This document shows, piece after piece, positions 1-64,000 of a DNA stretch of 64,000 nucleotides (position 1 is its first letter; each line of letters starts with the position of its first letter). The notes below the pieces were generated by a model, which made no database searches, was not told the DNA's origin, and saw only the letters and a list, made by a program, of their open reading frames with translations. The translations under genes and the position numbers were made by a program. This stretch comes from Candidatus Binatia bacterium (GTDB lineage Bacteria > Desulfobacterota > Binatia > UBA9968 > JAJDTQ01): contig OY762897.2 in NCBI GenBank assembly GCA_963666515.2, forward strand, positions 3,872,001 to 3,936,000. The letters are read 5' to 3'.

Positions 1-71
1 GGCCGCCGGAGACCACGCCGTAGGACGCCATTGAACATGGCCGACGAAACCAGAAACCGAAAGGCGTGCGC

Positions 72-704
72 ATGAGCGACAAGCCCGAAAACGTGATCCA
101 GTGGATATACTCCTCGCAGAACAACGCCGAACTGGAGGAGCGCTACGACGAGTGGGCCGCGTCCTACGACCGGGACCTCGAAACCGACTTCGGCTGGCTG
201 AGCCCGCGCAAGGCCATGGACGCCTTCGCCAAGCGGGTGCCCAGGCACGGCCGCATCCTGGACGCGGGCGCCGGCACGGGCATCGTGGGGGAGTTGCTGC
301 ACGACGCGGGCTTCGAGTTCCTGGTGGCCATGGACCTGTCCCAGGGGATGCTGGACGAGGCCGCCCGCAAGGGCGTCTACAGTGAGTTCCACCGGATGGC
401 GATGGGTTCCCCGCTGGACTTCCCGCCGCGCTGGTTCGACGGGGTCATCAGCGTGGGCGTCTTTACCGTGGGGCACGCCCCTCCCGGCTCGTTCGACGAA
501 CTGGTGCGCGTGACCCGCCCCGGCGGCCACATCGTCTTCTCGCTTCGCCCGGACACCTACGAGCAGGACGGCTTCCGGGAGAAGCAATCATCGTTGGTGG
601 CCGCGGAGAAATGGACGCTGGTGGAAGAAGGGGAGAAGTATCAGCCCATGCCCAAGGGAGAACCCGAAGTCTACCATCAGGTGTGGACGTACCAGGTGCT
701 GTAG
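72..704 (+). CDS. Class I SAM-dependent methyltransferase (Methyltransf_11/25, WBSCR27-like)
   Basis: Motif I ILDAGAGTG, acidic residue after beta2 (AMDLS), FDGVISVG, and N-terminal YDEWAASYD. ATG at 72 chosen over GTG at 66. Confidence 0.85.
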   Translation: MSDKPENVIQWIYSSQNNAELEERYDEWAASYDRDLETDFGWLSPRKAMDAFAKRVPRHGRILDAGAGTGIVGELLHDAGFEFLVAMDLSQGMLDEAARKGVYSEFHRMAMGSPLDFPPRWFDGVISVGVFTVGHAPPGSFDELVRVTRPGGHIVFSLRPDTYEQDGFREKQSSLVAAEKWTLVEEGEKYQPMPKGEPEVYHQVWTYQVL

Positions 705-720
705 AAAATCGTTGAAACCC

Positions 721-750
721 TTGATGTAGATCGACGGGGAACGGTATAAG
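721..750 (+). promoter_or_regulatory. Possible sigma70-type promoter for the amidohydrolase
   Basis: TTGATG (721-726), 18 nt spacer, TATAAG (745-750) in an AT-richer spacer. Strong SD AAGGAGG precedes the ATG at 791. Confidence 0.35.
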
Positions 751-790
751 GGACAGAAATCAGGGGCGATTCGAAGGAGGTAGAACGATC

Positions 791-1903
791 ATGTCCGGTC
801 AACTGAACACACGCATTATCGACGGCGACGGCCACATCCTGGAGGACAACCCGGGAATCCTGGAGCACATGGAAAAACCCTACCGGGACATCGCCGCCAA
901 GAAGGGCATCATCTTCCCGCCCATCGACCATCTTCACGACGGCCGCGCGGTGGAGACGCCGCCGCTCCGGGACGGACGCGAGAAGGTGGGGCCGGACGGC
1001 TGGCTGCAGTTCCTGGAGGACGTGGGCATCGACTGGACGGTGATGTATCCGACCCAAGGGCTGGGCTACGGCAAGATCGTCAGCCTCGACTACGCCATCG
1101 CTGCCTGCAAGGCGTACAACGACTGGACGTACCACACGTACCTGCAGCGCGACCCGCGCTTCAACGCCATGGGCCTGATCCCCATGCAGGACCCGGAGGA
1201 GGCGGTCAAGGAATTGCGCCGCATCGTCACCGAGCAGGGCATGATGGGCGCCATGATGCCGTCCAACGGCCTGCCGCTGCCGCTGGGCGCCAAGGTCTAC
1301 TGGCCCATCTATGAAGAGGCCGACCGGCTGGGCTGCTGCCTCGCGGTGCACGGCGGCTGCCACGACCGCTTCGGGCTCGACCACATGAACATGTACACGC
1401 CGGTGCACGCGCTGGGCCACCCTTGGGGCATCACCCTCAACTGCGCCAACATCCTGTACAACGGCATCTTCGATCGCTTCCCCAACGTGCGCATCGCCTT
1501 CCTCGAAGGCGGCGTGGCCTGGCTGCTGCTATTGCTGGAGCGCCTGCACGCGTCCCACGAGACGCACTTCCAGTACGTCCCGGACGGCGAGTTCAGCATC
1601 GGCGAGGAAGACGATCCGGCCAGGATCATCAAGCAGCTCATCGAGGAAGACCGTTTCTACCTGGGCATCGAGACCGAAGAGCTGACCCTGCCCTTCGCCA
1701 TCAAGACCGTCGGGCACCGGCCGTTCCTGTACTCGTCGGACTTCCCCCACGAGGTCACCACCAAGAGCTGCATCCACGACATCGGCGAGCTGATGGAGAG
1801 CGAAGAGATCACCGACGACGACAAGGCCGCCATGCTCTATCGCAACGCGGAGCGGTTCTACAAGCCGGAGACCGGGGACGCGCAGGCCGCGGCCAAGGCA
1901 TAA
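791..1903 (+). CDS. Amidohydrolase_2 family metal-dependent hydrolase/decarboxylase
   Basis: IIDGDGH metal motif, AYNDW, AVHGG, FLEGG, YSSDFPH, C-terminal NAERFY. SD AAGGAGG upstream. Confidence 0.9.
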   Translation: MSGQLNTRIIDGDGHILEDNPGILEHMEKPYRDIAAKKGIIFPPIDHLHDGRAVETPPLRDGREKVGPDGWLQFLEDVGIDWTVMYPTQGLGYGKIVSLDYAIAACKAYNDWTYHTYLQRDPRFNAMGLIPMQDPEEAVKELRRIVTEQGMMGAMMPSNGLPLPLGAKVYWPIYEEADRLGCCLAVHGGCHDRFGLDHMNMYTPVHALGHPWGITLNCANILYNGIFDRFPNVRIAFLEGGVAWLLLLLERLHASHETHFQYVPDGEFSIGEEDDPARIIKQLIEEDRFYLGIETEELTLPFAIKTVGHRPFLYSSDFPHEVTTKSCIHDIGELMESEEITDDDKAAMLYRNAERFYKPETGDAQAAAKA

Positions 1904-1932
1904 CCGCTTTCCGCAGCGGTTTCCCGAATCTG

Positions 1933-1967
1933 AAGGGGCAGGGCGTAGGTCACGCTCTGCCCCTTTT
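1933..1967 (+). terminator. Intrinsic terminator-like hairpin
   Basis: AAGGGGCAGGGCGT / ACGCTCTGCCCCTT stem (one G-U pair) ending in TTTT, 30 nt after the amidohydrolase stop. A second hairpin AACCGCT/AGCGGTT lies at 1902-1921. Confidence 0.6.
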
Positions 1968-2015
1968 CAAATGGACGCGCCAGGGACGTCTCAAGTCCCG
2001 AAAAGGAGAAATGTC

Positions 2016-3101
2016 ATGGACGAATGCCGCGCCGCCGTAGTGGTATCCCACAACGAACCCCTGGAGATTCAGAAGGTGCCGGTCCCCGAGCTGGAGCCGG
2101 GGGCGCTGCTGGTGCGTATCGAGGCGTCCACCATCTGCGGCACCGACGTGCACCGCTGGCACGGCCCCCTGGGCGGCGGCGACACGCTGCCCATCATCAC
2201 CGGGCACGAGCCCTGCGGCTACATCGAGGAGATCAACGGCGATCGCACCGACATCCTGGGCAAGCCGGTGAAGCCCGGCGACCGCATCGTCTGGAGCTAC
2301 GTCGCCTGCGGCCACTGTTATTACTGCACCGTGGCGCTGCAGCCCTGCATCTGCCCGGGCCGCGCCTCCTGGGGACACAACCGCAGCGACAAGTATCCGT
2401 ACCTGCTGGGCAGCGTCTCCGAGTACATGTACGTGCCGCCGCCCTGCGAGATCATCAAGGTGCCCGACGACGTGACTTCGGCGTCCGCGGCCGCCTCGGC
2501 CTGCGCCTACCGCACGGTCATGCACGGCTACGACCGCCTCGGCGCCATCAAGAGCCACGAGACCGTGGTGATCCAGGGCAGCGGCCCGCTCGGCAACTTC
2601 GCCACCGCGGTGGCCAAGGACCACGGCGCCAAGCAGGTGCTGGTCATCGGCGCCCCGGCCGCGCGCCTGGAAGTCAGCAAGCGCATGGGCGCCGACGAGG
2701 TGCTGAACCTCGAAGAGGTCACCGACCCCAAGGACCGCCGTCAGTGGGTGCGCGACCACACCGACGGCCGCGGCGGCGACGTGGTGATCCAGGTGGCCAA
2801 CAACATGGCCGTGCCCGAGGGCCTCACCCTGCTGCGCGGCGGCGGCACCTACGTCAACATCGGCGCCGGCGGCAAGGCCGACATCGGCGTCCAGAACCTG
2901 CCCCAGGAGATGATCCTGCACACCATCCGCTCCGGCGAGCCGCGCCACTGGCTCCAGGCCATCGACTTCCTCTCCTCGCGCAAGGACACCTTCCCGTTCG
3001 AGGAGATGATCTCCGCCGAGTACACCCTGGAGCAGGTCAACGAGGCGCTGCACGCCATGGCCAAGTACGAGATCGTCAAGGGGGTCATCTACTTCAACTA
3101 G
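2016..3101 (+). CDS. Zinc-dependent medium-chain alcohol dehydrogenase
   Basis: Catalytic Zn motifs CGTD and GHE, structural Zn CGHCYYC-x7-C, Rossmann GSGPLG. ATG at 2016 follows SD AAGGAG; the ORF track start at 1971 is probably too early. Confidence 0.9.
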   Translation: MDECRAAVVVSHNEPLEIQKVPVPELEPGALLVRIEASTICGTDVHRWHGPLGGGDTLPIITGHEPCGYIEEINGDRTDILGKPVKPGDRIVWSYVACGHCYYCTVALQPCICPGRASWGHNRSDKYPYLLGSVSEYMYVPPPCEIIKVPDDVTSASAAASACAYRTVMHGYDRLGAIKSHETVVIQGSGPLGNFATAVAKDHGAKQVLVIGAPAARLEVSKRMGADEVLNLEEVTDPKDRRQWVRDHTDGRGGDVVIQVANNMAVPEGLTLLRGGGTYVNIGAGGKADIGVQNLPQEMILHTIRSGEPRHWLQAIDFLSSRKDTFPFEEMISAEYTLEQVNEALHAMAKYEIVKGVIYFN

Positions 3102-3161
3102 CAGGGTCAGACCTTGTACGTGGCTATAGGCGACATAACTAGCTGACTACAAGGAGTTTTC

Positions 3162-4163
3162 ATGCGCGCAATCGTCATGGGCGCCGGCCCCATCGGCGGC
3201 ATCATCGGCGGGCGTCTGGCTCGCGCCGGCCAGGACGTCACCTTCGTCGACGTGGACCGCGAACACGTCGCCGCCATCCGCGAAAACGGGCTTCAGGTGG
3301 ACGTCCCTGACGGACCGTTCAACGTGAAGGCCAACGTCGTCTTTCCCGACGAAATCGAGGGAACCTTCGACACGGCCTTCATCGCCGTCCGCTGCAACTA
3401 CACACGAGACACGCTGGCGGCGGCGCTGCCGCACCTGAGCGACGACGGTCTGGTGGTGTCGATGCAGAACGGCATCAACGTCCCGCTCCTGGAGGAGGCA
3501 GTGGGCGCGGATCGGACCGTGGGCATGGGCATCCGCATGGGGAGCCGGCGCACCGCTCCGGGGTGCGTGCACACCTCCACCCGCGGCCACCTCTACGTCG
3601 GCCATTCCCACGGCCGCACGACGCCGCGGCTGCAACAACTCCACGCCATGCTCGACGCCGTGATCCCCAGCGAGACCACCGACAACATCATCGGAGTGCT
3701 GTGGAGCAAGCTCACCTACACCTGCTACGGCTACTACGGCTCGCTGGCCAACACGTCGATGGTGGAAAGCTGCGCAAGCCCCGACGACCGGCGGCTGCTG
3801 GTGGATTTCCTGGGCGAGGTCGTAGCCGTGGGCACGGCCGCCGGCGCCCGGTTCATCCCCCTGCGCGAATACAATCCGCCCGATCTCCATCCCGACAAGC
3901 CCGTGGAAGCGCGCCTGGCCGTGATCAACGGCTACGCGGAGTCCTGGAGGTCGGACGACCTCAAGGGACCCCTCCGGCAACTGCTGAACGGCACCCGGCT
4001 CGAAGTCGAGTTCACGCTGGGCCACGTGGTGCGGGAGAGCGCCCGCCTCGGCCTCTCCACGCCCCTGTGCGACAACCTGCTGGCCATGCTGCTCGACCTG
4101 GAATCGGGCAAGCGCGCCCTCGGCCTCCACAACTACGCCGAGCTGGCAGCCTGCCGCGCCTGA
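3162..4163 (+). CDS. Ketopantoate reductase (PanE/ApbA) family oxidoreductase
   Basis: GAGPIG Rossmann motif, SMQNG, WSKL (catalytic Lys), LEVE. SD AAGGAG upstream. Confidence 0.8.
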   Translation: MRAIVMGAGPIGGIIGGRLARAGQDVTFVDVDREHVAAIRENGLQVDVPDGPFNVKANVVFPDEIEGTFDTAFIAVRCNYTRDTLAAALPHLSDDGLVVSMQNGINVPLLEEAVGADRTVGMGIRMGSRRTAPGCVHTSTRGHLYVGHSHGRTTPRLQQLHAMLDAVIPSETTDNIIGVLWSKLTYTCYGYYGSLANTSMVESCASPDDRRLLVDFLGEVVAVGTAAGARFIPLREYNPPDLHPDKPVEARLAVINGYAESWRSDDLKGPLRQLLNGTRLEVEFTLGHVVRESARLGLSTPLCDNLLAMLLDLESGKRALGLHNYAELAACRA

Positions 4164-4243
4164 CCGACGCTCGCATTCGGCATTCCCGCGCAACAGGTGT
4201 GTCAAACTCCGGCCTGCGTGCGGAAAGGCGACGACGCTCGAAT

Positions 4244-4271
4244 CGTCATTCCGGCGAAAGCCGGCATCCAG
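4244..4271. repeat. Intergenic REP/RPE-like palindrome CGTCATTCCGGCGAAAGCCGGCATCCAG
   Basis: CCGGC-GAAA-GCCGG hairpin. Matches the intragenic copies at 33477 and 60113 at 27/28 nt. A degenerate partial copy (GACGCTCG...CATTCCCGCG) lies at 4166-4190. Confidence 0.85.
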
Positions 4272-4332
4272 GGAACGCTTCGCCGTCTAATGGAATACGG
4301 CGCTCATATTGGGCCACTGGAGGACTCATCAC

Positions 4333-5847
4333 ATGAAGCGTGCCGCGCTGGGACTGTTGATTCTCGTCCTGTTATCGGGAGTGGCCGTCTACTGGCTGAG
4401 TTTCATCCGGGTCACCAACGGCGGGCTGACCTTCGAGAACAAGCTGCTGATTCCCGAGCAGCTATTCGGAACCGTCGTGGACGGCCGCCGGCAGTTCCAC
4501 CTGACCGTTGACGAGGGCAGCCGGGAGTTCCTGCCGGGCAAGCAAACGCCGACGGCCGGCGTCAACGGCCCGTATCTCGGACCGACGGTGCGGCTGCGTC
4601 GAGGCGACGACGTCGATCTGATCGTCCGGAACAACCTGGACGAAATGACGACCATGCACTGGCACGGGGCGCACGTTCCCGCCCGCATGGACGGCACGCC
4701 CCATCAGAAGATCCAGCCAGGCACATCGTGGACCGCCAGCTTCGGGGTCCATCAACAGGCCGCTCCGCTGTGGTACCACCCGCATCCGCACGGCACCACG
4801 GGGCGACACTCCTATATGGGGATCGCCGGCTTCATGTGGATCGACGACGACAACAGCGAGGCGCTGGACCTGCCCAAGACCTACGGCGTCGACGACATTC
4901 CAGTCGTGATCCAGGACAAGCTGTTCACCGACGACGGTGCGTTTAACTTCGCCATCAGCCAGGGCGCCGTTTACGGCGACACCATGCTGGTCAACGGCAC
5001 CTGGAGTCCGTTTCTCCAGGTCGAGTCGCGGCGCATCCGACTCAGACTGTTGAACGGCTCGAACGCGCGGATCTACTACATCGGCTTTGACGACAACCGC
5101 GTGTTTCACCAGATCGCCACCGACGGCGGATTCCTCGATACACCCCTCCAGACCAACCGCGTGACCCTCGCTCCCGGCGAGAGGGCCGAGATCCTGGTGG
5201 ACTTCAGCGACGGCGCCGAGGTGGTGTTGAAGAGCTACCCGGAAGCCGATTTTCTGGACACCATCGGGTCGTTTTTCGTGGGACTCGGCAACGGGCACCT
5301 GGACTTGTTGAAGATCGTTCCCCGGCCGGCAAAACGCGCATCTCACGCGCTGCCGGAGCGCCTCAACACCATCTCCCGCATCAAGGCCGCGGACGCCGCC
5401 AAGACCCGCCCGATGGTATTGGGAGGGCTTTTGCGGGACGGAACGCCGGCCGGACCAGGTATGGGGCCGCCGATCAACGGCAAGCTGATGGATATGGAGC
5501 GAATCGACGAGGTCGTGCGATTGGGAGACATCGAGATCTGGGAAGTGAGCAATCCCGGCGGTCAGGACCACCCCTTCCACGTCCACCTGGTCCAGTTCCA
5601 GATTCTCGATCGCAACGGCCAGCCGCCCACCGGCGCCGAACTCGGCTGGAAAGACACGGTCCTGGTGTCTGCCGGCGATACCGTCCGCATCATCATGCCC
5701 TTCGACCGATATGCCGACCCCCAGGTCCCATACATGTACCACTGCCACATCATGGAACACGAAGACGCCGGCATGATGGGACAGTTCCTGGTCGTGAAAG
5801 ACCCGGAGAAACTCGGCAACCGCACGAGAAATCCGCGGGACAGGTAA
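4333..5847 (+). CDS. Three-domain multicopper oxidase (CueO/CotA-like)
   Basis: All four Cu motifs present: HWHG, WYHPHPH, HPFHVH, HCHIMEHEDAGM (axial Met). N-terminal hydrophobic anchor. ATG at 4333 follows GGAGG. Confidence 0.92.
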   Translation: MKRAALGLLILVLLSGVAVYWLSFIRVTNGGLTFENKLLIPEQLFGTVVDGRRQFHLTVDEGSREFLPGKQTPTAGVNGPYLGPTVRLRRGDDVDLIVRNNLDEMTTMHWHGAHVPARMDGTPHQKIQPGTSWTASFGVHQQAAPLWYHPHPHGTTGRHSYMGIAGFMWIDDDNSEALDLPKTYGVDDIPVVIQDKLFTDDGAFNFAISQGAVYGDTMLVNGTWSPFLQVESRRIRLRLLNGSNARIYYIGFDDNRVFHQIATDGGFLDTPLQTNRVTLAPGERAEILVDFSDGAEVVLKSYPEADFLDTIGSFFVGLGNGHLDLLKIVPRPAKRASHALPERLNTISRIKAADAAKTRPMVLGGLLRDGTPAGPGMGPPINGKLMDMERIDEVVRLGDIEIWEVSNPGGQDHPFHVHLVQFQILDRNGQPPTGAELGWKDTVLVSAGDTVRIIMPFDRYADPQVPYMYHCHIMEHEDAGMMGQFLVVKDPEKLGNRTRNPRDR

Positions 5848-5892
5848 TACACGGGCGCCCTCGGTCTCATCAACTGCATTTGCTGGCCGCTA

Positions 5893-5921
5893 TGGACAAA
5901 TTTTACTTATGACCCCATAAT
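5893..5921 (+). promoter_or_regulatory. sigma70-type promoter, probably giving a leaderless mRNA
   Basis: TGGACA, 17 nt spacer, CATAAT. The ATG at 5928 is 7 nt after the -10 box and there is no SD. Confidence 0.65.
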
Positions 5922-5927
5922 ATCCGG

Positions 5928-7139
5928 ATGCAGTATCCCAGGATACTCGGCGACCGGCTGCTCCGGCTTGCGGCGCACTTTCCCGCGGTGGTGGTCACCG
6001 GCGCGCGGCAGGCGGGCAAGACGACCCTGATGCGCGCCACCTTCCCGGATCATCACTACGTTTCCCTGGACCTGCCCACCACGGCCGATCAGGCCGAGCG
6101 CAACCCGGACCTGTTCCTGCACCACCATCCGGCGCCGGTGCTCATCGACGAGGTGCAGTACGCGCCCGGCCTGTTCCGCCACCTCAAGGCGGCCATCGAT
6201 GACCGTCGCCACGACATGGGCCGCTACATCCTCACCGGGAGCCAGAACTTCACGCTGATGAAGGGGATCTCGGACAGTCTTGCCGGCCGTTGCGGGATCG
6301 TGGAGCTGGAAAACCTGGCGTTGCGCGAGATCGACGCCGTGACCCCTCCCGGTGACGACGCGGCCAGCCTCGCCGGACTGATGGCCCGGGGGCAGTTCCC
6401 GGAGCTGTGGCGCGCCCCGGAACTGCCGGCCGCGGATTTCTTCGCCGCCTATCTGGCCACCTACCTCGAACGCGACGTACGGCAGATCCTCAACGTCGCG
6501 AGCCTGCGGGATTTCGAGCGTTTCGTGCGCGTCCTGGCGGCGCGATCGGCGGCCATGCTCAACAAGAGCGACGTCGCCCGGGACACCGGGGTGGCGGTGA
6601 AGACCGTCGGGGAGTGGGTGAGCGTGCTCCAGGCGTCCGGCCAGATCGTGCTGCTGGAACCCTGGCACGTGAGCTTCGGCAAACGCGTGGTGAAGACGCC
6701 CAAGGTCTATTTCCGTGACAGCGGCCTCCTCTGCTTCCTGTTGGGGCTCGACGCCTCCACGCTGCTCGCGTCGCCGGCCCTGGGCGCCGTATGGGAGACC
6801 TTCGTGTTCGCGGAGATGCGCAAGCTGAACGAGGCCGAGTCCGCGCCTGCCAACTTCTGGTACTATCGCGACCAGCGCGGCCAGGAGGTGGACTTCGTGC
6901 GCGACGCCGGCGGCGTCCTCAGCCTCATGGAGTGCAAATGGAGCGAGCGGCCCACCCTGCGCGACGCGCGCGGCCTGCTCCGGGTGAGCGCTGGGCTGGC
7001 TGCATCCAACAGCCCCTGGCGCCCCGGCCCGCACTACGTCATCGGCCGGCCCGCGTCCAGCCATTCCCTCGGCGAAGGCGTGACCGCGGTGGCGTTGCGC
7101 GACCTCCCCGCCATCGTCTCCGGGAACGAGCCCGCCTGA
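5928..7139 (+). CDS. ATP-binding protein, AAA_14 + DUF4143 (C-terminal nuclease-like fold)
   Basis: Walker A GARQAGKT, Walker B LIDEVQ, LTGSQ, SLAGR, KTPKVYFRDSG, and YRDQ...EVDF...ECK at the C-terminus. Confidence 0.9.
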   Translation: MQYPRILGDRLLRLAAHFPAVVVTGARQAGKTTLMRATFPDHHYVSLDLPTTADQAERNPDLFLHHHPAPVLIDEVQYAPGLFRHLKAAIDDRRHDMGRYILTGSQNFTLMKGISDSLAGRCGIVELENLALREIDAVTPPGDDAASLAGLMARGQFPELWRAPELPAADFFAAYLATYLERDVRQILNVASLRDFERFVRVLAARSAAMLNKSDVARDTGVAVKTVGEWVSVLQASGQIVLLEPWHVSFGKRVVKTPKVYFRDSGLLCFLLGLDASTLLASPALGAVWETFVFAEMRKLNEAESAPANFWYYRDQRGQEVDFVRDAGGVLSLMECKWSERPTLRDARGLLRVSAGLAASNSPWRPGPHYVIGRPASSHSLGEGVTAVALRDLPAIVSGNEPA

Positions 7140-7259
7140 CCGGCCGCGCTGGACACCGTTGCCTCTCCGCTTCCAAAGACGTAGTTATGGCATAGCCTGG
7201 AACTACGGCCTCCAGGCGAGACGAGGCCGCCAACGAGAAGCCAATCAGGAGAAACGCAC

Positions 7260-8240
7260 ATGGAATACCGCCAGTTCGGCGCCACCGATTGCAAGGTGTC
7301 GCCCATGGGGCTCGGCTGTCTGAGCATGTCGGGCATGTACGGCGCGGGTGACGACGACGAGTCCATCGCTACCCTGCACCGGGCCTTCGACCTCGGCATC
7401 AACTTCCTCGACACCTCGGCCAGCTACGGCAACGGCCACAACCACGTGCTCATCGGCAAGGCCATCAAGGGGAGGCGCGACCAGGTGGTGATCCATTCCA
7501 AGTCGGGCAGCCCGCGGGCCGCCGACGGCGCCGGCCTCGACGGCGGCAGCTCGCCCGAGTATCTCGTCCAGACCTGCGAGGAGAGCCTCCAGCGGCTGGG
7601 CATCGACTGCCTGGACATCTACTGCATGTCCCGCATCGACCCCGCGGTCCCGGTGGAGGAATCGGTAGGCGGCATGGCGCGGCTGGTGGAGCAGGGCAAG
7701 ACCCGCTACATCGGCCTCTCCGAGGCCAGCGCCGACTCCATTCGCCGCGCGCAAAAGGTCCACCCCGTCGTCTCGCTCCAGATCGAGTACTCGCTGTGGT
7801 CCCGCGACCCCGAGCAGGGCAACATCGAGGCCTGCCGCGAGTTCGGCATGGGCCTCATGGCCTACTCGCCCCTGGGCCGCGGCTTCTTCGCCGGCGCCGT
7901 CCGCAGCCTGAACGAGCTGGGTGAACGCGACGGCCGCCGCAACCAGCCCCGCCTCCAGCCCGGCAACATCGAGAAGAACCTGGAGCTGTTGGCTCAGGTG
8001 GACGAGGTCGCCCGGGACAAGGGCGTCACCACCACCCAGCTCGCCCTGGCCTGGCTCATGGCCCAGGGCCCCGACATCATCCCCATCCCCAGCAGCAAGA
8101 GCCGCGACCACCTGGAAGAGAACGTCAAGGCCGTGGACGTGAAGCTCACCGGCGAGGACCTGGCGCGGCTGGACGCCATCCTCCCCTACGGCGCCGCGGC
8201 CGGCAACCGGACGCGGGACATGAAGCGGGTGAACGTGTAG
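7260..8240 (+). CDS. Aldo/keto reductase (IolS/AKR13-like)
   Basis: GLGCLSM, FLDTSASYG, SLQRLGID, IGLSE, QIEYSL, AYSPLGRG, LALAW, IPIP motifs. Confidence 0.9.
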   Translation: MEYRQFGATDCKVSPMGLGCLSMSGMYGAGDDDESIATLHRAFDLGINFLDTSASYGNGHNHVLIGKAIKGRRDQVVIHSKSGSPRAADGAGLDGGSSPEYLVQTCEESLQRLGIDCLDIYCMSRIDPAVPVEESVGGMARLVEQGKTRYIGLSEASADSIRRAQKVHPVVSLQIEYSLWSRDPEQGNIEACREFGMGLMAYSPLGRGFFAGAVRSLNELGERDGRRNQPRLQPGNIEKNLELLAQVDEVARDKGVTTTQLALAWLMAQGPDIIPIPSSKSRDHLEENVKAVDVKLTGEDLARLDAILPYGAAAGNRTRDMKRVNV

Positions 8241-8248
8241 TCCGCCGG

Positions 8249-11200
8249 ATGCGGTTCAGTGAGTCCTCCATGATCCGTTTCTTCGTCCGCCACCCCACGG
8301 CTGCAAACCTGGTGATGATCGGGTTCATCCTGGTGGGGCTGGCGTTCGCCGGCACCATCAAGCGCGAGACCTTTCCCGAAATACCGTCCAAGTTGGTGGA
8401 AGTGCAGGTGCGTTTTCCGGGAGCCTCGGCGCTGGACGTGGAAGACGGCATCTGCCTGCGCATCGAGAGCGTGGCGGACGCCATCGACAACCGCGCGGAG
8501 ACCCGTTGCGAGGCTCGGGAAGGGCTGGCGGTGGCCACCCTGGAGATGCGCGAGGGCGGCGACCTCGACCGCTTCCTCGACGACGTCAAGAACCAGGTCG
8601 ACGGCATCCAGGACTTTCCCGACGAGGCCGAGCCGCCGGTGGTGCGGCAACTGGGGCTGAGGGACACGGTTGCGAACATTGCCGTGGCCGGGCCGTTGCA
8701 GCCGGAAGGACTGAAGGCCTACGCGGAACGAGTCAAGGACGACCTGCTGGCGATTCCGGGGGTCGCCCGGGTCCGGCTTCAGGGTTTCTCCCAGCGTCAG
8801 ATCCGCATCGAGGTCCCGGCCTCCACCATGCGCCAGTTCGGGCTCAGCGTGGACGACTTGGCCGATGCCGTAGCCGGCCAGAGCGTGACCCTCCCGGCGG
8901 GGTCGGTGGAGACCCGCGACAGCACGGTGCTGATCCGGTTCGACGACGAACGGCGGAGCCCCCAGGCGTTCGAAGGGCTGGTGGTGGTGGCTTCGGCCAG
9001 CGGCGCCGTGGTCCGGTTGGGGGACATCGCCACCATCACCGACCGATTCGAGCGACTCGGGGAAAAGAACGTCTTCAACGGCCAGCCGGCGGCCTTTCTG
9101 GTCGTGGAGAAGAACCGGGACGACGACATCCTCCACGTCATCGACGAACTCAACGCCTACCTCGAAGATCAGCGCCGCCGCGCGCCGCCGGGCATGGTGT
9201 TCGAGGTCACCCGCGACATCGCCTCCATCGTGCGGGACCGCCTGACCATGCTGTTGAACAACGGCATGCAGGGGCTCGGGCTGGTGTTCCTGGTCCTGTG
9301 GCTGTTCTTCGGGTGGCGCTATTCGTTCTGGGTCACCGCGGGGCTGCCGGTGGCCTTCATGGGCACCGTCGCCGGCATGGCGTTCATCGGCTACTCCTTC
9401 AACATGATCACCATGGTGGCCCTGCTCATCGGCGTCGGCCTGATGATGGACGACGCCATCGTCATCGCGGAGAACATTGCCCGCCATCGCAGCGCCGGGC
9501 GGTCGGTCACGGATGCGGCGGTGGAGGGAACCCGCGAGGTGGCCCCGGGGGTGGTGGCGTCGTTCCTGACCACGGTCGCCGTGTTCGGGGCGCTGGGCTT
9601 TCTCCGGGGCGACATCGGCGCCGTGCTGCGGGTCTTGCCGGTGGTCATAATCCTGACGCTGTCGTTCAGCCTGGTGGAGGCGTTCCTGATCCTGCCGCAC
9701 CACTTGATGGGGACGTTGGAGGCCGTTGGCCCGGCGCGGCCCCGCGGTTTCCGTGCTCGATTCGAGACCGGCCTGGAGCGCTTCGCCGATGGGTTCGTGG
9801 GACGCCTGGTGGATGCCGCGGTGTCGTGGCGCTACCTCACGGTGGGGGTGGTCGCGGGCCTGTTCCTGGCGTCGGTGGCGGTGATGGCCGGCGGCGTGCT
9901 CAAGTTCAAGGTCTTCCCCAGTACCGAGGGCAACATCCTCGAGGCGCGCCTGCTGCTTTCGCAGGGGACGCCGCTGGCCCGCACCGAAGCCGCGGTGGAA
10001 CGGGTGGTGGCGGCCATACGGGCCGTGGACGAGGCCTACGCCGCCGGCCGGGCCGATGGCCGGAAGATGGTCCAAAACATCGGCATTCAGTTCAGCCGCA
10101 ATCTTGATGCCAATGAGTCGGGGGAGCACCTGGCCACCGTCACCGTGGACTTGGTGGGGCCCGAGTCACGCTATGCGTCGCTGGACGAGATCGCCGGCCG
10201 GTGGCGGGACGAGGTGGGGATGCCGCCGGACATGGTTGCGCTGAGCTTCGGGGAGCCGCGCAACCCGGTCTCCGCGAGGCCCATCGACCTCCGTCTGCTG
10301 GGGGACGACGTGGAAGCGCTGAAGGCCGCTTCCGGGGAGTTGTTGGAGTGGCTCCGCGGTTATGACGGCCTGCTCGATCTCTCCGACGACCTGCGCCTCG
10401 GCAAGCCGGAGCTGCGCGTGCGGCTGCGGGAGGGCGCCCTGGTCTTGGGGCTCACCGCGTCCGAGGTGGCGCGGCAGCTTCGGGCGGCGTTCTACGGCCG
10501 CCGCGCCGGCGAGTTCCAGGTCGGGGCGGAGGACTACGAGATCGACATCCGTTTGTCCGGCCGCGACCGGGACAGCCTCGCCGACCTCGGGCGCTTCACC
10601 GTCACCCTGCCGGGCGGAGAGCAGGTGCCGTTGCACACGGTGGCCACGCTGACCTCCGAGCGGGGCTATGGCCGCATTCACCGCATCAACGGCCGCCGCG
10701 CGGTGACCGTCCAGGGTGAGCGGGATTCTACGAGGGCCAATGCCGCGGAGGTTCTCGACGATACGAAGGCGCGGTTTCTGCCCGGGCTTCTGGCCCGGTA
10801 CCCGGGCGTCAGCGTGGGGCTCGAGGGTCAGGCGCGCCAGTCGGAGGAGACCGGGTCGTCGCTGGGGCGCAACTTCCTGGTCGGGCTGGCCGCCATCTTC
10901 CTCCTGCTGAGCTTCCAGTTCCGCAGCTACATCGAACCCCTGGTGGTCATGGCCTCCATTCCCGTGGGCCTCCTGGGGGTGGTCGTCGGGCATCTTGCCC
11001 TGGACCTGGAGCTTTCCATGCCCAGCCTGGTGGGGTACGTCTCCCTTGCGGGTGTGGTGGTCAACAACGCCATCGTGCTGGTGGCCTTCATCAAGATCCA
11101 CCGCCGCGGCGGCGAGTCCGCGGAGGCCGCCTCGCGGCGCGCCGCCCGGCAGCGCTTTCGCGCCATCCTGCTGACCTCGCTGACCACGGTGGCGGGGGTG

Positions 11201-11362
11201 CTTCCGCTCCTCACGGAGACCAGCCTCCAGGCCCAGGTGCTGATCCCGCTGGTGACCAGCCTCGCTTTCGGCTTGGCCGCGTCCACGTTCCAGGTGCTGT
11301 TCCTGGTGCCTGTGCTGTATTCCATCCTGGACGACTTCGGTTGGACCGAGGACGTGAGGTAG
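8249..11362 (+). CDS. RND efflux transporter permease (AcrB/AcrD/AcrF family)
   Basis: 1037 aa with two large soluble loops and two TM bundles. TM4 proton-relay MDDAIVIAEN and RFRAILLTSLTT are present. The start could instead be the ATG at 8270 (MIRFF). Confidence 0.92.
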   Translation: MRFSESSMIRFFVRHPTAANLVMIGFILVGLAFAGTIKRETFPEIPSKLVEVQVRFPGASALDVEDGICLRIESVADAIDNRAETRCEAREGLAVATLEMREGGDLDRFLDDVKNQVDGIQDFPDEAEPPVVRQLGLRDTVANIAVAGPLQPEGLKAYAERVKDDLLAIPGVARVRLQGFSQRQIRIEVPASTMRQFGLSVDDLADAVAGQSVTLPAGSVETRDSTVLIRFDDERRSPQAFEGLVVVASASGAVVRLGDIATITDRFERLGEKNVFNGQPAAFLVVEKNRDDDILHVIDELNAYLEDQRRRAPPGMVFEVTRDIASIVRDRLTMLLNNGMQGLGLVFLVLWLFFGWRYSFWVTAGLPVAFMGTVAGMAFIGYSFNMITMVALLIGVGLMMDDAIVIAENIARHRSAGRSVTDAAVEGTREVAPGVVASFLTTVAVFGALGFLRGDIGAVLRVLPVVIILTLSFSLVEAFLILPHHLMGTLEAVGPARPRGFRARFETGLERFADGFVGRLVDAAVSWRYLTVGVVAGLFLASVAVMAGGVLKFKVFPSTEGNILEARLLLSQGTPLARTEAAVERVVAAIRAVDEAYAAGRADGRKMVQNIGIQFSRNLDANESGEHLATVTVDLVGPESRYASLDEIAGRWRDEVGMPPDMVALSFGEPRNPVSARPIDLRLLGDDVEALKAASGELLEWLRGYDGLLDLSDDLRLGKPELRVRLREGALVLGLTASEVARQLRAAFYGRRAGEFQVGAEDYEIDIRLSGRDRDSLADLGRFTVTLPGGEQVPLHTVATLTSERGYGRIHRINGRRAVTVQGERDSTRANAAEVLDDTKARFLPGLLARYPGVSVGLEGQARQSEETGSSLGRNFLVGLAAIFLLLSFQFRSYIEPLVVMASIPVGLLGVVVGHLALDLELSMPSLVGYVSLAGVVVNNAIVLVAFIKIHRRGGESAEAASRRAARQRFRAILLTSLTTVAGVLPLLTETSLQAQVLIPLVTSLAFGLAASTFQVLFLVPVLYSILDDFGWTEDVR

Positions 11363-11842
11363 TCAAGGCAACAGGAGGTGCCGCTGTACCTTCGGGAGAC
11401 CACTTTGACTGAGTCGCCGGGCTTGAGGGGAATTACGGGAAATTGTGATACTCGAACTGGCAATCCACACGAAACGGCGATTGTCGCTGGCGAAATCGGT
11501 CAGCCGTCGGAGTTCCGGCGCCTCGCCATTCAACCAGTCTTTCAGCCATTGGAGCTTCTTGAGAACAGCAGAAACTTCACTTGTCGTCGCCGAATGAACT
11601 TCGACCCAGATTGCCTGCTCCTTCCCGTGTGTTGGCTTATAGCCGAGACCGTAATCCCACCGCGGTTTAGCGGCGTGGGCTGGCGTTTTCTGGAGTGCTG
11701 AATCAAGATCTATACTCCCGGTCAGCCGCCGTGCATCTGGGCATGTCACACGGCTGCTATACTTCGCCAAAGCCTGTTTCCCGGCACGATAGGCCTCGTT
11801 CACTGGGGAAGGCGCGGTTTCAACAGCCGCCTTGAAGGTCAT
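11363..11842 (-). CDS. Hypothetical 159-aa protein with a PD-(D/E)xK-like motif, coupled to the ATPase
   Basis: The ATG at 11842 overlaps the ATPase stop (ATGA). Sequence SIDLD...RWDYGLGY...WVEVH...KKLQWL. The N-terminal 95 aa in the ORF track overlap the ATPase and are unlikely to be real. Confidence 0.75.
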   Translation of the reverse strand: MTFKAAVETAPSPVNEAYRAGKQALAKYSSRVTCPDARRLTGSIDLDSALQKTPAHAAKPRWDYGLGYKPTHGKEQAIWVEVHSATTSEVSAVLKKLQWLKDWLNGEAPELRRLTDFASDNRRFVWIASSSITISRNSPQARRLSQSGLPKVQRHLLLP

Positions 11843-13002
11843 GACGTTTCGGCCGACCTGCGGGTTGCGACTTCGGCGACTACATCCCCAACCTTGCCGG
11901 AGAATTCGGTGAGTCCACCCCATCCTCCTTCGGCGATGTTGTCCGATCCGGGATCGAGGTCCGATATGTCGTGAACAATGCCGTCGCGTTTGAAATAGTA
12001 GGTTCTGAACGCGCTCTCTAGAGCAGACCCAGCAAGTTCTTTCGTCTTCTTGTTGGAGGCCAAGCCAAGAAGCTTCAGGACATCCCTGGTCTGTCCGCCG
12101 TTCTCCTGGAAGAAGCGTAGCGCCCAAACGACGTCAAGGACATGGGGCGAATGGGTAGAGATGCAGATGCGGTATCCACGCAACCGCAACTCCATGATAA
12201 GATTGAGGACAGCGCCGATTCCGTTCGGATGCAGCCCCGTTTCCGGTTCCTCGATCACAACCCACTCAAGATCGTCGCGTCGCGACACTTTCGACGGTGG
12301 CAAGAGCCAATACAGCCCGAGCAACAGCGGCACGAATTCACGCTGCCCGGCTGACCATACGAGGTATGGCAAGGCCTGAACCATACTTCGGTTCAGAACA
12401 AGCCGGCCTTGGTGTCCCGACGTATCGGTGCGCAACTCGAAACCGCCGAAAATGTGTCTGTCCAACGGTACTCGCAGGGTTTTCGCCAAACGTTGTCGAC
12501 GCGGAAAGACACCTTCATCGAGACCTATTTCGTTTTGCACGATGCCATGGAGTTTTTCGCTGAAGTCCCGCAGGACGAACGGATCGCCGGCCCGGTACTC
12601 CGTGAACGGACGGGTCATTCCGTCGCGTAAGCTCATCACCCGCTGCGCGGGAATGTAGAACAGTTTCTCCGGAGCATCGGATCGACTTGGGCGTGTGTAG
12701 GTCAAGAGATCGGTTGTCTTATGTGCTCGGCCGAGAAACAATCGGCTGTTGTCCTTGGACCAAATGGACGCCATTCCTTCACCGAAATAAAGATCGAAGA
12801 AATTGCTCGCATAACCCCGCTGCGCCAAACCAAAACGCTGCATGGTTTTGTGAATCGCAGGTCTGTCCAAGAGCAATTTCAGAAGTTGGAGGAAGATGCT
12901 TTTTCCGGTCGCCTGCGGCCCTACGAATATTGTAACGTCACCGAGCTGGATATCCGCTTCGGTGACCGGCCCAATATTGGTTGCTCTTAGCCGCTGGATC
13001 AT
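11839..13002 (-). CDS. ABC-type (AAA_15/AAA_21) ATPase, putative defence-associated
   Basis: Walker A GPQATGKS, YIPAQR, signature WSAGQ, Walker B/D-loop VVIEEPETGLHP, H-loop STHSP. No TM segments. SD GGAGG. GC is lower than the flanks. Confidence 0.88.
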   Translation of the reverse strand: MIQRLRATNIGPVTEADIQLGDVTIFVGPQATGKSIFLQLLKLLLDRPAIHKTMQRFGLAQRGYASNFFDLYFGEGMASIWSKDNSRLFLGRAHKTTDLLTYTRPSRSDAPEKLFYIPAQRVMSLRDGMTRPFTEYRAGDPFVLRDFSEKLHGIVQNEIGLDEGVFPRRQRLAKTLRVPLDRHIFGGFELRTDTSGHQGRLVLNRSMVQALPYLVWSAGQREFVPLLLGLYWLLPPSKVSRRDDLEWVVIEEPETGLHPNGIGAVLNLIMELRLRGYRICISTHSPHVLDVVWALRFFQENGGQTRDVLKLLGLASNKKTKELAGSALESAFRTYYFKRDGIVHDISDLDPGSDNIAEGGWGGLTEFSGKVGDVVAEVATRRSAETS

Positions 13003-13252
13003 GCCTGGACTGCCTCCGTTTCCATGAGCACTACTCCGACAAGCTGAAACCTGCGCCGCAACTTACAGGAAGATCCTCTCGGAAAGCAAGTTGATCACCG
13101 GACGCCCGTCTTTGGTGTGCCTCGCGCAAATCCCTCCCGTTCTGTTGCTTTCTCCAATAACTACGATAGCTTGTTGACTTGTGGGTGCGTGAGATTCGAG
13201 TCACCGGACCGGGCGGACCGGTGCCCGCCCGCCGGTGTCGGAAGGGTGGACG

Positions 13253-15061
13253 ATGCCTACCAGGGAGATCGCCACACTCGGTGACCTGCTCCGGTATCGG
13301 GCGGCGGCGACCCCGGACCGGACCGCCTTCGTGTTCCAGTCCTGGCGCCTGGACGAACCCGACGAGGAAGAGCTGACGTACCGCGGCCTGCTGGCCCGCT
13401 CGCAGGCGGCTGCGGATGCGCTGAAGGCGCGCTGCCGCCGGCGCGACCGTGCCCTGATCCTGTGCCCGCCGGGGCTTGACTACATCGTATCGTTCTTTGC
13501 CTGCCAGCTTGCCGGTCTCGTGGCGGTGCCGGTGTATCCGCCGCGCAACGTCCAGCACATGGGCCGGCTCAGGGCCATCATCGAAGACGCCGGCGCGTCC
13601 GCCATCCTGACTCCGGAGAAGGCGACGGGCCGGCTGATGGACCTGTCCCGCTCCGGCGGCCCGGCCGCGGCCGTTCCGCTCCCGCCCCTGATCGCGGTTG
13701 ACTCCCTGGACGGCGCTGCCGCCGCGGATTCCTCCGGCCGCGCCCCCGGCATCGGCGCCGCCGACCTGACCTACCTGCAGTACACCTCGGGCACCACCGG
13801 AAGACCGAAGGGGGTGATGGTCAGCCATGCCGCCGCCCTGGCGCAGCTCAAGGCCCTCCAGGACCGGCTCCGCCTGGACGAAACGGACGTCGGCGTCTTC
13901 TGGCTGCCGCTGTTCCACGACATGGGCTTGGTGGGGGGGATGTTGCAGCCGCTCTTCAGCGGCTTCCCGTGCTACATGATGGCCCCGACCGCGTTTGCGC
14001 AGCGGCCCATGTCCTGGCTCCGCACCATCTCCAGGGTGCGGGGGACTTTCTCGTACGCTCCGAACTTCGCCTATGACCTATGCGCGTCGGCCTTCGATCC
14101 GGCCGTGCACGGCGACGGACTCGACCTGTCCTGCTGGTCTTTCGCCGGCAACGCTTCGGAAATCGTCCGCGCGGCAACGCTCCAACGGTTTGCCGACCGT
14201 TTCGCCCCGTACGGCTTCGTGGCCGAAAGCCTCTCGCCGTGTTTCGGCCTGGCCGAGTTCACGCTGATCGCCACGGCCCGGACGCGGCGCGTCAAGCCGT
14301 CCGCGCCCGCCGAAACCGCGAGCCGCGACAACGGGCCCGCGGGCGGCGGCGAGCCAGGCGAGCCAAGGGACGCGTCCGGCGGAGCGGTCGGCTGCGGTTC
14401 CATCGTGGACGATCATGCATTGAAGATCGTCGATCCCGACACCGCGGTCGAGTGCGCCGCAGGAGAGACGGGGGAAGTCTGGCTGTCGGGACCCTCCGTA
14501 GCCGGGGGTTATTGGCATCGCGCCGAGGAGACCGAGGCCGCCTTCGGCGCCCGGCTCGCGGAAGAGCCCGGCAGCGGGCCCTGGCTGCGCACCGGAGACA
14601 AGGGCGCGTTGATTGGCGGGGAGTTGCGTCTGCTGGGCCGTTTCAAGGAAATGATCATCGTCCGCGGGCGCAACCACTACGCCCAGGACCTGGAGGAGAG
14701 CGTGGCGGAAGCCTGCCCGGGCCTGAAGCGGGACCGGGCCGCGGCCTTCGGCGTCGTGGTGGACCTGCAGGGCCGCGCCGCGGCGCCGGACGGCGCTCTG
14801 GCCGAGGGCGAGGAGCGGGTGGTGGTCATCCAGGAACTCGACCGCGCCGGCCTGCGCCGCGGGGACACCGGCGCCGCCTGCGACGCCATGCGGCGCGCCA
14901 TCGCCCGCGACCACGAGGTGGAGCCCTACGCGGTGGTGCTGATCAAGCCGGCGACCCTGCCCCGCACGTCGTCGGGCAAGATTGAAAGAACGCGCGCCCG
15001 GACCCTGTTCCTGTCCGGAGGACTGGCCGAAGTGGACCGTTGGCAGCGCCCGGGCGACTGA
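13253..15061 (+). CDS. Fatty acyl-AMP ligase (FAAL), PKS starter loading
   Basis: AVPVYPP, YLQYTSGTTGRPKGV, WLPLFHDMGL, APNFAY, CFGLAE, WLRTGD, IIVRGRNHY, LPRTSSGK. Lies directly upstream of a PKS that begins with an ACP. Confidence 0.9.
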   Translation: MPTREIATLGDLLRYRAAATPDRTAFVFQSWRLDEPDEEELTYRGLLARSQAAADALKARCRRRDRALILCPPGLDYIVSFFACQLAGLVAVPVYPPRNVQHMGRLRAIIEDAGASAILTPEKATGRLMDLSRSGGPAAAVPLPPLIAVDSLDGAAAADSSGRAPGIGAADLTYLQYTSGTTGRPKGVMVSHAAALAQLKALQDRLRLDETDVGVFWLPLFHDMGLVGGMLQPLFSGFPCYMMAPTAFAQRPMSWLRTISRVRGTFSYAPNFAYDLCASAFDPAVHGDGLDLSCWSFAGNASEIVRAATLQRFADRFAPYGFVAESLSPCFGLAEFTLIATARTRRVKPSAPAETASRDNGPAGGGEPGEPRDASGGAVGCGSIVDDHALKIVDPDTAVECAAGETGEVWLSGPSVAGGYWHRAEETEAAFGARLAEEPGSGPWLRTGDKGALIGGELRLLGRFKEMIIVRGRNHYAQDLEESVAEACPGLKRDRAAAFGVVVDLQGRAAAPDGALAEGEERVVVIQELDRAGLRRGDTGAACDAMRRAIARDHEVEPYAVVLIKPATLPRTSSGKIERTRARTLFLSGGLAEVDRWQRPGD

Positions 15062-15180
15062 ACCATATCATTTTAGATATTGTATTTTTGAATATTGTTA
15101 TGAATTGTGTTCGGTTGTGCTTCAAGATTGGGGTATAATGGCGGTATCTTCTCGATATGTATGAATTTGTTCAGATTTTG
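15062..15180 (+). promoter_or_regulatory. AT-rich intergenic island with a putative PKS promoter
   Basis: TTCGGT (15110-15115), 17 nt spacer, perfect TATAAT (15133-15138), preceded by about 50 nt of A/T-rich UP-like sequence in otherwise ~70% GC DNA. Confidence 0.6.
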
Positions 15181-15212
15181 TCAGCCGGTATCTGCTCGCG
15201 AGGGAGACCGAG

Positions 15213-18200
15213 ATGAGTGCCGACAGGACTGACCCGAGAACGTTGGAGGCGTGGCTGCGGTCACGGATCGCGGAGGCCGCGGGTCTGCCGTCCGGCGAGG
15301 TGGGTCTGGACCGGGAACTGGCGGAGTTGGGGATCGACTCGCTGCGCGCGGCCCAGGTGGCCGCGGAGATAGAGGAGCGTCTGGGGGCGAGGTTCGACGC
15401 CAGCGAAATCTACGATCACCCGACCATCCGGAGGCTGGCGGCGTACCTGAGCGGCGGGCCGGACCGGGCATCGGAGGAGCGCAACAGGGCGCCGGCGGCG
15501 GAGCCCATAGCCATCGTCGGGATGTCGTGCCGTTTTCCCGGCGGCGGAGGATTGCCGGGATTCTGGCGGTTGCTGGAAAGCGGCGGCGATGGAGTGAGTC
15601 CGGGTCGCGGAGGCGACCTGGAGGAGCGGCTGGGACGGGTGTGGGCTGACGTGGGGACGATGGGACCGGGCGGCTACATCGGGGGGGTGGATCTGTTCGA
15701 CGCGGAGTTCTTCCGCATTGCGCCGGTGGAGGCGCGGCTGATGGACCCGCAGCAGCGGCTGTTGCTGGAGACCACCTGGGAGGCCCTGGAATGGGCGGGG
15801 ATTGACCCCGAAGGCCTCCGGGGAAGCCGGACCGGAGTGTACACGGGGATATCGAGCCACGATTACTGGGATTTGCTGTTGGCCTGCGGGGGGGAGGACT
15901 CGGAGAGCCTGTACATGGCGACGGGCGCGAGCATGAGCACCGCGGCGGGCCGGATCGCCTTTGCGCTGGGGCTGGCGGGGCCGGCGCTGGCGGTGGATAC
16001 GGCCAGCTCGTCCTCGCTTGTGGCGGTGCACCAGGCGGTGACGGCCTTGCAGTGGGGGGAGACGGACTTGGCGTTGGCGGGCGGGGTGAACGTGATGCTG
16101 TCGCCGGCGTTGACCGCGGCGTTCAGGAGCGGCGGGGTGCTGTCCCCGGACGGGCGCTGCAAGACGTTCGACGTGTCCGCCAACGGGATCGTGCGGGGCG
16201 AGGGCTGCGGGATGCTGGTGCTGAAGCGGTTGCGGGACGCGGAGGCTTCGGGTGACCGGATATGGGCCGTGATCCGGGGGTCGGCGGTGAACCAGGACGG
16301 GGCCAGCGCGGGCTTGGCGGCGCCGAACAGGTCGGCGCAAGAACGCGTGATCGAGGGCGCGCTGGCGCGGGCGGGGCTGGCGCCCTCGGAGGTGGACTAC
16401 CTGGAGGCGCACGGGACCGGGACGGAGTTGGGCGACCCGATCGAGATCCGCGCGGCGGCGACGGCGTATGGCGCGGGGCGCGACCCCGGGCGTCCTCTCC
16501 TGATGGGATCGGTGAAGACCAACATCGGACACCTGGAGGCTGCGGCCGGGGCAGCGGGATTGATCAAGGTGGTGCTGTCGATGGCGCACGGGGTGGTTCC
16601 GAAGCACCTGCATCTTCGCACGCCGACCCCGCGCGTAGAGTGGGAACTTCTGCCGGTGCGGGTGGCGCCGGACGGAGAGGCGTGGCCGGTGCGGGAGGGT
16701 CGTCCGCGGCGGGCGGGGATCAGCTCGTTCGGTTACGCGGGGACCAACGCTCACATGGTGGTGGAGGGATACGGAAGGGCGTCGGAGGCGGCCGGGTTCC
16801 TGCTGGCGGCGGGACCGGCGGTGGAGGTGAGCTGGCCGGAAGAGGTCGCGCGCCTGCGCCCCGAGGGGGGTGAAGCGCGGGCGGCCTCGCGGGGAAGGCG
16901 TCTGCTGCCGTTGTCGGGCCGGACCGAAGACGGGCTGCGGGCGCTGGCGGGCCGCTATCTGGAGTGGCTGGACGAAAGTACGCAGTCCACCTCCGACCCT
17001 GCCGGGGGGAGTCCGGGTCCGGGCGGGACGGACTGGCTGGGGGACGTGGCGTGGACGGCCGCGGTAGGCCGGAGCCACCGCGGCTTGCGCGCGCGGGTGA
17101 CGTTCGGCGGCGTCGAGGAGTTGCGCGAGAAGCTGGCGGCGCTGGCGGGCGGCGTGGATGCGGCCTCGGCGGCGTCGGGATCGGCGGGCGGAGCGCGGGT
17201 GGGGTTTCTTTTCACCGGACAGGGGAGCCAGTGGCCGGGCATGGGCCGGGACCTCTACGAGAGCGAACCCGTGTTCCGGGCGGTGCTGGACCGGTGCGAG
17301 GCGGAGGTGCGCGGCCTGCGCGGGGAGTCGTTGCTGGAGGTGATGTTCGAGCCGGGGCGCGGGGACGATCTGGCGGACACGCGCTGGACGCAGCCGGCCC
17401 TGTACGCGCTGGAGGCGGGTCTGCTGGAGCTGTGGCGGAGCGTCGGGGTGAGGCCGTCGGCGGTGCTGGGCCACAGCGTGGGAGAGATCGCCGCGGCCTA
17501 CGCCGCCGGCGCGTTCACGCTGGAGGCCGGGGCGCGGTTTGCCGCGGTGCGCGGCGGGTTGATGGGGTCGGTGAGCGAGGCGGGCGCCATGGCCGCAGTG
17601 TTCGGCCCGGCGGATTGGGTGTCGGGTCTGGTGGCGGAGTTGAACCGGGACGGCGCGGCGCCGGAACTGAGCGTGGCCGCGTACAACGGCGGGCACCAGG
17701 TCGTGAGCGGGGCCGCGGACGCCGTGGTCGCGGCGCTGGAGCGTTGCCGGTCGGAAGGGGTGCGGGCGGAGCGTCTTCGGGTGAGCCACGCGTTCCACAG
17801 CGGCTTGATGGAGCCGGTCCTGGACGAGTTGGAACAGGCGGCCGAGGACTTGCAGGCGTCGCCGCCGCGGGTGCCCCTGGCGAGCAACGTGACCGGCCGG
17901 ATGGCGGCGCCGGGAGAGGCGCTGGACGGGGCGTACTGGCGGCGGCACGCGCGGGAGCCGGTGGCGTTCGCCGCGGGGGTGCGGGCGCTGGCGGAGTCCG
18001 GGGTGGACGTGCTGGTGGAGGTGGGGCCGCGGCCGGTGCTGGGGCCCATGGCATTGCTGGCCTGGCCGGGAGAGGAGGCGGGTGAAGCGGCCGGGTCTTC
18101 CGGGGAATCGCCGGGCACGCGGCCCGGAAGACCGCTGGTGCTGCCGAGCCTGAGGCCGCCGGAACAGGGCGGCGGCGGGGGGTTCGCGGAAGCGGCCGCG

Positions 18201-21200
18201 GGCGCCTACGAGGCGGGTTTGAGCCTGAGCTTCGAGGGATTGTTCGTCGGCGAGGCGCGCCGGCGGGTGACGTTGCCGGGTTATCCGTTCCAGCGGCGGC
18301 GGTACTGGGTGGACGCGGCGCACGAGGTGCGCCGGGGCGTGGACCGGCATCCGGTCGGGGGCCGCGCTGACGATCTCCCGTACACGCAGGTGTGGCGGGA
18401 GGCGGAGAATTGCGGACCGCAGCCGGCGGCGTTCCTGCTGTCTCCCGAAGCCGCGGCGGCCGCGGCGGGCGGAATTGAAGAACACCTGGGGGCGGAAGGG
18501 TTGTCGCTGCCGGAGGCCGCGGCGTTGGCCGGCGACCTGGAACGGGTGTCCCGCGGGTATGCGTTGGCGACGTTGGACGCGTTGGGGTGGCGGCGGGAGC
18601 GCGGCGAGGAGGTGGAGACGGAGGCGTTGCGGCGCCGCCTGGAAGTGGTTCCGGACCACTCCGCGGCTTTCGGCCGGCTGTTGAGGCTGGCGGCGGCCGC
18701 GGGAGTCCTGGCGCCGGCGGCGGGCGGCCCGGACGGTTCCATGTGGCGCGCGGTATCGGGTTCGGAGGAAGGGTTGGCGGACGGCGCGCTGGCGGACCCG
18801 GACGGCCTCGCCGCGGCGCTGGCGGAGCGTCGCCCCGCGATGGCCGTCGAGCTGGCCCTGCTGTCGCGTTGCGCGGGTTCGCTGGCGGAGGTCCTGCGCG
18901 GGCGGTCGTCGCTGGTGGGTCTCCTGTTTGGCGAGGCGAGGCCGAACGCCGCGGAGCTGTACCGGGAAGCGCCGGCGATGCGCGCGGTGAGCCGGTTGGC
19001 AGGGGCGGTGGCGGGTGCGGCGGTCTCGGAGCTGCCCGCGGGGCGCCGGTTGCGCGTCCTGGAGCTGGGAGCGGGCACCGGAGGCACGACGGATTGGGTC
19101 CTGGCGGCGCTGCCGGAGGGGCGGTACGAGTACGCCTTCACCGACGTATCCGCGGGATTCTTCCCCGCGGCGCAGGAGCGGTTCGGCAACGGCGATCCGC
19201 TGGAATACCGGGAGCTGGACGTCGAGCGGGACCCGGTGGAACAGGGATTCCCCGCGCACGGGTACGACCTGGTGGTGGCGGCGAACGTGCTGCACGCGAC
19301 GCGGGACCTGAGGGAGACGCTGGCGCATTGCCGCCGGTTGCTGGCGCCGGACGGTTTGCTGGTGGCGCTGGAGGGCATGGAGCCGCAGGGGTGGCTGGAC
19401 GTGGCGTTCAGTCCGTTGGAGGGCTGGTGGCGGTTCCGGGAGGGAGCGGACGGATATCGTGAAGACTACCCGTTGATGGGGGCGGGTGAGTGGCGGCGGG
19501 CGCTCGGGGACGCCGGGTTCGGGGAGATGACGGTGGCGGGGCTGGCGGAAGAAGGCGCGTGGCAGGGCGTGGTGGTTGCGCGCGGGCCCGCGGAGTTGGA
19601 GGAGCCGGAGGGGTTGTGGGTGGTGGCCCCGGACGAGGGCGGCGAGGGCTTGGAGTTGGCGCGGCGGCTGGCGGAGCGCAACCAGCGGGTGGTGGTGGCG
19701 CTGGACGAGTCCGCGGGAGAGGCCGGGGATCCGACGGCGGCGGGCGTGGCCTCGGCGCGGCTGGACACGTCGAGCCGGGACGGCTGGTGCGGACTGCTGG
19801 CGGGGCTGTCCGGGGCGCCGTTGCGCGGGGTGGTGCATCTGGCGGCGTTGTCGGGACACGGCGGAAGCGCGGACGCGGCCGGGCCGGCGGCGGACGTGGA
19901 ACGCCTCGTCGGCAGCGCGCTGGCGCTGGCGCAGGGGTTGGCGGACGCCGGCGCGGAGCCGTCCGCGGGGTTGTTCCTGGTGACGCGCGGCGGGCAGGTG
20001 GTGGAGCGGGAGACCGGCGGGCAGTTGTCCGGCGCGGCGTTGTGGGGTTTGGGGCAGACGCTGGCGCAGGAGGCCGGGCCGTCGCGGCTGCGGATGGTGG
20101 ACCTGGACCCGGCCGCGGACGCCGGCATCGGCGGGTTGGTGGACGAGTTGCTGCACCCGGACGGGGAGACGCGGGTGGCGCACCGAGGCGGCGGCCGGCG
20201 GGTATTGCGCCTGGTCGGCGCGGAGGCCGGTCCGGGGCTGCCGGAGGACGGCGAGTCGCGGCTCGGGGCGGGCGCTGGCGGGGGGCCGGCGCGGCTGGCC
20301 GCGGGCGTTGGCGACGGCGCCGCAGAGCCGCCGGCCGGCCTGTTGGAGCGGTTGCGGCAAGCGCGGGCGTCGGATCGGGAGGAGCTGCTGCTCGGATTCG
20401 TGCGGCGGGAGCTGCAGGCGGTGTTGGGGCTTCCGTCCCTGCCCGCGGCCGGGGTGGGGTTCTTCGACCTCGGCATGGACTCGTTGATGGCGGTCAAGTT
20501 CCAGACCGGCCTGAACCGGGGTCTGGCGGGGGTGTATTCCGCGCCGAGCACCGTGGCCTTCGACTACGCCAGTTGCGAGCTTCTGGCCCGTCACCTGGCG
20601 GAGCAACTGGGGGTTCTCGATGCGCCGGCGGAACCGGCGCACCGGGCGCCGGCGCCGGGCGGCGACGAAGAGGTGGCGGTGGTGGGGATGGCGTGCCGTT
20701 TCCCCGGCGGCGGGGACCTGGCAGCGTTCTGGCGGCTGCTGGAGTCCGGCGGGGATGCGGTCACGGAGGGGCGTGACCGGCTCCCCGGGTCTTCCGCGGT
20801 AACGCCCTGGAGCGCGGCGCTGGCCGAGGGGTCGAACCGGTGGGGCGGTTTCATCGAGGGGCTGGACCTCTTCGACGCCGAGTTCTTCCGTATAGCGCCG
20901 GTGGAGGCGCGGCTGCTGGACCCGCAGCAGCGGTTGCTGCTGGAGACGAGCTGGCAGGCGCTGGAGTCGGCGGCTACGGACGCGGCGCGGCTCAAGGGCA
21001 GCCGCACCGGAGTGTACGCCGGGATATCGAGCCACGACTACTGGGACATGTTGTCGGCCGCGGGTGGGGAGGACGCGCTGGCCATGTACGCGGCCACCGG
21101 GGCCAGCGGCAGCACCGCCATCGGCCGGGTGGCGTTCGTGCTGGGGCTGGAGGGACCGGTGCTGGCGGTGGACACGGCGTGCTCGTCGTCGCTGGTGGCG

Positions 21201-24200
21201 GTGCACCAGGCGGTGCTGGGATTGCAGCGGGGCGACGCCGACCTGGCGCTGGCGGGCGGGGTGCACGTGATGCTGTCGCCGGCGGTGACGGAGTCGTTCC
21301 GGCGCGGCGGGATGCTGTCTCCGGACGGGCGCTGCAAGACGTTCGACGCGTCGGCGAACGGGTACGTCCGCGGCGAGGGCTGCGGGGTGGTGGTGCTGAA
21401 GCGGCTGCGGGACGCGGAGGCGGACGGGGACCGGATCTGGGCCGTGATCCGTGGGTCGGCGGTGAACCACGACGGCGCGAGCGCGGGGCTGACGGTGCCG
21501 AGCGGGCCGGCTCAGGAGCGTGTGATCGGGACGGCGTTGGCGCAGGCGGGTCTGTCGCCCGCGGAGGTGGACTACCTGGAGGCCCACGGGACCGGGACGG
21601 AGCTGGGGGACCCGATCGAGGTGAATGCCGCGGCCGCGGCGTATGGCGCGGGCCGCGAGCCGGAGCGTCCGCTGCTGCTGGGGTCGGCCAAGACCAACGT
21701 GGGACACCTGGAGGCGGCTGCCGGGGTGGCGGGGCTGATCAAGGTGGTGCTGTCGATGGCGCACGGGGTGATCCCCAAGAGCCTGCATTTTCGGGAGCCG
21801 AATCCGCACGTGGACTGGGCGGGGCTGCCGGTGCGGGTGGTGTCGGAGCAGGAGGAGTGGCCGGTGCGGGAGGGGGCGCCGGCGCGGGCGGGGGTGAGTT
21901 CGTTCGGGTTTTCGGGGACCAACGCGCACGTGGTGGTGGAGGGGTATGGAGACGCGTCGGAGCAGGGGAAAGGGCTGACGGGTTCCGGGCGGGCGGTGCC
22001 GGTGGGATCGCCGGACGGGCTCGTGGAGGAAGGGCCGGAGGGTGGTGATGAGTGTGAGGCACGGGAGCGCCGGCTGCTGGCGTTGTCGGGCCGGACGGAG
22101 GGGGCGGTGCGGGAGTTGGCGGGTCGTTACGTGGAGTGGCTGGAGGAGCAAGGGCCGTGGACGGACGAGGGTGTCGAGGATGGGGATTTGTCCGGGCGGG
22201 AGAGGTTGGCGGACATGGCGTGGACGGCCGGGGTGGGACGGAGCCACCACGGGCATCGGGCGGGGGTCACGTTTGCGGGTGCCGAGGAGTTGCGCGGGAA
22301 GCTGGCGGAGCTGGCGGAGGGGAGGAGCGCGCCGGGGGTGTCGGCGGGATCGAGGGCGGCGCGGGAGAGCGAGGAGGCGCCGAAGGTGGGCTTTCTGTTC
22401 ACGGGCCAGGGGAGCCAGTGGGCGGGGATGGGCCGCGGGCTGTACGAGCGGGAGCCGGTGTTCCGCGGGGTCCTGGACCGGTGCGAGGCCGCGGTGCGTG
22501 AGCTTCGCGGGGAGTCGCTGCTGGAGGTGATGTTCGGGGAGGAGGGAGCCGAGGGGTCTCTGGACGACACGCGGTGGACGCAGCCCGGGTTGTACGCGCT
22601 GGAGGCAGGGTTGTGCGAGTTGTGGGCGAGCATGGGTGTGAGGCCGTCGGCGGTGCTGGGCCACAGCGTTGGGGAGATAGCGGCGGCGTATGCGGCGGGG
22701 GTTTGGACGCTGGAGGAAGGGGTGCGGTTTGCGGCGCGGCGCGGAGAGTTGATGAGGAATTTGCCGGTGTCGGGGCCGAGGGCAGGAGCGATGGCCGCGG
22801 TGTTCACGACGGCGGGGGGAGTGGAGGAGCTGGTGGCGGCGGTGAACGGGACGAAGGGTGGAGAGGATTGGCTGAGCGTAGGGGCGTACAACGGAGCGCA
22901 CCAGGTGGTGAGCGGAGCGGCCGGGGCCGTGGAGGCTCTGCTGGAGCAATGTGAGGGGAGCGGGATACGCGCGGCGCGGTTGCGTGTGAGCCACGGGTTC
23001 CACAGCGTGCTGATGGAGCCGGTTCTGGAGGAGTTGGAGGGGTTGCTGGAGGGGGTGGGTGTATCGGCGCCCGGGGTGGATTTGGTGAGCAACTTGACCG
23101 GGCGGGTGATGGGAGCGGGAGAGTTGATGGACGGGGCGTACTGGCGGCGTCACGCGCGGGAGCCGGTGGCGTTCGGGGCCGGGGTGGCGGCGTTGTCGGA
23201 GATGGGGGTGGAGGTGCTGGTGGAGTTGGGGCCGGGGCCGGTGCTGGGCGCGATGGCGGCATTGGCGTGGCCGGTGGGAGAGGTCAACGGCGCCGCGGCG
23301 CCTTCGGGCTCGGGGGCTGGGGGGCCGGTGGTGGTGCCGAGTCTGAGAGGCAAGGGTGAGGATGGCGTCGGGGGAACGTCGGACGGCGGTTTCGTGGAGG
23401 CGGTGGCGGGGGCGTATGCGGCCGGGTTGGAGGTGGGCTTCGCGGGCCTGTTCGTGGGAGAGGAGCGCCGCCGGGTGTCGTTGCCGGGGTATCCCTTCCA
23501 GCGGCAGCGGTACTGGGCGGATGCAACCGCGCCCGAGTTCCCGTCGGTGGCAAGGCGCGCGGAGGAACTGCTGTACACGCCGGTCTGGCGCGAGGCCGCG
23601 TCCGCGGGCGAGCCGCGGCAGGGGGTGGCCGAGGCGGAAGCGGCGCCGGGGCTGTGGGTGGTGGCGTTGGACCATGAGGGCGAGGGGATGGAGCTGGCGG
23701 GAGAGCTGGCGGCGCGGAATCAGCGCGTGGTGGCGGTGGCGGACGAGGGGGTGGAGGTAGATGAGGCGTCAGGAGCGGACGTGGTGCGGCTGGCGACCTC
23801 GAGCCGGAAGGGATGGCGGGGACTGCTGGAGGGGTTGTCGCAGGAGGGGTTGCGGGGCGTGGTGCATCTCGGAGCGTTGTCGGGTCACGGGTGCGGCGCG
23901 GCCGCGGCGGAGATGGCGGAGGACGTGGAGCGCGGGACCGGGAGCGCGCTGGCGCTGGCGCAAGGGCTGCTGGACGCCGGGGTGGAGCCGGCCGCGGGGC
24001 TGTGGCTGGTGACGCGCGGGGCGCAGGTGGTGGCGGAGGAGCGGGCGGGCGAGTTGGCGGGAGCGGCGCTGTGGGGGCTGGGGAAGACGCTGGTGCTGGA
24101 GGCGGGGCAGGTAAAGCCCCGGTTGGTGGATTTGGACCCGGAGGAGGAGAGCGGGTTCGAGGCTCTGGTGGAGGAGTTGCTGCGCCCGGACCGGGAGACG

Positions 24201-27200
24201 GAGGTGGCGTATCGCGGCGGCCGACGGGTGTTGCGCCTGGTGCGCGGGGTTGTGCGGCCGGCGTTGCCCGAGCAGGCGGACGGGCGGCCGGCGCCGGAGG
24301 CGGACGGTCCGTTGGAGAGCGTGGCGCCGTCGCCGGGCGGGCTGCGGGAGGACGGCACGTACCTGGTGACCGGAGGGCTGGGAGGCATCGGCCTGGAGTT
24401 GGCCGGGTGGCTGGCGGACCGCGGCGCGCGGAGCCTGGTGCTGAACGGCCGGCGGGAGCCGGGAGAGCCGGCCAAGGCGGTGGTGGAAGGGCTGCGCGGG
24501 AGGGGGGTGGACGTGCGGGTGGAGCTGGCGGACGTGACCGACGAGGCCGCGGTGGCGGCGATGCTGGAGCGCGTGGAAGGGGAGATGCCCCGGTTGGCGG
24601 GGGTGTTTCACAGCGTCGGGGTGTTGTCGGACGCATCGGTCCTGAACCAGGACTGGAGCCGGTTCGAGCGGGTGCTGTGGCCGAAGGTCCTGGGGGCGTG
24701 GCGCCTGCACCGGGCGACCGCGGAGCGGGAGCTGGACCTGTTCGTGCTGTTCACGAGCCTGATGGGAGTGCTGGGCAATCCCGGACAGGCGAACTACGCC
24801 GCGGCCAATGCGTTCCTGGACCAGTTGGCCCGGCACCGCCGGGCGTCGGGACTGGCGGGGCAGTCCATCGCGTGGGGAGCGTGGTCGGGGACGGGGGAGG
24901 CGGAAGAGCAGCGGGATCAGATCGCCAAGCGGTTGGCGGCTGCCGGAATGGGCTGGATGACGGCGCAACAGGGTCTGGAGGCGTTGGACCGGGTGTTGCG
25001 CGCCGGAGCGGCCACCAGCGTGGCGGCGTCGGTGGACTGGCGGTTGTACGGAGAGCGCGTGAAGGAGGCGCCGCCGTTGCTGGAGGAGCTGGTGGCCGCG
25101 GCCGCGGGCGGCGGCCCGGAGCCGGGACGGGACCTGATGGACCGGCTGCGGGAGGCGCGGGAGCCGGAGCGGGAAGGGATGCTGCTGGAGTTCGTGCAGC
25201 GGGAGTTGCAGGGGGTGTTGCAGACCCCGGCGTTGCCGGACGCGGAGGTGGGCTTTTTTGACCTGGGGATGGACTCGTTGACCGCCGCGGAGTTGCGGAA
25301 CCGTCTCAACCGGGGATTGGCGGGCGTCGCGGTGCTGCCGGGCACGGTGGTGTTCGACCACGGCAGTCCGGCGGCGTTGGCGCGGCATCTGGCGGAGGAA
25401 TTGGGGTTCCTCGACGCCCCGGCGGCGCCGGCGCGGCGCGCGTTGTTGCCGCGCGGGGACGACAGGATCGCGGTCGTGGGCATGGCGTGCCGTTTTCCCG
25501 GCGGCGGCGGCCTGGAGGGGTTCTGGCGGCTGCTGGAGTCGGGCGGGGACGTGGTCACCGAGAGTCGTGTCAGCCCGGTGGGCGGTCCCGCGGCAGGACT
25601 CTACGGGGACGTCCCGGACGACGGGTCGTGGGGAGGCTTCATCGAAGGCGTGGACCTGTTCGACGCGGACTTTTTCCGCATCGCCCCGGTGGAGGCGTAC
25701 GTCCTGGACCCTCAACAGCGGTTGCTGCTGGAGACGAGCTGGGAGGCGCTGGAGTCCGCGGGAATCGACGCCGGGCGCCTCAAGGGGAGCCGCACGGGGG
25801 TGTACGCGGGGATCACCTCCCAGGACTACCGGGAACTGGTGGCGGCCAGCGGGGTGGATTCCGCCAGCCTGTACGTCGAGTCGGGAAACGGCGGCAGCAC
25901 GGCCATCGGCCGGATCGCTTTCACGCTGGGCCTGGAGGGTCCCGCGATGGCGGTGGACACGGCGTGCTCGTCGTCCCTGGTGGCGCTGCACCAGGCCGCG
26001 TCGGCCCTGCAGCGCGGGGAGGCGGACTTGGCTCTGGCGGGCGGGGTGAACGTGCTGCTGTCCGCGGCCATGACCGAGTCGCTCCGCAACGGCGGGATGC
26101 TGTCGCCGGAAGGACGCTGCAAGACCTTCGACGCGTCCGCGGACGGATACGTGCGGGGCGAGGGCTGCGGCGTGGTGGTGTTGAAGCGGCTGCGGGACGC
26201 GGAGGCGGACGGGGACCGCATCTGGGGGGTCATCGTCGGCTCCGCGGTGAACCACGACGGGGCGAGCGCGGGGTTGACGGTTCCCAACGGTTCGGCGCAG
26301 GAGCGTGTGATCGCGGAGGCGCTGGCGCGCGCGGGGCTGGAGCCCCGGGACGTGGACTACCTGGAGGCGCACGGCAGCGGCACGGAGCTGGGCGACCCCA
26401 TCGAGGTGCGCGCCGCGGCCGCGGCCTATGGCGCCGGCCGCGACGCCGGGCGTCCGCTGCTGCTGGGGACGGTGAAGACGAACATCGGGCACCTGGAGGC
26501 GGCCGCGGGAGTGGCGGGCCTGATCAAGGCGGTGCTGTCGATGGCGCACGGGGTGATTCCCGGGAGCCTGCACTACCGGGAGCCGAACCCGCACGTGGAC
26601 TGGGCGCGGCTGCCGGTGCGGGTGGTGTCCGAGGCCGAGGACTGGCCGTCGGGCGCCGGGCGCCCGGCGCGCACAGGGGTCAGCTCGTTCGGGTTTTCGG
26701 GCACCAACGCGCACGTGGTGGTGGAGGCATACGGCGCGGACGCGGAGGCCGGCGATGCCGATTCCGCCGCGGGCCGGAGTCCGGCGGCGCCGCGCGACGG
26801 CGCGGCCTCGGGGCCCGCGGTGGCGGTGGAATGGCCGGAGGGAGTAGCGGAGCTGCGGCCGGCGGCGGCAACCGGCGCTGTCCCCGCGGCGCGGGAGCGG
26901 CGGCTGCTGCCGTTGTCCGGGCACACCGCGGAGGCGCTGCGGGCGCTTGCCGGACGCTATGCGGACTGGCTGGAGGAGCGCGGGCCGTCTCCGGCCGGCG
27001 ACGGCGACCCGGGCGCCGTCGCCGGCGAGTGGCTGGCGGACGTGGCGTGGACGGCCGGGGTCGGACGGAGCCATCACCGGCGTCGGGCCGGGGTGACGTT
27101 CGGCGACGCGGGAGAGTTGCGGGAGAAGCTCGCAGAGCTGGCGTCGGGGAGCGGGGAGGAGGCCGCGGTCTGGCCGCGGACCGGGCCGGAGCCGAAGGTG

Positions 27201-30200
27201 GGGTTCCTGTTCACCGGTCAGGGGAGCCAGTGGGTGGGGATGGGGCGGGAGTTGTACGACCGCGAGCCGGTGTTCCGGGCCGTCCTGGACCGGTGCGACA
27301 CCGTGGTCGCGGCACTGCGGGGGGAGTCGCTCCTGGGGGTGATGTTCGGGGACGCGGGGAGCGCCGGATCGTTGGACGACACGCGCTGGACGCAGCCGGC
27401 GCTTTACGCGCTGGAGGCGGGCCTGACGGCGTTGTGGGCGAGCGTGGGGGTGAGGCCGTCGGCGGTGCTGGGGCACAGCGTGGGGGAGATCGCCGCGGCG
27501 CATGCGGCCGGGGTGTTCTCGCTGGAGGAGGGGCTGCGTTTCGCGGCGCGGCGCGGCGAGCTGATGGGATCGTTGCCGGCGGAGGGACCGGAGGCGGGCG
27601 CCATGGCCGCGGTGTTCGCGCCCGCGGCGCGGGTGGAGACGCTGGCGGCGGCGGTGAACGGGGCCGCGGGGGGCGAGGGCCTGTGCTTGGCGGCGTACAA
27701 CGGCGGGCACCAGGTGGTGAGCGGGCCGGCGGCGGCGGTGGCCGCGGCGTTGGAGCGGTGCGCGGACGCTGGCATCCGCGCCGAGCGGCTGCGGGTGAGC
27801 CACGGGTTCCACAGCGGGCTGATGGAGCCGGTCCTGGAGGAGCTGGAGGGATCGCTGGAGGGGGTCGAGGCCGCGGCGCCCAGGGCGGCGCTGGTGAGCA
27901 ACGTGACCGGCGCGGTGTGGCCCGCGGGCGAGGTGATGGACGGGGTCTACTGGCGGCGGCAGGCGCGGGAGCCGGTGGCGTTCGGCTCCGGGGTGGCGGC
28001 GCTGGCGGGTCTGGGACTGGACGTGCTGGTGGAGTTGGGGCCCGGGCCGGTGCTGGGCAGGATGGCGGCGCTGGCGTGGCCGGCCGCGGAGGACGGGGAC
28101 GGCGTGTCTTCGGGTTCGGGTTCCACGGGACCGGCGGTGCTGTCGAGCCTTGCGGGCAGGACCGCGGGGGCGGGATCGGGGTCGCGGGACGGGGGGTTCC
28201 TGGAGGCGGCCGCGGCAGCGTATGCCGCGGGCGCGGGATTGAGCTTCGAGGGGCTGTTCGTGGGCGAGCAGCGCCGGCGGGTGTCGTTGCCGGGGTATCC
28301 GTTCCAGCGGCAGCGGTACTGGATCGACGCGCCGAGGCGCCGCCGCGCCGTGGACGCGGCCCACCCGTGGCTGGGAGAGCGGCGGGAGTCGGCCCGCGGC
28401 GAGACCACGTTCGAGACCGAGCTGTATCCGTCGGAGCCGGAGTGGCTGTCGGACCACCGGATCTTCGGCCGGGTGGTGGTTCCCGGGGCGATGCACGGGA
28501 CGCTGGCGTTGAGCGCGGCTTCGCTGGTCGCCGGGCGGCGGACCGCGGGCGGCGCGGACGGGAAGGTCGGCCTGTCGGACATGCGCTTCCATACGCCGTT
28601 GCTGTTGCCGGAGGAGGCAGGCGACCGCGGCGAGCCCGGGCGGACGGTGCAGGTGGTGCTGGGGGCGGCCGACGGCTCGCCGGAGCGGCCGGTGGAGGTC
28701 TACAGCAAGGGGAGCGATGAGGCGGACTGGACGCTGCACGCGGAGGCGCGCGCGGGCGTGGCCGCGGCGTCCGGCCCGCGCGCGGACCTGGAGGCCTTGA
28801 GGGATCGGTTGTCGGAGCGGGACGTGGGCAAGGCGTACCGCGGGTTCGAGGCCGCGGGATTGAATCTGGGGACTTCGTTCCGCGCGGTGCGGCGGCTGTG
28901 GGCGGGGGCCGGGGAGGCGCTGGGGGAGGTGTCGGTGCCGGAGGCCGTCAAGGACCGGGAGGCGGGCCTGCATCCGGTGCTGCTGGACGGCTGCTTCCAG
29001 ATGCTGGTGATGGTGCTGGCGCAGCGGGAAGAGCAGGACGAGGGCGACGTCGCGACGTATCTGCCCTTCGGCTGGGAGCGGCTGTGGGTGAGCGGGGCGT
29101 TGCCGGCGGGGGTGACGTGCCACGCGCGGCTGCGGCAGGAGTCCGGCGCGGACGCCGGCGCCCGCAACGGGCTGGGAGAGGTCCTCACCGTGGACTTGGG
29201 GCTGTACGGCGAGGACGGCGCGGCGCTGGGCGCGGTGACGGGACTGGCGCTGAAACGGGCGACGCGGGCGGCGTTCCTGTCGGGCGCGGTCCGGTCGGAG
29301 GAGCTGCTGTACACGCCGGTGTGGCGGGAGACGGGTCTCGGCGGAGCCTTGGCGCAGGGCGAGGCCGACGGCGTAGGGCAGGACGAGGCCGACGGCGTAG
29401 CGCGGGGCGTGGCCGTGGCGCCGGGACCGGCGGAGGTGGAGGAGGCTCCGGGGTTGTGGGTGGTGGCGTCGGACCGGGGCGGCGAGGGCCTGGATCTGGC
29501 CGCGCGGCTGGCGGAGCGGAGTCAGCGCGTGGTGGTGGCGGTGGACGAGCACGCGGCCGGGGCGGAGACGGGGGGAGTGCCCGGGGTGGAGCTGTCGCGG
29601 GTGGACACGTCGAGCCGGGAGGCGTGGCGCGGGCTCCTGGAAGGACTGCCCGGGGAGCCGCGCTTGCGCGGGGTGGTGCATCTGGCGGCCTTGTCCGGGC
29701 ACGGCTGCGGCGCGGAAGCCGCGGAGTTGGCCGAAGACCTGCGGCGAAGCGCCGGCAGCGCGCTGTCGCTGTCGCAGGGACTCCTGGACGCCGGCAAGGA
29801 GCTGGAGAATGGGCTGTGGTTGCTGACGCGGGGGGCGCAGGTGGTGGAGCGGGAGCACGGCGGCGAGTTGTCGGGCGCGGCGTTGTGGGGATTGGGCAGG
29901 ACGCTGGCGACGGAGGTGGAGATGCTGCGGCCGCGCATGGTGGACCTGGACCCGGACGAGGGGCCGGATCTGGACGGATTGGTGGAGGAACTGCTGCGCC
30001 CGGACGGTGAGCGGGAGGTGGCGTATCGCGGCGGCCGGCGCCTGGCGCTTCGCCTGGTGCGTTCCGGGCGCGGTTTGCCGGAAGGGACGGAGTGGCGGCT
30101 GGCCGCGGGCGCGGACGGGCTGCTGGAGAGCGTGGGCACGGAGCGGGCGCCGGCGCGGGCGCTGGAGGCCGGGGAGTTGCGGGTGGCGGTGGAGGCCGCG

Positions 30201-33200
30201 GGCCTGAACTTCAGGGACGTGGTGCTGGCCCTGGGGTTGATCGAGGGGGGGCCTTTGGGGGCCGAGTTCTGCGGCCGTGTGACGGAGCTGGGACCGGGGG
30301 TGATCGGTTTCTCGGAGGGGGACCGCGTGGTGGGGCTCTTGCTGGGGGCATTGGCGCCGGAGGTGACGGCCCGCGCCGGGTTGGTGGCGCGCGCGCCCGC
30401 GGGGCTCTCGCCGGAGGCTTTGGCGGCGACTCCGGTAGTGTTCGCGACCGCGTCGCTGGCGTTCGGGATGGCGCGGCTTAAGGCGGGGGACCGGGTGCTG
30501 GTGCACGCGGGCGCCGGGGGCATGGGCCTGGCGGCGATCCAGTTGGCGCAGAGTGTGGGCGCGGAAGTGTACGCCACCGCCAGCGCGGGCAAGCGGGGAT
30601 ACCTGAGATCGCTGGGAGTGTCGCACGTGTTCGACAGCCGGAGCACGGGGTTCGGGGAGGAGATCCTGTCGGAGACGGGTGGAGCCGGGGTGGACGTGGT
30701 GCTGAACAGCCTGACGGGAGAGGGTTTCATCGAGGCGAGCCTGTCGTGCTTGGGCGAGGGGGGGCGGTTCGTGGAGATCGGCAAGCTGGGCATCTGGAGC
30801 GCGGAGGAGATGAGGGCGGCGCGGCCGGACGTGGAGTACCACGTGCTGGCGCTGGACGAGCTGCTGGAGGAGGACCCCGGGCAGGTGGGCCGGGTATTCC
30901 ACGAGTTGATGGGGCGGATGGAAGCGGGGGCGTTGCGGCCGTTGCCGTGCGCGGTGTGGGGGATGGATGAGGCGGCGCCGGCGCTGGAGTGGCTGCGATC
31001 GGGTCGCAGCGTCGGGAAGCTGGCGTTGCGGGTGCCGGGGCTGCTGTCGGCGGGGAGATTGCGTGAGGACGGGACGTACCTGGTGACGGGCGGCCTGGGC
31101 GGAGTGGGTCTGGAGGTGGCGGGATGGCTGGCGGACGGTGGGGCGCGGAGCTTGGTGTTGAACGGGCGGCGGGAGCCGGACCCGGAGGCGCTGGTTTCGG
31201 TCGAAGCGTTGCGGGAACGCGGGGTGGACGTGCGGGTGGAGTTGGCGGACGTGACGGACGGGGAGGCGGTGGCGGCGATGCTGGCGCGGATGGGCGCGGC
31301 GCTGCCGCGGCTGGCGGGAATCGTGCACTGCGTGGGGGTGTTCTCGGACGCGTCGCTGGCGAACCAGGACTGGGAGCGGTTCGAGCGAGTGCTGTGGCCG
31401 AAGGCGCTGGGAGCGTGGCATCTGCACCGGGCGACCGAGTCGCGGGAGCTGGATCTGTTCGTGCTGTTCTCGAGCGTGGCCGGGGTATTGGGCAACCCGG
31501 GCCAGGCCAATTACGCCGCGGCCAACGCGTTTCTGGACCAGTTGGCGCGGCACCGCCGGCGGTCGGGGCTGGCAGCGCAGTCCATCGCCTGGGGGGCGTG
31601 GTCCGGCGTGGGCGAGGCCGAGGAGCAGCGCGCGCGGATCGGCGGGCGGTTGGCGGCCGCGGGCATGGGCTGGATGACGCCGCGCCGGGCGCTCGGGGCC
31701 CTGGAGAGCGTGGTGCGGCGGGGAACGGCGACCAGCGTGGCCGCGCTGGTGGACTGGGAGACCCATGTGGCCGCGGCGAAGCAGGCGCCGGCGCTGCTGG
31801 AGGAGCTGGCCGCGCCCGCGGCCGGCGCCGCCGCGGGTTCGGGGGAGGGGTGGTTGGAGCGGCTGCGGGAGGCGCCGGCATCGAGGCGGGCGGGGTTGCT
31901 GCTGGAGTTCGTGCAGCGGGAGCTGCAGGCGGTGTTGGGGCTCTCGTCGCCGCCCGCGCCCGGGGTGGGGTTCTTCGACCTCGGCATGGACTCGCTGATG
32001 GCGGTGGACTTCCGCAACCGCCTGAACCGGGGTCTGGCGGGTGAGCACGTGATGTCCAGCACCGCGGTGTTCGACTACGCCAGCCCCGAGGTGCTGGCCC
32101 GTCATCTGGCCGAGGCGACCGGGGTGCTCGCCGCCTCAGAGCCGGCGCGGTCGCCGCGGCGCGCGCTGCCGTCGCGGGGGGACGACGCGGTCGCGGTCGT
32201 GGGCATGGCGTGCCGTTTTCCGGGAGGGGGCGGCGTCACCGGGTTCTGGCGGCTGCTGGAGTCGGGCGGCGATGCCGTGACCGAGGGCCGCGCGGCTTCG
32301 CCGGGCGCGCCGGCGCACGGTCCGGGCGGCGGGTCCGGGCTGGCCCCGGGCGGCTTCATCGAGGGCGTGGATCTCTTCGACGCGGAGTTCTTCCGCATCG
32401 GGCCGGCCGAGGCCCGGCTCCTGGACCCGCAGCAGCGGTTGCTGCTGGAGACGAGTTGGGAGGCGCTGGAGTCTGCGGGGATCGGCGCGGACCGGCTCCG
32501 CGGCAGCCTTGCCGGGGTGTACGTGGGCATCTCCAGCCACGACTACCTGGACCTGATGATCGCGGCCGGCGCCGAGGACTCCTCCACCCTGTACCTGGCG
32601 TCGGGCAACCACGGCAGCACGGCCATCGGCCGGGTGGCGTTCACGCTGGGCTTCGAGGGCCCGGCCGTGGCGGTGGACACGGCGTGCTCGTCTTCGCTGG
32701 TGGCGGTGCACCAGGCGGTGTCGGGCCTGCAGCGGGGGGAGGCGGACCTGGCGTTGACGGGCGGGGTGAACGTGCTGCTGTCGCCGGTCATGACGGAGGC
32801 CTTCCGCAGCGGCGGGGCGCTGTCTCCGGACGGCCGCTGCAAGACCTTCGATGCGTCCGCGGACGGCTACGTCCGCGCCGAGGGGTGCGGGGTGCTGGTG
32901 CTCAAGCGGCTGCGCGACGCCGAGGCGGACGGCGACCGCATATGGGGCGTGGTCCGGGGGTCGGCGACGAACCACGACGGCGCCAGCGCAGGGCTGACGG
33001 TTCCCAACGGGCAGGCCCAGGAGCGGGTGATCGAGGAGGCGCTGGCGCGGGCGGGACTGGAGCCCCGGGAGGTGGACTACCTGGAGGCGCACGGCACCGG
33101 CACGGAGCTGGGGGACCCCATCGAGGTCCACGCGGCTGCCGCGGTGTACGGGGCGGGCCGCGACCCGGCGCATCCGTTGCTGCTGGGGTCGGTGAAGACG

Positions 33201-36200
33201 AACATCGGGCACCTGGAGGCGGCCTCGGGGGTGGCGGGACTGATCAAGGTGCTGCTGTCCATGACCCGCGGCGTGATCCCGAAACACCTGCACTTCCACG
33301 AGCCCACGCCGCACGTGGAGTGGGAGCGCCTGCCGGTGCGGGTGGTCTCGGAGCCGGAGGCGTGGCCGCCGGCCGCGGATCGCCCGGCGCGCGCCGGGGT
33401 CAGTTCGTTCGGCCTGTCGGGGACCAACGCGCACGTGGTGTTGGAAGGCTATGGCGCCGTTGCAGCGGCCGGCCCCCGTCATTCCGGCGAAAGCCGGAAT
33501 CCAGTGGCGGGAGGCGCGGGGCCGGCGGTAGCGGTGGGGTGGCCTGAAGGCGCATCGGAGTTTCGTCCTGCGGAGGGGAGTCGTGGTGTAACGGGAACGC
33601 GGGCGCGGCGGCTGCTGCCGCTGTCGGGACGGACGGACGAGGCCCTGCGGGCGCTGGCCGGGCGTTACGTGGAGTGGCTGGAGCAGCGCGCGCCGGCCTC
33701 GGGAGATTCCGATGGCCCGGATTCGGACCCCGCCGGCCTGCTGGCCGACGCCGCCTGGACCGCGGGGGTGGGCCGGAGCCACCTGAGCCATCGCGCCGGG
33801 CTGACCTTCGGCGGGATCGACGAACTGCGCGACAAGCTGGCCGCGCTGGTCTCCGGAGCCGCCCCGGGGACCGTGGGCTCGCGGGAAGGCCGGGGCGCAC
33901 CCGCGGTGGCGTTCCTGTTCACGGGCCAGGGAAGCCAGTGGGCCGGCATGGGGCGGGAGCTGTACGAGAGCGAGCCGGTGTTCCGGGCGGTGCTGGACCG
34001 TTGCGAGCGGGAGGTGCAGGCGCTGCGGGGCGGGTCGCTGCTGGCGGTCATGTTCGGGGATGCGGCCGAGTCGGCGCTGGACGACACCCGCTGGACCCAG
34101 CCGGCGCTGTACGCGCTGGAGAGCGGCCTGGCGGCGCTGTGGCGGAGCGTGGGGGTGACGCCCACCGCGGTGCTGGGCCACAGCGTCGGCGAGATCGCCG
34201 CGGCGTCCGCGGCGGGGGTGTTCTCGCTGGAGGCGGGGCTGCGTTTCGCCGCGTTGCGCGGCGAGTTGATGGCGTCGTTGCCGGCGGACGGGCCGCGGGC
34301 GGGCTCGATGGCCGCGGTGTTCGCGCCGCCGGCCCGGGTCGAGGCGCTGGTGGCGGAGGTGAACGCGGGCGCGGGCAACGAGGGATTGGGCCTGGCCGCG
34401 TACAACGGCGGGCACCAGGTGGTGAGCGGAGGCGCCGGGGCCGTGGACGCGCTGCTGGCGCGGTGCGGCTCGGAGGGAGTCCGGGCCGAGCGCCTGCGGG
34501 TGAGCCACGCGTTCCACAGCGCCCTGATGGATCCGATACTCGACGACCTGGAGGGTCTGCTCGGCGGCGAGGAGGTGTCGCCGCCCGTGGTGGCGCTGGT
34601 GAGCAACGTCACCGGCGGCGTGGTGCGTCCGGAAGACGTGCTCGACGGCGCCTACTGGCGCCGCCACGCGCGCGCGCCGGTGGCCTTCGCCGCGGGGGTG
34701 AGCGCGTTGGCGGAACTGGGCGTGGAGGTGCTGGTGGAGGTGGGGCCGCGGCCGGTGCTGGGAGCGATGGCGGCGCTGGCATGGCCCGCGGATGACGCCG
34801 AGGGTTCCGCGGGAAGGCCGGCGGTGCTGTCGAGCCTGGGACAGGGAGCGGACCGCGGCCCGGCGTCCTTCGTCGAGGCGGTGGCGGCCGCCTATGCCGA
34901 GGGGTTGGAGGTGGCGTTCGAGGGCCTGTTCACCGGGGAGGAACGGCGGCGGGCGCCGTTGCCCACCTATCCGTTCCAACGCCGGCGCTACTGGGCCGAT
35001 ACCCGCCGGCGTCGAGCCCGCGCCGGGCATCCGCTGCTGGGCGAGGGAGGCGTGTCGGCGCGGGGCGAGATGACCTTTGAGCGGGAGCTGCGCGCCTCGG
35101 AGCCGGAGTGGCTCTCGGACCACCGGGTGTTCGGGCGGGTCGTGGCGCCGGCGGCGCTGTACGGCGCCATGGCGCTGAGCGCGGCGTCCGCAGCCGCGCG
35201 GGCGGGGTCCGGAGGTCCGGGCGCGGTGGTCGAGGACTTGCGGGTCCATGCGCCGCTGGCCCTGCCCGAAGGCGACGGCGGGGACGTTGGGCCCGGCTGC
35301 ACGGTGCAGCTATGGGCGGGCGCCCCGGACGGCTCCCGGCGCCGCTCGGTGGAGATCCACGGCAAGGGTGACGGCGAAGCGGAATGGACGCTGCACGCCG
35401 AGGCCCGGGCGGGATGGGAAGCCCGGCCGCCGGAGGCCGGCGAGACGGACGTGGAGGGACTCAAGGAGCGCCTGTCGGAGGGAGACCCGGCGGCCTTCTA
35501 CCGCACGCTCGCGGCCGCGGGGCTTGATTTCGGGGCGCGGTTCCGCGCCTTGCGGACGCTGTGGCTGGGATCGGGGGAGGCGCTGGCGGAGGTGCGGCTG
35601 CCGGAAGGCCTGGAGGCGGGCGCCGCTGAAGTGCATCCGGTGCTGCTGGACGGCTGTATCCAGGCCGTCGGGGCGGCGTTGCCGGGAGGCGAAGGCGGCG
35701 AGACCTGGCTGCCGGTCGGCTGGGAGCGGTTGTGGGTGAGCGGGCCGTTGCCGGATCGGGTGACGTGCCACGCGCGGCTGCGGCAGGCGTCCGGCGCCGG
35801 CGACCGGGACGCGCCGGGAGAGGCTTTCACCGCGGACCTGTGGCTGTACGGCGAGGACGGCGCGGTGCTGGGCGTGGTGGCGGGCCTGGCGTTGAAGCGG
35901 GCGACGCGGGCGGCGTTCCTGTCGGGCGTGGTCCGGTCGGAGGACCTGCTGTACACGCCGGTGTGGCGGGAGGCCGCGTTCGTGGGCGCGCCGCAGCCCG
36001 CGTTCTTCCTCTCGCCGCCGGAAGCCGCGGCCGCGGAGGCCGGGAGCCTCGCGGCGCGCCTGGAAACGGCGGGGTTGCCGGCGGGCGCGGTTTCGGGCTT
36101 GCAGGAGGACCTGGAGCGCCTGTCGCGGGCGTACGCGGCGGCGGCGCTGGACGGATTGGGGTGGCGGCGTGAGCGCGGGGTGGAGGTGAGGGTTGCGGAG

Positions 36201-39200
36201 TTGCGTCAACAGCTCAAGGTGGTGTCGGAGCACGCCGGGTTGTTCGGACGGGTGCTGGCGCTGGCCGCGGATGCGGGAGTGCTGGAGCGGGCCGCGGATG
36301 ATGGGGCCGGGGGTTCGGAGTGGCGCGTGGCGTTGGCCTCGGGGGAGGCGTTGGAGGACGTGGCGCTGGGAGACCCGGCGTCTCTGGCCGCGGCGCTGGT
36401 AGAGCGTCACCGGTCGGGGTCGATGGAGCTGGGGCTGCTGGCGCGTTGCGGCGATGCGCTGGCCGAGGTGCTGCGCGGGCGGGCGGAGCCGCTGGCGCTG
36501 CTGTTCGACGAGGCCGGGCCGAGCGCCGCGGACCTGTACCGGGACGCGCCGGTGGCGCGGGCGGTGAGCGGGCTGCTGGCGGCGCTGGTGGGCGCCGCGG
36601 TGTCGGCACTGCCGGAGGAGCGCCGCCTGCGGGTGCTGGAGGTGGGAGCGGGGACCGGCGGGACCACCGGAGCGATTCTGGGGGCGCTGTCCCGGGGCCG
36701 GTTCGACTACGCCTACACGGACGTGTCCGCAGGCTTCTTCGCGGGCGCGCGGGAGCGTTTCGGGGAGGATCATCCGGGGATGGAGTACCGGGTGCTGGAC
36801 ATCGAGCGGGACCCGGTGGAGCAGGGTTTCAGGGCGCACGGGTACGACGTGGTGGTGGCGGCCAACGTTCTGCACGCGACGCGGGACATGGGCGAGACCC
36901 TGGCGCACTGCCGGGGGTTGCTGGCGCCCGGGGGTCTGCTGGTGGCGTTGGAGGGGCTGGGGGTTCAGGGCTGGCTGGACCTGACGTTCGGGATGCTGGA
37001 GGGTTGGTGGCGTTATGCGGAGGGCGAGGACCGCTACCGGGCGGACTACCCGCTGATGGGGGCTGGGGATTGGCGTCGGGCGTTGGCGGACGCGGGGTTC
37101 GAGGAGGCGGAGGTGCTGGGTGAGGGAGAGGGAGCGCAGCAGGGAGTGATCGTGGCGCGGGGACCGGCGGAGGTGGAGGAGGTCCCGGGGCTGTGGGTGG
37201 TGGCGTTGGACGGCGATGGCGAGGGGATGGAGTTGGCGGCGCGGTTGGCGGAGCGGAATCAACGCGTGGTGACGGTGATGGACGAGCAGGCGGGCGAGGT
37301 GGAGACGGGGGGAGCGCCCGGGGTGGAGTTGTCGCGGCTGGACACGTCGAGCCGGCAGGCGTGGCGCGGACTCCTGGAGGGACTGCCTGGGGAGCCGCGC
37401 CTGCGCGGGGTGGTGCATCTGGCGGCCTTGTCGGGGCACGGCTGCGGCGCGGAAGCGGCGGAGTTGGCCGCGGACGTGGAGCGGGTGCTGCGGAGCGCTC
37501 TGGCGCTGTCGCAGGGGCTGCTGGACGCGGGAGCGCAGCCAAGCGGCGGGCTGTGGATGGTGACGCGCGGAGGGCAGGTGGTGGAGCGGGAGCACGGCGG
37601 CGAGTTGTCGGGGGCGGCGCTTTGGGGGTTGGGGAAGACGGTGTGGTGGGAGGCGGGACAACTGACCCCGCGGCTGGTGGACCTGGACCCGGGTGAGGGG
37701 AGGGGTCTGGACGGACTGGTGGAGGAGTTGCTGTACCCGGACGGTGAGCGGGAGGTGGCGTATCGCGGCGGCAGGCGTCTGGCGCTTCGCCTGGTGCGTT
37801 CCGGGCGCGGTTTGCCGGAAGGGACGGAGTGGCGGCTGGCCGCGGGCGCGGACGGGCTGCTGGCGAGCGTGGGCGCGGAGCGGGCGCCGGCGCGGGCGCT
37901 GGAGGCCGGGGAGTTGCGGGTGGCGGTGGAGGCCGCGGGCCTGAATTTCAGGGACGTGGTGCTGGCCTTGGGTCTGATCGAGAGGGCGCCGTTGGGGGGT
38001 GAGTTCTGCGGGCGGGTGACGGAACTGGGACCGGGAGTCAGTGGTTTCTCCGAAGGGGACCGCGTGGTGGGGTTTGCGGTGGGGGCGTTGGCGCCGGAGG
38101 TGGTGGCCCGCGCCGGGTTGGTGGCGCGCGCGCCCGAGGGGCTCTCGCCGGAGGGGTTGGCGGCGGCCCCGGTGGTGTTCGCGACCGCGGCGCTGGCATT
38201 CGAGTTGGCGCGGCTTGAGGCGGGGGACCGGGTGCTGGTGCACGCGGGCGCCGGGGGCGTGGGTCTGGCGGCGATCCAGTTGGCGCACGGCATGGGCGCG
38301 GAAGTGTACGCCACCGCCAGCGAGGGCAAGCGGGGATACCTGAGATCGCTGGGAGTGTCGCACGTGTTCGACAGCCGGAGCACGGGGTTCGGGGAGGATA
38401 TCCTGGCGGAGACGGGCGGAGTCGGGGTGGACGTGGTGCTGAACAGCCTGACGGGAGCGGGTTTCATCGAGGCGAGCCTGTCGTGCCTGGGTGAGGGGGG
38501 CCGGTTCGTGGAGATCGGCAAGCTGGGGATCTGGAGCGCGGAGGAGATGAGGACGGCGCGGCCGGACGTGGATTACCACGTGCTGGCGCTGGACGAGTTG
38601 CTGGAGGAGGACCCCGGGCAGGTGGGCCGGGTGTTTCACGAGTTGATGGGACGGATGGAGGCCGGGGAGTTGCGGCCGTTGCCGTGCTCGGTGTGGGGGA
38701 TGGACGAGGCGGCGCCGGCTCTGGAGTGGCTGAGATCGGGCCGCAGCGTGGGGAAGCTGGCGTTGCGGGTGCCGGGGCTGCTGTCGGCGAGGGGTTTGCG
38801 TGAGGACGGGACGTACCTGGTGACCGGTGGCCTGGGCGGAGTGGGTCTGGAGGTGGCGGGATGGCTGGCGGACCGCGGGGCGCGGACCCTGGTGTTGAAC
38901 GGGCGGCGGGCGCCGGACCCGGAGGCGCTGGCGTCGGTCGAAGCGTTGCGGGAACGCGGGGTGGACGTGCGGGTGGAGTTGGCGGACGTGACGGACGGGG
39001 AGGCGGTGGCGGCGATGCTGGCGCGGATGGACGCGGCGCTGCCGCGGCTGGTGGGAGTGTTCCACTGCGTAGGGGTGTTGTCGGACGCGTCGCTGGCGAA
39101 CCAGGACTGGGAACGGTTCGAGCGGGTGCTGTGGCCGAAGGTGCTGGGGGCGTGGCGCCTGCACCGGGCGACCGAGACGCGGGAGCTGGACCTGTTCGTG

Positions 39201-40004
39201 CTGTTTTCGAGCGCCACCGGGGTGCTGGGCAACCCGGGCCAGGCGAACCACACCGCGGCCAACGCGTTTCTGGACCAGTTGGCGCGGCATCGCCGGCGCT
39301 CGGGGCTGGCGGCGCAGTCCATCGCCTGGGGGGCGTGGTCCGGCGTGGGCGAGGCCGAGGAGCAGCGCGAGCGGTTCGGCGAGCTTTTCGCCGCCGGCGT
39401 CGGTTGGATGACGCCGGGCCGGGCGCTCGGGGCCCTGGAGAGCGTGGTGCGGCGGGGGACGTCCACCAGCGTGGCGGCGCTGGTGGACTGGGAGACCTAC
39501 GTGGCGGGGGCGAAGCAGGCGCCGGCGCTGCTGGAGGAGCTGGCCGAGCCCGCGGCCGGCGCCGCCGCGGGTTCGGGGGAGGGGTGGCTGGAGTGGCTGC
39601 GGGAGGCGCCGGCTTCGAGGCGCGAGGAGTTGCTGCTGGAGTTCGTGCAGCGGGAGCTGCAGGCGGTGCTGGGGCTTTCGTCGCTGCCGGCGCCGGGAGT
39701 GGGGTTCTTCGACCTCGGCATGGACTCGCTGATGGCGGTGGAGTTCCGCAACCGCCTCAACCGGGGGCTGGCGGGCGAGTACGTGGTCTCCAACACCGCG
39801 GCGTTCGATCACGCCAGCGCCGCGGCGTTGACGCGCCACCTGGCCGCGGCGTTGAAGTTTCCGGGCGACGGCGAGGCGCCGCCCGAGGACGTCTCACCGG
39901 CTGCCGTGTCCGATGGAGAGAAGGAGCGGGTTCGAGACCTGTCGGAGCAGGACTTCATCGAGGAAGCCATGCGGGCGCTCGGAAAGAAACCCGAGCGGCC
40001 GTAG
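15213..40004 (+). CDS. Modular type I cis-AT PKS1: ACP0-[KS(C>S)-AT-cMT-psiKR-ACP]-[KS-AT-KR-ACP]-[KS-AT-DH-ER-KR-ACP]-[KS-AT-DH-cMT-ER-KR-ACP]-docking
   Basis: 8263-aa ORF with 4 KS, 4 AT (GHSVG; HAFH/HGFH), 5 ACP Ser motifs (LGIDS/LGMDS), 2 DH (HxxxGxxxxP), 2 MT (ExGAGTGG, NVLH), 2 ER ([10 protein letters not shown]) and 3 catalytic KR (VTGGLGG). Confidence 0.97.
15501..20610 (+). other. PKS module M1: KS(Ser)-AT-cMT-psiKR-ACP
   Basis: [20 protein letters not shown]. The structural KR half is followed directly by the ACP with no Rossmann motif. Boundaries approximate. Confidence 0.88.
20670..25410 (+). other. PKS module M2: KS-AT-KR(B-like)-ACP
   Basis: DTACSSS, HGFH, no DH, KR with GVLSD and GQANYAAAN. 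Confidence 0.88.
21110..23510 (+). repeat. Long near-identical block (M2 KS C-half + AT); partner at ~46330-48725
   Basis: Shared distinctive linkers such as [45 protein letters not shown] and GEDWLSV, with matching synonymous codons. Confidence 0.85.
29354..29400 (+). repeat. 24-nt period tandem duplication ([16 protein letters not shown])
   Basis: GCAGGGCGAGGCCGACGGCGTAG then GCAGGACGAGGCCGACGGCGTAG, located where other modules carry the MT. Confidence 0.85.
29580..32020 (+). repeat. Long near-identical block (M3 psiKR-ER-KR-ACP); partner at ~37320-39770
   Basis: Shared [47 protein letters not shown] and [11 protein letters not shown]. Confidence 0.85.
33477..33504 (+). repeat. In-frame REP-like palindrome (short form) in the M4 KS-AT linker
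   Basis: CGTC-ATTCCGGC-GAAA-GCCGGAAT-CCAG, translated as RHSGESRNP. Confidence 0.9.
36380..37265 (+). repeat. Near-identical cMT block in M4; partner in M7 at ~54990-55870
   Basis: Shared [55 protein letters not shown] and [11 protein letters not shown]. Confidence 0.85.
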
Positions 40005-40019
40005 GCGAGGGCGCCAACC

Positions 40020-43000
40020 ATGAGCCGGTTGGAAGAATACATCGAGCTTTCCAGGGAGTTGCTTGCCGAGTTGAACGTTCGGCAACGCGAAGTCGCCGGG
40101 TTCAGGCAACCCATCGCCATCGTGGGCATGGCGTGCCGGTTCCCGGGCGCTCCGGGCCTGGAGGCGTTCTGGCGGCTGCTGGAGTCCGGCGCCGACGCCG
40201 TCACCGAGGGTCGCGGCAGCGCGCCGGACGGAGGGCCGCGCGCGGAGGTCCCGGAAGCGGCTCACTGGGGCGGCTTCATCGAGGACGTGGAGATGTTCGA
40301 TGCGGATTTCTTCCGCATCGCGCCGGTGGAGGCCCGGCTCCTGGACCCGCAGCAGCGGCTGCTGCTGGAGACGAGCTGGGAGGCGCTGGAGGACGCGGGG
40401 ATCGACGCCGGGCGTCTCAAGGGCAGCCGCACGGGGGTGTACGCGGGGATCGCCAGCCACGACTACATGGACCTGCTGGCCGCGGCCGGCGCCGGGGACC
40501 CGGCCAGCCTGTATCTGGCGTCCGGCAACGCCGGCGCCACCGCCATCGGACGGGTCGCCTTCACGCTCGGCCTGGAGGGCCCGGCGGTGGCGGTGGACAC
40601 GGCATGTTCGTCGTCCCTGGTGGCGGTGCACCAGGCGGTGCTGGGCCTGCGGAACGGCGAGGCCGACCTGGCGCTGGCGGGCGGCGTGAGCGTGATGCTG
40701 TCGCCGCTGCTGACCGAGGCGTTCAGGGCCGGCGGGATGCTGTCGCCGGACGGGCGCTGCAAGACCTTCGACGCCGCCGCGGACGGGTACGTGCGGGGAG
40801 AGGGGTGCGGGGTCGTGGCGCTCAAGCGCCTGAGCGACGCCGAGGCCGCCGGGGACCGGGTCTGGGGGGTGATCCGCGGGTCCGCGGTGAACCACGACGG
40901 CGCCAGCGCGGGACTGACGGTCCCCAACGGCCCGGCGCAGGAGCGGGTGATCGCCGCGGCGCTGAGCCTCGCGGGACTGGAGCCCCGCGAGGTGGACTAC
41001 CTGGAGGCCCACGGCACCGGCACCGAGTTGGGAGACCCGATCGAGGTGCACGCGGCCGCCGCGGCCTACGGCGCCGGTCGTGACCCCGCGCGCCCGCTGC
41101 TGCTGGGATCGGTGAAGACGAACATCGGCCACCTGGAGACCGCGGCCGGGGTCGCGGGCCTGATCAAGGCGGTGCTGTCGATGGCGCGCGGGGTGATCCC
41201 GCCGCACCTGCACTTCCGGAAGCCGAGCCCGCGGGTGGACTGGGAGCGGCTGCCGGTGCGCGTGGTGTCCGGGCCGGAAGCGTGGCCGTCGGGCGAAGGC
41301 CGCCCGGCGCGCGCGGGGGTCAGTTCGTTCGGCTTCTCGGGGACCAACGCGCACGTGCTGGTGGAGGGGTACGGCGCCGTTGCGGCGGCCGGCCCCCGTC
41401 ATTCCGGCGAAAAGCCTGCCCCGTACTTGATACGGGGCCGGAATCCAGTGGCGGGAGGCGCGGGGCCGGCGGTAGCGGTGGGGTGGCCTGAAGGCGCATC
41501 GGAGTTTCGTCCTGCGGAGGGGAGTGGTGGTGTAGCGGGAACGCGGGCGCGGCGCTTGCTGGCGTTGTCCGGAGGCACGGACGAGGCGTTGCGTGCCCTG
41601 GCGGGGCGGTACCTGGAGTGGCTGGACGGGAGCGCAGGGCTCCTGTCTACGTCCGATTCGGAAGATGGGGATGCGGACTCGGTCGTATCCGGGTTGCTGG
41701 CGGACGTGGCGTGGACCGCGGGGACGGGCCGCAGCCATCACGCCCGCCGCGCGGGCCTGACGTTCGCGGACGCGGGAGAGCTGCGCGCCCGGCTCGCGGC
41801 GCTGGCGTCCGGCGGCGGGGAGGTCTCCGGCGCGGCCGTCGAGGCGCCCTCCGGGGCCGCTCCCAAGGTGGCGTTCCTGTTCACCGGCCAGGGCAGCCAG
41901 TGGGCGGGGATGGGCCGGGAACTGTACGAGCGGGAGCCGGTGTTCCGCGCGGTGCTGGACCGTTGCGAGAGCGCGGTGCAGGCGCTCCGGGGGGAGTCGC
42001 TGCTGGACGTGATGTTCGGTGACGCAAACCGCGGGGGCCTGGACGACACCCGCTGGACGCAGCCGGCGTTGTACGCGCTGGAGAGCGGTCTGGCGGCGCT
42101 CTGGCGGAGCGTCGGGGTGATCCCGTCCGCGGTCCTGGGCCACAGCGTCGGGGAGATCGTTGCGGCCCACGTGGCGGGGGTGTTCTCGTTGGAGGACGGT
42201 CTGCGGTTCGCGGCGCGGCGCGGGGAGTTGATGGGATCGCTCCCCGCGGAGGGCTCGATGGCCGCGGTGTTCGCTCCCGCGGATTGGGTGTCCCGCGCGG
42301 TGGCGGAATGGAAGCGCGGTTCGGAGGGAACGGAGCTGAGCGTGGCCGCGTACAACGGCGGGCACCAGGTGGTCAGCGGCGCGGCCGCGGCGGTGGACGC
42401 CTTGCTGGAGCGGTGCGGCCGGGAGGGTCTCCGCGCCGGGCGCCTGCAGGTGCGCCACGCCTTCCACAGCGCGCTGATGGAGCCGGTCCTGGATGAGCTG
42501 GAAGGGTTGCTGGCGGGAGTCGCGGTGTCGCCGCCGGCGGTGGATTGGGTGAGCAACGTGACCGGCCGCGTGGTGGCCGCGGATGAGGAGCTGGCCGGGG
42601 TCTACTGGCGGCGGCAGGCGCGGGAGCCGGTGGCGTTCGGCGCCGGGGTGGCGGCGCTGGCGGAGTTGGGGGTGGGGGTGCTGCTGGAGGTGGGGCCGCG
42701 GCCGGTGCTGGGAGCGATGGCGGCGTTGGCCTGGCCGCCGGCGGCGACGGACGGCGCGGACCAGGGGACCGGCGGGCCGGCGCCCGCGGCGCCGGTGACG
42801 TTGTCGAGCCTGGGGCGGGACGCCGGGGGGGCCGGCGCGGCGTCGCCGGGCGGGGGTTTCGTGGAGGCCGTGGCGCGGGCCTACGAGGCCGGGTTGGAGG
42901 TGAGCTTCGAGGGCCTGTTCACGGGCGAGGAGCGGCGGCGCGTGTCGTTGCCGAGGTATCCGTTCCAGCGGCGGCGCTACTGGGCGGACTCGCGGCGTCG

Positions 43001-46000
43001 TCCCTTCGCGGGCGGCAGGGGGCACGCGCTGGTGGGCGCGCGGCACGAGTCGGCCCGCGGCGAGACCACGTTCGAGACCGAGCTGCACGCGACCGCGCCG
43101 GAGTGGCTGTCGGGGCATCGGGTGTTCGGACAGGTGGTGGCGCCGGCGGCGCTGTACGGGGCCATGGCGTCGAGCGCGGCGTCTTTGGCCGCGGGTCCCG
43201 GCTCCGCGGGCGGCGGGGTGGTGCTGGAGGACGCGCGGATACGCGGGCCGCTGGTGCTGCCGGAGGGGGAGGGTGACGGGGCCGAGCCGGGCCGCAGGGT
43301 GCAGGTGGTCGTCGGAACGGCGGAGGGATCAGGCCGGCGGACGGTGGCGATCTACAGCAAGGGAGACGAGGCGGCCGGGTGGGCGTTGCACCTCGAAGCG
43401 CGCGCCGCGGTGGAGGCGCCGTCGGCCGAAGCGGGTCCAGACCCGGAAACCGTGAGGAGGGGCTTGCGGGAGCGCGAAGCCGCGGAGTTCTATCGCGCGT
43501 TGGCGGCCGCGGGCATGGATTTCACGGGGCCGTTGCGCTCGGTGCGGGAGCTGTGGTGCGGACCGGGAGAGGCGGTGGGCGAGGTGTCGCTGGCGGAGGG
43601 GCTGGAGGAGCCGGGCGCCGCGGCGCACCCGGTCCTGCTGGACGGGTGTTTCCAGGTCATGGGCGCGGCGTTGGCGGACGGCGGGGAGGACGGGGCGTAC
43701 ATGCCTTTCGGCTGGGAGCGGCTGTGGGTGAAGGGGACGTGGCCGGAGCGGGTGACGTGCCACGCGCGCTTGCGGGAGTCCGGGGGCAATGGCGGGAGCG
43801 CGGGGTCCGGGGAGGTGATGGTCGCGGACCTGTGGGTGTACGGCGCGGAGGGAGCGTTGCTGGGGGCGGTGAGCGGGCTGGTGTTCAAGTGGGCGACGCG
43901 GGCGGCGTTCCTGGCCGCGGCCGGGGCATCGGCGGAACTGTTGTACACGCCGGTCTGGCGGGAGTCGGCGCGCGTGGTCCCGGCGCCGGGTCCGGCGGAG
44001 GCGGAAGAGGCGCCGGGGCTGTGGGTGGTGGCGTTGGACGAAGCGGGTGAGGGCATGGCGTTGGCGGAGGCGTTGGCGGCGCGGAATCAGCGGGTGGTCG
44101 CGGTGGCGGACGGACAGGCCGAGGGCGCGGAGGACGTGGCCGCGCCGGAGGTGGAGGAGGCTCCCGCGGGGGCGGGGTCCAGACCCGCTCCGGCGCCTCC
44201 CGGGGCATCGGCATTGCCCGGCGTGGAGGTGTTGCGGTCGGCGGTGGTGAGCCGGCAGGGGTGGCGGGTCCTGCTGGAGCGGCTCACGGAGGAGGCGGGG
44301 TTGCGGGGGGCGGTTCACCTGGGGGCGTTGGCCGGGCACGGCAATGGCGCGGGCGCGGCGGAGATGGCGGAAGACCTGAAGCGCGGGACCGGGAGCGCGC
44401 TGGCGATGGTCCAGGGACTGCTGGACGCGGGCGCGGAGCCGAGCGGCGGGACGTGGCTGGTGACGCGCGGGGGTCAGGTGGTGGACGGGGAGACGGAGGG
44501 CGAGCTTTCGGGGGCGGCGTTGTGGGGGATGGGAAAGACGCTGGCCTGGGAGGCCGGGCAACTGAAACCCCGGCTGGTGGACCTGGACCCGGAAGACCCC
44601 GGCGGGTTCGGGGGATTGGTGGAGGAGCTGCTGCACCCGGACCGCGAGGGCGAGGTGGCGTACCGCGGGGGCAGCCGGCGGGTGCTGCGTCTGGCGCGAG
44701 GGGGAGGGGGGACGGAGTCCCCGGGCAGGGCGGTCGAGGGGGAGAAGGCAAGGCCGGACGGGTCTTCGGCGCCGTTCCGGGCCGACGGGACGTACCTGGT
44801 GACGGGAGGACTGGGCGGGATCGGGATGGAGGTGGCGGGGTGGCTTGCCGCGGGAGGGGCGCGGAACATCGTGCTGAACGGGCGGCGGGAGCCCGGGGTG
44901 GAGGCGCTGGCCGCGGTGGAGGAGCTGCGGGCGCGCGGCGTGGACGTGCGGGTGGAGCTGGCGGACGTGGCCGACGGGGCCGCGGTGGCGGCGATGCTGG
45001 AGCGCGTGGAACGCGGGATGCCGCCATTGGCGGGGGTGTTCCACAGCGTCGGAGTGTTGGCGGACGCGTCGGTGATGAACCAGGACTGGGAGCGGTTCGA
45101 GCGGGTGTTGTGGCCGAAGGTGATGGGGGCGTGGCACCTGCACCGGGCCACCGCGGAGCGGGAGCTGGAACTGTTCGTGCTCTTCACCAGCGTGGCGGGA
45201 GTCCTGGGGAATGCGGGGCAGGCGAACTACGCCGCGGCCAATGCCTTCCTGGACCAGTTGGCGCGGCACCGCCGGGGGGCGGGACTGGCGGGGCAGTCCA
45301 TCGCGTGGGGTGCCTGGTCGGGCGTGGGGGAGGCGGACGAGCAGCGCGACCGGATCGGTGAGCGGTTGGCGGCCGTGGGCGTGGGCTGGATGACGGCGCA
45401 GCAGGGACTGGGGGCGCTGGACCGGGTGTTGCGCGGGGGAGCGCCCACCAGCGTGGCGGTGTTGATGGACTGGCGGTTGTACGGAGAGCGGGTGAAGGAC
45501 GCGCCGCCGTTGCTGGAGGAGCTGGTGGCGGCGCCCGCGGGCGGCGGTCCGGAGCCCGGTCTGGAGTTGCTGGACCGGCTGCGGGGAGTGCGGGAGCCGG
45601 AGCGGGAAGGGGTGCTGCTGGAGTTCGTGCAGCGGGAGTTGCAGGGGGTGTTGCAGACGCCCACGTTGCCGGCCGCGGGGATGGGCTTTTTCGACCTGGG
45701 GATGGACTCGTTGATGGCGGTGGAGCTGCGGAACCGTCTGAACCGGGGATTGGGGGGCGTTGCGGTGTTGTCGAGCACGGTGGTGTTCGACCACGGCAGT
45801 CCGGCGGCGTTGGCGCGTCATCTGGCGGAGCAGTTGGGAGTCCTGGCGGGGCCGGAGATGCGCCGGGCGGCGCTCCGCGGCAGGGCGGCCGGAGCGGACG
45901 AGGGGATCGCGATCGTGGGGCTGGCGTGCCGGTTTCCCGGCGGAGGCGGAGTGGATGGATTCTGGCGCCTGCTGGAGTCGGGAGGGGATGGGGTGAGGGA

Positions 46001-49000
46001 GGGTCGGAAGAACCCGCCGCCCGGGGCATACGGGGGAGCGGGCGGAGGGGAGCCGTCGATACGGTGGGGCGGATTCGTGGAGGGGGTGGAGTTGTTCGAC
46101 GCGGAGTTCTTCGGGATAGCCTCGGCGGAGGCGGAGTTGCTGGACCCTCAGCAGCGGTTGCTGCTGGAGGCGAGCTGGCAGGCGCTGGAGTCCGCGGCGA
46201 TCGACGCGCGGAGGTTGAGGGGCAGCCGCACCGGGGTCTACGCGGGGATCTTCACCAGCGACTACCGGGAGCTGGTGCTGCGGGACGAGTCGGTGAGCGC
46301 GTACATGGCCACCGGCACCAGCGCGGCGACGGCCATCGGCCGGGTGGCGTTCACGCTGGGGCTGGAAGGGCCGGTGCTGGCGGTGGACACGGCGTGCTCG
46401 TCGTCGCTGGTGGCGGTGCACCAAGCGGTGGTGGGGTTGCAGCGGGGCGATACGGACTTGGCGCTGGCGGGCGGGGTGAACGTGATGTTGTCGGCCGCGG
46501 TGACCGAATCGGCGGTGAAAGCGGGGATGCTGTCGCCGGACGGGCGCTGCAAGACGTTCGACGCGTCGGCGAACGGGTACGTCCGCGGCGAGGGCTGCGG
46601 GATGGTAGTGCTGAAGCGGCTGCGGGACGCGGAGGCGGACGGGGACCGGATCTGGGCGGTGATCCGTGGATCGGCGGTGAACCACGACGGTGCGAGCGCG
46701 GGGCTGACGGTTCCGAGCGGTCCGGCGCAGGAGCGCGTGATCGGCGCGGCGTTGGCGCAGGCGGGGCTGTCGCCGGCGGAGGTGGACTACCTGGAGGCGC
46801 ACGGGACCGGGACGGAGTTGGGGGACCCGATCGAGGTGAACGCCGCGGCCGCGGCCTATGGCGCGGGCCGGGAAGCGGACCGGCCGTTGCTGCTGGGGTC
46901 GGCGAAGACGAACGTCGGTCACATGGAGGCAGCCGCGGGGGTAGGGGGACTGATCAAGGTGGTGCTGTCGATGGCGCACGGGGTGATCCCCAAGAGCCTG
47001 CATTTTCGGGAGCCGAATCCGCACGTGGACTGGGAGGGGCTGCCGGTGCGGGTGGTGTCGGAGCAGGAGGAGTGGCCGGTGCGGGAGGGGACGCCGGCGC
47101 GGGCGGGGGTGAGTTCGTTCGGGTTTTCGGGGACCAACGCGCACGTGGTGGTGGAGGGGTATGGGGACGCGTCGGAGCAGAGGAAAGGGCTGACGGGTTC
47201 CGGGCGGGCGGTGCCGGTGGGACGGCCGGACGGGCTGGCGGAGGAAGGGCCGGAAAGTGGAGTCGAGTGTGAGGCACGGGAGCGCCGGCTGCTGGCGTTG
47301 TCGGGTCGGACGGAGGGAGCGGTGCGGGAGTTGGCGGGTCGTTACGTGGAGTGGCTGGATGAGCGGGGGCCGTGGACGGACGAGAGTGTCGAGGATGGGG
47401 ATTCGTCCGGGCGGGAGAGGTTGGCGGACATGGCGTGGACGGCCGGAGTGGGGCGGAGCCATCACGGACATCGCGCGGGGGTGACGTTTGCGGGTGTCGA
47501 GGAGTTGCAGGGGAAGCTGGGGGAGTTGGCGGAGGGGAGGAGCGCGCCGGGGGTGGCGGCGGGATCGCGGGCGGCGCGGGAGAGCGAGGAGGCGCCGAAG
47601 GTGGGCTTTCTGTTCACGGGCCAGGGGAGCCAGTGGGCGGGGATGGGCCGCGGGTTGTACGAGCGGGAGCCGGTGTTCCGCGGGGTCCTGGACCGTTGCG
47701 ATGCCGCGGTTCGGGATCTGCGCGGGGAGTCGCTGCTGGAGGTGATGTTCGGGGAGGAGGGAGCCGAGGGGCCTTTGGACGACACGCGGTGGACGCAGCC
47801 CGGGTTGTACGCGCTGGAGGCGGGTTTGTGCGAGTTGTGGGCGAGCGTGGGGGTGAGGCCCGTGGCGGTGCTGGGGCACAGTGTCGGGGAGATAGCGGCG
47901 GCGTATGCGGCGGGGGTTTGGACGCTGGAGGAAGGGGTGCGGTTTGCGGCGCGGCGCGGAGAGTTGATGGGGAATTTGCCGGTGTCGGGGCCGAGTGCGG
48001 GAGCGATGGCCGCGGTGTTCACGACAGCGGTGGGAGTGGAGGATCTGGTGGCGGAGTTGAACGGGACGAGGAGGGGAGAGGATTGGCTGAGCGTGGCGGC
48101 CTACAACGGAGCGCACCAGGTGGTGAGCGGCGCGGCCGGGGCGGTGGAGGCTCTGCTGGAGCAATGTGAGGAGAACGGGATACGCGCGGCTCGATTGCGT
48201 GTGAGCCACGGGTTCCACAGCGTGCTGATGGAGCCGGTGCTGGAGGAGTTGGAGGGGCTGCTGGAGGGGGTGGGTGTATCGGCGCCCGGGGTGGATTTGG
48301 TGAGCAACGTGACCGGGCGGGTGTTGGGGTCGGGAGAGTTGATGGACGGGGCGTACTGGCGGCGTCACGCCCGGGAGCCGGTGGCGTTCGGGGCGGGGGT
48401 GGCGGCGTTGTCGGAGACGGGGGTGGAGGTGCTGGTGGAACTGGGGCCGGGGCCGGTGCTGGGCGGGATGGCGGCATTGGCGTGGCCGCAGGAGGAGAGC
48501 GAGGGGAGGAAGCCGTCCGGGTCGGGGCCCTGGGGGCCGGTGATGGTGTCGAGTCTCAGGGGCAAGGGGGCGGACGGCGGCGCGGGAACGTCGGACGGTG
48601 GGTTCGTGGATGCGGTGGCGGTGGCGTATGCGGCCGGGTTGGAGGTGGGCTTCGCGGGCCTGTTCGTGGGAGAGGAGCGGCGCCGGGTGTCGTTGCCGGG
48701 GTATCCCTTCCAGCGGCAGCCGTACTGGATGGATGGGCTGGAGCGCGGTCCGCGGGCGGGAGCCGCGGGTGATGCGCTGCTGTCGGCGGCGGCTCGCGGC
48801 AAGGATCTGCTGTACGAAGTGAAGTGGCGGGACGTTGCGGTGGAGGGGGCGGCCGCATCGGCAACCGGACGGTTGCTCGTGGTGGACGGGAGCGGCGGGG
48901 AGTCGCCGTTGGCGGACGGGTTGGCCGGCGCGTTGGAGGGCTGCGGGGTGTCGGTGACGCGGGCGCCGGACCGGGAGCCGGCGGGGCTGCTGGCAATGGT

Positions 49001-52000
49001 CGCGCCCGGCGATGGTGACGGCAATGGAGCCGCTGCGGAGGGGCCGGCGGGAGCTTCGGATGCGTTGGCCGGGATCGTGCTGGCGGCGCCGTCGTGGCAA
49101 TGGCACCCGGATTCCCTGACCGAGCCGCTGGAGTGGCTGCTGGAGCTGGTCCAGGGGTTGGCGGCGTCCGCGGTGTCGTTGCCGCTGGGAGTGTGCGTGG
49201 TGACGCAGTCCGGGGTGGCGGCATCGCCTGGAGAGGCCGTGGATCCGGTGGCCGCGAGCCTCTGGGGCTTCGGGCGGAGCATGCAGGTGGAGCAGCCCGG
49301 GTTGGGGCTGCGGCTGGTGGACCTGGAGCCGGCCGCGGGCGACGGGGTTTCGGGGGAGCGGCCGCCCGAGGGATCCGCGGAGTTGGCCGCGGCGCTGGTG
49401 GGGGCGTGCGGCGAGAACCAGTTGGCGGCCCGGGGCGGGGGTCTGCTGGCGCCGCGGCTGGAGCGGATGGGAGATGAGCGGGCCGGACCGGCGGCCGGCA
49501 CGGCGGTGGTGAGCGGTGAGGGGAGCTACCTGGTGACGGGAGGGCTGGGGTACCTGGGCCTGGAATTGGCGGAGTGGCTGGCGCGTGAGGGTGCGCGGCA
49601 CGTGGTGCTGGTGAGCCGGCGCGCGCCGGACGAAGAGACGCGCGCCCGGCTGGATGGGCTGGAACGGGAGACCGGGTGCCGGTTGCTGACGGAACGCGTG
49701 GACGTCGGCGACGGCGCGCAGGCGGCGGCTTTGCTGGGGCGGTTCGCGGCGCCCGCAGAGGGAGCGGCGGCGGACGCCGAGTGGCCGCGGCTGCTGGGAG
49801 TGTTCCATGCCGCGGGGGTGGTGGACGAGGAGGCGGCGGTGACCGAGCAGACCGCGGCGCGGCTGGCGGGGGTGATGCGGGGGAAGGCGCTGGGGGCGTG
49901 GCATCTGCACCTCGGGACCGCGGAGCGGGGGCTGGAGTTGTTCGTGCTGTACTCGTCGGTCTCCTCGGTGTGGGCCTTGCCGCGCCAGAGCGGTTACGCC
50001 GCGGCCAACGCTTTTCTGGACGGGTTGGCGGCGTTGCGGCGGAGCCGGGGGCTGGCGGCGACGAGCGTGTGCTGGGGACCGTGGGGCGGGGGCGGAATGG
50101 GCCGTGAGGCGGAGGTGGAATCGTGGATGACGCGGCAGGGACTGGGGCTGTTGAGCGCGGGGACCGCGCACGCGGGGCTGGAAGAGTTGCTGAGGCGGGA
50201 CCGGGCCGCGGGGGTGGTGCTGGACGCGGACTGGGCGCGGGTGGGAGCGGTGCTGGGAGAGGAGACGCCGCCGCTGCTGTCGGCCCTGGTGCTGGAGGCG
50301 GAGGGACCGGAAGCGCGGGAGAGCGGTCTGCCGGAGGACTTGCGCGGGGCGCGGCCGTCGGAGCGGGAGAGCCTGGTGTTGGAGTTCGTGCAGGGGGAAT
50401 TGCAGGGGGTGTTGGGTCTGCCGGCGCCGCCGGAGCCCGAGGTGGGGTTCTTCGACCTGGGGATGGACTCGCTCATGGCGGTGGAGTTCCGCAGCCGGGT
50501 GAACCGGCGGCTGTCCGGGGCGCACGTGCTGTCGAGCACCGCGGCGTTCGACTACCCGACTCCGGCGGCCCTGGCGCGCCACCTGGCGGAAGCGCTTGGG
50601 GTTGTGGAAGCGGCCGAGGCGCCGGCGCATCGGGTGCCGATGCCGCGTGGCGACGAGGGGATCGCGGTGGTGGGGATCGCGTGCCGTTTCCCCGGCGGCG
50701 CCGGCGCCGAGGGGTTCTGGCGCTTGCTGGAGTCGGGCGGAGACGCGGTGACCGAGGGGCGCGGCAGCCCGCTCCAGGGATTGGGGACCGCCGCGGTCCC
50801 GGACGACGGGCGGTGCATCGGCCCGGGCGGGTTCATCGAGGGCGTGGACCTGTTCGACGCGGAGTTTTTCCGCATCGCCCCGGTGGAGGCGCGGTTGCTG
50901 GACCCGCAGCAGCGGCTGCTGCTGGAGACGAGTTGGGAGGCGCTGGAGAACGCGGGGATGGACGCGGGCGGTCTGAGAGGGAGCCGGACGGGGGTGTACG
51001 CGGGCATTTCGAGCCACGACTACGTGGACGTGATGGCCGCCGCGGGCGCGTGGGATGAGGCCACCCTGTACCTGGCGTCGGGGAACAGCGGCGCCACGGC
51101 CATCGGGCGGGTGGCCTTCACGCTGGGGTTCGAGGGTCCCGCGGTGGCGGTGGACACGGCGTGCTCGTCGTCCCTGGTGGCGGTGCACCAGGCGGTGTCG
51201 GGCTTGCAGCGGAGGGAGGCGGACCTGGCGCTGGCGGCCGGGGTGAACGTGCTGTTGTCGCCGGTGCCGAGCGAGGCGCTCCGGTCCGGGGGGGCGCTGT
51301 CGCCGGACGGGCGGTGCAAGACGTTCGATGCGTCCGCGGACGGGTATGGCAGATCGGAGGGCTGCGGGGTGGTGGTGCTGAAGCGGCTGGCTGAGGCGGA
51401 AGCCGACGGGGACCGGATCTGGGGAGTGATCCGGGGCGCCGCGGTGAACCATGACGGCGCCAGCGCCGGGCTGACGGTGCCCAACGGGCCGGCGCAGGAG
51501 CGCGTGATCGGAGAGGCGCTGGCGCGGGCGGGTTGGGCGCCCGGGGAGGTGGACTACCTGGAGACGCACGGCACCGGCACCGAGCTGGGAGACCCCATCG
51601 AAGTCGGCGCCGCGGCCGCGGCCTACGGTCCCGGCCGCGACGCCGGGCGTCCGCTGCTGCTGGGGTCGGCGAAGACCAACGTGGGGCACCTGGAGGCCGC
51701 GGCCGGGGTGGCGGGACTGATCAAGGTGCTGCTGTCCATGGCCCACGGGGTGATCCCCAAGCACCTCCACTTCCGGGAGCCGACGCCGCACGTGGACTGG
51801 CAGCGGCTCCCGGTGCGGGTGGTGTCGGAGTCCGAGGGTTGGCCGCCGGCGGGCGGGCGCCCGGCGCGGGCCGGCATCAGCTCGTTCGGATTCTCGGGAA
51901 CCAATGCCCACGTGCTGGTGGAAGAGCACGGCGCCGTTGCAGCGGCCAGCACCCGTCATTCCGGCGAAAAGCCTGCCCCGTACTTGATACGGGGCCGGAA

Positions 52001-55000
52001 TCCAGTGGCGGGAGGCGCGGGGCCGGCGGTAGCGGTGGGGTGGCCTGAAGGCGCATCGGAGTTCCGCCCGGCGGACGGGAGCGCCGGCGGCGCGGGAGTC
52101 CGGGAGCGCCGGCTGCTGGCGTTGTCGGGGCGGACGGATGCGGCGTTGCGGGAGTTGGCGGGGCGCTACGTGGACTGGCTGGAGGAGCAGGCGCCGTCGC
52201 CGGAGTCCGGCGGCGCGGATACGGGCTTGTCGGAGAACGAGTGGCTGGCGGACGTGGCGTGGACCGCCGGGGTCGGGCGGAGTCATCACCGTCACCGCGC
52301 CGGGGTGACGTTCGCGGCCGCGGCGGAGTTGCGGGAGAAGCTGGCGGCGTTGGCGGCCGGCGGCGAGGCCGCCGGAGCGGCATTGGGGTCGGTGGCCGCG
52401 GCGGAGAGCGGGGACGGGCCCAAGGTGGGGTTCCTGTTCACCGGCCAAGGGAGCCAGTGGGTGGGGATGGGGCGGGAGCTGTACGAGCGGGAGCCGGTGT
52501 TCCGGGCGGTGCTGGACCGTTGCGAGGCCGTGGTCCGGGAGCTTCGCGGAGAGTCGTTGCTGGCGGTGACGTTCGGAGACCGCGGAAACGCCGGGTCCCT
52601 GGACGACACCCGCTGGACGCAGCCGGCCCTGTATGCGCTGGAGGCGGGGCTGTGCGCGCTGTGGGCGAGCGTGGGGGTGAGGCCCTGGGCGGTGCTGGGG
52701 CACAGCGTGGGCGAGATCGCTGCAGCCCATGCCGCGGGGGTGTTCTCGCTGGAGGCGGGGATCCGGTTCGCGGCGCAGCGCGGCGAGTTGATGGGGTCGC
52801 TGCCCGCAACGGGGCCGGAGGCCGGCGCCATGGCCGCGGTGTTCGCGCCCGCCGGATACGTGGAGGAATTGGTCCGGGGGTTGAACGGCGCGGGACTGGG
52901 CGTCGCGGCGTACAACGGCGCGCACCAGGTGGTGAGCGGGTTGGTCGGGGCGGTGGACGAGCTTCTGGAGCGGTGCGGATCGGCGGGCGTGCGGGCGGAG
53001 CGGTTGCGGGTGAGCCACGGCTTCCACAGCGAGCTGATGGAGCCGGTCCTGGACGAGTTGGCGGGCCGGCTGGCCGGCGTGGAGCTTGCGGCGCCCAGGG
53101 TGGCATTCGTGAGCAACGTGACCGGCGAGGCGCTGGCGGAGGGGGCGGCGCTGGACGGGACCTACTGGCGGCGGCAGGCGCGGGAGCCGGTGGCGTTCGC
53201 CGCGGGGGTGAGAGCGCTGGCGGGGCTGGGAGTGGACGTGCTGGTGGAGGTGGGGCCGCGGCCGGTGCTGGGGACGATGGCGGCGCTGGCGTGGCCGGAC
53301 GAGGACGAAGAGGAAGGAGGCGCGGCCGGGATGTCTTCGGGACCGGGTCCCGCGCGCCCGGTGCTGCTGTCGAGCCTCGACCGGAGATCGCGCGGGGGCG
53401 ACGGGGACGGCCCGGGACCGCCGGAGGGCGGGTTCGTGGAGGCGGTGGCGCGCGCTTACGCGTCGGGATTGACGGTGAGCTTCGAGGGGCTGTTCGCGGG
53501 CGAGGAGCGGCGCCGGGCGTCGTTGCCCGGCTATCCGTTCCAGCGGCAGCGGTACTGGGCGGACGCGCCCAGGCGGCGCCGCCGGATCGAGGGCGCGGAC
53601 CACCCGTTGCTGGGCGCGCGCCGGGAGTCGGCCAGCGGCGAGACCACCTTCGAGACCGTCCTGTATGCCGCCGAGCCGGAGTGGCTGGCGGAGCACCGCG
53701 TGTTCGGGCGGGTGGCGGCGCCGGGGGCCATGTACGGCGTGATGGCGCTGAGCGCGGCGTCGCCGTCAGCGGGGCCGTCGCACGCGAAGGGCGCCGGGGC
53801 CGCGGTGGAGGACGTGCAGATCCACGCGCCGCTGGTGCTGCCGGAAGGGGACGACGGCGGCGAAGGGCCGGGCCGGACCGTGCAGGTGGTGGTGAGCGCG
53901 GCCGACGGATCGAGGCGGAGGTCCGTAAAGATCTACAGCAGGGGAGAGGACGAGGGCGAGTGGACGCTGCACGCGGAGGCCCGCACGGGGGGCGGCGGCG
54001 CGGTGCGGGAAGCCCGGGCCGGGTCGGACCTGGAGGCATTGAAAGAGACCCTGTCGGAGCAGGACCCCGCGGCGTTCTATCGCGTCTTTGCGGCCGCGGG
54101 GGTGGAGTTCGGAGGATCGTTCCGCACCGTGCGCAGGCTCTGGCGCGCGCCCGGCGAGGCCGTGGGTGAAGTGGCGCTGGCTGAAGGGCGCGGCCTCGAA
54201 GAGGCGGGGGCCGCGGTCCATCCCGTGCTGCTGGACGGCTGTTTCCAGGTCGTCGGAGCGGCGATCCGGGAGGCGGAGGAGGCGCGGACCGGCGCTGATG
54301 AAGACGGCGTCACCTACCTGCCTTTCGGATGGGAACGCCTGTGGGTGGGCGGGACGTTGCCGGACCGCGCGACCTGCCACGCGCGGCTGCGGCAGCCGTC
54401 CGGTGCGGAAGCCGGCGGCCGGGACGCGCCGGGAGAGGTCCTCGCCGCGGACCTGTGGCTGTACGGCGAGGACGCCACGCTGCTGGGCGCGGTGGCGGGC
54501 CTGGTGTTGAAGCGGGCGACGCCGGCGGCGTTCCTGTCGGGCGCCGGACGGACGGACGATCTGCTGTACGCGCCGGTGTGGCGGGAGGCGGGCTCCGCGG
54601 GCGCGCTGCGGCCGGCGGATTTCCTGCTGTCTCCCGAGGCCGCGGCGTCGGGCGCGGGGTCGCTCGAGGACCACCTGGCCGCGGAGGGGTTGTCGGTGCG
54701 CGCGGTCTCGGCCCTGCTGGCGGACTTGGAGCGTCTGTCCCGGGGCTATGCGGTGGCGGCGTTGGACCGCCTGGGATGGCGGCGTGAGCGCGGCGCGGAG
54801 GTGGCGCAGGAGGAGTTGCGCCGGCGGCTCAACGTGGTGGCGGAGCAGGCGAACCTGTTCGGCCGCGTGCTGGCCCTGGCCGCGGGCGGGGGGGTGCTGG
54901 AGCGGGCGTCGGGGGCCGGGGGCCCGTCGTGGCGGGTGCTGCCGGGCGCCGGCGAGGGGTTGCCGGACGGAGAGTTGCCCGACCCGGCGGCGTTGGCCGC

Positions 55001-58000
55001 GGCGCTGGTGGAGCGTCACGGGTCGGGATCGATGGAGCTGGGGGTGCTGTCGCGTTGCGGCGGCGCGCTGGCGGAGGTGCTGCGGGGCCGGGTGGAGCCG
55101 TTGGGCTTGCTGTTCGACCAAGCCGGGCCGAGCGCCGCGGACCTGTACCGGGACGCGCCCGCGGGGCGGGGGATCAACCGGTGGCTGTCCGCGGCCGTGG
55201 CGGCGATGGTGTCGGAGTTGCCGGAGGAGCGCCGGTTGCGGGTGCTGGAGGTGGGAGCGGGGACCGGCGGGACCACCGGAGCGGTCCTGGGGGCGCTGTC
55301 CCGGGGCCGGTTCGACTACGCCTACACGGACGTGTCCGCGGGCTTCTTCGCCGGCGCACGGGAGCGTTTCGAGGAGGAGCATCCGGGGATGGAGTATCGG
55401 GTGCTGGACATCGAGCGGGACCCGATGGAGCAGGGTTTCAGGGCGCACGGGTACGACGTGGTGGTGGCGGCGAACGTGCTGCACGCGACGCGGGACATGG
55501 GCGAGACGCTGGCCCATTGCCGGGGGCTCTTGGCGCCGGGCGGGCTGCTGGTGGCGCTGGAGGGGCTGGGAGTTCAGGGCTGGCTGGACCTGACGTTCGG
55601 GATGCTGGAGGGTTGGTGGCGCTATGCGGAGGGCGAGGACCGGTATCGTGAGGACTACCCGCTGATGGGGGCCGGGGAGTGGCGCCGGGCGTTGGCGGAC
55701 ACGGGGTTCGAGGAGGCGGTGGTGCTGGGTGAGGGAGAGGGAGCGCAGCAGGGTGTGATCCTGGCGCGGGGACCGGCGGAGGTGGAGGAGGTCCCGGGGC
55801 TGTGGGTGGTGGCGTTGGACGGCGATGGCGAAGGGATGGAGTTGGCTGCGCGGTTGGCGGAGCGGAATCAGCGAGTGGTGGTGGCGGTGGACGAGGAGGC
55901 CGCGGGTGCGGAGGACGTGGCCGCGCCGGGGGCGGAGGAGGCGCCTGCAAGGGAATCAGCGGTACCGGGTGTGGAGGTGATGCGGCTGGCGGTGATGAGC
56001 CGGCAGGGGTGGCGGGTCCTGATGGAGCGGCTGACCGAGGAGGGGGGATTGCGGGGAGTGGTGCATCTGGCAGCGTTGTCGGGTCACGGCTGCAACGCGG
56101 AAACCGCGGAAGTGGCCGCCGACGTGGAGCGCGGGACCGGGAGCGCGCTGGCGCTGGCGCAGGGGCTGCTGGACGCCGGGGTGGAGCCGGCCGGGGGGCT
56201 GTGGCTGGTGACGCGCGGGGCGCAGGTGGTGGAGGGGGAGCGAGGAGGGGAGTTGGCGGGAGCGGCGCTGTGGGGGCTGGGGAAGACGCTGGTGTTGGAG
56301 GCGGGGCAGTTGAAGCCTCGGCTGGTGGACCTGGACCCGGACGACGGGAGCGGGCTCGGGGGTCTGGTGGAGGAGTTGCTGCACCCGGACCGGGAGACGG
56401 AGGTGGCGTATCGGGGCGGCAGCCGCCGGGTGTTGCGGCTGGTGCGCGGAGCCGGGCGGCCGGCGCTGCCGGAGGGGGAGGACTGGCGGCTGGTCTCGGG
56501 TGAGGACGGTTTGCTGGAGAGCGTGAGGGCAGCGCGGTCGCCGGCGCGGCCGCCGGGGTCCGGGGAGGTGCGGGTGGCGGTGGAAGCCGCGGGACTGAAC
56601 TTTCACGACGTGCTGGTGGCGCTGAGGGTGGTGGACGCGGAGGCATCGCTGGGCGGCGAGTTCTGCGGGCGGGTGCTGGAGGTGGGAGCGGACGTGACCG
56701 GGTTCTCGCCCGGGGACCGCGTGGTGGGGTTTGCGCCGGGGGCGTTCGGGCCGGAGGCGGTGGCCCGGGTGGAGTTGACGGCGCCGGCGCCCGCGGGGAT
56801 GCCGCCGGCCGGGTTGGCGACGGTTCCGGTGGTGTTCGTGACCGCGGCGCTGGCGTTCGAGCTGGCGGCGTTGAGGGCGGAGGAACGGATCCTGGTGCAC
56901 GCGGGCGCGGGCGGAGTGGGGTTGGCGGCGATCCAGTTGGCGCAGGGTCTGGGGGCGGAGGTGTATGCCACCGCCAGCGCGCCGAAGCGGGGCTACCTGG
57001 AGTCCCTGGGGGTGGCTCACGTGTTCGACAGCCGGAGCACGGGGTTCGCGGAGGACGTCCTGGCGGCGACGGGCGGCGACGGCGTGGACGTGGTGCTGAA
57101 CAGCCTGACCGGAGAGGGCTTCATCGAGGCGAGCCTGTCGTGCCTGAAGCAGGGCGGCCGGTTCGTGGAGATCGGCAAGCGAGGGATATGGAGCGTGGAG
57201 GCGATGAGGGCGGCGCGGCCGGACGTGGGCTACCACGTCCTGGCGCTGGATCGCCTGGTGGAGCAGGAGCCGGAGCACGCGGGGCGCGCGTTGCGGGAGG
57301 TGATGGAGCGGGTGGCGGCCGCGGAGCTGCGGCCGTTGCGGCGCAGCGTGTGGGGGTTGGGGGAGGCGTCGGAGGCCATGGAGTACATGAGTTCGGGCCG
57401 TCACGTGGGCAAGGTGGTGCTGCGTCCGCCGCCGTCGGACGGGCTGCGGGAGGACGGCACGTACCTGGTGACGGGAGGACTGGGAGGCATCGGCCTGGAG
57501 CTGGCGGGATGGCTGGCGGACCGTGGAGCGCGGAGCGTGGTCCTGAACGGGCGGCGGGAGCCGGGAGAGGAGGCCAGGGCCGCGGTGGAGGGCTTGCGCG
57601 GGAGGGGGGTGGACGTGCGGGTGGAACTGGCGGACGTGACCGACGGGGCCGCGGTTGCGGCGATGCTGGAACGGATGGAAGGGTCGATGCCGCCGCTGGC
57701 GGGGGTGTTTCACAGCGTGGGGGTGTTGTCGGACGCGCTGGTGACGAACCAGGACTGGGGCCGGTTCGAGCGGGTGCTGTGGCCGAAGGTCCTGGGGGCG
57801 TGGCGCCTGCACCGGGCGACCGAGGGACGGGACCTGGACCTGTTCGTGCTGTTTTCGAGCCTGACCGGAGTCCTGGGGAATGTGGTGCAGGCGAACCATG
57901 CCGCGGCGAATGCGTTCCTGGACCAGTTGGCGCGGCACCGCCGGGCGCTGGGACTGGCGGGACAGTCGATCGCGTGGGGGGCATGGTCGGGGGTGGGAGA

Positions 58001-58655
58001 GGCGGAGGAGGAGCGGGAGCGGATGGCGGAGCGGTTGGCGGCCGTGGGAGTGGGCTGGATGACCGCGCAGCAGGGACTGGCGGCGTTGGACCGGCTGTTG
58101 CGCGCGGGAACGGCCACCAGCGTGGCGGCGCTGGTGGACTGGGGGGTGTACGGAGGGCGCGTGACGGAGGCGCCGCCGTTTCTGGAGGAGCTGTTGGCCG
58201 CGGCCGCGGGCGGCGGCCCGGAGCCGGCACTGGACCTGCTGGACCGGCTGCGGGAGGCGCGCGCCTCCAAGCGCGAGGAGCTGCTGCTGGGATTCGTGCA
58301 GGCGGAGCTGCGGGCGGTTCTGCAGTCGTCATCCCTGCCGGCCCCGGACGTGGGCTTTTTCGATCTCGGCATGGACTCGTTGATGGCGGTGGAGTTCCGC
58401 AACCGCCTGAACCACGGACTGGCGGGGGCCCACGTCCTGTCGAGCACCGCGGTGTTCAATCACGCCAGCCCGCAGGCGCTGGCCCGCCATCTGGCCGGGG
58501 TGCTGGGCGATCCCGGCGACGGCGCCGGAAGCTCCGCCGCCGGGAGCACGGCTTCGCCGGTTCCCGCTCCGGACCCGGAGATGGAGGCGGTGCAGGGTCT
58601 GTCGGAAAGCGATCTTTTCGAAGAGGCGCTGCGTGAGCTCGGAGAGGACGAATGA
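40020..58655 (+). CDS. Modular type I cis-AT PKS2: dock-[KS-AT-DH-KR-ACP]-[KS-AT-KR(A)-ACP]-[KS-AT-DH-cMT-ER-KR-ACP]-dock
   Basis: 6211-aa ORF with 3 KS (DTACSSS), 3 AT, 2 DH, 1 MT, 1 ER, 3 KR, 3 ACP, and short helical N- and C-terminal docking segments. Confidence 0.97.
40108..45840 (+). other. PKS module M5: KS-AT-DH-KR-ACP (alkene-forming)
   Basis: [18 protein letters not shown] with GVLAD and NYAAAN, no MT or ER. Confidence 0.87.
41397..41448 (+). repeat. In-frame REP-like palindrome (long form with nested hairpin) in M5
   Basis: Short form plus 24 nt containing GCCCCGTA-CTTGA-TACGGGGC, translated as [17 protein letters not shown]. Confidence 0.9.
45900..50600 (+). other. PKS module M6: KS-AT-KR(A-type)-ACP
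   Basis: The KR lacks the LxD motif ([10 protein letters not shown]) and has Trp in [19 protein letters not shown]. No DH. Confidence 0.85.
50655..58505 (+). other. PKS module M7: KS-AT-DH-cMT-ER-KR(His)-ACP
   Basis: [31 protein letters not shown]. Confidence 0.88.
51954..52005 (+). repeat. In-frame REP-like palindrome (long form) in M7
   Basis: Same 52 nt as 41397-41448. Confidence 0.9.
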
Positions 58656-61600
58656 ACAAGTACGTCGAGCTTTCCCGGAAACTGCTCGGTGAGCTGAAGG
58701 TCCGCAAGCGCAGGATCTCGGAGTTCACGCAGCCCGTCGCGGTGGTGGGGCTGGCGTGCCGCTTTCCGGGCGGGGACGGCCTGGAAGGATTCTGGAGATT
58801 GCTGGAGTCGGGCGGGGACGCGGTGACGGAGGCTCGCGGCAAGCCCATCGGCGGTGGGATGGCGGTGTACGGGGAGACGAGGGGAGAAGGGTCGCCGGCT
58901 CACTGGGGCGGGTTCGTGGAGGGCGTGGACCTGTTCGACGCGGAGTTCTTTCGGATCGCGCCGGTGGAGGCGCGGTTGCTGGACCCGCAGCAGCGGCTGC
59001 TGCTGGAGACGAGTTGGCAGGCGCTGGAGTCCGCGGCGATCGACCCCGGAGGCTTGAAGGGGAGCCGGACCGGCGTCTACGCGGGCATCGCGTCGCACGA
59101 CTACGCGGACCTGATGGTGGCCTCGGGAGAGACGGATTCCGGGAGCGTCTACATCGCCACGGGGAACACCGGGAGCACGGCCATCGGCCGGGTGGCGTTC
59201 GCGCTGGGGCTGGAGGGGCCGGCGGTGGCGGTGGATACGGCCTGCTCGTCGTCGCTGGTGGCCGTGCACCAGGCGGTTTCGGGGTTGCAGCGCGGAGAGG
59301 CGGACCTGGCGCTGGCCGGCGGGGTCAACGTGCTGCTGTCGCCGTTGGTGACCGAGACGTTTCGGAACGGCGGCATGCTGTCGCCGGACGGGCGCTGCAA
59401 GACGTTCGACGCCTCCGCGGACGGGTTCGTGCGCGGGGAAGGATGCGGGGTGGTGGTGCTGAAGCGGCTGGCCGACGCGGAGGCGGCGGGGGACCGGATC
59501 TGGGGAGTGGTCCGCGGCTCCGCGGTGAACCACGACGGCGCCAGCGCGGGACTGACGGTCCCGAACGGACTGGCGCAGGAGCGCGTGATCGGGGACGCGC
59601 TGAAACAGGCGGGGGTGGAGCCCTCGGAGGTGGACTACCTGGAGGCCCACGGGACCGGGACGGAGCTGGGGGACCCCATCGAGGTGGATGCCGCGGCCGC
59701 TGTGTACGGCGCCGGGCGGGACCCGGCGCAACCGCTGCTGCTGGGGTCGGTGAAGACCAACATCGGACACCTGGAGACCGCCGCGGGCGTGGCGGGGCTG
59801 ATCAAGGTGCTGCTGTCGATGAATCACGGGGTGATACCCCGGCACCTGCACTTCCGGCAGCCGAACCCGCACGTGGACTGGGACCGGCTGCCGGTGCGGG
59901 TGGTTTCGGAGCCGGAAGCATGGCCTCGTCACGAAGGGCGTCCGGCCCGGGCCGGGGTCAGCTCGTTCGGATTCTCGGGGACCAACGCGCACGTGGTGGT
60001 GGAGGGGTACGGCGCCGTTGCAGCGGCCGGCCCCCGTCACTCCGGCGAAGAGCCTGTTCCGTACTTGGTACGGGGCGAGAATACGGCAGAGGAGAGCGGC
60101 GGCGCCGGCCCCCGTCATTCCGGCGAAAGCCGGAATCCAGTGGCGGGGGGCGCGGGGCCGGCGGTAGCGGTGGGGTGGCCGGAAGGCGCATCGGAGTTTC
60201 GTCCTGCCAAGGGGAGCGGCGGTGTAACGGGAGCGCGGGAGCGGCGGCTGCTGGCGTTGTCGGGGCGGACGGAGGAGGCGTTGCATGCACTGGCGGGGCG
60301 CTACGTGGAGTGGCTGGAGGAGCGCGCGGAGTTGCTGACGCCGGTGGAAGGCGGAGGTGAGGGGCTGTCGGGGCGGGAGTTGCTGGCGGACATGGCCTGG
60401 ACCGCGGGAGTGGGGCGGAGCCATCTCGGTCATCGTGCGGGGTTGACGTTCGGCGAGGTTGGAGAGTTGCGGGAGAAACTGGCGCTGTTGGCGGGGGGGA
60501 GCGTGGAGGTTTCGAGGGTTCGAGGGAGGGGCGGCGCACCGAAGGTGGGATTCCTGTTCACGGGCCAGGGGAGCCAGTGGGCGGGGATGGGTCGGGATCT
60601 GTACGAGGGGGAGCCGGTGTTCCGGGCGGTGCTGGACCGATGCGAGGAGGAGGTGAAGCGGCTTCGGGGCGAGTCTCTGCTGGAAGTGATGTTCGAGGCG
60701 GGCCAAGGGCCGGAACTGGACCACACGCGGTGGACGCAGCCCGCTCTGTACGCCCTGGAGGCGGGGTTGGCGGCGTTGTGGAGGAGCGCGGGTGTGAGGC
60801 CGGCGGCGGTGCTGGGACACAGCGTGGGGGAGATAGCCGCGGCGTATGCGGCGGGGGTGTTGACGCTGGAGGAGGGGATGCGGTTGGCGGCGCGGCGGGG
60901 GGAGTTGATGGGGTCCTTGCCGGTGGACGGACCGCGTGCGGGCTCGATGGCCGCGGTGTTCGGATCGGCGGGACGGGTGGAGGAACTGGTGGCGGAGGTG
61001 AACGAGGCGGTGCGCGGCGGGATTCCCGGGACCGAGGGCGATCCGCCCTTTGCGGGGGAGGCGCTGAGCGTGGCCGGGTACAACGGCGGGCACGTGGTGG
61101 TGAGCGGGTTGACGGGGGCAGTGGAGGAACTGGTGGAGCGGTCCAGGGTCGCGGGACTGCGGGCGGAGCGTCTGAGAGTGAGCCACGGCTTCCACAGCGG
61201 ACTGATGGAGCCGGTCCTGGACGAGTTGGCGGGCTTGCTGGAGGGAGTGGAGGCAAGGGCGCCCGAGGTGGAGCTGGTGAGCAACGTGACGGGTGCGGTG
61301 CTGGGGTCCGGGGAGCGGATGGACGGGTCGTACTGGCGGCGGCAGGCGCGGGAGCCGGTGGCGTTCAGCGCCGGGGTGGCGGCGCTGGCGGGTTTGGGGG
61401 TGGAGGTGCTGGTGGAGTTGGGTCCGGGGCCGGTGCTGGGGCGCATGGCGGCGCTGGCATGGCCGGCGGAGGGACGTGGGCAAGGGGACGAAGCGTCATC
61501 AGGGCCGGGGTCTCGTTCGCCGGTGGTGGTGACGAGCCTGAGCGGGAGGATGGCCGGGGGCGGTACGGCCGGACGGGACGCAGGGTTTCCGGAGGCGGTG

Positions 61601-64000
61601 GCGGAAGTCTATTCGGCGGGCGTGGATTTGAGCTTCGCGGGTCTGTTCGCCGGAGAGGAGCGGCGGCGGGTGTCGTTGCCGGGGTATCCGTTTCAGCGGC
61701 AGCGTTACTGGGCGGAACCGCCCAGGCGCCGCCGCCGTGTCGGGGAAGCGAACCACCCGCTCCTGGGGGAACGGCGGGATTCGGCCGGCGGCGAGACGAC
61801 GTTCGAGACGGAGCTGTACGCGTCGGAGCCGGAGTGGCTGCGGGATCACCGGGTGTTCGGGCAGGTGGCGGCGCCGGGGGCGATCTACGGAGCGATGGCG
61901 CTGAGCGCCGCGGCGCTGGCCGGCGGGACGCGGCCCGTGGCGGGCGGGGTGGCGGTAGAGGACATGGAGATGCACGCGCCATTGCTGCTGCCGGGAGGGA
62001 ACGGCAAGGGCGGCGAGCCGGGGCGCGCGGTGCAGGTGGTGGTGAGCGCGGCCGGGGAGTCGGGACGGCGTGAGGTGAAAATTTACAGCAAGGGGGACGA
62101 GGAGGAGAAGTGGACGCTGCACGCGGCGGCGCAGACCGCTGGCGCGGTTGAAGAAGCCATGGCGGGTGAGGCGGTGGACGTGGAGGGACTGAAGGAGGAG
62201 CTTGGGGCGGATGAGGCGGCGGAGTTCTATCGCGCGGTTGGGAAGATGGGTGTGGAGTTGGGGCCATCGTTTCGGACGGTGACGGGATTGTGGACGGGAC
62301 CGGGGGAGGCGGTGGGCGAAGTGAGGTTGAGGGAGGGATTGGCGAACGGAGAGACCGGCCTGCATCCGGTTCTGCTGGACGGGTGTTTCCAGGTGCTGGG
62401 AGCGGCGTTGTCGGCGGGCGCCATGGGAGCGGATGAGGAAGGGGAAGAAGGGGATACGGGGGAACAGGAAGCGGTGTACCTGCCGTTCGGGTGGGAGCGG
62501 CTGTGGATACGGGGCGATTTGAAGGAGGGGGTGACGTGCCGTGCGCGGGTGCGCGGGGGCGGGGAGAAGGGAGAAGCGGGGGAAGTGGCGACCGCGGACC
62601 TGTGGTTGTACGGGGAAAGCGGAGAGATGGTGGGGGAGGTCCGGGGACTGGCGCTGAAACGGGCGAGCCGGGGCGCGTTCCTGTCAGTGGGGGTGCGGAC
62701 GGAGGAGTTGCTGTACGTGCCGGAGTGGCGGGAAGCGCCGTATGAAGGCGAGGTGAAGGGTGCGTCGTTCCTGAAGCCGCCGGAGGAAGCGGTTCGTGGT
62801 GGGGGGAGCGTGTCGGAGCACCTGGAGGGGGCAGGGGTGACGGTGGCGGGTGTGAGGGAGTTGCAGGGAGAGTTGGAGCGTGTGGCGCGCGGGTATGCGG
62901 CGCGGGCGCTGGAGGAGTTGGGGTGGCGGCGAGAGGCAGGGGAGGAGGTTTCGGAGGATGAGTTGCGGGAGCGGCTCGGTGTGGTGAAGGATCAGGAGCA
63001 CCTGTTCGGGCGTGTGCTGTGGCTGGCGGCGGAAGCGGGGCTGCTGGAGCGGGTGGAAGGAGAGCGAGGACGGTGGCGGGTTCCGGCAGGATCGTCCGGG
63101 GAGATGGGAGAGGAGGGCTTGCGGGACCCCGGGGGTCTGGCGTCGCGGTTGGTGGAGCGTCACGGGAGAGTGGTGGAGGTGGAGGCGGGGCTGTTGAGCC
63201 GTTGCGGGGGTTCTCTTGCGGAGGTGCTGCAAGGACGGACGGAGCCGCTGGGCCTGCTGTTCGCAGAGGGAGATTCGGGAGCCGCGGAGCTGTATGGGGA
63301 AGCGCCGGTGTCGCGCGCGATGAGCGACCTGTTGGCGGGTGTGCTGGGGAGCGCGGTGAGCGGGCTGCCGGAGGGGCGTGTGCTGCGAGTTCTGGAGGTG
63401 GGAGCGGGCACGGGCGGGACGACGCGGGCGGTGCTGGAGCGTCTTCCTGCGGGGGAGTTCGAGTACGAGTACACGGACGTGAGCGCGTGGTTTTTTGCGG
63501 GTGCGCGGGAGCGGTTCGAGGAGTGGGGGGAGGCGATGGAATACCGGGTTCTGGACCTGGAAGGGGAGCCTGGGGAGCAGGGATTCGAGGAGCACGGGTA
63601 CGACGTGGTGTTGGCGGGGAACGTTCTGCATGCGACGCGTGACATCGTGGCGACGCTGAGGCGTTGTCAGTGGCTGTTGGCGCCTGGGGGGTTGTTGGTG
63701 GCGCAAGAGGGTTTGCGGCGTCAGGGTTTGTGGGACCTGACGTTCGGGATGCTGGCGGGGTGGTGGCGGTTCGTGGAGGGAGGGGACGGCTACCGTGAGG
63801 AGAGTCCGTTGATGGGCGGGGATGAGTGGCGCGGGGCGTTGAGGGAGGCGGGATACGAGGATGTGGCTGTGGTGGGAGAGGCAGAGGGACTGGACTACGG
63901 AGTGATCGTGGCGCGGAGTCCTGAGGAGGCGGCGGAGACGGGCGGGGTATGGGTGTTGTCGTCGGATGCGGGAGTGGAGGGGTTGGAGTTGGCGAAGGAG
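58652..64000 (+). CDS. Modular PKS3, 5' part (runs off the window): dock-KS-AT-DH-cMT-(psiKR...) = M8
   Basis: Not in the ORF track. The ATG at 58652 overlaps the PKS2 stop (ATGA). Hand translation gives [37 protein letters not shown]. The same frame has DTACSS (~59235), GHSVG (~60815), HGFH (~61185), HPLLG (61754), EVGAGTGG (63395) and ends ...VEGLELAKE at 64000. Frame checked at these points only. Confidence 0.93.
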   Translation, partial: MNKYVELSRKLLGELKVRKRRISEFTQPVAVVGLACRFPGGDGLEGFWRLLESGGDAVTEARGKPIGGGMAVYGETRGEGSPAHWGGFVEGVDLFDAEFFRIAPVEARLLDPQQRLLLETSWQALESAAIDPGGLKGSRTGVYAGIASHDYADLMVASGETDSGSVYIATGNTGSTAIGRVAFALGLEGPAVAVDTACSSSLVAVHQAVSGLQRGEADLALAGGVNVLLSPLVTETFRNGGMLSPDGRCKTFDASADGFVRGEGCGVVVLKRLADAEAAGDRIWGVVRGSAVNHDGASAGLTVPNGLAQERVIGDALKQAGVEPSEVDYLEAHGTGTELGDPIEVDAAAAVYGAGRDPAQPLLLGSVKTNIGHLETAAGVAGLIKVLLSMNHGVIPRHLHFRQPNPHVDWDRLPVRVVSEPEAWPRHEGRPARAGVSSFGFSGTNAHVVVEGYGAVAAAGPRHSGEEPVPYLVRGENTAEESGGAGPRHSGESRNPVAGGAGPAVAVGWPEGASEFRPAKGSGGVTGARERRLLALSGRTEEALHALAGRYVEWLEERAELLTPVEGGGEGLSGRELLADMAWTAGVGRSHLGHRAGLTFGEVGELREKLALLAGGSVEVSRVRGRGGAPKVGFLFTGQGSQWAGMGRDLYEGEPVFRAVLDRCEEEVKRLRGESLLEVMFEAGQGPELDHTRWTQPALYALEAGLAALWRSAGVRPAAVLGHSVGEIAAAYAAGVLTLEEGMRLAARRGELMGSLPVDGPRAGSMAAVFGSAGRVEELVAEVNEAVRGGIPGTEGDPPFAGEALSVAGYNGGHVVVSGLTGAVEELVERSRVAGLRAERLRVSHGFHSGLMEPVLDELAGLLEGVEARAPEVELVSNVTGAVLGSGERMDGSYWRRQAREPVAFSAGVAALAGLGVEVLVELGPGPVLGRMAALAWPAEGRGQGDEASSGPGSRSPVVVTSLSGRMAGGGTAGRDAGFPEAVAEVYSAGVDLSFAGLFAGEERRRVSLPGYPFQRQRYWAEPPRRRRRVGEANHPLLGERRDSAGGETTFETELYASEPEWLRDHRVFGQVAAPGAIYGAMALSAAALAGGTRPVAGGVAVEDMEMHAPLLLPGGNGKGGEPGRAVQVVVSAAGESGRREVKIYSKGDEEEKWTLHAAAQTAGAVEEAMAGEAVDVEGLKEELGADEAAEFYRAVGKMGVELGPSFRTVTGLWTGPGEAVGEVRLREGLANGETGLHPVLLDGCFQVLGAALSAGAMGADEEGEEGDTGEQEAVYLPFGWERLWIRGDLKEGVTCRARVRGGGEKGEAGEVATADLWLYGESGEMVGEVRGLALKRASRGAFLSVGVRTEELLYVPEWREAPYEGEVKGASFLKPPEEAVRGGGSVSEHLEGAGVTVAGVRELQGELERVARGYAARALEELGWRREAGEEVSEDELRERLGVVKDQEHLFGRVLWLAAEAGLLERVEGERGRWRVPAGSSGEMGEEGLRDPGGLASRLVERHGRVVEVEAGLLSRCGGSLAEVLQGRTEPLGLLFAEGDSGAAELYGEAPVSRAMSDLLAGVLGSAVSGLPEGRVLRVLEVGAGTGGTTRAVLERLPAGEFEYEYTDVSAWFFAGARERFEEWGEAMEYRVLDLEGEPGEQGFEEHGYDVVLAGNVLHATRDIVATLRRCQWLLAPGGLLVAQEGLRRQGLWDLTFGMLAGWWRFVEGGDGYREESPLMGGDEWRGALREAGYEDVAVVGEAEGLDYGVIVARSPEEAAETGGVWVLSSDAGVEGLELAKE
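60035..60140 (+). repeat. Tandem in-frame REP-like elements in the M8 linker (decayed long form + perfect short form)
   Basis: CGTCACTCCGGCGAAGAGCCTGTTCCGTACTTGGTACGGGGCGAGAAT at 60035 and CGTCATTCCGGCGAAAGCCGGAATCCAG at 60113-60140. Translated as [35 protein letters not shown]. Confidence 0.88.

What the first reader, a model, noticed from the sequence alone, without database searches (positions are those of the whole stretch)
13253..20610. Unusual initiation: FAAL and ACP0 feed a Cys-to-Ser KS with AT, cMT and no catalytic KR
Seen: the M1 KS has AGC (Ser, 16005-16007) in DTASSSSL where the other seven KS have DTACSSS. Both catalytic His motifs ([15 protein letters not shown]) are intact, and other active-site motifs also differ ([24 protein letters not shown]). 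The AT (GHSVG/HAFH), MT ([15 protein letters not shown]) and ACP look intact. Known: Ser-type KS domains occur in polyene loading modules (NysA/AmphA), KSQ domains decarboxylate malonyl-ACP, and MT-plus-decarboxylase loaders make propionyl or isobutyryl starters (gephyronic acid). Inference: there are three options. M1 is a self-priming loader (malonyl, methylated, decarboxylated to a branched starter) and the FAAL/ACP0 acyl chain is used elsewhere, e.g. for O-acylation. Or the Ser-KS still condenses via an oxyester to give an alpha-methyl-beta-keto unit. Or M1 is skipped. I know of no characterised system combining both starter logics in tandem.
Basis: partly seen in the sequence, partly recalled or inferred. 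Interest (0 to 1): 0.75.

Follow-up and report, generated by a model that had tools for sequence, protein, structure and literature searches.

The report
Serine-ketosynthase start module behind a FAAL
The first module of a giant polyketide synthase in a likely sponge-associated bacterium has serine in place of the catalytic cysteine and has lost all its reducing domains, so it looks like a known kind of non-condensing start module in an unusual form with a methyltransferase and a fatty-acid-loading enzyme.

Summary
Codon 16005-16007 is AGC (Ser) in DTASSSS. The other 11 ketosynthases (KS) of this 12-KS cluster use TGC or TGT there. Both catalytic His motifs, the AT, the cMT and both ACPs are intact, and no catalytic KR is present.

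M1 is collinear with modules M4/M7 (KS-AT-DH-cMT-ER-KR-ACP) but lacks DH, ER and the catalytic half of KR. KS1 nests inside the cluster's own KS clade.

Among 394 related PKS proteins, non-Cys KS (Q 48, S 15, A 2, M 1) occur only as the first KS of a protein (66 of 386), never later (0 of 842). KS1 also carries loop changes typical of decarboxylating KSQ domains.

RimA, PimS0 and the eurocidin loader are CoA-ligase-ACP-KS(Ser)-AT-ACP.

Best reading (0.45): a KS(Ser) initiation module that decarboxylates C-methylated malonyl-ACP, with FAAL-ACP0 as the ancestral loader.

Rivals are residual condensation or relay through Ser, bypass of M1, and a recent inactivating mutation.

The main gap is that no PKS A ortholog could be retrieved, so conservation of the Ser is untested. 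This is a new variant of a known kind, of moderate interest.

The parts
13253..15061 (+). Stand-alone fatty acyl-AMP ligase (FAAL), first gene of the high-GC island
   Evidence: Pfam AMP-binding, E 1.2e-64. The best solved relatives are all FAALs: 7r7e (E 6e-131), FadD32, FadD23, FadD28 and 3pbk. The top NCBIfam models are FAAL models, but none reaches its curated cut-off. The database copy of this protein (P0363, 602 aa) starts at 13253.
15213..15467 (+). ACP0, the N-terminal carrier domain of PKS A (GIDSL)
   Evidence: Pfam PP-binding, E 4.9e-19. It is only 21-26% identical to the 11 in-line ACPs, which are 55-72% identical to ACP1. It is 52% identical to the ACP of a FAAL-ACP-KS(Cys) fusion, P0126.
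15501..16790 (+). KS1, a ketosynthase with Ser at the nucleophile position and both His motifs intact
   Evidence: Pfam KS N and C halves. It is 62-72% identical to KS2-KS12 and has 14 unique substitutions at sites invariant in the other 11. It nests inside the cluster's own KS clade.
16005..16007 (+). AGC codon (Ser265 of PKS A) where the other KS have the catalytic Cys
   Evidence: The X6 contig spanning 15742-16218 shows 0 differences.
17205..18095 (+). AT1, a malonyl-type acyltransferase (GHSVG, HAFH)
   Evidence: Pfam Acyl_transf_1, E 3.4e-66; motifs.
18363..19550 (+). cMT1, a C-methyltransferase with its N-terminal lid, of the extension-module (CurJ) type
   Evidence: Best solved relative is 5thy (CurJ), E 1.8e-65; the SAM motif, NVLHAT His and ALEG Glu are kept. 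It is 65-66% identical to cMT4 and cMT7.
19572..20255 (+). Structural (pseudo) KR subdomain only; ER and the catalytic KR half are deleted
   Evidence: No Pfam hit in 19401-20201. It is 68% identical to M4 residues 1649-1891, after which the alignment jumps to M4 2469-2557.
20379..20609 (+). ACP1 (GMDSL), carrier domain of M1; KS2 follows at about 20667
   Evidence: Pfam PP-binding. It is 72% identical to the ACP of M4 in BLAST and 55-72% identical to the other in-line ACPs in the MAFFT alignment. Domain map.

Best explanation
M1 is a KS(Ser)-type initiation module that evolved from a fully reducing, C-methylating extension module of the cluster's own M4/M7 type. It lost DH, ER and the catalytic half of KR, and its KS nucleophile changed from Cys to Ser, so it no longer elongates efficiently. 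Proposed mechanism (all inferred): AT1 loads malonyl onto ACP1; cMT1 methylates the malonyl alpha-carbon once or twice; KS1 uses its intact His-His pair to decarboxylate the product to a propionyl- or isobutyryl-type starter; KS2 takes this over. The FAAL-ACP0 pair is the ancestral loading half of a former 'loader plus first extension' bimodule. The Ser KS now insulates it from the line, or leaves it only weakly coupled, as proposed for the CoA-ligase-ACP parts of RimA, PimS0 and the eurocidin loader. What is shown: the sequence states, the deletion map, the phylogeny, and the position bias of non-Cys KS. What is inferred: every catalytic step.
For: 1) Position bias. KS1 is also a first KS.
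2) Deletion map. M1 aligns to M4 in three collinear blocks: M1 97-1034 with M4 1-939, M1 1051-1690 with M4 1251-1891, and M1 1711-1799 with M4 2469-2557. Exactly DH and ER plus catalytic KR are missing. M1 is the only one of the 11 ACP-bearing modules without any reducing domain.
3) Parallel case. P0326 has a first module KS(Ser)-AT-DH-cMT-psiKR-KR-ACP in which the cMT and KR motifs searched for were not found.
4) KSQ-like loop. KS1 has R284/S285 in place of the G-P of the PNGPxQ loop, and A in place of S420. G284 is present in 981 of 1162 Cys-KS but in only 1 of 46 KSQ. R284 occurs in 8 of 1162 Cys-KS against 11 of 46 KSQ. S420 occurs in 970 of 1162 Cys-KS against 1 of 46 KSQ.
5) Both His motifs, the malonyl-type AT, the cMT catalytic motifs and the ACP1 Ser are intact.
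6) Age of the lineage. The KS1 lineage splits off before the paralog pairs shared with relatives' clusters, for example own KS6 with P0277 ks2 and own KS8 with P0278 ks1, so it is old.
7) Literature. KS(S) loaders are described as non-condensing, possibly decarboxylating (PMC4540446 and PMC6113372, passages read). KS(S) is described as keeping decarboxylation with reduced Claisen activity, and the CAL-ACP of a eurocidin loader as apparently non-functional (PMC12843615, Results read).
Against: 1) The FAAL does not look vestigial. It is intact, and four other assemblies hold copies 94-97% identical. The large PKS proteins recovered from relatives are only 76-84% identical, including P0281, which shares a contig length with one FAAL copy.
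2) ACP0 is a FAAL-cognate type with its Ser intact.
3) Every other FAAL-linked KS examined keeps Cys: all 12 loci that had a KS downstream, out of 20 examined, and 3 of 3 FAAL-ACP-KS fusions that reach the site.
4) cMT1 is of the CurJ extension type, which I recall acts on beta-ketoacyl-ACP. Its intact state is explained more simply if a beta-keto intermediate is made.
5) Ser is a poorer decarboxylase state than Gln (recalled), and the role of Ser in NysA is disputed (PMC4540446, PMC6113372).
6) AGC is one nucleotide from TGC, and no ortholog of PKS A was seen, so conservation of the Ser is unknown.
7) The KSQ set is largely one actinomycete clade, so the loop association may be partly phylogenetic.
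Confidence: 0.45

Rival explanations
1. The Ser KS is still catalytically engaged with the FAAL-delivered chain. Fatty acyl-ACP0 acylates Ser265 as an oxyester. KS1 then either condenses it with (methyl)malonyl-ACP1 to give an alpha-methyl-beta-keto unit that is deliberately left unreduced, or relays it onward.
For: This reading gives every intact part a job: the FAAL with copies 94-97% identical in four other assemblies, the cognate-type ACP0, the malonyl AT, the CurJ-type cMT and ACP1. The layout FAAL plus N-terminal ACP-KS-AT-...-ACP is the standard 'load plus first extension' design, and ACP0-KS1 aligns to the Pks13 N-terminus model over residues 10-522. PMC12843615 (Results read) speaks of reduced, not abolished, Claisen activity in KS(S). 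AT-less ACP-KS(Ser)-ACP variants (P0006, P0013) cannot self-prime from malonyl in cis.
Against: None of 842 later-position KS carries anything but Cys, which argues that Ser does not sustain elongation. M1 has no KR, and KS1 shows KSQ-like loop changes. As I recall, Cys-to-Ser mutants of KS and FAS lose condensation. All FAAL-linked KS in relatives keep Cys.
Confidence: 0.22
2. M1 is bypassed. Fatty acyl-ACP0 is handed directly to the Cys of KS2, and M1 persists mainly as a structural scaffold of the megasynthase.
For: KS1 lacks the nucleophile while KS2 is canonical. The FAAL and ACP0 are intact and the FAAL has near-identical copies in other assemblies. KS1 is the second most divergent KS of the cluster, with 14 unique substitutions at otherwise invariant sites.
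Against: AT1, cMT1 and ACP1 keep all catalytic motifs and are 55-72% identical to their active paralogs, with no sign of decay. In P0326, by contrast, the cMT and KR motifs behind a KS(Ser) were not found. The KS1 lineage is old, which would have given idle domains time to decay.
Confidence: 0.13
3. The Ser is a recent single-base (T>A) inactivating mutation in this strain or population. M1 was an ordinary KS-AT-cMT-ACP extension module, and the line is now dead or leaky.
For: AGC differs from TGC by one base. No ortholog of PKS A was retrieved, so conservation is untested. All runs that hold the stretch come from one study.
Against: KS1 has further changes at strongly conserved sites (T280A, G284R, P285S, S420A). 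Of these, the G284/P285 and S420 states match those of decarboxylating KSQ domains, while T280 is mostly kept in KSQ too (43 of 46). All are absent from the other 11 KS of the cluster. That pattern needs prolonged altered constraint. About 74 kb of PKS coding sequence has no frameshift. First-position Cys-to-Ser changes recur in several separate lineages of the KS tree.
Confidence: 0.15

Closest known systems
RimA (rimocidin/CE-108), PimS0 (pimaricin) and the eurocidin loading module: CoA ligase (CAL)-ACP-KS(S)-AT-ACP
   Same: An adenylate-forming enzyme and an ACP sit directly upstream of a first KS with Cys replaced by Ser, followed by an AT and an ACP with no KR. The literature treats the KS(S) as non-condensing, possibly decarboxylating (PMC4540446, passages read). 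It treats the CAL-ACP part of the eurocidin loader as apparently non-functional, and upstream domains in such lines as candidates for evolutionary loss (PMC12843615, Results read).
   Different: Here the activating enzyme is a separate FAAL-family gene rather than a fused CoA ligase. The module carries an intact C-methyltransferase and a leftover structural KR half. KS1 descends from the cluster's own extension KSs. The host is not a Streptomyces polyene producer. The FAAL looks conserved rather than decaying. No polyene sequence was placed in my trees.
NysA/AmphA-type KS(S) and KSQ decarboxylative loading modules
   Same: The first KS lacks the Cys nucleophile and keeps both His. KS1 shares the KSQ-typical loss of G284/P285 (Arg at 284) and of S420.
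   Different: KS1 has Ser, not Gln, and keeps Q272 where KSQ domains have Asn (42 of 46). An ACP and a FAAL lie upstream, and a cMT sits inside the module. The NysA architecture is recalled, not fetched.
FAAL-primed lines such as FadD32-Pks13 and FadD26-PpsA (recalled), and the FAAL-ACP-KS fusion P0126
   Same: A FAAL is paired with an N-terminal ACP fused to KS-AT-...-ACP. ACP0-KS1 aligns to the NCBIfam Pks13 model over residues 10-522. The P0126 FAAL is 50% identical to the window's FAAL and its ACP 52% identical to ACP0.
   Different: Every such KS examined keeps the catalytic Cys. KS1 does not.
Methyltransferase-plus-decarboxylase loaders with a GNAT-type decarboxylase (AprA, GphF, SxtA; recalled)
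   Same: The proposed logic is the same: methylate malonyl-ACP, then decarboxylate it to a branched or propionyl starter. AprA MT2 is a detectable relative of cMT1 (E 4e-24).
   Different: No GNAT domain is present. The decarboxylase would be a KS, and cMT1 is far closer to the extension-type CurJ cMT (E 1.8e-65). Two searches of the held library of open-access PMC papers and bioRxiv preprints found no description of a KS-type decarboxylase combined with a cMT in a loader.
Unnamed environmental [ACP]-KS(Ser)-(AT)-ACP-KS(Cys) starters (P0006, P0009, P0010, P0013, P0015, P0017, P0275, P0312)
   Same: The first KS reads DTASSSS (ETASSSS in P0013). 4 of these 8 have an N-terminal ACP, none has a reducing domain in the first module, and fully reducing cMT modules follow where the sequence extends that far.
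   Different: They form their own KS clade (100/99 support for 5 of them; all 8 group together). Their N-terminal ACP is of the in-line type, their first module has no cMT, and their genomic neighbourhood, including any FAAL, could not be seen.
Sup (sponge symbiont ubiquitous) PKS, SupA
   Same: The line ends in a KS followed by a dead, shortened AT and a stop, with no ACP or TE. This matches the 3426-aa SupA-like PKS of the same genome. The modules are of the KS-AT-DH-cMT-ER-KR-ACP type. One run labelled 'sponge metagenome' holds a contig about 97% identical in DNA (57 differences in 1688 letters) over the FAAL gene.
   Different: Sup enzymes are described as small monomodular PKSs (PMC4245539, passages read). 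This line has 12 KS on four proteins plus a FAAL/ACP0/KS(Ser) start.

Membership tests
KS(S)-type loading module (RimA/PimS0/NysA kind) | Active-site Cys replaced by Ser with both catalytic His retained | tested here: met
   AGC in DTASSSS; EAHGTGT and NIGHLE are present.
KS(S)-type loading module (RimA/PimS0/NysA kind) | It is the first KS of the assembly line, followed by a malonyl-type AT and an ACP, with no beta-keto processing | tested here: met
   Domain order from Pfam and BLAST mapping. AT1 has HAFH. No KR, DH or ER is present.
KS(S)-type loading module (RimA/PimS0/NysA kind) | An adenylate-forming enzyme and an ACP lie upstream (RimA/PimS0 subtype) | tested here: met
   The FAAL gene ends 151 nt upstream of PKS A on the same strand, and ACP0 is fused to KS1. 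Unlike RimA, the ligase is in trans and of the FAAL type.
KS(S)-type loading module (RimA/PimS0/NysA kind) | Common descent with other KS(S) domains | tested here: not met
   KS1 groups with its own cluster's Cys-KS (95/84 support; 99/92 when KS12 is included). It does not group with the environmental KS(Ser) clades.
KS(S)-type loading module (RimA/PimS0/NysA kind) | Malonyl-ACP decarboxylase activity without condensation | not testable with these tools
   This needs a biochemical assay. The only indirect support is the KSQ-like loop states.
KSQ decarboxylative loader | Gln at the nucleophile position | tested here: not met
   KS1 has Ser. It also keeps Q272 where 42 of 46 KSQ domains have Asn.
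Fatty acyl-AMP ligase (FAAL) | Closest relatives are FAALs rather than acyl-CoA ligases | tested here: met
   PDB: 7r7e at E 6e-131, FadD32 at about 3e-93 to 1e-87, FadD23 and FadD28, against FadD13 (an acyl-CoA synthetase) at 1e-17. The top NCBIfam models are FAAL models, but all score below their curated cut-offs, for example 396 bits against a cut-off of 775.
Fatty acyl-AMP ligase (FAAL) | The FAAL-specific insertion that blocks CoA use | not tested
   The insertion was not examined residue by residue.
FAAL-primed loader plus first extension module (Pks13/PpsA kind) | A condensing KS with catalytic Cys directly after the FAAL-loaded ACP | tested here: not met
   Ser265. All comparison cases keep Cys: the 12 loci with a downstream KS out of 20 examined, and 3 of 3 FAAL-ACP-KS fusions.
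GNAT-MT decarboxylative loaders (AprA/GphF/SxtA kind) | A GNAT-like decarboxylase domain next to the MT | tested here: not met
   Pfam finds no GNAT-type domain in M1.
Sup-type PKS | A tail made of an intact KS plus a dead, truncated AT, with no ACP or TE | tested here: met
   AT12 reads GHGVG, has an internal deletion and lacks HAFH, and the protein ends after the post-AT linker. The genome's own SupA-like PKS has the same layout.
Sup-type PKS | A small, essentially monomodular synthase | tested here: not met
   12 KS on four proteins of 8263, 6211, 6843 and 2787 aa.

The most novel reading that the evidence does not exclude
The Ser of KS1 is a working nucleophile. The FAAL-delivered fatty acyl chain on ACP0 is taken up as an acyl-O-Ser ester and is then condensed with C-methylated malonyl-ACP1 or relayed to ACP1 or KS2. 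That would make this a natural type I ketosynthase operating through an oxyester, and would explain why an apparently conserved FAAL, a cognate ACP0 and an intact extension-type cMT are all kept.
Probability: 0.2. Interest if true: 0.8.

Novelty: new variant of a known kind. Interest (0 to 1): 0.45.

Why it matters
What KS(Ser) domains actually do has stayed unresolved since the polyene clusters were sequenced, as has the reason an upstream ligase-ACP pair is kept in front of them. This locus is a useful natural case for both questions. The start module can be read, block by block, as a stripped copy of a neighbouring full extension module. Its KS shows changes convergent with KSQ domains. Its FAAL looks conserved, not decaying. 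It also keeps a C-methyltransferase, so the two main hypotheses predict different, easily measured products on ACP1: a propionyl or isobutyryl group, or an alpha-methyl-beta-ketoacyl chain. If the decarboxylative reading holds, it would be a KS-based route to branched starters, parallel to the GNAT-MT loaders. The census also shows that first-position Cys-to-Ser KS, some preceded by an ACP, recur in uncultured bacteria well outside the actinomycete polyene pathways.

Tried and rejected
1) Ortholog hunt.
- No copy of the cluster was found in the 27 same-genus and 33 same-order genomes searched; the best foreign KS was 57-62% identical.
- The FAAL query on metagenome contigs and genome contigs gave only relatives at 43% identity or less.
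- The protein search over the whole PKS A with region 1-1811 timed out.
- Searches in the length ranges 929-2650 aa and 4544-14461 aa found no PKS A ortholog.
- The search against 50%-identity representatives ranked hits by summed multi-domain score and showed nothing above 63% identity.
- The exact look-up of PKS A (start at 15213) found nothing in the collection.

2) Reads. For the sponge-metagenome run X1, record 2 spans the codon, but its letter at 16005 is not shown in the truncated tables. No listed X5 or X8 piece spans the codon. No conclusion is drawn from these.

3) The first motif count reported only 2 Ser-KS. It was wrong and is superseded.

4) Genomic context of the environmental ACP-KS(Ser) family. 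The P0010 N-terminus query found nothing except G000 itself among 401 genomes of the window's phylum at E<=1e-150. It found nothing in 401 genomes of the phylum of G460 at E<=1e-160. Only 3 candidates per genome were scored, so this is weak. Matching contig lengths between the FAAL hit list and the KS(Ser) proteins gave no link.

5) The idea that KS1 arrived together with the FAAL-ACP cassette is rejected. KS1 is 55% identical to the KS of P0126, no closer than its paralogs are.

6) The idea that ACP0 is a duplicate of an in-line ACP is rejected. It is only 21-26% identical to them.

7) Earlier notes of this scan held nothing on this place or on its relatives. The look-up with the FAAL sequence gave unrelated FAAL systems.

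Full report
**The observation**

The window holds a compositionally distinct island. The stretch 13,000-87,500 is 72.8% GC, against 65.8% for the genome, and it is flanked by stretches of 55-58% GC.

The island starts with a stand-alone AMP-binding gene (13253-15061). It continues with four co-directional PKS genes: A at 15213-40004 (8263 aa), B at 40020-58655 (6211 aa), C from 58652 (6843 aa, running past the window), and D (2787 aa).

Codon 16005-16007 is AGC, in frame with PKS A, and gives DTASSSSL. The cluster has 12 KS domains. The other 11 have Cys encoded by TGC or TGT, so the Ser codon is one T>A step from Cys. EAHGTGT and [10 protein letters not shown] are intact.

Pfam gives the order AMP-binding | PP-binding - KS - AT - methyltransferase - (nothing in 19401-20201) - PP-binding.

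A Logan contig of run X6 covers 15742-16218 with no difference from the window, so an independent assembly reproduces the codon. All runs that hold the stretch belong to one study and may include the source sample.

**Anatomy of the line**

The domain orders below come from Pfam on single modules and from BLAST mapping with the M4 domains.

| Unit | Domains |
|---|---|
| FAAL | stand-alone |
| ACP0 | N-terminal carrier domain of PKS A |
| M1 | KS(Ser)-AT-cMT-psiKR-ACP |
| M2 | KS-AT-KR-ACP |
| M3 | KS-AT-DH-ER-KR-ACP |
| M4 | KS-AT-DH-cMT-ER-KR-ACP |
| M5 | KS-AT-DH-KR-ACP |
| M6 | KS-AT-KR-ACP |
| M7 | KS-AT-DH-cMT-ER-KR-ACP |
| M8 | KS-AT-DH-cMT-KR-ACP |
| M9, M10 | KS-AT-DH-ER-KR-ACP |
| M11 | KS-AT-DH-KR-ACP |
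| M12 | KS-AT(dead), then stop |

- AT12 reads GHGVG, has an internal deletion and lacks HAFH. No ACP or TE follows, and the next gene belongs to the GH3 family.
- The genome's own 3426-aa SupA-like PKS ends in the same way. Earlier notes of this scan describe that tail as a conserved trait of sponge-symbiont Sup PKSs (these are leads, and I tested them only on this genome).
- The tail is therefore a family layout, not local decay.

**The loading parts**

- The first gene is a FAAL by similarity. Its best solved relatives are 7r7e (E 6e-131), FadD32, FadD23, FadD28 and 3pbk. The acyl-CoA synthetase FadD13 scores only 1e-17.
- The top NCBIfam models are FAAL models, though all score below their curated cut-offs.
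- ACP0 (GIDSL) is only 21-26% identical to the 11 in-line ACPs, which are 55-72% identical to ACP1.
- ACP0 is 52% identical to the ACP of P0126, a FAAL-ACP-KS(Cys) fusion whose FAAL is 50% identical to this one.
- FAAL plus ACP0 is therefore a genuine, cognate loading pair.

**M1 is a stripped extension module**

M1 aligns to M4 in three collinear blocks:

| M1 residues | M4 residues | Content | Identity |
|---|---|---|---|
| 97-1034 | 1-939 | KS-AT | 65% |
| 1051-1690 | 1251-1891 | cMT plus structural KR half | 65% |
| 1711-1799 | 2469-2557 | ACP | 72% |

- Exactly DH (about 311 aa) and ER plus catalytic KR (about 577 aa) are missing.
- cMT1 aligns end to end with the CurJ cMT structure (E 1.8e-65). 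It keeps the SAM motif, the NVLHAT His and the ALEG Glu, and it is 65-66% identical to cMT4 and cMT7.
- AT1 has GHSVG and HAFH.
- M1 is the only ACP-bearing module without any reducing domain.

**KS1 among ketosynthases**

- KS1 is 62-72% identical to KS2-KS12. KS2-KS11 are 72-90% identical to each other.
- KS1 has 14 unique substitutions at sites invariant in the other 11. KS12 has 20, and the others have 0-7.
- In an IQ-TREE tree, KS1 sits inside the cluster's own clade, with 95/84 support, or 99/92 when KS12 is included.
- In a larger FastTree, KS1 branches off before the paralog pairs shared with relatives' clusters, such as own KS6 with P0277 ks2, own KS7 with P0277 ks3, own KS8 with P0278 ks1 and own KS9 with P0278 ks2. 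The KS1 lineage is therefore old.
- KS1 is not specially related to the KS of the FAAL fusion P0126 (55% identical, like its paralogs).

**Census of nucleophile residues**

| Position in protein | Cys | Gln | Ser | Ala | Met |
|---|---|---|---|---|---|
| Later KS | 842 | 0 | 0 | 0 | 0 |
| First KS | 320 | 48 | 15 | 2 | 1 |

- Loss of Cys is thus strictly a first-position trait in this sample. An earlier count was faulty and is superseded.
- The 15 Ser cases fall in several separate lineages of the tree.
- One clade (P0006, P0009, P0010, P0013, P0015, P0017, P0275, P0312) reads DTASSSS (ETASSSS in P0013). 4 of these 8 have an N-terminal ACP, giving ACP-KS(Ser)-AT-ACP-KS(Cys). In P0006 and P0013 the AT is excised.
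- P0326 has KS(Ser)-AT-DH-cMT-psiKR-KR-ACP in which the cMT and KR motifs searched for were not found. This reads as an earlier stage of the same trajectory.

**Convergence with KSQ domains**

After aligning 1227 KS domains to one profile, KS1 shows states that are rare in Cys-KS and usual in KSQ:

| Site | Cys-KS | KSQ | KS1 |
|---|---|---|---|
| G284 present | 981 of 1162 | 1 of 46 | no |
| R284 present | 8 of 1162 | 11 of 46 | yes |
| Neither G284 nor P285 | 179 of 1162 | 45 of 46 | yes (R-S) |
| S420 present | 970 of 1162 | 1 of 46 (45 have Gly) | no (Ala) |

- None of these changes is present in the other 11 KS of the cluster.
- There are two caveats. The KSQ set is mostly one actinomycete clade, and only 5 of the other 15 KS(Ser) domains lack both G284 and P285.
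- KS1 keeps Q272, where 42 of 46 KSQ domains have Asn.

**What is in print**

[quoted passage not shown] PimS0 is 70% identical to RimA.
- PMC6113372 (passages read) lists KS(S) loaders in the nystatin, rimocidin, pimaricin, oocydin and alpiniamide pathways. It notes that the Ser of NysA is not crucial.
- PMC12843615 (abstract, Results and Discussion read) proposes evolution from bimodular (CAL-ACP plus first module) to monomodular starts. In that scheme KS(S) keeps decarboxylation with reduced Claisen activity and KSQ is the end point. The paper reports a eurocidin CAL-ACP that appears non-functional.
- Two searches of the held library of open-access PMC papers and bioRxiv preprints found no description of a KS-type decarboxylase combined with a cMT in a loader.

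**Evidence that cuts the other way**

- Four other public assemblies carry FAAL copies 94-97% identical to this one.
- The large PKS proteins recovered from relatives are only 76-84% identical and differ in module order. P0277 is 83% identical to PKS B, P0278 is 84% identical to PKS C, and P0281 is 76% identical to its best-matching region. P0281 shares its contig length with one FAAL copy.
- The FAAL therefore looks strongly constrained, which is not what one expects of a relic.
- Every FAAL-linked KS examined elsewhere keeps Cys. Of 20 loci holding distant FAAL relatives, 12 had a KS downstream, all with Cys, and 8 had none. Some of these loci are duplicates of one record. In addition, 3 of 3 FAAL-ACP-KS fusions that reach the site have Cys.
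- cMT1 is of the type that I recall acts on beta-ketoacyl-ACP.

**Verdict on mechanism**

I rank the readings as follows.

1. **0.45.** M1 is a non-condensing KS(Ser) start module. It makes a propionyl- or isobutyryl-type starter from malonyl-ACP1 by C-methylation and KS-catalysed decarboxylation. FAAL-ACP0 is the ancestral loader, now insulated from the line or only weakly coupled to it.
2. **0.22.** The Ser is a working nucleophile, and the FAAL-delivered chain is condensed or relayed.
3. **0.13.** M1 is bypassed, and ACP0 feeds KS2.
4. **0.15.** The Ser is a recent inactivating point mutation.

All catalytic steps are inferred. Only the sequence states, the deletion map, the phylogeny and the census are shown.

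**The main gap**

No ortholog of PKS A could be retrieved. Proteins of 2650-4544 aa were never searched, and the read tables do not show the codon in the related sponge-metagenome run. Conservation of the Ser is therefore untested.

**Novelty**

This is a new variant of a known kind. It is a KS(Ser) initiation module of the RimA/PimS0 logic, but it arose independently from an in-cluster extension module, it carries an intact C-methyltransferase, and it is paired with a separate, apparently conserved FAAL. It sits at the head of a 12-KS line with a Sup-type tail, in a genome that also carries a Sup-type PKS.

Noticed in passing
beyond the window: L002:11903-14536 (window-equivalent 84903-87539) and L002:14573-16132: The last module is KS12 followed by a dead, internally deleted AT (GHGVG, no HAFH) and a stop right after the post-AT linker. 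No ACP or TE follows. The next gene is a 520-aa GH3-family protein with no NCBIfam match. How the chain is released is unexplained.
   Followed up: partly
G000:C1:2390504-2399566 (minus strand): The same genome carries a 3426-aa SupA-like PKS, KS-AT-DH-cMT-psiKR-ER-KR-ACP-KS-AT(dead, GRDLG). It has the same tail layout as PKS D, which suggests the 12-KS line is an expanded relative of Sup-type synthases.
   Followed up: partly
window 11363-13002 and window-equivalent 89136-91531: The FAAL-to-PKS D island (70.8-74.3% GC gene by gene) is bracketed by low-GC stretches of 55-58%. The left one encodes a minus-strand AAA ATPase with AbiEii-like Pfam hits. Both flanks hold Amidohydro_2 genes. This pattern suggests the island was inserted as a unit.
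   Followed up: partly
proteins P0123, P0364-P0366, P0277, P0278, P0281: Relatives share a nearly identical FAAL (94-97%), but their PKS proteins are only 76-84% identical and have a different module order. P0281 is KS-AT-DH-cMT-KR-ACP | KS-AT-DH-KR-ACP | KS-AT-DH-cMT-ER-KR-ACP. The modules appear to be reshuffled around a conserved loader.
   Followed up: partly
proteins P0006, P0013 (also P0010, P0312): Uncultured-bacterium PKSs start with ACP-KS(Ser). In P0006 and P0013 the AT of that first module is excised while the KS-AT linker remains. These modules could not self-prime from malonyl in cis, so their function is unexplained.
   Followed up: partly
protein P0326, first 2260 residues: The first module is KS(Ser)-AT-DH-cMT-psiKR-KR-ACP, but no SAM motif, no NVLHAT, no NADPH motif and no KR Tyr were found. 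The gene call also starts inside the KS N-terminal motif, so the true start is unknown.
   Followed up: partly
window minus strand, e.g. 15261-23675, 23769-32105, 43329-53696: Very long antisense ORFs (2804, 2778 and 3455 aa) lie opposite the PKS genes. I take them to be by-products of the high GC3 content (0.86-0.91 on the coding strand), not genes.
   Followed up: no
window 16188 (Ile326 codon of PKS A): In all four laid runs, nearly all cross-mapping KS contigs carry T here (Tyr/Phe codon), while the window has A (Ile, in NGIVRGEG). In run X1, 100% of the depth at this site is T.
   Followed up: no
window 8249-11362 and window-equivalent 91532-93253: An RND (AcrB-type) transporter lies upstream of the island and an MFS transporter downstream. 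Either could be the exporter of the product.
   Followed up: no
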